Shown: positions 1 through 32,000 of the stretch, one piece after another | Layout of the letters: the number at the start of each line of letters is the position of its first letter | Numbering within the stretch: the first letter of the stretch is position 1 | NCBI RefSeq assembly: GCF_000017845.1 | Contig: NC_010546.1 | Location: forward strand, 1,020,001 to 1,052,000 | Length of the DNA stretch: 32,000 nucleotides | Source: Crocosphaera subtropica ATCC 51142 | GTDB lineage: Bacteria > Cyanobacteriota > Cyanobacteriia > Cyanobacteriales > Microcystaceae | Reading direction: 5' to 3' | Notes under the pieces: generated by a model | The model's input: only the letters and a program-made list of their open reading frames with translations | Databases searched by the model: none | What the model was told of the DNA's origin: nothing | Made by a program: the position numbers and the translations under genes

Positions 1-807
1 CGTTACAACGGCATCCATAATGATACTCAACGCTACATCTCCAATAAAGAGGGAAGCTTAATCTATGATTCTTGGCGAGTGATTGTTTGTAGTGATTATA
101 TGCGTTACGAACTCAAACGGGCTTTTGAAACCCCTTTAGATAAGGTCGATATTATTTATAATGGCATTCGACCTGAGAAGAAGCATAAAGATCCTAATTT
201 TGATTATCTGGCTTTTCGTCGTCAATTTGCCTTAGATCACGAAAAAATTATCTATTATGTGGGGAGAATGACCCGTGAAAAGGGGGTTTCTATCCTCCTA
301 CAAGCAGCAGCTAAAGTATTATGGGAGTTACAGGGGAATGCCAAAATAGTGATTATTGGTGGAGGCAATACTCAGCATCTGCAAGTAGAAGCTTTTGAAT
401 TGGGCATTGGCAACCGCTGTTGTTTTACTGGATTTATGTCCGATGAAGATTTAGATCGCTTTCAAACCATCGCTGACTGTGCTGTCTTTCCCAGTTTATA
501 CGAACCCTTTGGGATTGTCGCCTTAGAAAGTTTCGCAGCCCGTGTCCCAGTAGTGGTATCCAGTACGGGGGGATTACCTGAAGTGGTTCATCATCAAAAA
601 ACAGGCATCGTGACCGAGGTGAATAACCCTGATTCTTTGGCTTGGGGAATTTTAGAAATATTAAGAAACCCTGATTATGGTCAACAGTTAGTGGAAAAAG
701 CCTATGAAGAATTAGCTTTGCGTTTTGGCTGGCCACAACTAGCAAAACAAACGGAAGCCGTTTATGAGGTAGTGTGTGAACAGCGATCGCAAATTCATTG
801 GGAGTAG
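1..807 (+). CDS. Glycosyltransferase, GT-B fold (group 1 / GT4-like), 5' end cut by window edge
   Basis: Frame 1 is open from nt 1 (RYNGIHNDTQRYISNKEGSLIYDSWR precedes the listed GTG at 79), so the gene starts upstream of the window. It carries the C-terminal GT-B signature EPFGIVALE (E-x7-E) followed by STGGLPEVV. Stop TAG at 805-807. Confidence 0.8.
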   Translation, partial: RYNGIHNDTQRYISNKEGSLIYDSWRVIVCSDYMRYELKRAFETPLDKVDIIYNGIRPEKKHKDPNFDYLAFRRQFALDHEKIIYYVGRMTREKGVSILLQAAAKVLWELQGNAKIVIIGGGNTQHLQVEAFELGIGNRCCFTGFMSDEDLDRFQTIADCAVFPSLYEPFGIVALESFAARVPVVVSSTGGLPEVVHHQKTGIVTEVNNPDSLAWGILEILRNPDYGQQLVEKAYEELALRFGWPQLAKQTEAVYEVVCEQRSQIHWE

Positions 808-866
808 TTATGAATTCAAAATTAAGGATAATATAGTTATGATAATAAGCCGATGGGGTATTATCA

Positions 867-1316
867 ATGAAATGGATCGTTTATGTTGTAATAACTATCA
901 TTGTTTATAGTATTATCATTATTAAACTAAAAGTCAAAACCCAAAGAGAAAAAGTTAGAGAAGCTTACATTTTTTGGAATACTCTAATATTTTTTCTTGT
1001 GTTTGAATTTATTTTTATTGAGTCTATTGTTAGTCAATTTTTATTACATCTTTTTGGTTTATTACTATCCTTTATTTACTCAGTTTCTATCTACCTTTAC
1101 TTAAAATCTATTAGGAAAGATATTGATACTATTTTTTATAAATTATTAGAACAAAGTCATGGTAAAATTAGTATATTAACCTTTATGCAAGCCACAGAAT
1201 TACCTCCCAATAAAGCTCAAGATTATTTAGACAAAAAAATGAGGGAATTAAAAGGTAATCGTCATAGTACCCGTGGTAATATTTATTATGAATTTAGTGG
1301 GTGGCAAAACTATTAA
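867..1316 (+). CDS. Hypothetical small membrane protein (about 3 N-terminal TM helices, soluble C-terminal tail)
   Basis: 149-aa ORF. Hydrophobic segments IVYVVITIIVYSIIII, LIFFLVFEFIFIESIV and LLHLFGLLLSFIYSVSIYL. No motif recognised. Very AT-rich. Confidence 0.4.
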   Translation: MKWIVYVVITIIVYSIIIIKLKVKTQREKVREAYIFWNTLIFFLVFEFIFIESIVSQFLLHLFGLLLSFIYSVSIYLYLKSIRKDIDTIFYKLLEQSHGKISILTFMQATELPPNKAQDYLDKKMRELKGNRHSTRGNIYYEFSGWQNY

Positions 1317-1343
1317 ATGGCTAAATAAAAAATAAATACACTC

Positions 1344-1384
1344 AGCGTTCAGTGTTATAAGAATATAGCTGATAGCTGAACGCT
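1344..1384. terminator. Possible bidirectional hairpin between convergent genes
   Basis: AGCGTTCAG (1344-1352) is the exact reverse complement of CTGAACGCT (1376-1384). The stem is 9 bp and the loop 23 nt, which is large, so this is a weak call. Confidence 0.3.
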
Positions 1385-2610
1385 TATAAACTAGCTAATT
1401 TAATCGAAGGTACAAGATAGGAGTGTGACTTTTCATCCTTTCTAAGAACTTCCTCTATATCATCAATAACTTGAGGATAGTTCTGATGATATCGTTGTTG
1501 ATCAGAACGAATTTTTTTTAGATGTTGATGAATATTATTTTGATTAATAATGACTCCAAAATCTTGAGGAATATTAGCTTTTTTTTGGCGGTTCCTATTA
1601 ACAACTAATTCTATGATCAAGTTACCAACTTCTGGGCGATAGTGGTCGGAATCAATATAGCCTTTTAAATGATATTTCTGATCAACATTAGGAATATCTT
1701 CTGTTGTAATACTATTATAACCAGTAAAATCCCATAAATCAACTTGATTAGATAACCCAAGATTATTATGAGCTTTTTCAATAACATTGACTAAATCTTT
1801 TTTCCATCGTTCAAACATAGGAAACTGGCCAGCAATTCTCATGGCTTCTAAATTTTGTATATGAATAGGAGAAATAAATAAATAGAGTTTAATATTATTT
1901 TCTAAACAATGGCTAACAATATCCTCAAATGCTTTCAGCTGAGACTGTTGGTAGTCAACCCGTTGATAACGAATAAAATTATATCGTAGTTTTTGAGTAA
2001 ACTTTTTTTTGTTAAAAGGTGCAACAGACTTGGTTGTTCTAAACCCTTCAGGTGTATAAACTGCATTAACTTTATTTCCCTTATGATTAAATTGAAATGT
2101 CTTCCAAGAACTGATTAATTGCTGACCAGAAAATACATTTTTGAAGTAGATTTCATATTTTGATTTATTAGCAAATAGTGATGAACTAAAATCTCCACGA
2201 ACACGGGGTTGTCCAGAAAAACTCACAAAATCCAATCCTATAATAACTGATTTAAGAGGTTGAACCTGATGGGAAAATTGAAAAATTCGACCTATTTCAT
2301 ACATATTACTTCCATTTAAACCTGCATTATAAACTTTCTTAGATGACTGTACAGATGAAGGATCTAATCCATTCGCTACTCTTGAAGTTCCTAAAATTAT
2401 AGTATCATAATCGCCTTCCTCTATTTCTATTGACTTAAATTTTCTCAAACCACTTTTGTCCATTAACGGTTTCTGGAAATTAATGTTATCAATTTCTACA
2501 ATACGAAAAATTCCTTGGGGATCAATAATTAAATTGCTAAATATTATGAACAAGGAACTAAAAAAAAACAAAAAAAAGTAGTTTTTCAGATAAGCTTTTG
2601 GAGAATACAT
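1384..2610 (-). CDS. Membrane-anchored DltD-like / SGNH-type accessory protein of the MBOAT (inferred)
   Basis: 408-aa ORF starting 9 nt downstream of the MBOAT stop on the same strand. N-terminal anchor FFLFFFSSLFIIFSNLII. ILGTSRVANG block (candidate Ser nucleophile near residue 75) and C-terminal DSDHY (DxxH-like block). The architecture resembles DltD and SGNH partners of MBOATs. The family assignment is inference. Confidence 0.55.
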   Translation of the reverse strand: MYSPKAYLKNYFFLFFFSSLFIIFSNLIIDPQGIFRIVEIDNINFQKPLMDKSGLRKFKSIEIEEGDYDTIILGTSRVANGLDPSSVQSSKKVYNAGLNGSNMYEIGRIFQFSHQVQPLKSVIIGLDFVSFSGQPRVRGDFSSSLFANKSKYEIYFKNVFSGQQLISSWKTFQFNHKGNKVNAVYTPEGFRTTKSVAPFNKKKFTQKLRYNFIRYQRVDYQQSQLKAFEDIVSHCLENNIKLYLFISPIHIQNLEAMRIAGQFPMFERWKKDLVNVIEKAHNNLGLSNQVDLWDFTGYNSITTEDIPNVDQKYHLKGYIDSDHYRPEVGNLIIELVVNRNRQKKANIPQDFGVIINQNNIHQHLKKIRSDQQRYHQNYPQVIDDIEEVLRKDEKSHSYLVPSIKLASL

Positions 2611-2619
2611 AATTCACTA

Positions 2620-4260
2620 TTAATACTGAAAATAAATAAAAGGTTGTTCTTGATTTAGTGAAAAAAGAGAAATAGCTAACAGAGAAAAACTAATAAACGC
2701 AAAAATTGAACTTGGTTTCCATTGTAATCGTTTCCAAATGTTAGCTTTCCATTGTTTTTTAATTCTGCCAGCATAATAATCAATGGCAGGTTTATATTGT
2801 CCCATCCACTGTTGTGTATTTGGGGTAAATAAAACAACAATTAATAAAATCATGATTAACTGAAGTAACTGAAATATTTCAGAAGGATTAAGATTATTAT
2901 AGATAAAATTAGGCATTAATCCAGAAAATTTGAAACCGAAATTTCCAAGAAAATTAAAATCCTTTTCCAATGAACTCGGTAATGATATTCCATTTAATCC
3001 CAACATACTATGCCACATTGATAAGGTTTGACTCATGGTTTCTGTTCGAGTTAAAACAAGGGCAAACATCCAGGCAGAAAAAGTTAAAAACCAGCTAATT
3101 AATTGACTCCACCAAGGACTATCTTTTAAATTATTACCCTTAGATTTGAGAAAATCACGCCATTGTTGATAAACAATAAAATAGATTCCGTGTAAACCTC
3201 CCCAAGCTAAAAAATTCCACCCTGCACCATGCCATAAACCTGTTATACCCAGACCAATGAAAGCATTAAAGGCTGTTGCTCTCTGTTGTGCTATCTGTCC
3301 CTTTCCCAATGGCCATGTTTTCAAGCAACGGGATAACGGTAAATACAAATAATCTCGGAAAAAACGGGTTAACGTCATGTGCCAATGACTCCAGAATTGA
3401 CTAATATTAGTCGTTTTGTAGGGAGAATCAAAGTTAAGGGGTAATTTAATCCCAAACATTCTTGCTACCCCAATAGCCATATCTGAATAACCCGAAAAAT
3501 CAAAATATAATCGTAACGTATGGGCTAATATTCCTGTCCAAGCTTCTACAAAACTTAGGTGAATATCTTGATTAATAGCACCGTAAATTAAAGAAACATG
3601 AGGAGTTAAATTATCAGCAATAATAACTTTTTTAAATAATCCAATAGAAAAAATAGTCAATCCTACGGAAAAATCTTCATAATCAAATCGAAAAATTTTA
3701 GGACTTTTTAATTGGGGAGAAAGTTCTTTATAACGAACAATTGGACCAGAAATTAATTGGGGAAAAAAGCTAATAAATAAGCAATAATGAATGAGATCAT
3801 GGTCTTTAATTTTACCTTTATAAGTATCCACTAAATAGGCCACCTGCTCAAAGGTAATAAAAGAAATACCTAGGGGAAGAATTAAATTTTTTAATGTCCA
3901 ATTACTTCCTACTAACCCATTGATAGACTCAATGAAAAAGTTAGCGTATTTAAAATAAGCCAGTAATCCCAGATTAAAAACAATTCCTAAAATTAGATAA
4001 AAGCGATCATTAATAACCAGATTTTTAGCTAGTAAAGTCTCAACCTTATTGTTAATAATTCTACCTAAACTATAATTAACAGTCAAAGACCCTAATAAGA
4101 ACATTAAATAAGCTGGATTCCATCTCCCATAGAAAAAGAAGGAAGCAATAATCAACCAAACTAAGGCTATTTTGTGATGGCGTTTTTCTCCTAATTTATA
4201 AAAAATGACTAGGGTTATAGGAAGAAATAAAAAGATAAATTCATAGGAGTTATACAGCAT
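2620..4260 (-). CDS. MBOAT family membrane-bound O-acyltransferase (DltB/AlgI-like)
   Basis: 546-aa polytopic ORF with the MBOAT core FWSHWHMTLTRFFRDYLYLPLS and a conserved His region GLWHGAGWNFLAWGGLHG. Its ATG (4258-4260) overlaps the upstream carrier-protein stop by 11 nt (ATGCTGTATAA). Confidence 0.9.
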   Translation of the reverse strand: MLYNSYEFIFLFLPITLVIFYKLGEKRHHKIALVWLIIASFFFYGRWNPAYLMFLLGSLTVNYSLGRIINNKVETLLAKNLVINDRFYLILGIVFNLGLLAYFKYANFFIESINGLVGSNWTLKNLILPLGISFITFEQVAYLVDTYKGKIKDHDLIHYCLFISFFPQLISGPIVRYKELSPQLKSPKIFRFDYEDFSVGLTIFSIGLFKKVIIADNLTPHVSLIYGAINQDIHLSFVEAWTGILAHTLRLYFDFSGYSDMAIGVARMFGIKLPLNFDSPYKTTNISQFWSHWHMTLTRFFRDYLYLPLSRCLKTWPLGKGQIAQQRATAFNAFIGLGITGLWHGAGWNFLAWGGLHGIYFIVYQQWRDFLKSKGNNLKDSPWWSQLISWFLTFSAWMFALVLTRTETMSQTLSMWHSMLGLNGISLPSSLEKDFNFLGNFGFKFSGLMPNFIYNNLNPSEIFQLLQLIMILLIVVLFTPNTQQWMGQYKPAIDYYAGRIKKQWKANIWKRLQWKPSSIFAFISFSLLAISLFSLNQEQPFIYFQY

Positions 4261-4507
4261 AATTCTCAGCTAAATGTTCAGAAAGTTCTGCAATTGTTGG
4301 ATATTCATACATCAAGGTGGGGTCATCAATTTCACACCCTAACCAGTCTTCTAAATCAGCCATGATTGCGACAATATCAGCGGATTCTAGTCCATATCTT
4401 TCAAATGGAATTCCTGCATCTACTTCATCAAAATTGATATTTAAAGTGTTAGCAACTTGGGTTGTTAACCAGGTATGAATTTTGGTGATATCCATTATTT
4501 TCTTCAA
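4250..4507 (-). CDS. Acyl carrier protein (phosphopantetheine-binding, DltC-like position)
   Basis: 85-aa acidic ORF with FERYGLESADIV (Ser in the GL[DE]S attachment context) and a four-helix-like length. Overlaps the MBOAT start, suggesting translational coupling. Confidence 0.8.
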   Translation of the reverse strand: MKKIMDITKIHTWLTTQVANTLNINFDEVDAGIPFERYGLESADIVAIMADLEDWLGCEIDDPTLMYEYPTIAELSEHLAENYAV

Positions 4508-4541
4508 TAATTTTTAATAACTAAATTGGCTAAATTGGCAA

Positions 4542-5798
4542 TTAAGCAACATCAAAAGTAACAGGTAAAGATTTTAAGAATCGAGTGACCACATTATCAT
4601 GATATTCAACCCTATTAATGGCTAATTGTAAATTAGGTAATTGCTGTACTAAGGTGTTAATAGCAATAGGAACTTCAACACGGGCTAAAGCAGCCCCTAA
4701 ACAAAAATGAATCCCCGTTGCAAAGGCAATATGTTGATTATCAGAACGCAATAAATCGAGTTGATCTGGGTCAACAAATTGCTGTGGATCTCGATTTGCA
4801 GACCCTAAACAAAGAATAATAAAGTCCCCTTGATTGATAATTTTTCCAGCAATTTCTAGAGGTTCTCTTGCTGTTCTGAGTACCAGTTGAGTTGGACTAT
4901 CATAACGAAGTAATTCTTCAACTGCCTTGTTAATTAGGTGGGGTTGCTGTTTCAATAATTCCAACTGATCACGATGATTTAATAGGGCTAATATGCTATT
5001 TCCAATGATACTGGCTGTTGTTCCTTCCCCAGCAGCACCTAACATCATACAACTACTAATAATTTCTGCATCCGTTAGCTTTTCTCCTCCATCTTCTACC
5101 TCCAGTAAGGCTGTAATTAAGTCAGGTTGGGGCTGTTTTCTTTTCTGGTTAATTTGGTGTTGTAAATAATCCCTAAACTCTAGTGAGATTTGATTCATTT
5201 CCTCACATTTATGTAAAGAGTTTAAAGGATCAAAAATGCTAAAAATATCCCTTACCCAACCTCGCACAAAATGCTCATCTTGCTTCGGTAAACCCATCAA
5301 TTTCATCATGACTTTAATCGGTATAAAATTAGCAAAATCAGTGACAATATCAAGGGTTCTTTCTGCTTTCAAAGGTAAGAGTAATTGGTTAGCTATTGCC
5401 TGTATTTCAGAGGCTATTTTTTGTAAGGATTGACCCTTGAACGCCTTGGCTACTAACCCACGCATTCTGGTATGATCAGGAGGATTAAGAAAAAATAACC
5501 AGTGTTGACTCGCTAAAATTAGAGCCTCTAAATCTCTCTCTTTTTTAGCTAGATATTGACTCTTTTTGCGAAAACTGTCAGGCATTGGGGCTTCATCGAC
5601 CCGTGGATCTTTAAGAATAGCTTTAGCATCCGCATAACGAGTAATGACCCATCCGCCTAGCATTCCCCAATGAATCGGATCATGGGTTCGTAAATAATCA
5701 TAATAAGGATAAGGGTTGGCTTTAAATTCGGCATCAAAGGGATTAAATTGATAGGACTGATCTACCTTATTTCGTTCAAGTTGTTGAGTTGGTATCAT
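4542..5798 (-). CDS. Cytochrome P450
   Basis: 418 aa. Heme-thiolate loop FATGIHFCLGAALAR (FxxGxHxCxG), I-helix AAGEGTT, K-helix EELLRY (ExxR). The ATG lies 2 nt after the stop of the upstream FAAL fragment. Confidence 0.9.
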   Translation of the reverse strand: MIPTQQLERNKVDQSYQFNPFDAEFKANPYPYYDYLRTHDPIHWGMLGGWVITRYADAKAILKDPRVDEAPMPDSFRKKSQYLAKKERDLEALILASQHWLFFLNPPDHTRMRGLVAKAFKGQSLQKIASEIQAIANQLLLPLKAERTLDIVTDFANFIPIKVMMKLMGLPKQDEHFVRGWVRDIFSIFDPLNSLHKCEEMNQISLEFRDYLQHQINQKRKQPQPDLITALLEVEDGGEKLTDAEIISSCMMLGAAGEGTTASIIGNSILALLNHRDQLELLKQQPHLINKAVEELLRYDSPTQLVLRTAREPLEIAGKIINQGDFIILCLGSANRDPQQFVDPDQLDLLRSDNQHIAFATGIHFCLGAALARVEVPIAINTLVQQLPNLQLAINRVEYHDNVVTRFLKSLPVTFDVA

Positions 5799-5800
5799 GG

Positions 5801-6976
5801 TTAAATTCGGTTTTTTCCTAATGCTGGATTAGTAATGGTTTCTGTTAGTTTATGCAAGGTATTCTCTAAATATTGTTGTCGGCAAGCTTGACGTTGAATT
5901 TTTCCACTAGAAGTCTTGGGAAGACTACCAGTTTGAATGAGGATAAGATCATAAATCAGTAAATCGTATTCTCTCATCACCGCTTGACAAATATCTCCAA
6001 CAACTTTGTCAAAATCTAGTTTTTTTCGATAGCTTCGTTCTACCTCCTGAACAATAATTAATTTTTCAATTCCATCAACAGCAACAGAAAACGCTGCACC
6101 ACAATTTGGCCGTAATGCTGCATTACTTTGAGCGACGGTTTCTTCAATATCTTGGGGGTAATAATTCTCTCCTTTGATAATGAGAACATCTTTTAAGCGA
6201 CCGGTAATAAACAATTCCCCATCTTTGATAAATCCTAAATCCCCTGTCCGTAAAAAAGAACCTTGCTTACTATCAGCAAGATAAGCATTAAAAGTGTGTT
6301 GAGTTGCTTGCGGTAAATTCCAATAACCTTGAGCAATACTATCACCAGAAACCCAAATTTCTCCTACTTCATGGGGTAAACAAAGAGTCAAAGACTGGGG
6401 ATTAACAATAACAATATGAGTATTTAACCAAGGATAACCACAACTGACAAATTGTTTACTTTTGATGGTTGTTTCTGTGGCTTTTTTAACTTTATTTTCT
6501 CCTAATGCTTCTGTATCTAATTGATACTGAGTGGGTGGTTTATCCCGATAGCCACCTGTTACCATTAAGGTTGATTCAGCTAACCCATAACAGGGATAAA
6601 AATACTTAGCTTGGAACCCAGAAATCTCAAAGGCTTCTGTAAATTGTTCTAAGGTTTTTGCCCGAATGGGTTCAGCCCCATTATAAGCAGTTTTCCAACG
6701 ACTTAAATCCAACTTTTTGCGTTGTTCAAGAGAGATTTTATTAACACATAAATCATAAGCAAAATTAGGTCCGCCACTATGAGTCACACCGTAATTAGAA
6801 ATTGCTTTTAACCAATTAATGGGTCTGCCTAAAAACGCAATGGGTGGCATCAAAATCCCTAAAATACCGCTATAAATAGGTTCTAAAATGCCATCAATTA
6901 ACCCCATATCATGAAAATGAGGTAACCAACTCGCTGATACATCTTGTGAGGTTAATTCAAACCTTTGTTGAATATA
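5801..6976 (-). pseudogene. Fatty acyl-AMP ligase (FAAL), 3' portion, separated from its 5' portion by an IS insertion
   Basis: The reading frame is open from 6976 (YIQQRFELTSQDVSASWLPHFHDMGLIDG...) to the stop at 5801-5803. Adenylation-domain motifs: GYGLAEST, FLRTGDLGF, GRLKDVLIIKGENYYPQDIE, SSGKIQR. There is no start codon or promoter of its own apart from the internal Met at 6907. Confidence 0.85.
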
Positions 6977-6984
6977 TAGCTAGT

Positions 6985-8036
6985 CTAACTGAATCGTGAA
7001 AAAGCCTCGTAGTTTTTAAAATTAGGAAGATTGAATAGTTTCAACTCAACAAAAAGTTGAAAAAGACGTTTAACAATTTTAAAATTTTTCCCAAATCTAT
7101 AAAATCTTCTCAGTAAAGTTTTGAGTTGTAACCAAATTGCTTCTACGGGATTTTCTTGAGGGGAATAAGGAGCAAAAAGACAACAGGTTACTCGCCATTC
7201 TTCTGGTGACAAATCTTGATTTTCTCTAGCTAAAAACTTTTGCATTTCTTTTCCTCTATGATAACTGGCTCCATCCCAAATCCATAAGGTTTTAGCTTCG
7301 GGATTTTTTTTCTGTAATTGTTGGACAAAATCTACCGTGTTTTTTCCATTTCCTTTTTGATAAGGAAGCAAAATAAATTCTTGAGTTAATAAATTTAATG
7401 CCCCATAATATGTCTGTCTTTCTTTAGGATTTAAAAGAGGAATTTTTAAGGGTTCTTTTATTAAGTTCCATAGATATCCGCAAATATCCTCCCAGTGAAG
7501 ATGACATTCATCAACTATATACACTATCAGCTTTCCTGAATCTATTTCCTCTCGTCTATTTTCCAGAATTTGCGCTATTTCTTGGTTTTTTTTTGAGTGA
7601 CTTCTTCATGATATCTAGGATTAATTTGTTGCCCCTTTTGCCAAGAAATTTTCGCCTCTTTTAAAATCTTATAATAACTTTGAAGAGATTGATAAACCAC
7701 ATCATATTTCTCAATTAGATAAACTTCTAGTTCAGAAATATCCCAGGTTTTTTGTTCAATTAGCCACTCAATTATCTCGGTACGTTCTTGATTTGTTAAG
7801 TAACTTTTACTTCCTTTGTATCCTGATTTTAAACCATTTATACCCCCAAAATTAAAAGCATTAACCCATTTACTAATAAATCCTAGTGACACAGATAAAA
7901 TTTCTGAGACTCTTTCATAACGATAGCCTTCTAGCACTAACTTTACCGCTAAAGCTCTTTGAGTCTCTCTCCCGTTTGATGAATTTTCAAGAAACTCTTT
8001 AATTAGCTCAATTTTCTCCTTATTGTCTATTATCAT
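6985..8036 (-). CDS. IS630-family DDE transposase in two frames (orfA 7575-8036, HTH; orfB 6985-7524, DDE), joined by a predicted -1 frameshift
   Basis: orfA is helix-turn-helix-like (RALAVKLVLEGYRYERVSEILSVSLGFISKWV). orfB carries a DDE triad context: IVDECH, WIWDGASYHR, APYSPQENPVEAIW. orfB is in the -1 frame relative to orfA, and that frame opens immediately 5' of an A9 run. Confidence 0.8.
7586..7594 (-). other. Candidate -1 programmed ribosomal frameshift heptamer A_AAA_AAA
   Basis: T9 on the plus strand is A9 in the transposase sense. In the orfA frame the codons read CAA AAA AAA ACC, so A AAA AAA is in the X_XXY_YYZ phase. The -1 frame has a TGA just upstream and then reads SKKNQEIAQILENRREEIDSGKLIVYIVDECH into orfB. 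Confidence 0.55.
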
Positions 8037-8117
8037 GAGTTTGTTTCTTTTTGAAATTACTCTTTTAATTTTACCTAAACAGAGCTTTTTTTATTCACGA
8101 CTCATTTAGAAACGCTA

Positions 8118-8749
8118 TATCGGCAATTATGCAAAATATTTCCATGACTCACCATCACCCCTTTTGGTTGTCCCGTAGAACCGGAAGTATATTGGAGTAA
8201 CGCTAAGGTGTTTTGATTAATCTCCCTAGAAACTGGAACAGGTTCGGAGGTTTCGGGTAAATTATCACTTGTCAGCCAGGATAAAACCGATAATTCTCGA
8301 TTATCGGTGAATCTTCGTTCAATTTGGGGAAAAGCTTCGGTGGTGGATAAGCCGATTTTTACCTCAGCATTGGCAATAATGGCTTTAATGCGATTGATGG
8401 AACGGTTGGGACGGGGAGGATACAAGGGAATAGCAATCACTCCAGCATAAAGACAGGCAAAAAAAGCGATAATAAAATCTAGTCCGGGGGGATAAAGAAG
8501 TAATATGCGATCGCCAGATTGAGTCAAGTTTTGGAGATAAACGGCTAATTTTTGCGCCTGTTGGTCTAATTCTTGATAAGTTAACCTGCTAGATTCATTT
8601 TTGCCATTTTGCAGGAAAATAAAGGCAGTTTGTTTAGCCTGATAATTTGCCCTATATTTAATCAGATCAATTAAAGAAGTCCAGTCTGAATGGTCAGAAG
8701 ACTCGGTCAATGACGAAATCTTCCATTCTTGGGATACACTACTCAACAT
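8118..8749 (-). pseudogene. Fatty acyl-AMP ligase (FAAL), 5' portion, truncated by the IS insertion
   Basis: The ORF starts at 8749 and contains LTYQELDQQAQKLAVYLQ and the A3 core LLQYTSGSTGQPKGVMVSHGNILHN. After codon TAT (8117-8119) it runs into the IS end and stops at 8102-8104 (…CRYSVSK*). Confidence 0.85.
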
Positions 8750-8998
8750 TATGATGAAGAAAATCCAGTATATATAACTATGAAAAAATACTTAAGTTTT
8801 TTATGTAGCCGAAAATATACCACATTGACTTAACTATGTCAAGGCTCTAGAGAATTATTGCGGTTGGAAAGCGCACCAAGTAGACGAGACAATAGGTGTT
8901 TCAGGCAAGGATAGAATTGACCAAGACTTGTGCTTATCCCGAACTTACGTTAAACTCACATCTTGCAGCTTCAATAAAACTAGCTAGTTTAGGGAGGT

Positions 8999-9026
8999 AA
9001 CGGGGAACGGGGAACAGGGAACAGGG
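8999..9026. repeat. Tandem heptamer repeat (AACGGGG x2, AACAGGG x2), STRR-like
   Basis: Direct reading gives AACGGGG AACGGGG AACAGGG AACAGGG in the intergenic region upstream of the FAAL operon. A related array lies at 19879-19909. Confidence 0.7.
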
Positions 9027-9158
9027 TTTATTTTGACTGTAACTGTTTAAAAATTGATTTTCTTTCTTTTGTTCTTGAGTTTTATTGTGCTGGTGCAAGA
9101 TATCAGTTAAAAAAATAAAAAAAGAAATGAAATAGAGATATCTCCATATCTCAACCAT

Positions 9159-10346
9159 CTATCTTAAAATGTTCACGCTTCCTAGAAATTGGTCAATCTT
9201 TTGCACAGCGAGTTCCAAGATATCAGGATCATGAACTAAAGCAAATCTCACATAACCTTCCCCTTGTTTTCCAAACCCCGCCCCAGGAGACACAGCAACC
9301 CCTGTGGCTGCTACTAATTCGGTACAAAATTCAACGGATTTATTTTCCCAAGCTTGGGGTAATTTTGCCCAGACATACATGGTCGCTTGAGGGGGTGTAA
9401 CGTGCCAACCGATGTTATGTAAAGCTTTAATAAAAGCATCCCGTCTGGTTTGAAACCGTGTGACTGTTCTTTCAACCGTTGTTTGATCCCCGTTTAAAGC
9501 TGCGATCGCCCCGTTTAAAATACCTCGATATTGATTAAAATCTACTACTGCTTTGACTCGTCTTAAGGCTTGAATAATCTCTAGGTTACCGATGGCATAA
9601 CCAATACGAAAGCCACCCATATTATAGGATTTAGACAGGGTAAAAAACTCAATGGACAAAGATTTTGTGGGATCAGCCTGTAAAATTGAAGGGGGTTGAA
9701 CCATTCCCTCGAAAACAATATCAACGTAGGGAAAATCGTGAACTAATACCAACCCATGCTCTTGACAAAACGCCACTGCTTGCTCGAAGAAACCTAATGA
9801 AGCCGTTGCGGTAGTGGGGTTATGGGGATAACTCAACACCATCATTTTAGCTTGCTCTAACACTTGGGAAGGAACATCCGCAAACACGGGTAAAAAGTCA
9901 TTTTCTGCCAATAATGGCATCGGATAAATTTGACCCCCGGCCAGATACACACCCCCGGCATGGGAAGGATAACCCGGATCAAGGAGTAAGGCAAAATCCC
10001 CTGGATCGAGCAAGGCAAGGGGTAAATGTGCGGTTCCTTCTTGGGAACCAATGAGGGTTAAGACTTCGGTATGGGGATCAACCTCAACCCCAAAGCGTTT
10101 ATCGTACCATTGGGCTACCGTTTCCCGAAATTTCAAAGTTCCGTGGTGGAGGAGATAGCCGTGAGTGGAGGGATCTTCAAGGGAAGATGCGATCGCTTTG
10201 ATGGCCTCTTGATCGGCGGGTAAATCTGACGATCCCAAGGATAAATCAATAATAGTTTTGCCGTTGCTGATGGCTTGAGACTTAGCCCTATCCATATCAG
10301 CAAAGACATTTTTTTCTAAAGCTTGAAGACGGTTAGCAAAGTGCAT
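9159..10346 (-). CDS. Class I/II PLP-dependent aminotransferase (AspC/alanine-aminotransferase-like)
   Basis: 395 aa. SYPHNPTT (NP motif), TLSKSYNMGGFRIGY (PLP-lysine motif SxSK). Contains two HIP1 sites. Confidence 0.85.
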   Translation of the reverse strand: MHFANRLQALEKNVFADMDRAKSQAISNGKTIIDLSLGSSDLPADQEAIKAIASSLEDPSTHGYLLHHGTLKFRETVAQWYDKRFGVEVDPHTEVLTLIGSQEGTAHLPLALLDPGDFALLLDPGYPSHAGGVYLAGGQIYPMPLLAENDFLPVFADVPSQVLEQAKMMVLSYPHNPTTATASLGFFEQAVAFCQEHGLVLVHDFPYVDIVFEGMVQPPSILQADPTKSLSIEFFTLSKSYNMGGFRIGYAIGNLEIIQALRRVKAVVDFNQYRGILNGAIAALNGDQTTVERTVTRFQTRRDAFIKALHNIGWHVTPPQATMYVWAKLPQAWENKSVEFCTELVAATGVAVSPGAGFGKQGEGYVRFALVHDPDILELAVQKIDQFLGSVNILR

Positions 10347-10420
10347 GGTTGTGATTATTTCGCAGAAAAGGGAGATGAGAGGATCACAATAAGCGATAAA
10401 ATCCTCACCACCTCACTGTT

Positions 10421-10747
10421 TTAGTTAAGATGTTTTTTAAGCATCTCTTCTAGTTGTTGTTTTCCGATCGCCCCTTCGTGTTCGGCCAACAGTTGTTTAT
10501 CCTTAAACAGTCGTAAAGCAGGAACCCCCTCTACTTTGCATTTTGTTCGTGACTCCGGGTTAGGATCAACCTCTAATTTAACCACTTTGAGACTATCGCC
10601 GTAGCTATCAGCAATTTTATTAATGGAAGGAGACACCAAACGACACGGACCACACCAAGAAGCCCAGAAATAGACTAATACAGGAGTTTCAGCCTCAAAC
10701 ACTTCTGTATCAAATTGAGGATCTGTAATTTCGAGAACACTACTCAT
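10421..10747 (-). CDS. trxA: Thioredoxin
   Basis: 108 aa with the active site WASWCGPCR, and typical thioredoxin length and layout. Confidence 0.9.
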   Translation of the reverse strand: MSSVLEITDPQFDTEVFEAETPVLVYFWASWCGPCRLVSPSINKIADSYGDSLKVVKLEVDPNPESRTKCKVEGVPALRLFKDKQLLAEHEGAIGKQQLEEMLKKHLN

Positions 10748-10864
10748 AAGTTTAGTTATCAGTGATCAATGATTCCGTTACCAGTTAATAGCTTACAAGT
10801 TCGGCCAATTTCTTCAACTGGGTTTTCTTGACTTTTGGGGCAATAATGGAAAATACTAATGGTT

Positions 10865-11641
10865 TTAAAGATTATCCAGTTGACGGCGTAAGTCATCTAA
10901 CTCTGCATCAACCACTTCGTCTTTAGGAGAGGCTTTATCCTCTTGGGTCGATCCTTCTGGTAGGGCCCCTTGGGGTTCGGCTGATCCGGTCATTTGGGCT
11001 TTAAGCATGGCCAGTTCATCTTCGACACCGCTTCCGGCTTCGAGTTCAGCAAATTGATGTTCTAAACTCGAGCCCCCTAATTCTCCCACGGCTTGCGATC
11101 GGGCTTCCATATCTAATACTTTGTTTTCCATGCGTTCAAAGGCGGCCATGGAACCACTGGTATTGAGGCCACTCATGGTGGACTGTAGTGCTTCGTTCGC
11201 TTTAGCAGCCTTAGACCTGGCGATCAGCATATTTTTCTTAGTCTTCGCTTCAGAAATTTTGCTTTCTAGGGCTGTCAGGTTACGGCGCATGGTTTCAATT
11301 TGTCCGCTTTGTTGCTCTAGTTGTTCTTTGAGGGTTGTCGCTGTCTCGGTGTAAGATTTTTTCCGAACTAAGGCTTCTCTGGCTAAGCTTTCTTCCCCTT
11401 TAGAGAGGGCTAATTTTGCCCGTTGTTCCCAGGTATTGGCATCTTTAAGGGCTTGTTTATACTGTGCTTCGGTTCGTTTTTGGGAAGCCAGAGTTTGGCC
11501 GAAGGCTTGTTTTAATTGGATCAAGTCTTCACCCATATCCATGATGGTTTGTTCTAAGACTTTTTCTGGATCTTCTGCTTTGCTAACCAGATCGTTGAGG
11601 TTGGCTCGGACCACTCGGCCTAGGCGATCAAATAATCCCAT
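10865..11641 (-). CDS. vipp1: Vipp1 / IM30 (PspA family with C-terminal extension)
   Basis: 258 aa. PspA-type N-terminus MGLFDRLGRVVRANLNDLVSKAEDPEKVLEQ, long coiled-coil body, and a Vipp1-type C-terminal extension ending VVDAELDDLRRQLDNL. Confidence 0.85.
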   Translation of the reverse strand: MGLFDRLGRVVRANLNDLVSKAEDPEKVLEQTIMDMGEDLIQLKQAFGQTLASQKRTEAQYKQALKDANTWEQRAKLALSKGEESLAREALVRKKSYTETATTLKEQLEQQSGQIETMRRNLTALESKISEAKTKKNMLIARSKAAKANEALQSTMSGLNTSGSMAAFERMENKVLDMEARSQAVGELGGSSLEHQFAELEAGSGVEDELAMLKAQMTGSAEPQGALPEGSTQEDKASPKDEVVDAELDDLRRQLDNL

Positions 11642-11798
11642 AATACTGTTTATCCTCTTGGTGTGTACAAGGTTGAGTTTAAGCTGTCAAGTTAAAATAA
11701 CGTTGTTATGCTCTTTAAGTGAGACATTCTTGTATTCTAGTTTATCAAAGAGAAGACAGCAGTTAGGAGTTAAGCGTTCGGAGTTATCAATTTTTTCC

Positions 11799-13022
11799 CT
11801 AAACTAATTTGATAAACTTCTTTTTACCCACTTGTAAAACTTTACCTGAGAGTTGTTCTAAGTCCTCAAAAGTGATATTAACATCAGTGATTTTTTCTCC
11901 ATCTAAACGCACTGCACCCCCTTGTATTTGTCGTCTCCCTTCTCCACTACTTCCACACAGTCCACTGGCATTTAAAATATAGAATAATTTGGCTGGAAAT
12001 TCGACATTGGATAAGTCGTATTCGGGAACAGCATCTGTTACCCCCGTCCCTTTATTTTTTACTAAATCTTCTGCGGTTTTTTGTGCGCTTAAGGCTGCTT
12101 CCTTTCCGTGAAATTGAGTAACAATTTCAATGGCTAATAACTTTTGACAGTCCCTAGGATTTTGGGGTAATTGATCTAGGGGTAAGTTAGTTAAGAGTTC
12201 AAAATAGTCTTTAATAATGGCATCGGGGGTTTTTTCTAGTTTAGAATACATGGACAACTCATCTTCTTTTAACCCTACATAGTTATTGAGAGATTTTGAC
12301 ATTTTTTGACTACCATCTGTACCGAGTAAAATGGGTAATAATAATCCGAATTGAGGCTTTTTACCAAAATGTCTTTGTAAGTCTCTTCCTACAGCAATAT
12401 TAAACTTTTGATCCGTTCCCCCTAATTCCACATCTGCATCGATCATCACCGAATCATAGCCCTGCATTAAAGGGTAGAGAAATTCATGAAGAAAAATAGG
12501 ATTTTCTTGTTTATAACGTTCAGCAAATCCTTCTTTAGCTAACATTTGTCCGACGGTCATTGTGGCTAACAGTTCTTGAATTTTGGCCAAATTCAACTCT
12601 TTTAACCATTCCGAATTATAGCGAATTTCTAATCTGCCTGGGGTGTCAAAATCGAGGATAGGACGAAGTTGTTCTAAATAATTTTCTGCGTTATTTTTGA
12701 CTTCTTGAGGGGTTAATTGTTTACGGACTTCTGATTTACCCGTGGGATCACCAATTTGTGCGGTAAAATCTCCAATAATTACCACTGCAGTATGACCTGC
12801 ATCTTGAAACCCCCGTAACTTCCGAAAGGGGATACTATGCCCCAGATGTATATCGGTTCCAGTGGGATCAATTCCTAATTTAACTCTCAAAGGACGATGA
12901 CATTGTTCGATTAATTTTTCTAAGTTTTCTTCGGGGTTCTTAGAGTCAGGTTGACTGGGAAAAATTTCACTGGTTCCTCGATATAACCAATTCAAAGAGT
13001 CAGGGGTAATTACTGAGGACAT
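11799..13022 (-). CDS. tyrS: Tyrosine--tRNA ligase
   Basis: 407 aa. HIGH-type motif DIHLGH, KMSKS motif present verbatim, and a C-terminal S4-like RNA-binding tail ([13 protein letters not shown]). Confidence 0.92.
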
Positions 13023-13245
13023 GAGAGGCCAATAATAATTGATTGCTTAATAATACATCCTTAATTTTAACAGAGTTTAACCCCCTATTCATCACAGTTT
13101 ATTTCATTTGCTAGATAAAAGTTATCAGAGTATTCTGTAAACTCCCTGAATCAACAACAAAAAAAATTCTATATTTTCTCCCATATCTTTTGATTTCTGT
13201 TAAGATTAAGATATAAATAGATACTTTTTATTTATTAAGAAGGTT

Positions 13246-13440
13246 ATGACGACAGAAAGAGAATATCAAGAAGGGCAAAGACGAGTTAGAAAAGTTAGAA
13301 AACAACATAGGCAAACTAATAATCAATTTCTCTGGATTTTTATGGGGATTATTGTTTTTATTGGTTTAATTACGGTTCAGTTTTCTCAAAATCGTTCCCC
13401 ACAAACCATTCCTTCTAACTCAAATCAAGTGAGTCAATAA
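13246..13440 (+). CDS. Hypothetical small single-TM protein
   Basis: 64-aa ORF. AAGAAGG lies 4 nt upstream of the ATG. Basic N-terminus followed by a TM helix (FLWIFMGIIVFIGLITV). No homology recognised. Confidence 0.35.
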   Translation: MTTEREYQEGQRRVRKVRKQHRQTNNQFLWIFMGIIVFIGLITVQFSQNRSPQTIPSNSNQVSQ

Positions 13441-13505
13441 AATAGAGAAAGATAAATATATTCTATTACTCTTTTTACTTAAAAGAAGAGGAGTCAACCC
13501 CAATT

Positions 13506-13525
13506 GAATAATGATTGATTATTTC
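13506..13525. promoter_or_regulatory. Candidate Fur-box-like AT-rich inverted repeat
   Basis: GAATAATGATTGATTATTTC contains AATAAT-N5-ATTATT dyad symmetry and resembles the GATAATGATAATCATTATC consensus (about 11 of 19 in the best ungapped register). It lies about 190 nt upstream of the ferritin-like/FTR1 genes. Confidence 0.25.
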
Positions 13526-13712
13526 TGATTACTTATTCATTAATAAATCGTGACATGAGATAGAAAACTTAAGCTTTATTTTACAAAAGAAGAAGGATAG
13601 ATCAGATAATCTAGAGGTAGAGTCTTTGGACAAATAACTTATATTGTCCTCAAAAAACAGACTCAAAAATGTTGTCCTTGCAAGATAAATTCTTCTCCTC
13701 AGCAGGTAAAAT

Positions 13713-14147
13713 ATGAGAGAACTTGACCGAGAAAAAACCAATGACATTCTCAACACCATTATGGAATATGAATTAGCGGGTGTTGTTCGCTATACTCATT
13801 ATTCTTTAATGGTTACAGGCCCTCATCGTCTTCCTATTGTACAATTTTTTCAACAACAGGCTACAGAATCTTTGCTTCATGCTCAACAAGTGGGAGAAAT
13901 CCTAACAGGATTAGAAGGCCATCCTAGCTTAAAAATTGCCCCGATGGAAGAGACGAACGAGCATAGTTTACACGCCATTCTTTTAGAGAGTCTCAATCAC
14001 GAAAAAAAAGCCTTAGATTTATATAAGGATCTCCTAGAAGTGGTGGAAAATGCTAGTATTTATATCGAAGAATTTGCACGGGGAATGATTGGACAAGAAG
14101 AAGTTCATAACATAGAATTGAAAAAAATGTTACGGGATTACGTTTAA
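13713..14147 (+). CDS. Bacterioferritin-like (ferritin-like di-iron four-helix bundle) protein
   Basis: 144 aa. Bfr-like blocks EYELAGVVRYTHYSLMV, ATESLLHAQQVGEILTGLEGHP and GQEEVHNIELK (ExxH). Sits next to an iron permease. Confidence 0.6.
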   Translation: MRELDREKTNDILNTIMEYELAGVVRYTHYSLMVTGPHRLPIVQFFQQQATESLLHAQQVGEILTGLEGHPSLKIAPMEETNEHSLHAILLESLNHEKKALDLYKDLLEVVENASIYIEEFARGMIGQEEVHNIELKKMLRDYV

Positions 14148-14255
14148 TCAAACCGAAGCAACTTAAAGAGTAACCTAGACAAGATGTCTGGGTTACTTTA
14201 GAAAATAAACAAAAAATTCTATAATGAATAGGTAATCAATAAGCTCGTGTAAATC

Positions 14256-15182
14256 ATGGATTTCAGTGCTGCATTACCGACATTTGTTGTGACTTTACGA
14301 GAAGGATTTGAAGCATCCCTAGTAGTAGGGATTGTCTTAGCTTGTTTAAAAAAAGTTGAACAAACGCAACTCAATCGTTGGGTATATCAAGGAATTGGAG
14401 GAGGAATTGTCGCCAGTGTTTTGGTGGGATTTTTATTAGGAGGAATCCTCCAAGGCGTAAATACTTATCAAAGTCCTTATACCCCGATTATCAAAGAATG
14501 TTTAGCCACATTATTTGGAATCATAGCTGTGGCAATGTTAAGTTGGATGCTCATTTGGATGACCCAACAAGGAAAGCAGTTAAAAGGAGAAGTGGAACAA
14601 GGAATTGAAGCAGCCTTAACTGGAGAAAATGGCGCAGAAAAAGGAATTTTCTTATTAGTCTTTATTGCAGTTTTGCGAGAAGGCTTTGAAACTGTTTTGT
14701 TTATCATTGCTAAATTTGAAAACAGTTGGAAAATTCCCAGTATCGGAGCAACTTTAGGATTACTCACCGCAGTTATTTTAGGATTTCTTCTCTTTAAATT
14801 AGGGGTTAAAATTAATATTCGTCTCTTTTTCAAAGTGATGGGCGTTTTCTTATTATTAGTAGTAGGAGGATTAGTATTAGGAGTCCTTAAACATCTTAAT
14901 TTAGTAGTGATGTTTTTGGCCCAACTAGAACCCAGTTTTTCTCAATGGTGTTGGGTTCCTGGGGACTCATGTATTTTAGGTCCTTTGGTTTGGGATGGAT
15001 CAGAGATTTTACCCGATAAAACCTTTCCAGGAATTATTCTAAAATCTCTGTTTGGTTATCGACAAACCTTATATTTAGGACAAATCGTAGTTTATCTATT
15101 GTTTTTGTTGATTGTAGGAAGTTTCTATTTCAAAAGTTTATCCAGTTCCACTCCTTCTAAATCAGCAGAAAATGTCAGCTAA
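14256..15182 (+). CDS. FTR1-family high-affinity iron permease (EfeU-like)
   Basis: 308-aa polytopic protein with two REGFE (RExxE) iron-binding motifs: TLREGFEASLV and VLREGFETVLF. Confidence 0.85.
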   Translation: MDFSAALPTFVVTLREGFEASLVVGIVLACLKKVEQTQLNRWVYQGIGGGIVASVLVGFLLGGILQGVNTYQSPYTPIIKECLATLFGIIAVAMLSWMLIWMTQQGKQLKGEVEQGIEAALTGENGAEKGIFLLVFIAVLREGFETVLFIIAKFENSWKIPSIGATLGLLTAVILGFLLFKLGVKINIRLFFKVMGVFLLLVVGGLVLGVLKHLNLVVMFLAQLEPSFSQWCWVPGDSCILGPLVWDGSEILPDKTFPGIILKSLFGYRQTLYLGQIVVYLLFLLIVGSFYFKSLSSSTPSKSAENVS

Positions 15183-15305
15183 TAAAAGACAATCTCTAAA
15201 AAAATTGCTAAGCTAACTTTATGACGAAAAATGAGTCAAAAGCATCCGCTTTCTCAAGGAATCGTTCATCAATTTAACGCTGGTGATTAGGAGAGTAACC
15301 TACCC

Positions 15306-16895
15306 ATGAGTTCATGGACTTGTGATGGAGTCCCCAAAGACGGTAAACAGTATCCTGGGGTATCTCCCCACACCCCCCAAACAAACACTGGCCCCGACTG
15401 TATTATTTGTGGCTTACCCAAAGAAGCCATGGAACCCAGTCAAGGAGAAAAGCAAAAGCCAGGTAAAACCGTTATGGCAGGAAGTTCTGGCAGTGGTAGC
15501 CCCTCATGGCTTATTCCTGGGATTATTGCCGTTATTATCATTATTTTGGGCGGTGGGTTGGCTGCTTTCTTCTTGCTTAAAGAGAACGATCAAAGTATCA
15601 ATACTCCGACTCCTTCTCCCTTACCCACAGAAACTACTCCTACTCCTACCACTGGAGAGTCTGTTAGCCGAGGAGACAAACTTTTTTTACAATCAACCCC
15701 CAATAAACAAGCAGGGGCCGACGCATTTGCCCAGGAAAACTGGCCGGGGGCTGTAACCGCCTACGCAACAGCAGTCCAAGGCGATGCCAATGATCCCGAA
15801 AGTCGTATTTATTGGCAAAACGCCCAAGCCAAGCAAGCAGGAAACCCCCTAACCATCGCCGTTGCTGTTCCTACCACCAGTAGTCCCGACTCAGCGGCCG
15901 AAATTTTGCGAGGGGTAGCTAAATATCAAACCGAATATAATCAGTCTTCGGCTTCAGGGCGACTGTTAGAAGTAGCGATTATCGATAGTAGTGACCCCAC
16001 CACTGCCCCCAATGTTGCCCAAGAAATCATCAATACTCCCGATATTTTAGGCATTGTCGGGTACGGCATCGATCCAGGGAGTCAAGCAGCCCTGCAACAG
16101 TACGAAAATGCAGGGGTTGCGGTTTTATCGCCCCTTACCAGTAGCTTTCAAGACTCAACGCTGAAAACCATTCCTATCAATGAAAAAGAAGACGAATTAT
16201 TAGTTAATTATTTGCAAGCAGTAGGGAAAACCTTAACCCAGTATGCAGCGCAACAGCAACCGTCTCCCAACATTGCTATTTTTTATAATTCTGATAGTGG
16301 TTATAGTCAACAATTACAACAAGAAATTATTAATAGTTTGCCCGAAGTTCAAGGCAATTTAATCGAACAAATTGATATTAGTTCCCCTGATTTTGATGCC
16401 AATAGTGCCGTTACTAACTTACAAAATAGTGGCGCAAATGTAGGGATTTTAGCCTTGAGTCAAAATAAAGTGTCACAAGCCGTAGAAATAGCTAAAGCGA
16501 ATGAAAATAATGGTTCTCCTTTACTATTAATGGGAGGGGATGAACTGTATAACGCCGATATTTTAGTTCAAGGGGGAGATGCGATCGCAGGAATTATATT
16601 AGCGGTTCCCTGGAGTTTTAGCCCCACGGATGACTTTGCTCAAGATGCCCTGCAAAGTTGGAAAGGACGAGTTAGTTGGCGTACGGCTACCGCTTATGAT
16701 GCGACTAAAGCTTTAGTCGAAACTGTGAGCAAAAATCCCGATCGCACGATGATATTTCAGGCATTAAGCAACGGTATTACCCTCTCTGATAGTACCACCG
16801 ATTTTAATTTATTTAATGAAGTCCCTTTAGTGAAAGCTGTTCAAGGAAATGAGGGTCCAAAAGGGTCAAATTATCAATTCGATCCTTTGAAATAA
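15306..16895 (+). CDS. Membrane-anchored periplasmic-binding-protein type 1 (LivK/ANF-receptor-like) protein with a Cys-containing N-terminal cytoplasmic segment
   Basis: 529 aa. AGGAG lies about 10 nt upstream of the ATG. N-terminal segment WTCDG...CIICGLP, then a TM helix (WLIPGIIAVIIIILGGGLAAFFLL), a Pro/Thr linker, and a roughly 350-aa alpha/beta domain with PBP1-like blocks (LTIAVAVPTTS, GIVGYG, VAVLSP, LLLMGGDEL). The family call is moderate. Confidence 0.55.
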   Translation: MSSWTCDGVPKDGKQYPGVSPHTPQTNTGPDCIICGLPKEAMEPSQGEKQKPGKTVMAGSSGSGSPSWLIPGIIAVIIIILGGGLAAFFLLKENDQSINTPTPSPLPTETTPTPTTGESVSRGDKLFLQSTPNKQAGADAFAQENWPGAVTAYATAVQGDANDPESRIYWQNAQAKQAGNPLTIAVAVPTTSSPDSAAEILRGVAKYQTEYNQSSASGRLLEVAIIDSSDPTTAPNVAQEIINTPDILGIVGYGIDPGSQAALQQYENAGVAVLSPLTSSFQDSTLKTIPINEKEDELLVNYLQAVGKTLTQYAAQQQPSPNIAIFYNSDSGYSQQLQQEIINSLPEVQGNLIEQIDISSPDFDANSAVTNLQNSGANVGILALSQNKVSQAVEIAKANENNGSPLLLMGGDELYNADILVQGGDAIAGIILAVPWSFSPTDDFAQDALQSWKGRVSWRTATAYDATKALVETVSKNPDRTMIFQALSNGITLSDSTTDFNLFNEVPLVKAVQGNEGPKGSNYQFDPLK

Positions 16896-16920
16896 TTAAT
16901 TGTGAAAAGGAGACAAGATC

Positions 16921-17844
16921 GTGTTAAAGTATCGCCGTAAAGTCATTGAATATCCCTTATTTTATACCCCCTTAATACTGGTCGGATTGTTTTTAGCTTT
17001 TGCTTTATTATTCGGACTATTAAATATCGGAAAACCCCCTGTTGCGGTAGTCATTGCCCTCGATGTCAGTAGCAGCACTTATCAGGGTCAAAGCTTTAAT
17101 GCGCCTAATACTATCATGGATCAAGAAGTACAAGCGGTTAATGCGTATTTAGAAGCCAATGCTAAATTAAGCAATCCTAATAAAGTGCAAATCTTGGGTA
17201 TCGGAGGAGGAAAAGCCCCCAAATTAACTGCTAGTATGGACTCATCTCAAGATGTGATTCTTGATCAATTAAATCGTCAATTGAATGATCCGAATTTACC
17301 CTATCAATTACGTCCTGAACCCCAACAAGATGATTTAGATATAGTGATTAATAATGCCACAGAAATTTTAGAAGAACAAGAAAATCACTGCAAAGAATTA
17401 TTAATGGTAACAGATGCAGGCGTTACTATTACTCAGTCAGCCGTGACTCAAGCAACAGGGAAAAATATTAAGCTCAATTCTTTAGTGTTTGGCACAGAAA
17501 GTGTTCCTAATTTAAGATCAGCAAGTCGTCAAACCGATGGTATTTATATTGATAATATAACTTTATCTAATACAGGAGGTAATTATTTAGAAGAAGTCTT
17601 TTTAAATGACTTTTTTAGACAGTTTAATAGTAACTGGAAATGGATCAGGTTTTGGTTAGGTTGTGCTTTAATTGCTTTTCTTTGGTTATTGGTTTTACCA
17701 TTAGATAGATGGGTGTTTCAAGGAGTATTCAATATGTCGATGGAACCATCAGGAAAAATAGCATTAGGTATTGCTTTTATCGGTACAATGATAACAGTTG
17801 CTTTAATGATAGCTGGAGGTTTGCCGTTAATTTCACCTTGTTAA
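16921..17844 (+). CDS. von Willebrand factor A (vWA) domain membrane protein
   Basis: 307 aa. GTG start with AAGGAG 8 nt upstream. N-terminal TM helix, MIDAS motif VVIALDVSSST (DxSxS), and C-terminal TM helices (WLGCALIAFLWLLVL, IALGIAFIGTMITVALMIAGG). Confidence 0.6.
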   Translation: MLKYRRKVIEYPLFYTPLILVGLFLAFALLFGLLNIGKPPVAVVIALDVSSSTYQGQSFNAPNTIMDQEVQAVNAYLEANAKLSNPNKVQILGIGGGKAPKLTASMDSSQDVILDQLNRQLNDPNLPYQLRPEPQQDDLDIVINNATEILEEQENHCKELLMVTDAGVTITQSAVTQATGKNIKLNSLVFGTESVPNLRSASRQTDGIYIDNITLSNTGGNYLEEVFLNDFFRQFNSNWKWIRFWLGCALIAFLWLLVLPLDRWVFQGVFNMSMEPSGKIALGIAFIGTMITVALMIAGGLPLISPC

Positions 17845-17860
17845 TAAGAGAATCAGCATC

Positions 17861-18088
17861 ATGTCATTAAAAAAGTTATTAATAGAAAAAAGACAAGAAA
17901 TAGTATCTATAGCTGCAAAACATGGGGCATTTAATGTTAGGATTTTTGGTTCAGTGGCCAGATGAGAAGAAAGTGAAGACAGCGATATTGATTTTTTAAT
18001 TGATTATGATTTATCTAAAATTTCTCCTTGGTTTCCAGTTAACGTGAGTTCGGTGTTAGGAGTTCGGAGTGCGACTACGTCGTGCTAG
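17861..18088 (+). pseudogene. Nucleotidyltransferase (MNT/MntA-type antitoxin-like) pseudogene
   Basis: MSLKKLLIEKRQEIVSIAAKHGAFNVRIFGSVAR-stop-EESEDSDIDFLIDYDLSKISPWFP. An in-frame TGA at 17963-17965 interrupts the GS...D[IV]D NTase core. Recognisable similarity ends near 18037 and the expected C-terminal half is absent. Confidence 0.6.
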
Positions 18089-18467
18089 GCAACGGAGTTA
18101 GAATTTTTTTAACGAGGGAATCAGAGTTTGAGGCTTCTTGTTGGTTGTCAGTTTTCCATAGATTCTCTTCCGTCGAACTCAGGTTACTCATATTGATTAT
18201 CATAGACATCACGAATTTATCAAAATTGAAAATAATCAAAATATGGTTGTTTTGGGACAAGATAGATTAGATGAATGTGCAATGGTACTTCTTCACTTAG
18301 CTGATATCTTTGTTGCTGTTTGGGAGTTTTCACAACACGACTACTTAAATGAATTCATCGCAATTGAGTATAAAGATAATGTTGCAGTTTAGAGAGCAAA
18401 ATCATAATTTTGATCATAGTTCTCCGTGTGATATCTATCAATTTATTGTCGCTGAAGTCACGTTCCA

Positions 18468-19673
18468 TTAAGTTCTTTTAAAGCGATTTTGTGCCTGTTT
18501 AAACGCCTGTTGCATCACCGCTTGAATTTTATCAGGATTGGGTTTTTTCCCTCCCATTAAATCCCCAAAATAAACACAAGCGCCTTCCCCTAATGCCCAA
18601 GTATAAGCCCCTGCCCAAGATGCAGCAATAATACTACCAAATCCTGGAATAAACTTAATTAATTCTCGTCCGATAGACTGGGCTAAAAATCCTCCTGCGA
18701 TCGCACTTACCACCCCACCCGCTTGAGAGGGGGTCAAAATCTGTCCATAGAGTTGCCCTAATAATGTCACTTGAGATACTTGTAAAGCGGTTAAAACAGG
18801 CATAGTGGCAAAGGGCAAGGGAACGGCTGCTAGGGTAGCTGCTGCAACGGAAAACGCCCAAATATAACGACGTGCTACATCTCGATAAAGATTACCAATT
18901 TTTTGCGTTGTTTCTCCTTCGAGAAGTTGATGAATGGCCACAGATTCCGCTTCAGGCAACTGTTTTGCTATGGTATCTCTGAGGGCTTCTAATCCATAAA
19001 AAACAGGGGTGTATCCATCTTCTTCGAGGGTAAAATCAATCAGAATAGCATCATCGTAAAGCCCCTGAAAATCGTCTTTAAGATGATTAAAAGCCCGATT
19101 AATGTCTTCAACTTCGGGAGGATAAGGGGGATGATCTTGAGTTGGGGAAGGATAAATTTCATGAAGACAAGTAACGACAAGAAGATAGGGGACTTTTGGC
19201 GATAGTTCACGCAATACTTTGGCAACTTTAGCTAGGGTTTCTGTGGCAAAATCATTAATTTTAACGGTTAAAATGACGACCCTCGCCCGATGATTGCATT
19301 CTTGTAGTTTGTCGCTTAATTCTTGAATAATAGAATCGGTATTTTGTTGAACGTCACCTAATCCTACTGTATCAGTAAAAACGAGTAAAGGAAGGTCATC
19401 ATTAGGATAAGTATATTGGTTGGTATGCTTGGTATGAGGACGAAATCCCTTACCAACGATTTCGGCTGAAACCCCAGTTAATCCTCGTACAATAGAACTT
19501 TTACCCGATTGGGTTTTTCCAATTAAAATGGCTTCAGTAGTGGGTAATTTTTCTCGTACTGTTTCTAGAATTTCTGCAATTTGTTCATCACTAACCTGAA
19601 ACCATTGAGGAATTTTTTGCAACAATAATTTATCTTTTAGAAAATTCTTAGTTGATTGAAACAATTGATTCAT
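18468..19673 (-). CDS. GTPase domain fused to a DUF697-type membrane domain (YcjF-like C-terminus)
   Basis: P-loop GKTQSGKSSIVRGLTG, switch II DTVGLGD, and a C-terminal Gly/Ala-rich hydrophobic region (AFSVAAATLAAVPLPFATMPVLTAL...GGFLAQSIGRE). The listed start at 19715 is TTG. The first ATG (MNQLFQ) is at 19673. Confidence 0.75.
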   Translation of the reverse strand: MNQLFQSTKNFLKDKLLLQKIPQWFQVSDEQIAEILETVREKLPTTEAILIGKTQSGKSSIVRGLTGVSAEIVGKGFRPHTKHTNQYTYPNDDLPLLVFTDTVGLGDVQQNTDSIIQELSDKLQECNHRARVVILTVKINDFATETLAKVAKVLRELSPKVPYLLVVTCLHEIYPSPTQDHPPYPPEVEDINRAFNHLKDDFQGLYDDAILIDFTLEEDGYTPVFYGLEALRDTIAKQLPEAESVAIHQLLEGETTQKIGNLYRDVARRYIWAFSVAAATLAAVPLPFATMPVLTALQVSQVTLLGQLYGQILTPSQAGGVVSAIAGGFLAQSIGRELIKFIPGFGSIIAASWAGAYTWALGEGACVYFGDLMGGKKPNPDKIQAVMQQAFKQAQNRFKRT

Positions 19674-19878
19674 TTTGAAAAATGTTAACTTAAGGGGATA
19701 AAAATCCTGATTCAACCAGTTATCAATTTTTAGTTCTTAGTTATCAACTACTGTTAACTGGTAACTGTTCATTAATAATTCTTAAAACAGAGAACCTTAT
19801 ATTAAATATAACAAAATTAACAGTCAATTTTTCACTATAGCTAGTCTATTTGAATCATTAACGTACTTGTTTAGAAGA

Positions 19879-19909
19879 GGGAATAGGGAACGGGAAACGG
19901 GGAACAGAG
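19879..19909. repeat. Degenerate heptamer tandem repeat (AATAGGG/AACGGGA/AACGGGG/AACAGAG), STRR-like
   Basis: Reads GAGGGAATAGGGAACGGGAAACGGGGAACAGAG. Same family as the array at 8999-9026. Intergenic. Confidence 0.6.
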
Positions 19910-19944
19910 AATTTTCACAACTCATTTAAACTGGCTATATAAGT

Positions 19945-21291
19945 CTAATGATTAGTCACAATTCTAAAACCTGCGTGTTGATAGAAGTTAGGACGGAACC
20001 AATTACGATAATATTTTAAGGTTTCTGTTCCTTGAGTTACCCAAGCCCCTCCTAACATCATTTTATGGTTATTATCAAAAAAGGGTGCGGAATTATCTTC
20101 ATAGAGAAAATGGGGTTCAAATCCTGGTAAGGGATGAAAATTTTCGTCTAACCATTCCCAAACATTCCCCCGTAAGTCCCATAGTCCCGAATGACTTTGG
20201 GCTGTTTTGACTAACCCTACTGGACTAGGGGAACCGAATTTTAAATTGAGATTATAATCATTAACTTTTTCGATGTCTACTTGATAGTTATCATTTGATC
20301 CATAGGCTGCTAAATTCCATTCTGCTTCACTCATTAGTCTTGTTCCTTTGCCTTTCCAACCACAATAGGCCATGGCTTCATAATAATTAACTTCTACGGG
20401 CCAATCTAAAGGTAATGGTATTTCATCAAACATAGCACGATAGGAATATTTACCATTATTGAATTGCCAAAACTTAGGATTTTTGACTTTGTTTTCTTCT
20501 TTCCATTGCCAAGATTTTTCGTTCCAATAGGATTGAGTTTCGTAACCTTTACGATTGATAAATTCGAGAAACTCTCCATTAGTGACTAAATATTGACTAG
20601 CAAAAAATGAATCAACTTTAACCAGGCGATCGCCATATTCACAGTCCCATCCATATAAAGGATTATCTTTAGCTTTACCTAGTGTAACGGTTCCTCCCTC
20701 TACTAAAATCATCTTATTTGTATTAGGAACTCCCTGAGAAGGTGCATATTGCCATCCTTGCGGTTTTTCCACTTTTTCTGTGGGAAGTTGTCTTAATAAC
20801 ATCGAAGAGGTTTCAAAATGAATTCGTTGATGTTCCATCCCCATCATCAAAGCCCAAAGGGGATGACTGGCATGGATAGGAAGGTCGAAAGTCGTATTTT
20901 TGATAACTTCTAAAATCACCTCATAAGCTTTATTTCGATAGTCCCAAACTTGCCTAACATCTGGCCAATTAATATGAGCGATCGCCTGATTTAATTCTTC
21001 TGCATTTTCGGGATCAACTCCAAATTCAAATAAAATTTCATAATCTGAATTAATCCCTTTTTCTAATAACTCAACTCGAATTAATTTATTAATATAAAAA
21101 GCAGCAGAATGACCTAAATAAAAAATTAAGGGATTCCTTAAGGGATCAGGATTAATATAAAATGTTTCATCATCTATAATACTCCTCATCAAAATGTTTT
21201 CTAATTCCCAACTATTTTGAAAGTAATTTATGACGGAATCTTGAGTACAATTATTAAGAAAAATCGGTAATTGAGATTTAATGAATGACAT
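19945..21291 (-). CDS. egtB: Sulfoxide synthase, OvoA-N-terminal-like (DinB-like plus FGE-sulfatase domains); probable ergothioneine EgtB
   Basis: 448 aa. DinB-type metal-site blocks PLIFYLGHSAAFYINKL and MGMEHQRIHFETS. FGE-sulfatase-type block LWDLRGNVWEWLDE. No C-terminal methyltransferase domain. Located directly downstream of egtD. Confidence 0.8.
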   Translation of the reverse strand: MSFIKSQLPIFLNNCTQDSVINYFQNSWELENILMRSIIDDETFYINPDPLRNPLIFYLGHSAAFYINKLIRVELLEKGINSDYEILFEFGVDPENAEELNQAIAHINWPDVRQVWDYRNKAYEVILEVIKNTTFDLPIHASHPLWALMMGMEHQRIHFETSSMLLRQLPTEKVEKPQGWQYAPSQGVPNTNKMILVEGGTVTLGKAKDNPLYGWDCEYGDRLVKVDSFFASQYLVTNGEFLEFINRKGYETQSYWNEKSWQWKEENKVKNPKFWQFNNGKYSYRAMFDEIPLPLDWPVEVNYYEAMAYCGWKGKGTRLMSEAEWNLAAYGSNDNYQVDIEKVNDYNLNLKFGSPSPVGLVKTAQSHSGLWDLRGNVWEWLDENFHPLPGFEPHFLYEDNSAPFFDNNHKMMLGGAWVTQGTETLKYYRNWFRPNFYQHAGFRIVTNH

Positions 21292-21358
21292 ATAATATAC
21301 TTAATTAAGGGATACAAATGATAGGAGCATAATTAATAATACTCCTATTAACTATAAC

Positions 21359-22366
21359 TTATTTACAAGCTTGGCAGAGAATTAATGCAAACCATTGATT
21401 TTTATCAGTAAAGACTTTGACTGGTTTTAATTGCTTAGAAGCTAATTTATGCTTAGTTTGCTCTACATCAAACTTACGAGAAATCTCAGTTAATATTTTC
21501 TCTTTTCTTTCTAAATTGACTGTTAAGTCAAGATTTTTGAAGGTAATTCTTTGCTCTGTTTCAGATTCTAGATACATTTCAATTTGATGTTTTTCTTCAT
21601 TGTAGATAGCTTGATGTTTGAAGCAATTAAGGTCAAAGTTTCCTTGAAATTTATGGTTTAAATGGGAAAGCATATTTAAGTTAAAAGCAGCCGTTACTCC
21701 TTGACTATCATTGTAAGCTGCCTCTAAAATAGATCTAGGTTTTTGTAAATCAACTCCCAATAAAAAATAATCTCCCTTTTCCAGAACTTTTGCAATTTTA
21801 TTTAAGAAGTTATCATAATCAGTTTCACTAAAATTGCCGATAGAACTTCCCAAGAAAAAAATCATTCTTGCTGACCAAGAAGTTGACTTTAATTGAGTTA
21901 ATGCCTGGTCATAAGTTCCCACCAAACCTTGAATTTTTAGAGAACTATATTCTTGCTGTAATTGTATGGCACTTTCTTTTAAAATTCCTGCACTAACATC
22001 AATTGGCATATATTTAAACAGATCATTTTGCTGATCGTAAGCATCCAATAATAAGCGAGTTTTAGTGGAACTTCCACTTCCTAATTCGACTAATTCACAA
22101 TTCCCTGTGATTTGGGCAATTTCTTCTGCATATTGTCTTAAAATACTGGCTTCTGTTCGTGTCGGATAGTATTCGGGTAACTCACAAATTTGCTCAAATA
22201 ATTGAGATCCCTGATCATCATAGAAATATTTAGATGGTATCTTTTTAGGGCATTGAGTTAACCCTTCTTTTACATCTTGACCCAAGGAATTGTTTAGTTT
22301 GTTTACAGTTTCAAGGGGCTGTAAATATTCAATTTTTAATTGCTCTGTTTGAAGTTGGGTTAACAT
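21359..22366 (-). CDS. egtD: L-histidine N-alpha-methyltransferase
   Basis: 335 aa. EgtD-type blocks LPEYYPTRTEASIL, SAM-binding ELGSGSSTKTRLLL, FLGSSIGNF. Adjacent to the sulfoxide synthase gene. Confidence 0.85.
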   Translation of the reverse strand: MLTQLQTEQLKIEYLQPLETVNKLNNSLGQDVKEGLTQCPKKIPSKYFYDDQGSQLFEQICELPEYYPTRTEASILRQYAEEIAQITGNCELVELGSGSSTKTRLLLDAYDQQNDLFKYMPIDVSAGILKESAIQLQQEYSSLKIQGLVGTYDQALTQLKSTSWSARMIFFLGSSIGNFSETDYDNFLNKIAKVLEKGDYFLLGVDLQKPRSILEAAYNDSQGVTAAFNLNMLSHLNHKFQGNFDLNCFKHQAIYNEEKHQIEMYLESETEQRITFKNLDLTVNLERKEKILTEISRKFDVEQTKHKLASKQLKPVKVFTDKNQWFALILCQACK

Positions 22367-22748
22367 GGAATAACTAAAATGATTACCATTAACTTTTGTT
22401 ATCTTATTTTAAAACAATTTAGTAACAAAAAGCACAATATCACCCTAAAAAAATTTTTCATGGCTAAAATTGATCTAATAAGACTTGAAAAAAAATAACA
22501 AGTATGATATGAATGTATAAAAAAAATTAAGATTTATTATCTTAAAGTAAGAGTAATCGAAAATAAATACAGTCAAAAACAAGGATGAACTGTATAGAAT
22601 TACCCAGAGATATTAAAAGAAGTCAAAGAGATAATTGAACAAGCGATCGCTTGTAACATTTAAAAAAATTCCTTCTCAGTGAAACTAACCAGAAAAATTT
22701 GGGAATAATAGAGCTAAGAAGTAAAATTACTAATCGGGAGGAGTTCTC

Positions 22749-23186
22749 ATGGTTACGGCAAACTCAAAACAACCCCTAGGAACTATCTTACAAGAAGCCA
22801 AACTGATTACCCCTTATCAGGTGGAAACAGCACTAAACGAACAAAAAAAACATCCTCAACGCCGTCTAGGGGAAATTTTAGCGGAAAAAGGCTGGATTAA
22901 ACAACAAACAGCCGATTTCTTTGCTGAAGAGTGGGAGAAAGTCCTTACACAAGCTCAGCAAGGGACTCCTCAGTCTTTAGGTTATTATCTCAGGGAAGCT
23001 GGCTTAATCGATGACTATCAACTTGATGATATTTTAGCAGAACAGGGACAAGGCAGAATGTGGATGAGAATTGGTGCTTTAGCAGTATTAAAAGGCTGGT
23101 TGAACCAAACGACGGTTGATTTTCTACTTACACATCTCCACCCTGACAAAGCAGGAGACTCTCCTTTTATTAGAGCAAAACAGTAG
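22749..23186 (+). CDS. Stand-alone protein made of two tandem T2SS-E N-terminal (MshEN-like) modules
   Basis: 145 aa. PLGTILQEAKLITPYQVETALNEQ then RLGEILAEKGWIKQQTADFFAEEW, followed by SLGYYLREAGLIDDYQLDDILAEQ then RIGALAVLKGWLNQTTVDFLLTHL. Each pair resembles the RLGxxLLxxGLLxxxxLxxxLxxQ motif. Confidence 0.5.
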   Translation: MVTANSKQPLGTILQEAKLITPYQVETALNEQKKHPQRRLGEILAEKGWIKQQTADFFAEEWEKVLTQAQQGTPQSLGYYLREAGLIDDYQLDDILAEQGQGRMWMRIGALAVLKGWLNQTTVDFLLTHLHPDKAGDSPFIRAKQ

Positions 23187-23326
23187 CCAGTTATCAAAAA
23201 AAATGTTAGGATATAATCATAACAGGATAAATCGTTCATCTGTTGTCACCAACAGACGGAAGTAGGGAATCAATATCCCGAAGGAACGCGCCTCATTCGA
23301 TCCACTACGATTTAGAAGGAGGCGTT

Positions 23327-23497
23327 ATGCCCTTAAATAACAACTTTGGTACTCACCGAAACGAGTTTGACAGTTTACAGTCTAAATCTCGTTTTTTAAT
23401 CGCCCAAAATCGCGGTAAGCAGCAACATCGTCAACTCTCTATGTTGCATCGTCTTGCTTCAGAAATGGGTGTCACTGTGGAATCTTTTAAAGCATAA
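23327..23497 (+). CDS. Hypothetical small protein (56 aa)
   Basis: ATG at 23327 is preceded by a strong SD (GAAGGAGG, 5-6 nt spacer). The listed longer ORF starts at a TTG (23243) with no SD. No homology recognised. Confidence 0.4.
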   Translation: MPLNNNFGTHRNEFDSLQSKSRFLIAQNRGKQQHRQLSMLHRLASEMGVTVESFKA

Positions 23498-23511
23498 AAC
23501 AGAGGTGAGTC

Positions 23512-23667
23512 ATGACTAATAATCAAAAACACTTGAGTGATGTGGCACGTCTTCACCGTGCTAACATTTTAAAAAGCTTAGAGCATCGTTTACAAGTTGC
23601 TCGCTCCAAAGGACAAAGTAGTTTAATTGAGCAATTAGAAGCTGAAAGAAGCTACTATAAGCGTTAA
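23512..23667 (+). CDS. Hypothetical small protein (51 aa), not in the supplied ORF track
   Basis: ATG at 23512 preceded by GAGGTGAG. Translates to MTNNQKHLSDVARLHRANILKSLEHRLQVARSKGQSSLIEQLEAERSYYKR, predicted helical. Starts 14 nt after the previous small ORF and is followed by a strong hairpin. Confidence 0.4.
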   Translation: MTNNQKHLSDVARLHRANILKSLEHRLQVARSKGQSSLIEQLEAERSYYKR

Positions 23668-23695
23668 TTCTAATGGAGTTTTGTTTGAATTAAGT

Positions 23696-23739
23696 AAAGG
23701 GTTCTCATTTGACTAATTGGTTACAAATGAGAACCCTTT
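23696..23739. terminator. Bidirectional intrinsic-terminator-like hairpin
   Basis: AAAGGGTTCTCATTTG (23696-23711) is the perfect reverse complement of CAAATGAGAACCCTTT (23724-23739). The stem is 16 bp and the loop 12 nt. It sits between convergent genes. Confidence 0.6.
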
Positions 23740-23789
23740 AACTTGTGGATGATTTTTCATTATTCAATGATTGTTAACGAGAAAAAGAA

Positions 23790-24383
23790 TTATTCTTCTA
23801 CAGCCGAAGGATAAACATCAGTAGCAGCTAAGACAGGCTTTTCTGTATATTCTGCCTCGATTTCTTGTTGTAAATCTAAGTCCCAAGTAAGATCGTATTC
23901 TCGCTCAAATTCACTGCTAATATAAGGCCGTAACACACCCGTTACAGTGACATACTGAGCTTCTGGCTGATCTTGAATATTAAGTTCAGAATTTGGCGTA
24001 ACACCAACCACTAACAGTTCACCATTTCTAAACCAACCTTCTTCCCCTAAGGTGTAAGCATTAGGAGAATAAACCTTTGCGACATCGGCTTCTACTGCAA
24101 CCACTCGATTATAATAAGCCTCTGGGTTTTCTGCCAACTCTTCAGGATCAGGAGCTAAGGCTATAGATTGAGCAATAATCGCAGGTTGCTCTTCGTATTG
24201 AGCATATAAATTGGGATCTAACCCAATACCATATTCTCTTTCAATATCAGCAATGACTAATTGCGCCACTTCTCCCGTAACTTGTATAGGAACATCTTCT
24301 CCGTCTTGAGGTATCATCTCTGAACCTGTAGCATCAATGACGACAATCGCTTCTCCACCAAAAAACCCATCAGACTCTACCAC
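23790..24383 (-). CDS. Acidic two-repeat hypothetical protein; the listed GTG start is probably not the true N-terminus
   Basis: 197-aa listed ORF. The frame stays open up to 24512, and those upstream codons belong to the first copy of an internal ~100-aa repeat (see findings). No family recognised. Confidence 0.5.
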   Translation of the reverse strand: MVESDGFFGGEAIVVIDATGSEMIPQDGEDVPIQVTGEVAQLVIADIEREYGIGLDPNLYAQYEEQPAIIAQSIALAPDPEELAENPEAYYNRVVAVEADVAKVYSPNAYTLGEEGWFRNGELLVVGVTPNSELNIQDQPEAQYVTVTGVLRPYISSEFEREYDLTWDLDLQQEIEAEYTEKPVLAATDVYPSAVEE

Positions 24384-24728
24384 ATAACCATTATTTCCGA
24401 GAGTTTCCCGAATTTCACTTCTGATAGTAATCGTTTGGCCGATCAGTTGTTCGGTTTCTTCGGTGAGTTGTTCACTGGTAACATTATTGGGCGAGGTGAT
24501 CTCTCTAGAGAGTTAGTTTTGTAATCAAGAAATAATAAACTTTAGACATAAATTTCTTATACAACTCTGTGTCGCTTTGTGATATGAAAAAAGAGATTTC
24601 ATATGAGAACTGGCATCACAAGGTAAGTTGAGCTTATCAAAGATAAAAAAAAATTATATATAAAAACCATTGCTATCTATAAAACTTATGTTTACACTAG
24701 GAGTATAGAAATTAATTGAGAAGTCATT

Positions 24729-25052
24729 ATGGTCTGTTTTTCTAACAATCAACAAGTTACTACCGCTAAAATCGGATTTAACCGAGGTAAAGCTCAAGAT
24801 TACTTACTCCCACTGCGTCAATGGTTAACTAACGTAGAAATAAAAAATGAATCCACTGCACATATTCTTTGTCGTCTCATTCCGGTACAATGTCCTTTTG
24901 AACGGGATATCTATCTTTTTGGTCAAAAAATATGCCATATTCCCCCATTATGCAAACTCAACCCCTTCTATGAAGAGGTTGTTGCGTTAAGATTCCGTGC
25001 GTTATGTTATTTAGCTGATGAATGTGGCCAAGATGTTCGTTGCTATTGTTAG
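24729..25052 (+). CDS. Mo-dependent nitrogenase C-terminal domain family protein
   Basis: 107 aa. LRQWL...AHILCRLIPVQCPFERDIYLFGQKICHIPPLCKLNPFYEEVVALRFRALCYLADECG matches my recollection of the cyanobacterial Mo-nitro_C family pattern. Confidence 0.7.
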   Translation: MVCFSNNQQVTTAKIGFNRGKAQDYLLPLRQWLTNVEIKNESTAHILCRLIPVQCPFERDIYLFGQKICHIPPLCKLNPFYEEVVALRFRALCYLADECGQDVRCYC

Positions 25053-25065
25053 TTATGTGACTGGA

Positions 25066-25467
25066 TCATCCCATTAAAATAACATTATCAATGACGTGAA
25101 TCACTCCATTATCTGCTTCAATATCAGCAGCAAGTACGGTGGCATTTTTAACTTCAAAACCATCAGAACAATCAATGGAAATGGGAGAACCTTCTAAAGA
25201 AATAACAGAATTAACTTTAGCTAAATCTGCTTTCATTAGTTTACCTGGGACAACATGATAAGTTAAAATTCGTGCTAATTGAGGAACATTCTGAACTAAG
25301 GTTTGAATGGTTCCTGGAGGAAGTTTAGCAAAAGCGGCATCATTCGGTGCAAAAACAGTAAACGGTCCTTCTCCTTTTAAAGCATCGACTAAATTAGCAG
25401 TTTTAACCGCAGTGACTAAAGTTTCAAATCCTTCTGTATTTACGGCAATGTCAACAATATCAGGCAT
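25066..25467 (-). CDS. Fasciclin (FAS1) domain protein
   Basis: 133 aa. FAS1 blocks [20 protein letters not shown] and [12 protein letters not shown]. Confidence 0.9.
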
Positions 25468-25699
25468 ATTTTTCAGGTTAGTTTGATAATTCTTTTTATT
25501 GATTATAAACTACAAATGACAAAAACAAAACCTATGCTAAGTTAGTGATTGTTTTAGGAGATTGATCTTATCTAGAACAAGTTTCTACAAGTCTGATGAG
25601 ATTTTTGCGATCGCAGCAATAACAAGCTGGATAAACAGTTAAATAGAAGGGAGATGTGATAAACTAAAAGGTGTTTTCTATCGTTATATTACATTTTAG

Positions 25700-26014
25700 A
25701 TGTTTTCTAAAGACAATCTTTTTGCTGTTTCTTTATTTCCCTATTTAGGGTTTTTGTGGTTTCTGACTCGTTCTCAAGAAACCCCTCGTTTAGCTTTAAT
25801 TGGCTTTTATGTTTTATTAGTCTTTGTGGCTGTTACCATTCCTGCTGGAATCTATGCCAAAATGGAATATGGAGAAGTATTAGCGAATATTGACTGGTTA
25901 CACGGTAGCGCAGAATCTTTCTTAACCTTATCTAATATTTTAGTTGCTTTGGGGTTTCGTCAAGGAATTATAGAATATCAAAAGAAACAAGAAAAAACTC
26001 AAACAGATGATTAA
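25700..26014 (+). CDS. Small conserved membrane protein (recalled as DUF3593-like; name unverified)
   Basis: 104 aa with three hydrophobic helices (FAVSLFPYLGFLWFL, LIGFYVLLVFVAVTIPAGIY, FLTLSNILVALGF). Overlaps the convergent Uma2 gene end by 4 nt. Confidence 0.5.
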   Translation: MFSKDNLFAVSLFPYLGFLWFLTRSQETPRLALIGFYVLLVFVAVTIPAGIYAKMEYGEVLANIDWLHGSAESFLTLSNILVALGFRQGIIEYQKKQEKTQTDD

Positions 26015-26565
26015 GTAATACTGATGATTTTTTTCACAGGAATAATTATATCAGGAAAAGCTAAAGGACTCATATTTCCCTCAGTTAAGCTTAATTCTGT
26101 AGTGTAATCACTCTCTTTTAGGTTTTTAAAAACTTTTAATTGATTATTAATTAAATCAACTATCCAATATTCTTTGATTTGGGCTTCTGCATAAATCTCT
26201 TTTTTCTCAGTTAAATCTTTTCGTAAAGTTGCTTTAGAAAACTCAATTAACCAGTAAATATCATCAGGATAGGGATGATGTTTCAAATATTCTTTTACCA
26301 AGGGTTTAACAATTGCAATATCTGGAGAGGGTTCGGAATTATTCGGTAACGTAATGGGTTTAGCATCTCGAACTTTAGCAAAATTTTTCAATAAATCTTT
26401 TAAATAATCAGCACATTCTGAATTATAGTAAGCATGGCTTTCTCTTTCGGGTGTCATGACAATAATTTCTCCTTTTAATAATTCTACCCCTTGATCCTCA
26501 AAACATCCGGCTGCGATCGCTTGATGATAGTGTTCAATAGTCCATTTATAAGTCATTCGTGTCAT
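26011..26565 (-). CDS. Uma2-family (DUF820) endonuclease
   Basis: 184 aa. Typical Uma2 layout: YHQAIAAGCFEDQGVELLKGEIIVMTPERESHA, PDIAIV, and EYWIVDL near the C-terminus (PD-(D/E)xK-like). Confidence 0.8.
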   Translation of the reverse strand: MTRMTYKWTIEHYHQAIAAGCFEDQGVELLKGEIIVMTPERESHAYYNSECADYLKDLLKNFAKVRDAKPITLPNNSEPSPDIAIVKPLVKEYLKHHPYPDDIYWLIEFSKATLRKDLTEKKEIYAEAQIKEYWIVDLINNQLKVFKNLKESDYTTELSLTEGNMSPLAFPDIIIPVKKIISIT

Positions 26566-26668
26566 GATACTTGGTTATGATAAATCATTTTCAACTAACT
26601 GGTTCAATTTTAACTGTTCTATTGATCTGTTACCATAAAATTTATTAGAGTTTAATTAAAGATTTAAA

Positions 26669-27688
26669 ATGATGAATCAATTACCAATACCCTCTTTTTT
26701 TGATGCTAAAAACGTTAATAAATTTTGGCGAGTTCCTTATCTAAAAAGAGTTACTGAAGCCAGGGAATGGAAAAAAAAGTATCAAATAGTATCATCTATA
26801 GAAGATAAGACTAAAATTATTTTATTACTGATTGATGTACAAAACACCTTTTGTTTGCCTGATTTTGAATTATTTGTTGCAGGAAAATCGGGAAATGGTT
26901 CAGTAGAAGATAATATACGTTTATGTGAATTTATTTATAGAAATTTGGGACGAATAACCACCATTGCCCCCACAATGGACACCCATACAGCTATGCAAAT
27001 TTTTCACCCTATTTTTTGGGTCGATGAAAAGGGGAATCATCCTGAAGCTGGTATTACCATGATTTCCTACGAAGAAGTTAAACAAGGACGATGGAAAGTT
27101 AATCAAAATATTGTTCATAATTTCAACATTTCTCTAGACAAACTAGAAAACTATGCCCTACATTACGTTAAAAAAGTGACAGAAGATAGTAAATATCCCT
27201 TAACCATTTGGCCCTATCATTCCATGTTAGGGGGCATTGGCCATGCTTTAGTTTCTGCTGTAGAAGAAGCCTTATTTTTTCATAATATGGTTCGCAGTAG
27301 TCAAACTCAATTCGAGTTAAAAGGAGATAACCCCTTAACGGAGAATTATTCTGTTTTAAGTCCTGAAGTCTTAAGAGATAATCAAGGAGAAAAAATAGCG
27401 CAAAAAAATAATCAATTTTTAAACAAAATACTATCTTTTGATAAGATTATTATTGCCGGCCAAGCAAAAAGTCATTGTGTGGCTTGGACAGTTGAAGATT
27501 TACTCACAGAAATTAAACAAAAAGATCCAAACTTAGCCAAAAAAGTTTATTTATTAGAAGATTGTACCTCTCCTGTGGTAGTTCCTGGTGTGATTGACTT
27601 TACAGAGAAAGCAGACGCAGCCTTTCAACGCTTTTCTGAGGCAGGAATACACCGAGTTAACTCCACCGATGATATGGATACTTGGTAA
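26669..27688 (+). CDS. Isochorismatase-family cysteine hydrolase (nicotinamidase-like)
   Basis: 339 aa. LLLIDVQNTFC (the hhhDxQNDF block) and IIIAGQAKSHCVAWTVEDL (catalytic Cys block). Confidence 0.7.
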   Translation: MMNQLPIPSFFDAKNVNKFWRVPYLKRVTEAREWKKKYQIVSSIEDKTKIILLLIDVQNTFCLPDFELFVAGKSGNGSVEDNIRLCEFIYRNLGRITTIAPTMDTHTAMQIFHPIFWVDEKGNHPEAGITMISYEEVKQGRWKVNQNIVHNFNISLDKLENYALHYVKKVTEDSKYPLTIWPYHSMLGGIGHALVSAVEEALFFHNMVRSSQTQFELKGDNPLTENYSVLSPEVLRDNQGEKIAQKNNQFLNKILSFDKIIIAGQAKSHCVAWTVEDLLTEIKQKDPNLAKKVYLLEDCTSPVVVPGVIDFTEKADAAFQRFSEAGIHRVNSTDDMDTW

Positions 27689-27794
27689 CTGATAACTGTT
27701 CACTGATAACTGCAATCATTTGTTATGCTTAACAACAGGAGTGAACTATGATTGCTCTATCTTAAAAACGAGTGATTCTAAAACAGAGTTAATT

Positions 27795-28355
27795 ATGAAT
27801 AAAGTCAAAACCTTAGCTACAGGTCTATCTAAACGCTTTATGGCAACGTTAGCCTTATCGGGATGTTTATTAGCTGGTGTGCAAACCTTGTCTCTTGCTA
27901 ATGGTAATTCAGGATTAGTTATTTTTAGTGGGGTTGAAGAACGCAGTGACATTTTAGACTATAAACTAGACTTTAATGGACGACCCAAATTTTATGGAGA
28001 ACGCATGAGACTGCGTATTTCCAAGAAAAAATTAACCCAAGGAGTCAGTAAGTTTTTTATCTCTTATCTCAAAGATCCCGAATTTGATGGGAAATTTAAC
28101 ACCAACTCTGTAGAAGTACGAGTTGACGGCGAATCTCTCCCCCTAAGAGAAGTTTACTGGGATAAAGAGAGTCGTGTGGTAGAAATTGATTTAAAAGAAC
28201 CCCTAGAAGCTGGAAATTCGGCTGAAATTGTTTTTTCCAACGTTAAAAATCCCAGTTCTGGCACTTATTACTTTATTGGTGATGTTTTAACGTCAGGACA
28301 AATTCCTTTACGGGTTTATGTGGGAACTTGGATTGTTTCATTTTCTCGTACTTAA
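27795..28355 (+). CDS. Secreted cyanobacterial protein (recalled as DUF2808-like; name unverified)
   Basis: The ATG at 27795 gives the signal peptide MNKVKTLATGLSKRFMATLALSGCLLAGVQTLSLANG. The listed start at 27720 is TTG and adds a non-signal-like extension. The mature part is beta-rich. Confidence 0.55.
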   Translation: MNKVKTLATGLSKRFMATLALSGCLLAGVQTLSLANGNSGLVIFSGVEERSDILDYKLDFNGRPKFYGERMRLRISKKKLTQGVSKFFISYLKDPEFDGKFNTNSVEVRVDGESLPLREVYWDKESRVVEIDLKEPLEAGNSAEIVFSNVKNPSSGTYYFIGDVLTSGQIPLRVYVGTWIVSFSRT

Positions 28356-28356
28356 C

Positions 28357-28424
28357 AGTCCTTCGGACTAGGCAGGAGTACGATTAGAGGCCAGTGTGAA
28401 TGCGCCTCTGATCAGCATCCTGCC
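28357..28424. terminator. Compound stem-loop element after the stop codon (UUCG-tetraloop hairpin plus nested GC-rich hairpin)
   Basis: AGTCC-TTCG-GGACT (28357-28369). Then GGCAGGA (28371-28377) pairs with TCCTGCC (28418-24), and AGAGGC (28386-91) pairs with GCCTCT (28404-09). Confidence 0.4.
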
Positions 28425-28869
28425 TCCTTTAATGATGAGTAATTAAGCAGATTTCATCTGAGATTTCTCTGGCTAAAATTTTCACTATAGGTTAATCATT
28501 AGCGCAATAATTGAAAATGTAAAGTTTTAATACATTATTCAATTTTAAGTCAATCATTACAAAATTGTTTGACATACTGAAATTAGTAGGTTTAGTACAT
28601 CATAAGTGTAGTCAACTGTCAAGGTAAATAGCCTATATGAATTGTTGATTACTGTTGTCGAAGATGATTAGCTTTTGTTGTCTTTAACTAATAAAACTAC
28701 TTTAATAACTTTATCCCCTCAGAATTTAATAACAACGTTTCTGTTTGGATTGGAGGGATTATTTTGACTTTAGTAATTACACTAAGTTGAATCACTGAAG
28801 TATACATAGCCTTGTTTTTTAGAAAAATAGCTCCTCCAACCTATGACTTGGAAAACATGGAGGAAGTCT

Positions 28870-30312
28870 ATGATTACCAGAAGAATAAATCTAGATGTTG
28901 CTAGTGTTGAACATCCTCTGATTAATAGGATGTTTGGTGAAGATTTGATAATTGATTTTGACTCTTCTTATCATCCTATTCCTGAATGGAGAAATATTCC
29001 TGTTGGATATGATATGATTATCCAGTTCCGTGATGATCTTCTCAGTCGTTACTTACGAAGGAATATCTCACTAGGACGAGGTGAATATTTTGTTGACTAT
29101 TCACCTGAGTCATTAGAACCGTCTACAATTAATGTCATTAATGATTTAACACCTCAAGGTGAGACTACACCAGTTTTCATTCAAGGAACGGGAATTTACT
29201 TTCATGAAATTGCCTTTGAACCTTACCAGATAAAATTTCAACTCCAACAAGGCACCGTCAAACCGAACCTGGGTACAGAAGGACAAGTGGTGGTTGAATG
29301 GGATTTAAACTCACTGATTGTGTTCCGTGAAACTTCTGACAGCCTAGAGTTTCGGAGAAGGCAAGAAGATACCAGAATTACAATAGAACCAATTACTCAA
29401 GAGATAAAGTTTGCCACCAATTCCCTACGGGTAACGGCTGAACTAACCCTTGAATCTGAGATAGAAAAATACCATGTATGGGGATCTTTAGACTTTAGGG
29501 ATAGCACGTTTTCCCTCGAACAAGACGAACCACTAGCACAAACCTATTTTGGTTTTTTGATAGACACTTTAAATGCAGCATTATCAAGCAAAATTGTAGT
29601 GACTCCGCAAGTTGTCATCCCTGGATATTATGCTGGTCGGCAAGTCAACGTTGATCTCGGTCGTATGTTTAGTTATCGGGTCGTGACAAAGGGAAATCAA
29701 CCCAGAGATAAAATCTTACATATCTGCTTAAGTTTTGATCGTGAAGTAGATGTAACCAATCTCGATTTAGTGCGTCCCTTTTCTGGAGAGGATAATTACG
29801 CTATTTACCAACATGAAAACTTGGTGCTGAAGATATTACGGGCAAAATGGAATTTGCTTTTTGAGCGAGACCGAGAAATATTAATCGATACAGAATTACC
29901 TCTGATTCGAGAGAGGCGAGAAGTGAGTGGGAGGGGAAGATTTCGTCTCAAATTCCAACAACTGCGTCAGGCCGATTTTGCGACTACCTTAAGGAGACCC
30001 GACTTTATAAGAGTTCTCATCATTGCTGAGAATGAACTTTTGCAAGCTTGGGATGAATTTGATCGTGAGTTAGATGTGAATGATTTAGGTGTCGTTCCTA
30101 AAGGAGAAGAAGCTTTAGGTATTATGTATTTTCCATTTCGTCAACCTATCACTGACCCAACTAATATTAACCGATTTATTAATCGATTATTTACCAATTT
30201 GCTTAGGCAGATGTATACACCCTTTCATGGACGAGATATTTCTCGTCTAAGTCGCATCAATGGTTATCTGTCCAAACCTCTTCAAGCAATCTTTATTACC
30301 GGAAATTTATAA
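28870..30312 (+). CDS. Unknown protein (about 480 aa), first gene of the JAMM operon
   Basis: Long ORF (listed start 28843). The ATG at 28870 has GGAGGA 5 nt upstream. Mixed beta/alpha-looking sequence with a single Cys. I recognise no catalytic or binding motif. Confidence 0.7.
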   Translation: MITRRINLDVASVEHPLINRMFGEDLIIDFDSSYHPIPEWRNIPVGYDMIIQFRDDLLSRYLRRNISLGRGEYFVDYSPESLEPSTINVINDLTPQGETTPVFIQGTGIYFHEIAFEPYQIKFQLQQGTVKPNLGTEGQVVVEWDLNSLIVFRETSDSLEFRRRQEDTRITIEPITQEIKFATNSLRVTAELTLESEIEKYHVWGSLDFRDSTFSLEQDEPLAQTYFGFLIDTLNAALSSKIVVTPQVVIPGYYAGRQVNVDLGRMFSYRVVTKGNQPRDKILHICLSFDREVDVTNLDLVRPFSGEDNYAIYQHENLVLKILRAKWNLLFERDREILIDTELPLIRERREVSGRGRFRLKFQQLRQADFATTLRRPDFIRVLIIAENELLQAWDEFDRELDVNDLGVVPKGEEALGIMYFPFRQPITDPTNINRFINRLFTNLLRQMYTPFHGRDISRLSRINGYLSKPLQAIFITGNL

Positions 30313-30323
30313 AGGTGGTCAAT

Positions 30324-31382
30324 ATGCCAAGTCAAACTTTTGAAACACTTTTTGGACAATTTCAGTCTAGCCCCCAAGACCCTTTAGCTAGTATGGGGCA
30401 ATCAACAGCAAAAAATTTTAATGCGTTCAATGTTCAGATTAGTTGTTTATTGGATCATGTCAATTTTCTTGAGAAGGTTGATCAACAAGATCCTATCTTG
30501 AAATCTCAATTCTCTCGCAAAACATTTGAACAAGACGTTATTTCTGTATTTAATCAATTGGAAGATAACATAAGAACGCTTAGCCAAAGTGCTGTCCCTA
30601 TTCTCAAGGCAATGAGGCACTCAAACAGTCTTGAGATAGGATTTGAGCAATTACGAGACGGACTACGGCAAACTGGCTCGGTTCAGTTCTTGGAATTGAT
30701 GCAAGAGACTTTTGAGCAACAGCCAATCTCAGGGGAAGTGAATCAACTCGTCAGTTCTGAAAATCTTCAACAGTTATTTCAGAAGATAAAGAATAGTCAA
30801 ATTCAAAGCTTCGTTGATGTTCAAGATGAGAAGTTGCATTTTAATATTCAGAAAGATCAGAATGAGGAATTTTTTGTTAAATTACCTGATAAGAATCAAC
30901 AGAAAACGTCACTTAATCAATTAATACATCAAGATGATGTTGACGAGATATTAAATGCTTTTCTTCAAGGAGAGATAATCAACGCCTTTGTCATCTCTCA
31001 GGAAACTCAAAAGTCAGACACTATAACCATTGATGATATCCTGGTTGACCTAGGGTTGATTCCATCTCATGTATTGCATGAGCGTGTTCGTGAGCTAGAA
31101 GATGTGGGTTTGCCAGTCTATCAAGGAAATGATGGGGGCTTAAGTGCATTAGCGATCACTGGATTAATTATTGTTGGCGTTGGTATTGCTGCAGCACTCG
31201 TCGGTGCAGCTTTACTGATAGCCTGTAATACCACTGGTGATGACGATCTGTGTCGCTACGGTTTATGGACATTAACTCTTGGTCTGGCGACAGCTGCCAC
31301 TGGTTTGTTTCTTTTGTCTTGTGCCTATGGCGGCTGTGCCATAGCTGCTGAGCTTGCTGTGGAGGCTTTTAAGAGAATTTGA
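30324..31382 (+). CDS. Unknown membrane protein: ~270-aa Gln/Glu-rich soluble domain plus two C-terminal small-residue-rich TM helices
   Basis: ATG at 30324 with AAGGTGG 5 nt upstream, 11 nt after the preceding stop (the listed GTG is at 30315). C-terminus LSALAITGLIIVGVGIAAALVGAALLIACNTTGDDDLCRYGLWTLTLGLATAATGLFLLSCAYGGCAIAAELAV. Confidence 0.7.
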   Translation: MPSQTFETLFGQFQSSPQDPLASMGQSTAKNFNAFNVQISCLLDHVNFLEKVDQQDPILKSQFSRKTFEQDVISVFNQLEDNIRTLSQSAVPILKAMRHSNSLEIGFEQLRDGLRQTGSVQFLELMQETFEQQPISGEVNQLVSSENLQQLFQKIKNSQIQSFVDVQDEKLHFNIQKDQNEEFFVKLPDKNQQKTSLNQLIHQDDVDEILNAFLQGEIINAFVISQETQKSDTITIDDILVDLGLIPSHVLHERVRELEDVGLPVYQGNDGGLSALAITGLIIVGVGIAAALVGAALLIACNTTGDDDLCRYGLWTLTLGLATAATGLFLLSCAYGGCAIAAELAVEAFKRI

Positions 31383-31385
31383 AAA

Positions 31386-31844
31386 ATGATTTTTTATGAT
31401 TTCTTGTGGCTTCCTGAACACATTGTTAACGACTTGAGGTTCTGTTTTCAGAAAACCTCTTTAGTTGGTAGTGAGTGTTGCGGTCTGATTCTGGGTAGCT
31501 ATCAAAAATATATTGCTCATGCGCAACAGCTTCTCCCTGTTCATAATGTGCATCAACAGAAAAATAGCTTTATGCTACCGTTACATACCTATCGTCAAGC
31601 CAAGTATATAAGCAAAAAGTGTAATTGGGATATTATCGGAATCTATCATAGTCATCCAAATGGTAAGCCCTATCCGAGTCCTATGGATGTTCGTGGCATA
31701 GAAAACTCCGACTATCCTTGGCTTATACTAGCACCTGCTTGTAATAAACAAGCTGGACTCGAATTAGTTGCATTTCAGCCAGGTACAATGAAGCCGATCA
31801 CCATTCATACCAAATCCGCTTTAGATACCCCCTTTAAAAATTAA
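31386..31844 (+). CDS. Stand-alone JAB/MPN+ (JAMM) metalloprotease
   Basis: 152 aa. Complete JAMM signature: upstream Glu in GSECCGLILG and HSHPNGKPYPSPMD (HxH-x7-S-x2-D). The ATG lies 3 nt after the preceding stop. Confidence 0.85.
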   Translation: MIFYDFLWLPEHIVNDLRFCFQKTSLVGSECCGLILGSYQKYIAHAQQLLPVHNVHQQKNSFMLPLHTYRQAKYISKKCNWDIIGIYHSHPNGKPYPSPMDVRGIENSDYPWLILAPACNKQAGLELVAFQPGTMKPITIHTKSALDTPFKN

Positions 31845-31864
31845 TAGCTTCACCCATGAAAACC

Positions 31865-31899
31865 CTTCTGCCCTCTGCCTCCTGCCTCCTGCCTGTTCT
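31865..31899. repeat. Degenerate heptamer tandem repeat (CTTCTGC CCTCTGC CTCCTGC CTCCTGC CTGTTCT)
   Basis: Direct reading, immediately downstream of the JAMM gene. Shares TCCTGCCTCCT with the element at 28418-28428. Confidence 0.65.
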
Positions 31900-32000
31900 C
31901 AACGATAAGATAGGTTTGAAAAACAGGATTTGGTATCAATGTCAAAAAGATACATTTAGGAAACATAACGAATCACAAATTCCCTACTCCAGCAGACATT

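Follow-up and report, generated by a model that had tools for sequence, protein, structure and literature searches.

A five-gene locus of Crocosphaera subtropica ATCC 51142 suggests a carrier-fed, membrane-spanning fatty-acylation pathway

In the Dlt pathway, a small carrier protein reserved for the pathway is charged by an adenylating enzyme; its phosphopantetheine arm then gives up the acyl group to an MBOAT, and the acyl-tyrosine of an FxYxxF motif passes that group on to a transmembrane-anchored transferase of SGNH fold. The systems PatA/PatB, AlgI/AlgJ/AlgX, WssH/WssI and PatA1/PatB1 likewise comprise an MBOAT, here with a fused FxYxxF motif, followed by a periplasmic or transmembrane-anchored SGNH partner (PMC12148441). 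This acyl-shuttle motif is fused to the C-terminus of PatA/AlgI-type MBOATs and resides on the separate DltX in Dlt; in PatA its tyrosine undergoes auto-acylation and then serves as the acyl donor for the SGNH partner, and systems of the PatA/PatB and AlgI/AlgJ/AlgX types use no carrier protein and an acyl-CoA donor (PMC12148441). In cyanobacteria, P450s tailor FAAL-loaded chains, and FAAL-ACP starters such as those of olefin synthase, puwainaphycin (PuwC/PuwJ) and CylA/CylB pair a FAAL with an ACP of its own and have a P450 next to them, presumably to oxidize the tethered chain (PMC10088813).

We analyzed a 32,000-nucleotide stretch of the C. subtropica ATCC 51142 genome (hereafter referred to as the window) that contains elements of these systems in a single cassette. 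All five genes lie on the minus strand, in the order FAAL (split), P450, ACP, MBOAT and a 408-aa protein. The features of the locus are the following:

8118..8749, minus strand: FAAL gene 5' fragment, codons 1-210 plus 2 nt; its ORF enters the insertion sequence, with a stop at 8102
8749..8102, minus strand: FAAL 5' ORF, as called
6977..8117, minus strand: IS630-family insertion sequence, 1,141 bp; NF033545 match, HTH and DDE_3 domains
8036..7575, minus strand: IS630 transposase orfA (HTH), with an A10 run near its end
7524..6985, minus strand: IS630 transposase orfB (DDE_3), the second frame of a two-frame transposase
5801..6976, minus strand: FAAL gene 3' fragment, carrying the FAAL-specific insertion region and the C-terminal subdomain
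6907..5801, minus strand: FAAL 3' ORF, as called
4542..5798, minus strand: cytochrome P450 of CYP107/BioI type, 418 aa; PF00067, 6.6e-26
4250..4507, minus strand: stand-alone ACP, 85 aa from a TTG start; PP-binding, 1.6e-12; likely ATG start at 4495
2620..4260, minus strand: MBOAT acyltransferase, 546 aa; PF03062, 7.2e-25
2623-2640 (codons), minus strand: MBOAT C-terminal hexapeptide FIYFQY, the acyl-shuttle motif with Tyr543
1384..2610, minus strand: 408-aa SGNH/DltD-like transferase, DUF1574-related, from its AF2 model and Foldseek
2383-2385 (codon), minus strand: putative nucleophile Ser76 (GTSR), an invariant column
1642-1644 (His codon), minus strand: Asp320-x-x-His323 (DSDH), conserved columns

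A preliminary description of this DNA had proposed an operon-like run of five same-strand genes with gaps or overlaps of 2-34 nt, and the ORF positions confirm both its coordinates and its spacing: in cassette order, 2 nt lie between FAAL and P450 and 34 nt between P450 and ACP, the ACP and MBOAT genes share 11 nt at the ACP stop and MBOAT start, and another 9 nt precede the 408-aa gene. The motifs that it quoted (LLQYTSGSTGQPKGVMVSHGN, FLRTGDLGF, GENYYPQDIE, GTSR and DSDH) are all present in the sequence, and the profile searches that it called for (Pfam, NCBIfam) matched AMP-binding/FAAL, p450, PP-binding and MBOAT families. No PPTase or ferredoxin gene lies within the cassette.

The ligase is a FAAL where the Dlt pathway has DltA. 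Both fragments match AMP-binding in Pfam (3.2e-37 for the 5' fragment, together with AMP-dom_DIP2-like for the 3' fragment) and FAAL models in NCBIfam, the 3' fragment matching FAAL families at up to 1.5e-89; the top full-length-type NCBIfam matches are the FAAL families PRK05850, FadD21, FadD32 and PRK12476. The best PDB match of the reconstructed 601-aa enzyme is the FAAL domain of a Picosynechococcus PCC 7002 PKS (7R7E-G, E = 3e-177), to which it is about 58% identical by eye, followed by the Legionella FAAL 3KXW (1e-135) and then by FadD23, FadD32 and EcFAAL. The FAAL-specific insertion (around residues 350-395) aligns to 7R7G with one 3-residue gap, and an alignment reveals that this region is kept in all cassette orthologues. 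With every best PDB and NCBIfam match being a FAAL and the insertion region present, the ligase is FAAL-type, without D-Ala or amino-acid identity, as originally suggested. An assignment as DltA or D-Ala ligase was rejected, since DltA models reach just 53-60 bits on the N-terminal fragment, where 476-560 bits would be required, and the FAAL models outrank them by a wide margin. With a dedicated ACP encoded two genes downstream, the FAAL is predicted to transfer its acyl-AMP to holo-ACP and not to CoA, whose use the insertion would block.

The FAAL gene is interrupted by the IS630-family element, which is present as a single copy in the window, has one copy of the duplicated TA target on either side (8118-8119 and 6975-6976) and carries imperfect 24-nt terminal inverted repeats. 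The NF033545 model (transpos_IS630) matches both orfA and orfB, neither of them reaching the 100-bit cut-off, as the transposase is divided between two frames. In-silico removal of the element yields the 601-aa FAAL, with a junction (HNCRY followed by IQQ) identical to that of intact orthologues. The perfect reading frame left by excision, together with undamaged genes in the rest of the cassette, points to a recent insertion. With the FAAL cut, the pathway is probably blocked at the FAAL step in this genome, and the cassette probably does not work in C. subtropica ATCC 51142. A reading that concerns the state of this strain, and not the nature of the cassette, has a good deal in its favor: the locus is probably a horizontally acquired island that is decaying and without function in this organism. 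The interrupted FAAL fits such a history, as do the G+C content of the cassette (29-38%, against 42-44% in the housekeeping flank at 9-12 kb) and the Tn3 transposase, resolvase and integrase that adjoin the cassette in another contig (L001). Decay is countered by the integrity of all remaining ORFs, with their catalytic residues kept, and by the apparent recency of the insertion; moreover, the lesion could be compensated from outside the locus, by another FAAL or a further supply of acyl-ACP encoded in the genome.

The presence of a P450 between ligase and carrier, a further departure from the Dlt pathway noticed in the preliminary description, is confirmed by the gene order and by PF00067. 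The enzyme carries the heme-ligand motif FxxGxHxCxG (FATGIHFCLG) and the I-helix motif AGEGTT. Its best PDB match and closest solved relative is BioI (CYP107H1; 3EJB/3EJD/3EJE), which it matches over its full length at 5.6e-80. BioI binds acyl-ACP, with which it has been crystallized, and oxidizes the tethered chain, cleaving it between C7 and C8 in the biotin pathway. The likeness has limits: identity is moderate (roughly 38-40% by eye), PksS is the next PDB match and scores nearly as well, and the window P450 stands outside a biotin-gene context, no biotin genes being found within the cassette. P450 homologues with 54-91% identity are members of the same cassette, those with about 47% adjoin a FAAL-ACP fusion heading a PKS/NRPS in Nostoc (L089), and some database sources label homologues 'pimeloyl-[ACP] synthase'.

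The ACP carries its phosphopantetheine serine, a residue conserved among cassette ACPs, within GLES. Among NCBIfam models, that of the Pks13 N-terminal ACP fits it best, this ACP being the natural acceptor and partner of the FAAL FadD32; the carrier resembles FAAL-partner ACPs and not DltC.

The MBOAT matches DltB in the PDB (6BUG, 5e-32), DltB being its only solved homologue, and its His294 (WHMT) and His344 (WHG), which are invariant in its clade, align with the DltB motifs WHMS and WHG. Close homologues are named either 'AlgI' or 'DltB' in databases. We rejected the MBOAT as a DltB equivalog on the basis of its score against the DltB model TIGR04091 (191.9 bits, under the cut-off of 375) and of some 140 extra C-terminal residues relative to DltB, which end in the shuttle motif. 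A C-terminal F[LIVE]Y[FY]x[FY] is found in 61 of the 62 MBOATs partnered with the SGNH family of the 408-aa protein, with Tyr543 invariant. The motif being fused to the MBOAT, the DltX microprotein is not needed, and no small ORF with an FxYxxF motif was noted among the cassette ORFs. The label 'Dlt-like' initially given to the locus is too simple in this respect, the shuttle motif being of the fused PatA/AlgI type. ACP-linked MBOATs form a clade of their own, apart from the many MBOAT-SGNH pairs without an ACP.

The AF2 model of the 408-aa protein (pLDDT 90.4, pTM 0.89) bears out the SGNH/DltD-like fold anticipated for it. Its top eight PDB matches in Foldseek are DltD structures (3BMA, 7DXM, 6O93 and 6PFX among them), followed by SGNH esterases; the matches to DltD have probabilities of 0.98-1.00, but a low TM-score of about 0.35 and a modest E of 5e-4, with only the core fold in common. 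An N-terminal transmembrane helix is predicted at residues 4-29. The putative Ser-His-Asp/Glu triad is conserved in the family alignment, where Ser76 and His323 do not vary and every member has Asp or Glu at position 320. A Pfam search of the protein matched no family, the DltD family (PF04914) included. DUF1574 (PF07611), which belongs to the SGNH clan (CL0264; PMC9487903), is matched by four of 25 aligned relatives (E down to 8.8e-8), with the window protein itself unmatched, and by one L054 paralogue (31.6 bits against a cut-off of 29.1). The protein is best described, by homology, as a member of a DUF1574-related family, an uncharacterized family distinct from the AlgX, DUF459 and DHHW partners of PatAB/AlgIJ-type pairs. 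Most of the 9,363 family representatives pair with MBOATs lacking a nearby ACP, making acyl-CoA the probable ancestral donor of the MBOAT-SGNH family. In Okeania and Dapis, which harbor its nearest relatives outside the cassette, no MBOAT gene lies beside the SGNH gene.

The five-gene order, with an intact FAAL, recurs in contigs L001, L007, L087 and L088, where it persists amid unrelated flanks as P450 identity falls from about 90% to about 54%; partial cassettes were identified in two truncated contigs (L019, L057). Because the gene order recurs with different flanking genes, the arrangement is not due to chance, and the neighborhood survey supports the earlier expectation that FAAL, ACP, MBOAT and SGNH genes co-occur in related genomes. 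The SGNH component diverges faster (69-72% identity) than the other four genes (82-91%). In L172, a FAAL-ACP-MBOAT-SGNH cassette, with the ACP directly downstream of the FAAL, lies within six GT2 genes and one GT4 and has no P450, for which reason the P450 is, to judge from gene content, an optional tailoring gene. A Geopsychrobacteraceae MAG (L064) encodes a FAAL, two radical-SAM enzymes, an ACP, a carbamoyltransferase, an MBOAT and an SGNH protein, and ACP-MBOAT adjacency is found with FkbH as the loader in L006 and L127; these neighborhoods indicate that the adjacency arose independently with other loaders (FkbH; FAAL plus radical-SAM enzymes). Relatives of the MBOAT-SGNH pair occur within polysaccharide clusters in L005, L006 and L172, and four of the five complete cassettes have no adjacent glycan genes. 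The glycosyltransferase reported to adjoin the cassette in the window is a genuine GT4 (79-807), but it is convergent, is absent beside other cassettes and is only 30% identical to the GT4 of L172, and it was rejected as a conserved cassette partner; the window contains no gene for glycan synthesis with a demonstrable link to the cassette. The gene identities, catalytic motifs, fold of the 408-aa protein, conserved synteny and ACP-linked MBOAT clade are thus established here.

With a probability of roughly 0.6, we read the five genes as one mobile cassette encoding a carrier-fed, membrane-spanning fatty-acylation pathway, whose acceptor would most probably be a hydroxyl of a surface or exo-polysaccharide. 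From the encoded enzymes we infer the chemistry of every step, the acyl group and its chain length, the P450 product and the acceptor, be it glycan or lipid. The FAAL would adenylate a free fatty acid, probably of medium to long chain length, and transfer it to the dedicated ACP in thioester linkage. The BioI-like P450 would then oxidize the ACP-tethered chain by in-chain or terminal hydroxylation or, less likely, by C-C cleavage to a diacid. The acyl-ACP would dock at the cytoplasmic face of the MBOAT, a use of the ACP that we infer for this MBOAT clade from gene linkage alone, and the conserved histidines would transfer the acyl group to Tyr543 of the enzyme's own C-terminal FIYFQY tail. From this tail, the group would pass at the outer face to Ser76 of the membrane-anchored SGNH/DltD-like protein, which would esterify the extracytoplasmic acceptor, most probably the polysaccharide hydroxyl.

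It is also conceivable, albeit unlikely, that the enzymes cooperate as proposed but act on a lipid or small molecule, such as a membrane glycolipid, peptidoglycan, a lipoprotein or another hydroxy-fatty acid, yielding an acylated lipid or a secreted lipid natural product. Lipid natural products of cyanobacteria typically start from FAAL-ACP-P450 modules, DltD likewise acts on a polymer with a lipid anchor, and both the scarcity of glycan genes beside complete cassettes and the faster divergence of the SGNH component, which fits changing acceptors, are in keeping with this view. Characterized bacterial MBOAT-SGNH pairs, however, all modify glycopolymers (PMC12148441; PMC9487903). Further points favoring a polysaccharide over a lipid acceptor are the relatives of the pair in the glycan clusters of L005 and L006 and the P450-less L172 cassette, embedded among seven glycosyltransferase genes. 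Less likely still is a chance pairing of two unrelated modules, in which FAAL, P450 and ACP would make an oxidized acyl-ACP (a BioI-like pimeloyl-ACP for biotin, or a natural-product starter) beside an MBOAT-SGNH pair acting as a conventional polysaccharide O-acetyltransferase that draws on acetyl-CoA, like AlgI/AlgJ or PatA/PatB: the pimeloyl-[ACP] synthase labels, the BioI match, the many family pairs without a nearby ACP and a fused shuttle motif typical of acyl-CoA-using systems speak for it, but BioI is not known to require a FAAL or a private ACP, and the five-gene order kept to 54% P450 identity amid unrelated flanks, the 11-nt ACP/MBOAT overlap, the separate clade of ACP-linked MBOATs, the retention of FAAL-ACP-MBOAT-SGNH in L172 after P450 loss and the independent ACP-MBOAT adjacencies with other loaders (L006, L127, L064) all argue against it.

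Under the favored single-pathway reading, the cassette is best read, from its gene content, as a hybrid of the Dlt and PatAB/AlgIJ logics carrying a fatty acyl group. Its operon, unlike those of PatAB/AlgIJ-type pairs, encodes a FAAL and an ACP, the ACP gene overlapping the MBOAT gene, and its host, unlike those of Dlt, is a Gram-negative cyanobacterium without teichoic acids. In contrast to cyanobacterial FAAL-ACP starters, the acyl-ACP is proposed to go to the MBOAT-SGNH pair and not to the KS or C domain of a PKS/NRPS. To our knowledge, acetyl and D-alanyl are the sole groups moved by the bacterial MBOAT-SGNH systems described so far, and the passage of long acyl chains is known only for eukaryotic MBOATs. 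Among the latter, HHAT, PORCN and GOAT offer a functional analogy, in that a fatty acyl group leaves a cytosolic thioester and crosses the membrane to reach a substrate on its other side; unlike the proposed pathway, they use acyl-CoA donors and acylate proteins directly, without an SGNH partner or a tyrosine shuttle. We found no published link between FAAL and MBOAT in the literature, and neither a 2025 review of FAALs (PMC11837247) nor a 2023 fatty-acid review (PMC10088813) mentions MBOATs or polysaccharides. We tentatively suggest, as a possibility short of an even chance, that this is the first bacterial MBOAT system to export a fatty-acid-derived acyl group from an ACP thioester via acyl-Tyr onto an extracellular glycan, and one of a wider carrier-fed MBOAT-SGNH class whose loaders include FAAL, FAAL plus radical-SAM enzymes, and FkbH.

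If true, this proposal would mean that cyanobacterial exopolysaccharides can be enzymatically lipidated, or esterified with diacids if the BioI-like P450 cleaves the chain, and that carrier-protein-fed MBOAT-SGNH systems with varying loaders constitute a hitherto unrecognized class.

The gene set that the preliminary description placed between positions 8749 and 1384 is present on the minus strand, where it comprises the following ORFs:

8749..8102, minus strand, 5' ORF of a fatty acyl-AMP ligase (FAAL)
8036..7575 and 7524..6985, minus strand, two transposase ORFs
6907..5801, minus strand, 3' ORF of the FAAL
5798..4542, minus strand, cytochrome P450 (p450 by Pfam/NCBIfam)
4507..4250, minus strand, acyl carrier protein, ACP (PP-binding by Pfam/NCBIfam)
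4260..2620, minus strand, membrane acyltransferase, MBOAT (MBOAT by Pfam/NCBIfam)
2610..1384, minus strand, 408-aa ORF with no Pfam or NCBIfam match

From the FAAL through the P450, ACP and MBOAT to the 408-aa ORF, the genes are separated by a 2-nt gap, a 34-nt gap, an 11-nt overlap and a 9-nt gap, as originally reported, and the most plausible view is that the five genes form a single unit. Profile searches against Pfam and NCBIfam matched AMP-binding/FAAL, p450, PP-binding and MBOAT, as proposed from the sequence. The glycosyltransferase noted beside the cluster exists, as a GT4 gene at 79-807, but it was rejected as a conserved partner: it is convergent, is 30% identical to the GT4 of a P450-less cassette locus (L172) and is absent beside the other cassettes, and so lends the cassette reading no specific support. 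A 149-aa transmembrane ORF at 867-1316, without homologue in any compared locus, was likewise rejected as a component of the system. Elsewhere in the window, consecutive plus-strand genes at 13713-16895 encode a ferritin-like protein, an FTR1-family iron permease and a protein with a periplasmic-binding-protein domain, probably an iron-uptake and storage locus. Two adjacent minus-strand genes at 19945-22366 encode a 448-aa protein containing an FGE-sulfatase domain and a 335-aa protein whose domain is that of histidine-specific methyltransferases (Methyltransf_33, E = 4e-122), which we take to be the EgtB/EgtD pairing of ergothioneine biosynthesis.

The assignment of the ligase to the FAAL type, rather than to the D-Ala or amino-acid type, was borne out by PDB and profile searches. 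The best PDB match of the reconstructed protein is 7R7E-G (3e-177, full length), the FAAL domain of a Picosynechococcus PCC 7002 PKS (PMC11837247), followed by the Legionella FAAL, FadD23, FadD32 and EcFAAL, and DltA and amino-acid adenylation models of NCBIfam score far below FAAL models. The FAAL-specific insertion region aligns essentially gap-free and is retained in all cassette orthologues. Among NCBIfam models the cassette ACP best matches the Pks13 N-terminal ACP, which serves as acceptor for the FAAL FadD32, and its serine is conserved among cassette ACPs. The P450 carries the Cys-ligand and I-helix motifs, and its closest solved relative is BioI (3EJB/3EJD/3EJE, acyl-ACP complexes; 5.6e-80), with PksS a close second. 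More distant paralogues in Nostoc flagelliforme (~47% identity) adjoin a FAAL-ACP fusion heading a PKS/NRPS, in line with the known presence of P450s that tailor the chain in FAAL clusters of cyanobacteria (PMC10088813).

In Crocosphaera subtropica (formerly Cyanothece) ATCC 51142 the FAAL gene is disrupted at 6977-8117 by a 1,141-bp IS630-family element, found as a single copy within the window, with HTH and DDE_3 domains, imperfect 24-nt terminal inverted repeats and a TA duplication on either side; both of its transposase ORFs are matched by NF033545. Its orfA stops just past an A10 run (window 7575-7610) and orfB resumes in a different frame, which would fit programmed frameshifting as well as a mutation that shifted the frame. 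In-silico removal of the element and one TA yields a 601-aa FAAL, the same length as the intact orthologue in the Crocosphaera MAG locus L001, and the restored junction (HNCRY followed by IQQ) is the same in the intact orthologues of L001 and of a second Crocosphaera MAG locus, L007. The insertion therefore looks recent and clean, and the first pathway step is probably knocked out in ATCC 51142. The cassette in this strain is likely a decaying, non-functional island, a view that is compatible with a functional reading of the intact orthologues. The G+C content of the distal half of the cassette (29-34%, window 1000-5000) lies below that of the adjacent housekeeping genes (42-44%, 9000-12000), consistent with a horizontally acquired island, and the L001 cassette adjoins a Tn3 transposase, a resolvase and an integrase; together these features suggest horizontal mobility of the cassette.

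The window MBOAT is homologous to DltB of Dlt, the pathway that D-alanylates teichoic acids (6BUG, 5e-32), yet falls under the DltB equivalog cut-off, and it has ~140 additional C-terminal residues terminating in FIYFQY (F541-I-Y543-F-Q-Y). A search of a 5.8-billion-protein collection for a 100%-identical MBOAT found none, the best match being 87% identical. In a 2025 study of PatA/PatB, a C-terminal FxYxxF hexapeptide was shown to be present in bacterial MBOATs partnered with SGNH proteins, where its Tyr is auto-acylated and then serves as donor to the SGNH partner, whereas in Dlt the motif resides on a separate microprotein, DltX (PMC12148441). The FIYFQY tail of the window MBOAT is a motif of just this kind. 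The motif ends 61 of the 62 MBOATs that adjoin relatives of the 408-aa protein, the lone exception being an ORF cut by a contig end, and Tyr543, His294 and His344 are invariant within the cassette MBOAT clade. Non-Dlt MBOAT/SGNH pathways are described as lacking a carrier protein because acyl-CoA is used (PMC12148441), a rule that the cassette contradicts at the level of gene content.

Searches of PDB sequences with the 408-aa protein, both single-sequence and profile-based, returned only noise, so a fold search was needed. An AF2 model built on a 25-sequence alignment (pLDDT 90.4, pTM 0.89) has an N-terminal transmembrane helix at residues 4-29, and its Foldseek matches in the PDB are DltD structures at ranks 1-8 (3BMA, 7DXM, 6O93, 6PFX) and then SGNH esterases, the DltD matches having modest E-values (5e-4) and low TM-scores (~0.35). 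In the family alignment Ser76 (within GTSR) and His323 are invariant and position 320 is always Asp or Glu, a pattern that, judged by sequence, corresponds to the block-I Ser and block-V DxxH signature of SGNH proteins. The deposited protein for this gene (P0001) is 359 aa long, 100% identical and spans 88% of the ORF; its annotation seems to start downstream, leaving out the N-terminal anchor conserved in the family. The family is large, a 50%-clustered library holding 9,363 representatives with E <= 1e-3, and some relatives match DUF1574, one of five SGNH-clan families of no known function (PMC9487903). Relative to L001 and L007, the SGNH protein is 69-72% identical whereas the FAAL, P450, ACP and MBOAT are 82-91% identical; its faster divergence may stem from shifts in the acceptor that it recognises or from relaxed constraint.

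To place the cassette in a wider context, we searched GTDB species representatives for relatives of the 408-aa protein, using a 15-sequence subset of the alignment as query, and obtained 179. An MBOAT gene is present in 62 of 86 examined loci, nearly always immediately upstream and on the same strand, and a sensitive iterative search located an ACP near only 8 of these loci. The preliminary description had asked whether the gene set recurs elsewhere, and it does: the complete FAAL-P450-ACP-MBOAT-SGNH order is found in L001 and L007 and in two further loci, L087 and L088 (P450 60% and 54% identical to that of the window), with unrelated flanking genes in all four. Two other loci (L019, L057) carry P450-ACP-MBOAT-SGNH running to the contig end, and L172 (169-11957) carries FAAL-ACP-MBOAT-SGNH without the P450, amid seven glycosyltransferase genes (six GT2, one GT4). 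MBOATs of FAAL/P450 cassettes group as a single clade in a neighbour-joining tree, and the MBOAT of L064 and one more ACP-linked MBOAT fall outside the large ACP-less clade. L064 (1865-11113), from a Geopsychrobacteraceae MAG, encodes in one direction a B12-radical-SAM enzyme, a FAAL, a radical-SAM enzyme, an ACP, a carbamoyltransferase, an MBOAT and an SGNH-like protein, and by its predicted gene content is an analogue of the cassette beyond cyanobacteria with other tailoring enzymes.

An FkbH-ACP-MBOAT arrangement occurs within glycan clusters in L006 (4211-11248) and L127 (4832-8572), alongside a DUF1574-like SGNH protein in L006 and with none detected at L127; it suggests a second, distinct carrier-protein-fed MBOAT system, possibly for glyceryl-type acylation of polysaccharides. 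Bare ACP-MBOAT pairs occur in several metagenomic contigs. A metagenome scan with the alignment of cassette-clade MBOATs yielded, among the matches listed, general AlgI-like MBOATs (<=45% identity) and additional ACP-MBOAT adjacencies, and no further cassettes. The nearest relatives of the 408-aa protein outside cassettes (38-43% identity) are in Okeania/Dapis loci (L002, L008-L012, L026), where, in contrast to the majority of family members, no MBOAT lies within 10 kb; those of L008 and L012 appear interrupted by a stop or frameshift. In L054 (8384-12330) and L115 (1601-5484) one MBOAT is followed by two tandem DUF1574-like SGNH paralogues, and in L145 SGNH and MBOAT genes alternate, together with an AlgX-like protein.

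In the pathway that we propose, the FAAL would load a fatty acid onto the ACP, the P450 would oxidise the tethered chain, and the acyl-ACP would dock on the MBOAT, whose C-terminal Tyr would receive the acyl group; the SGNH protein would then take it over on Ser76 and use it to esterify an extracytoplasmic acceptor. All of this chemistry is inferred, as are the length of the chain, the acceptor and whether the P450 hydroxylates the chain or, like BioI, cleaves it. The acceptor is most likely a glycan, since every characterised MBOAT-SGNH pair acts on glycopolymers (PMC12148441; PMC9487903) and glycan clusters are also where relatives are located, among them the cassette that lacks a P450 (L172), whose setting is the strongest contextual hint. 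A lipid or small-molecule acceptor, which would fit the lack of adjacent glycan genes at most cassettes and the fast divergence of the SGNH component, is a less likely alternative. That two modules are adjacent merely by chance is unlikely, given that divergent contigs keep the gene order, that the ACP and MBOAT genes overlap, that these MBOATs have a clade of their own and that L172 carries the set without a P450.

To our knowledge, the cargo of bacterial MBOAT-SGNH systems is only acetyl, placed on peptidoglycan, alginate, cellulose or secondary cell-wall polysaccharide, or D-alanine, placed on teichoic acids. The cassette shares carrier-protein feeding with Dlt and a fused shuttle motif with PatA/AlgI-type MBOATs, and can provisionally be classified as an MBOAT-SGNH envelope acylation system joining the two; it would differ from both in its fatty-acyl donor and P450 tailoring, as its genes indicate. 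A literature search for a FAAL-MBOAT link, or for gene clusters combining MBOAT and ACP with FAAL or SGNH, found nothing relevant, and neither a FAAL review (PMC11837247) nor a review of cyanobacterial fatty acids (PMC10088813) mentions MBOATs or polysaccharides. A conserved cassette coupling an MBOAT-SGNH pair to a FAAL, its dedicated ACP and a P450 would extend envelope acylation to lipid-like groups, and the 408-aa protein offers a way into the function of an SGNH family that is very large and uncharacterised. Polysaccharides bearing fatty acids have been reported chemically, as bioemulsifier-type polymers, and the cassette would supply a genetic basis for them. It would also tie the well-studied "natural product" FAAL modules of cyanobacteria to the biology of the cell surface.

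What the first reader, a model, noticed from the sequence alone, without database searches (positions are those of the whole stretch)
28843..31844. Orphan three-gene operon: unknown ~480-aa protein, 2-TM membrane protein, stand-alone JAMM/MPN+ protease
Seen in sequence:
- Three co-directional ORFs are packed head to tail. The first stop (TAA, 30310-12) is followed by an ATG at 30324 with an AAGGTGG SD. The second stop (TGA, 31380-82) is followed by an ATG at 31386.
- About 490 nt of AT-rich non-coding DNA precedes them, and a repeat array follows.
- The last gene has a complete JAMM active site (E in GSECCG; HSHPNGKPYPSPMD).

Established knowledge: prokaryotic JAB domains normally sit next to Ubl/E1/E2 genes (CBASS Cap2/Cap3, Bil/Bub-type systems), ThiS/MoaD-like sulfur carriers (Mec/CysO, QbsD) or phage tail genes. 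None of these partners is visible in this window.

The actual partners are two proteins I cannot place in any family. The first is a ~480-aa protein with no motif I recognise. The second has a ~270-aa Q/E-rich domain followed by two Gly/Ala/Cys-rich TM helices, a layout reminiscent of membrane-disrupting effectors.

Inference: this may be a protease-coupled membrane module, for example a defence or abortive-infection system, or a maturation module in which the JAMM enzyme processes one of the two partners.
Basis: partly seen in the sequence, partly recalled or inferred. Interest (0 to 1): 0.85.

Follow-up and report, generated by a model that had tools for sequence, protein, structure and literature searches.

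The report
BPI-like lipid binder, membrane anchor, JAMM protease
A rare, horizontally moving three-gene cassette in the cyanobacterium Crocosphaera subtropica encodes a cytoplasmic protein predicted to fold like the human antibacterial lipid-binding protein BPI, a membrane-anchored partner and a metalloprotease, a combination that matches no described bacterial system and whose function is still unknown.

Summary
Three tightly packed co-directional ORFs end in a stand-alone JAMM/MPN+ protease with a complete active site, and convergent housekeeping genes follow, so the JAMM gene closes this unit. The window is Crocosphaera subtropica ATCC 51142 (ORF2 = cce_1055).

New findings:
- ORF1 ('T') belongs to a very rare, unannotated family (55 representatives among 1.84 billion proteins).
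- Its confident AlphaFold model (pLDDT 88) matches BPI and LPS-binding protein, so it is a two-barrel TULIP lipid binder. It has no signal peptide.
- ORF2 ('M'), a helical domain plus a two-helix membrane hairpin, follows T in 10 of 10 informative loci and is fused to it once.
- The JAMM gene ('J') is present in 8 of 9 informative loci.
- Pairwise similarity ranks agree for all three proteins, so they are inherited as one unit.
- The 3.3-kb cassette sits at unrelated genomic sites in two sister strains.
- No Ubl/E1/E2 gene, phage or plasmid copy, or defence-gene neighbour was found.

Best reading: a membrane-tethered lipid-binding or membrane-perturbing complex switched by JAMM proteolysis, carried as a mobile accessory module. 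The JAMM substrate and the biological role are inferred, not shown.

The parts
28477..31807 (+). Conserved 3.3-kb cassette: leader plus the three genes. It is shared with Cyanothece sp. BG0011, where it sits in an unrelated genomic context.
   Evidence: blastn of the window against L010 matches only this block (96.4% over 3332 bp). The edges are sharp in the alignments. Cassette GC is 0.379 against 0.364 for the window.
28356..28842 (+). AT-rich non-coding leader. The part from 28477 onward is conserved with BG0011 but diverges three times faster than the ORFs. It presumably holds the promoter.
   Evidence: Divergence is 9.0% in the leader against 2.1-3.3% in the ORFs. No Rfam match. Promoter-like sites are no more frequent than in shuffled sequence.
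28843..30312 (+). ORF1 = 'T': cytoplasmic BPI/LBP-like double-TULIP protein (489 aa). The likely true start is the ATG at 28870 (480 aa), preceded by GGAGG at 28859-28863.
   Evidence: No Pfam, NCBIfam, PADLOC or PHROGs match. The family has 55 representatives. AF2 model: pLDDT 88.3, pTM 0.84. Foldseek top hits are BPI 1bp1 (E 1.1e-8) and LBP 4m4d (1.5e-8), with YceB, JHBP, Takeout, SPLUNC1 and an SMP domain among the weaker hits. No signal peptide across the family.
30324..31382 (+). ORF2 = 'M' (cce_1055): about 272 aa of mostly helical soluble domain followed by a two-helix membrane hairpin (352 aa). The SD AAGGTGG is at 30312-30318.
   Evidence: Orthologues follow T in every informative locus (hhalign 97.8-99.7%), and M is fused to T in P0054. 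No consistent Pfam or PDB match.
31089..31127 (+). The most conserved segment of M, just before TM1 (R256-x3-D260-x-G262-L263...G268; consensus H-x-R-x-L-[EQ]-D-x-G-L). It is a candidate docking or cleavage site (inference).
   Evidence: R256 and G262 are invariant in the 8-sequence alignment A8, and D260 and L263 are nearly so.
31140..31349 (+). Membrane hairpin of M. TM1 is about residues 273-300. The short loop holds C301...G305...C310. TM2 is about residues 313-342. Both helices are rich in small residues (Gly/Ala/Cys).
   Evidence: Hydropathy windows of 1.6 or more start at residues 270-328. The loop Cys pair is conserved in most family members but not all.
31386..31844 (+). ORF3 = 'J': stand-alone JAMM/MPN+ (Prok-JAB) metalloprotease of 152 aa. 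It is the last gene of the unit.
   Evidence: Pfam PF14464, E 1.3e-12. Closest solved relatives are 2kcq and Pyrococcus JAMM1 5ld9. Convergent genes lie downstream.
31473..31475 (+). Codon for the catalytic Glu30 (in GSECCG).
   Evidence: Invariant E-x-C-G in all seven JAMM orthologues examined.
31647..31688 (+). JAMM zinc-binding motif H88-S-H90-x7-S98-x2-D101 (HSHPNGKPYPSPMD).
   Evidence: The sequence is. HxH-x7-S-xx-D is intact in all seven orthologues.
28412..28428 (+). Left copy of a 17-nt imperfect direct repeat (TCAGCATCCTGCCTCCT) just outside the cassette. It is part of the terminator-like hairpin of the upstream DUF2808 gene. Its significance is uncertain.
   Evidence: the repeat finder D8 (15 of 17 match, spacing 3462) and I4.
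31864..31894 (+). Heptamer array (CCTCCTG x 4.4) that contains the right copy of the 17-nt repeat (31874-31890). It lies outside the cassette and is not demonstrably part of the module.
   Evidence: TRF score 41. The repeat finder D8.

Best explanation
The three genes form one co-inherited module, T-M-J. T (ORF1) is a cytoplasmic two-barrel TULIP protein of the BPI/LBP/CETP type, a tube-shaped lipid binder. M (ORF2) is anchored in the membrane by a C-terminal two-helix hairpin. Its roughly 270-aa helical domain faces the cytoplasm, where it holds T at the inner face of the membrane (plasma or thylakoid membrane in Crocosphaera).

At the membrane, T extracts or inserts lipid and so perturbs or remodels the bilayer. 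J (ORF3) is an active JAMM zinc protease that acts as the switch by cutting a peptide bond in the complex. The most likely sites are the conserved segment of M just before its first membrane helix or, in other lineages, the linker or tail after T's last strand. Cutting would convert the complex between a tethered, inactive state and an active, released one.

The module is a horizontally moving accessory cassette. I therefore think its role is more likely conflict-related or stress-related membrane permeabilisation than core lipid housekeeping.

Shown: gene structure, conservation, the co-inherited T-M-J unit, the T-M fusion, intact JAMM sites, mobility of the cassette. The T fold and the cytoplasmic location are confident predictions, not experiments.

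Inferred: the physical T-M complex, lipid binding, the JAMM substrate, and the biological role.

The confidence of 0.45 is for the whole chain. The core claim (a conserved T-M-J unit with a BPI-like T working at the membrane with M) is about 0.8. JAMM cleaving T or M is about 0.45. A conflict role as opposed to a physiological one is about 0.5.
For: - Fold of T: the AF2 model built on 45 family sequences has pLDDT 88.3 and pTM 0.84. The four significant Foldseek PDB hits are BPI and LBP (E 1e-8 to 9e-8, probability 1.00, aligned over the full length). Most of the strongest weaker hits are also TULIP proteins: YceB, JHBP, Takeout, Der f 7, SPLUNC1 and the TMEM24 SMP domain.
- Cytoplasmic location: no family member has a plausible signal peptide. 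J and the N-terminal domain of M also lack one.
- T-M linkage: M follows T in the window, L010, L009, L011, L012, L015, L017, L018, L019 and L020, and the two are fused into one 951-aa protein in L014.
- J linkage: J is present in 8 of 9 informative loci, usually 3-15 nt from or overlapping the preceding stop, with E-x-C-G and HxH-x7-S-xx-D intact in all.
- Co-inheritance: pairwise similarity ranks agree for T, M and J.
- Constraint: dN/dS is 0.31 for T and 0.26 for M.
- Mobility and rarity: only 28477-31807 is shared with strain BG0011, and the flanks are unrelated. BG0011 has an RHS protein and an AbiEii-like fragment nearby. Integrases lie near the module in L014 and L015, and a transposase in L019. 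The family has 55 representatives among 1.84 billion, in clusters of 1-6 members.
- Precedent: an operon-encoded partner gates a bacterial double-TULIP in TipA/TipB, and TipA destabilises membranes (10.1101/2025.09.09.675085).
Against: - No lipid binding, complex formation or cleavage has been shown.
- Foldseek TM-scores are low (0.22-0.33, rmsd about 15 A). The match is therefore at the level of fold class, not close homology.
- The window's T ends immediately after a conserved strand that the model places inside the fold. The conserved Gly there is Trp in another subgroup, so T offers no obvious JAMM-type tail.
- One locus (L015/L016) lacks J, so the protease is not indispensable.
- No sensor, nuclease or known defence gene accompanies the module, and there are no PADLOC matches for T, for M or for 10 neighbours.
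- The window itself is ordinary chromosome.
- The synteny sample is 10 distinct loci out of 55 family representatives, chosen partly for contig length.
Confidence: 0.45

Rival explanations
1. Physiological lipid-trafficking tether. T-M would be a bacterial counterpart of membrane-anchored eukaryotic SMP/TULIP proteins such as E-Syt and TMEM24, moving a particular lipid or hydrophobic metabolite to or from the membrane. J would serve only for turnover or maturation. The module would then be a niche metabolic accessory and not a conflict system.
For: - T has a TULIP fold and is cytoplasmic.
- The T-M fusion carries a C-terminal hairpin anchor.
- In L020 an HsaA-like flavin monooxygenase of steroid/lipid catabolism lies 47 nt upstream on the same strand.
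- An alpha/beta hydrolase and a P450 lie near the module in L019 and L014.
- There are no defence neighbours.
Against: - The distribution is extremely rare and patchy, and the cassette sits at different sites in sister strains, near integrases, a transposase and an RHS protein.
- The metabolic neighbours are not conserved between loci.
- Tandem duplication of M (L015, L017, L020) and variable lectin-like add-ons look more like diversification under conflict.
- A dedicated JAMM protease is unusual for a transporter.
Confidence: 0.28
2. J is a deconjugating isopeptidase, like Cap3, BilC or the desampylases. It would remove a ubiquitin-like or other C-terminal conjugate from T or M, or from their targets, with the conjugation machinery (E1/E2/Ubl) encoded elsewhere in the genome.
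For: - All characterised small Prok-JAB enzymes act on C-terminal carboxylate-linked bonds (established knowledge; survey in PMC1779556).
- The closest solved relative with a known activity is the desampylase PfJAMM1.
- The best NCBIfam hit is a desampylase model, and weak PADLOC hits are to CBASS JAB models.
Against: - No Ubl, E1 or E2 gene is present in the 32-kb window or in any of 10 related loci.
- Scores are far below family cut-offs: desampylase 37.5 against 130, and Cap3 13.6 against 200.
- T shows only TULIP elements and no beta-grasp.
- Tight co-inheritance of J with T and M argues for a substrate within the module.
Confidence: 0.1
3. The module is a remnant or cargo of a phage-tail-like or contractile injection machine, with J acting like the lambda gpK tail-assembly JAB.
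For: - J matches PHROGs tail-protein families (phrog_30, E 8e-16).
- A VipA/VipB sheath gene lies convergent to the module in L012.
- A 93-aa protein in the L018 operon has a weak 'Phage_spike' hit (E 0.003).
Against: - The PHROGs match is to the JAB domain itself.
- T, M and the L018 upstream genes have no significant tail or baseplate matches.
- tblastn of T finds nothing in 50,697 phage or 72,556 plasmid records, and nothing in IMG/VR.
- No tail genes are present in the window.
Confidence: 0.04
4. The three genes are adjacent but functionally unrelated, or are decaying orphan ORFs.
For: - There are no functional data.
- ORF1 appears frameshifted in BG0011.
- dN/dS of ORF3 is 0.88, based on only 9 differences.
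Against: - The order is conserved down to about 20% identity, one lineage has a fusion, similarity ranks agree across the three proteins, catalytic motifs are intact and dN/dS is about 0.3 for T and M.
- The BG0011 frameshift is a T6-to-T7 homopolymer change in a long-read unitig, so it may be a sequencing error.
Confidence: 0.02

Closest known systems
BPI / LBP / CETP family (eukaryotic double-TULIP lipid-binding proteins)
   Same: The predicted architecture of ORF1 is the same: two helix-sheet-helix barrels joined by a central sheet, about 450-490 aa, aligned over the full length by Foldseek (E 1e-8, probability 1.0). BPI binds lipid and permeabilises membranes, which is the activity proposed here.
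   Different: There is no detectable sequence similarity (7-9% identity; no Pfam LBP_BPI_CETP hit in 45 members). There is no signal peptide, so the protein is cytoplasmic and not secreted. It is encoded with a membrane anchor and a JAMM protease. TM-scores are low (about 0.3).
TipA/TipB of Bdellovibrio bacteriovorus (bioRxiv 10.1101/2025.09.09.675085)
   Same: It is a bacterial BPI-like double-TULIP encoded in an operon with a dedicated partner protein that controls it. TipA adheres to membranes and destabilises them.
   Different: TipA and TipB are secreted into prey. TipB is a small soluble beta-sandwich, whereas M is a 350-aa helical, hairpin-anchored membrane protein. TipA/TipB has no protease. 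No sequence relationship was detected.
Other bacterial TULIPs: DUF4403, YceB/DUF1439, DUF2140, DUF2993, P47/OrfX (Levine 2019, PMC6791001)
   Same: They share the TULIP fold. DUF4403 is also a full-length BPI-like pseudodimer of about 460 aa.
   Different: Those families are periplasmic, lipoprotein or exported proteins. None of the 45 ORF1-family members matches their Pfam models. None is described with a JAMM or 2-TM partner.
Eukaryotic membrane-anchored SMP/TULIP proteins (E-Syt, TMEM24, tricalbins)
   Same: They are intracellular TULIP domains held at a membrane by a hydrophobic hairpin or TM anchor. The T-M fusion protein P0054 has this overall logic, and an SMP domain (5tod) is among the weak Foldseek hits.
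   Different: SMP proteins have single TULIP domains that dimerise and use C2 domains. Their anchor is N-terminal. They have no protease partner. This is an analogy only.
Prokaryotic JAB systems: CBASS Cap2/Cap3, Bil/Bub, Mec+/CysO, QbsD/QbsE, archaeal desampylases, lambda gpK
   Same: ORF3 is the same kind of minimal JAMM/MPN+ enzyme with an identical catalytic motif. Its closest solved relatives include the desampylase PfJAMM1.
   Different: None of the defining partners (CD-NTase, E1/E2, Ubl/ThiS/MoaD, NlpC/P60 fusion, tail genes) is present in the window or in 10 related loci. Scores against the specific NCBIfam models are far below their cut-offs.
Bacterial gasdermin-protease pairs
   Same: This is a conceptual parallel only: a lipid-interacting effector encoded next to a dedicated protease, with short C-terminal tails in many family members.
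   Different: T does not have a gasdermin fold (no such Foldseek hits). The protease is a JAMM and not a caspase-like or serine protease. The window's T has no tail.

Membership tests
TULIP superfamily, BPI-like double-TULIP architecture (ORF1) | Two tandem helix / long curved beta-sheet / helix barrels joined by a central sheet | tested here: met
   The AF2 model (pLDDT 88.3) has two such units: H64-79, E107-225, H230-246 and H325-344, E345-429, H441-458. The central strands are E275-298 and E471-488. The four significant Foldseek hits are BPI and LBP, and most of the strongest weaker hits are other TULIPs. This is a prediction only, and the TM-score is about 0.3.
TULIP superfamily, BPI-like double-TULIP architecture (ORF1) | Sequence membership in a described TULIP family (Pfam LBP_BPI_CETP, DUF4403, P47, DUF1439 and others) | tested here: not met
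   0 of 45 family members match any Pfam family at E <= 0.01. The family profile finds nothing in PDB sequences.
TULIP superfamily, BPI-like double-TULIP architecture (ORF1) | Hydrophobic internal cavity that binds lipid | not testable with these tools
   Model coordinates cannot be inspected here. This needs cavity analysis and lipid mass spectrometry of purified protein.
Extracellular BPI-like proteins and known bacterial TULIPs | Signal peptide or lipobox, meaning an extracytoplasmic location | tested here: not met
   No N-terminal hydrophobic signal is seen in the window protein. A single member, P0042, shows a weak internal hydrophobic stretch.
JAMM/MPN+ metalloproteases, Prok-JAB (ORF3) | Pfam PF14464 above the gathering score | tested here: met
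   48.1 bits against a cut-off of 25, E 1.3e-12.
JAMM/MPN+ metalloproteases, Prok-JAB (ORF3) | Catalytic Glu plus H-x-H-x7-S-x2-D zinc site | tested here: met
   E30, H88, H90, S98 and D101 are present. The motif is intact in all seven orthologues examined.
JAMM/MPN+ metalloproteases, Prok-JAB (ORF3) | Peptidase or isopeptidase activity | not testable with these tools
   Needs an enzyme assay.
CBASS type II (Cap2/Cap3) | CD-NTase, an effector and Cap2 (E1-E2) next to the JAB gene, and the Cap3 equivalog model | tested here: not met
   No such genes are present in the window or in related loci. NCBIfam Cap3 scores 13.6 bits against a cut-off of 200.
Bil/Bub and the Iyer-Burroughs-Aravind 6a-6e Ubl-E1-E2-JAB operons | Adjacent Ubl, E1-like and E2-like genes | tested here: not met
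   These genes are absent from the window and from 10 related loci. ORF1 shows only TULIP elements. The fold of ORF2 was not determined.
Sulfur-carrier and desampylase JAMMs (Mec+/CysO, QbsD/QbsE, HvJAMM1) | Adjacent ThiS/MoaD/SAMP-type beta-grasp protein with a C-terminal GG, and the equivalog model | tested here: not met
   There is no such neighbour. NCBIfam desampylase scores 37.5 bits against a cut-off of 130.
Phage tail gpK-type JAB | JAB fused to NlpC/P60 within a tail gene cluster | tested here: not met
   ORF3 is a stand-alone 152-aa protein. There are no tail genes. T has no hits in phage records or IMG/VR.
Known or candidate anti-phage defence systems (PADLOC-DB v2) | Match of the system's proteins to a PADLOC model, and/or location among defence genes | tested here: not met
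   T has no match. M has only a 15-bit hit to PDC-S02 that is not reproduced in other family members. J matches generic JAB models only. Ten neighbours in L014, L015 and L020 have no hits. The window neighbours are housekeeping genes.
TipA/TipB-type TULIP plus adapter pair | Secreted double-TULIP with a small beta-sandwich partner | tested here: not met
   T has no signal peptide. M is a 352-aa protein with a two-helix membrane hairpin. Only the operon logic is shared.

The most novel reading that the evidence does not exclude
T-M-J would be a previously unrecognised kind of bacterial membrane-attack or abortive-infection system. A BPI-like double-TULIP protein would be kept tethered or inactive at the inner face of the membrane by M. 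JAMM cleavage would release it to extract lipid and permeabilise the cell's own membrane. That would make BPI/LBP, a pillar of animal innate immunity, another immune effector fold with a prokaryotic conflict-system counterpart. It would also be the first JAMM protease to act as a direct effector switch without any ubiquitin-like machinery.
Probability: 0.2. Interest if true: 0.9.

Novelty: categorically new. Interest (0 to 1): 0.72.

Why it matters
- **For TULIP biology:** the bacterial TULIPs characterised or predicted in the papers read here are exported or envelope proteins. A cytoplasmic, membrane-tethered BPI-like double-TULIP would be a new cell-biological class. It bears on where the intracellular lipid-transfer proteins (SMP/E-Syt) and the secreted immune proteins (BPI/LBP) of eukaryotes came from.
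- **For JAMM biology:** every characterised small prokaryotic JAB enzyme works with a ubiquitin-like protein or an E1/E2 system. This one has co-evolved with a lipid binder and a membrane protein instead, which implies a new substrate class.
- **For conflict systems:** if the module is a conflict system, it adds an effector principle, lipid extraction from within, to the known repertoire.
- **Testability:** the cassette is only 3.3 kb, self-contained and found in a culturable model cyanobacterium, so the question can be tested directly.

Tried and rejected
- **Single-sequence and two-sequence AF2 of ORF1:** useless (pLDDT 31). Only the 45-sequence alignment gave a usable model.
- **Word-indexed homology searches:** these found almost nothing. 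Only the exhaustive profile search revealed the family.
- **Collection scans with the close-pair profile:** metagenome and IMG/VR scans found nothing. The genome scan used patterns from two close sequences, so it can only find close relatives (one hit, BG0011).
- **Hidden Ubl or E2 in ORF1:** rejected. The model shows only TULIP elements.
- **T's conserved C-terminus (…ITGNL) as a JAMM-type tail:** rejected for the window protein. The model places it in a buried strand, and the Gly is Trp in another subgroup. GG-containing tails of about 20 aa in other members remain unexplained.
- **Internal duplication of ORF1 by hhalign of its N and C halves:** no signal. This is uninformative because BPI's halves are also dissimilar in sequence.
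- **ORF2 remote homology:** Pfam DUF7063 appears in 1 of 8 members, and PADLOC PDC-S02, phrog_15960 and claudin hits are all weak and inconsistent. I treat them as chance. Whether residues 150-245 of ORF2 form a beta-grasp-like subdomain could not be tested.
- **Contractile-injection or phage-tail link:** not supported.
- **Defence-island context:** not supported.
- **Leader region:** no RNA family, and promoter-like sites are at chance level.
- **Literature:** nothing for cce_1054-1056, and nothing linking TULIP and JAB or TULIP and phage defence.
- **Taxonomy of distant relatives:** mostly unobtainable. The one hint is a Mesorhizobium-like neighbour in L019.

Full report
**1. The observation**

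The window is chromosome of Crocosphaera subtropica (Cyanothece) ATCC 51142. ORF1 is 100% identical to an NCBI 'hypothetical protein [Crocosphaera subtropica]', and ORF2 is cce_1055.

- ORF1 is 28843-30312. ORF2 is 30324-31382, with AAGGTGG at 30312-30318. ORF3 is 31386-31844, starting 3 nt after the ORF2 stop.
- ORF1 more probably starts at the ATG at 28870. A GGAGG lies 6 nt upstream, and this start gives the 480 aa annotated by NCBI. The first 38 residues are in any case unconserved and disordered in the model.
- ORF3 is a bona fide Prok-JAB protein (PF14464, E 1.3e-12) with E30 and H88-x-H90-x7-S98-x2-D101.
- The 'repeat array' after the genes is a small heptamer run (4.4 copies).

Contigs that extend beyond the window show convergent asparaginase II, CGLD27 and RsfS genes about 450 nt downstream. 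The JAMM gene therefore ends this unit and does not start another.

**2. Rarity and the family behind ORF1**

ORF1 and ORF2 match nothing in Pfam, NCBIfam, PADLOC or PHROGs. Word-indexed searches of 5.8 billion protein clusters found a single relative of ORF1 (46% identity) and none of ORF2.

An exhaustive HMMER profile search of 1.84 billion representatives found 55 relatives of ORF1, mostly 470-560 aa. None of 45 tested has a Pfam domain. Their clusters have 1-6 members, all named 'hypothetical protein'.

Among 185,579 species-representative genomes, only Cyanothece sp. BG0011 carries a close relative. That scan used patterns from two close sequences, so it could not detect distant members. 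Related contigs have 49-69% GC. One of them (L019) carries a neighbour gene that clusters with a Mesorhizobium protein. The family is therefore scattered well beyond cyanobacteria.

**3. [quoted passage not shown]

With the 45-sequence alignment, AlphaFold2 gave a confident model: pLDDT 88.3, pTM 0.84, and all five models between 86.7 and 88.3. The model has two helix / long curved sheet / helix units plus central strands.

Foldseek against the PDB returned human BPI (1bp1, E 1.1e-8; 1ewf) and LPS-binding protein (4m4d) as the only significant hits. Each has probability 1.00 and aligns over the full length. Most of the strongest weaker hits are also tubular lipid-binding (TULIP) proteins: YceB, juvenile-hormone-binding protein, Takeout, Der f 7, SPLUNC1 and the TMEM24 SMP domain.

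TM-scores are low (0.22-0.33), as expected for long, hinged boomerang-shaped proteins. The claim is therefore about fold class, not orthology. Nothing significant was found among viral structures.

No family member has a signal peptide. In contrast, the known bacterial TULIPs (YceB, DUF4403, DUF2140, DUF2993, P47/OrfX, TipA) are exported or envelope proteins (PMC6791001; 10.1101/2025.09.09.675085).

**4. The three genes are one unit**

I call ORF1-like proteins T, ORF2-like proteins M and the JAMM J. The gene order in each locus is:

| Locus | Gene order |
|---|---|
| window | T-M-J |
| L010 (BG0011) | T-M-J |
| L009 | T-M-J (46/31/36% identity) |
| L012 | T-M-J (T about 20% identical) |
| L018 | T-M-J, at the end of a longer operon |
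| L019 | T-M-J |
| L020/L021 | T-M-M-J |
| L014 | T fused to M in one 951-aa protein, followed by an overlapping J |
| L015/L016 | T-M-M, no J |
| L017 | T-M-M (contig cut) |
| L011 | T-M (contig cut) |

M identity was confirmed by hhalign at 97.8-99.7% probability. M therefore follows T, or is fused to it, in 10 of 10 informative distinct loci, and J is present in 8 of 9.

Pairwise similarity ranks agree for T, M and J. Window-L009 is the closest pair, L012-L014 the next, and L018 the most distant. J has therefore been inherited with the other two genes and was not recruited locally. All seven J orthologues keep E-x-C-G and HxH-x7-S-xx-D.

Between the two Crocosphaera/Cyanothece strains, dN/dS is 0.31 for T and 0.26 for M. 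The non-coding leader has diverged three times faster than the ORFs.

**5. ORF2**

The M family shares a mostly helical soluble domain of about 270 aa. Its best-conserved motif, H-x-R-x-L-[EQ]-D-x-G-L, lies immediately before the first of two membrane helices rich in small residues. A short loop between the helices usually carries two cysteines.

With no signal peptide, the simplest topology is N-in and C-in, which places the soluble domain in the cytoplasm alongside T and J (inference).

No consistent remote homology was found.

**6. Genomic behaviour**

Only window 28477-31807 (leader plus genes) is shared with strain BG0011, at 96.4% identity. Both flanks are unrelated, and the right breakpoint lies inside the 3' end of the J gene.
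- In BG0011 the neighbours are an RHS-repeat protein, an AbiEii/AAA_15 fragment, an ABC transporter and a deacetylase.
- In the window the neighbours are DUF2808, Uma2 and housekeeping genes. The rest of the window is ordinary chromosome with no Ubl/E1/E2 gene.
- Cassette GC equals host GC.
- Integrases lie near the module in L014 and L015, and a transposase in L019.
- No copy exists in the plasmid or phage collections or in IMG/VR.
- Ten neighbours of related loci have no PADLOC match.

The cassette therefore moves, but it is not found in recognisable defence islands.

**7. Mechanism**

What is shown or confidently predicted is a co-inherited T-M-J unit, a T-M fusion, an active-looking JAMM, a BPI-like fold for T and a cytoplasmic location.

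From this I infer that M tethers T to the inner face of the membrane, that T binds or extracts lipid there, and that J switches the complex by proteolysis.

The substrate is not identified:
- T's conserved C-terminus in the window protein is a strand buried in the modelled fold, and its Gly is Trp in another subgroup. It is therefore not a classical JAMM tail.
- Better candidates are the conserved juxtamembrane segment of M, and the linker or roughly 20-aa tails after T's last strand in other lineages.
- One locus lacks J altogether, so T-M is the core and J is a frequent regulator.

Mobility, rarity, duplication of M and variable lectin-like add-ons all lean towards a conflict or stress role. 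The add-ons are a tachylectin-like protein in L012 and a PKD/multi-TM protein in L009. The absence of defence neighbours, and lipid-metabolism genes next to some loci (an HsaA-like monooxygenase in L020), keep a physiological lipid-handling role alive.

**8. Comparison with known systems**

- The closest structural relatives are BPI and LBP.
- The closest bacterial precedent in logic is TipA/TipB of Bdellovibrio, a secreted double-TULIP opened by an operon-encoded adapter.
- The closest cell-biological analogy is the family of membrane-anchored SMP proteins of eukaryotes.
- The JAMM is of the minimal desampylase/Cap3 type, but none of the partners that define CBASS, Bil/Bub, sulfur-carrier or phage-tail JAB systems is present.
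- The reference survey of prokaryotic JAB contexts describes nothing similar (PMC1779556).
- Literature searches found no TULIP-JAB or TULIP-defence link.

**9. Verdict**

The component folds are known, but the assembly matches no described system. Its function is unproven.

I rate it categorically new at the level of system architecture, with interest 0.72. The score is held back by the family's rarity and by the lack of any functional or defence-context evidence.

Noticed in passing
window 5804-8749 (minus strand): An AMP-binding (acyl-AMP ligase) gene appears split into an N-terminal part (8105-8749) and a C-terminal part (5804-6907). Between them lies an inserted IS630-type element: a DDE_3 transposase (6988-7524) and an HTH gene (7578-8036). 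The gene sits in a P450/MBOAT/glycosyltransferase cluster.
   Followed up: no
L010 (Cyanothece sp. BG0011), equivalent to window position 29552: ORF1 is split into 261-aa and 254-aa ORFs by a single extra T in a T6 run, making it T7. The contig is a long-read 'unitig', so this could be a homopolymer sequencing error, a pseudogene or slipped-strand phase variation.
   Followed up: partly
window 28412-28428 and 31874-31890; hairpin 28370-28425; heptamers 31864-31894: A 17-nt imperfect direct repeat (15 of 17 match) brackets the cassette just outside the block shared with BG0011. The left copy lies in a terminator-like hairpin, and the right copy in a CCTCCTG heptamer array. It could be a recombination or target-site trace, or chance.
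   Followed up: partly
L018 1-8004: In one distant relative the T-M-J triad is the tail of a tightly overlapping operon of about 11 kb. The upstream genes are unannotated (708+, 93, 603, 166 and 159 aa), plus a coiled-coil protein with weak SMC, LmuB and JetC coiled-coil hits, and a 655-aa Metallophos phosphoesterase with a weak PADLOC PDC-S10 hit (E 1.4e-5). This could be a larger system that uses T-M-J as an effector module.
   Followed up: partly
L012 4627-5496 and 5916-7367; L009 3379-5277: Variable extra genes follow J. L012 has a tachylectin-like repeat protein overlapping the J stop, and a convergent VipA/VipB (ImpC) sheath gene. L009 has a 632-aa Cys-rich PKD-domain protein ending in Gly/Cys-rich membrane helices that resemble those of M.
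   Followed up: partly
L015 9707-11850; L017 1806-3040; L020 7867-9959: M is tandemly duplicated in three lineages (T-M-M). In L015/L016 the duplication coincides with loss of J. The T of that J-less locus (P0021) ends in a free ...TFGG, and several J-linked relatives carry GG inside C-terminal tails of about 20 aa. The meaning is unexplained.
   Followed up: partly
L020 5032-6174: An HsaA-like flavin-dependent monooxygenase (named 3-HSA monooxygenase by JGI, of the acyl-CoA dehydrogenase fold) lies 47 nt upstream of T on the same strand. A BTAD/AAA_16 regulator is nearby. This is a possible link to steroid or lipid metabolism in that lineage.
   Followed up: no
window 10868-11641 (minus strand): A PspA/IM30 (Vipp1-type) membrane-remodelling protein (E 2.4e-64) lies about 17 kb upstream of the cassette. 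There is no evidence of linkage, but it is worth noting given the membrane theme.
   Followed up: no
window 19948-22366 (minus strand): An adjacent FGE-sulfatase-domain gene (EgtB-like) and a Methyltransf_33 gene (EgtD-like histidine methyltransferase) form an ergothioneine-type biosynthesis pair.
   Followed up: no
window 26014-26565 (minus strand) and 26669-27688: A Uma2-family putative endonuclease, and a 339-aa ORF with no Pfam match, lie directly upstream of the DUF2808 gene that precedes the cassette.
   Followed up: no
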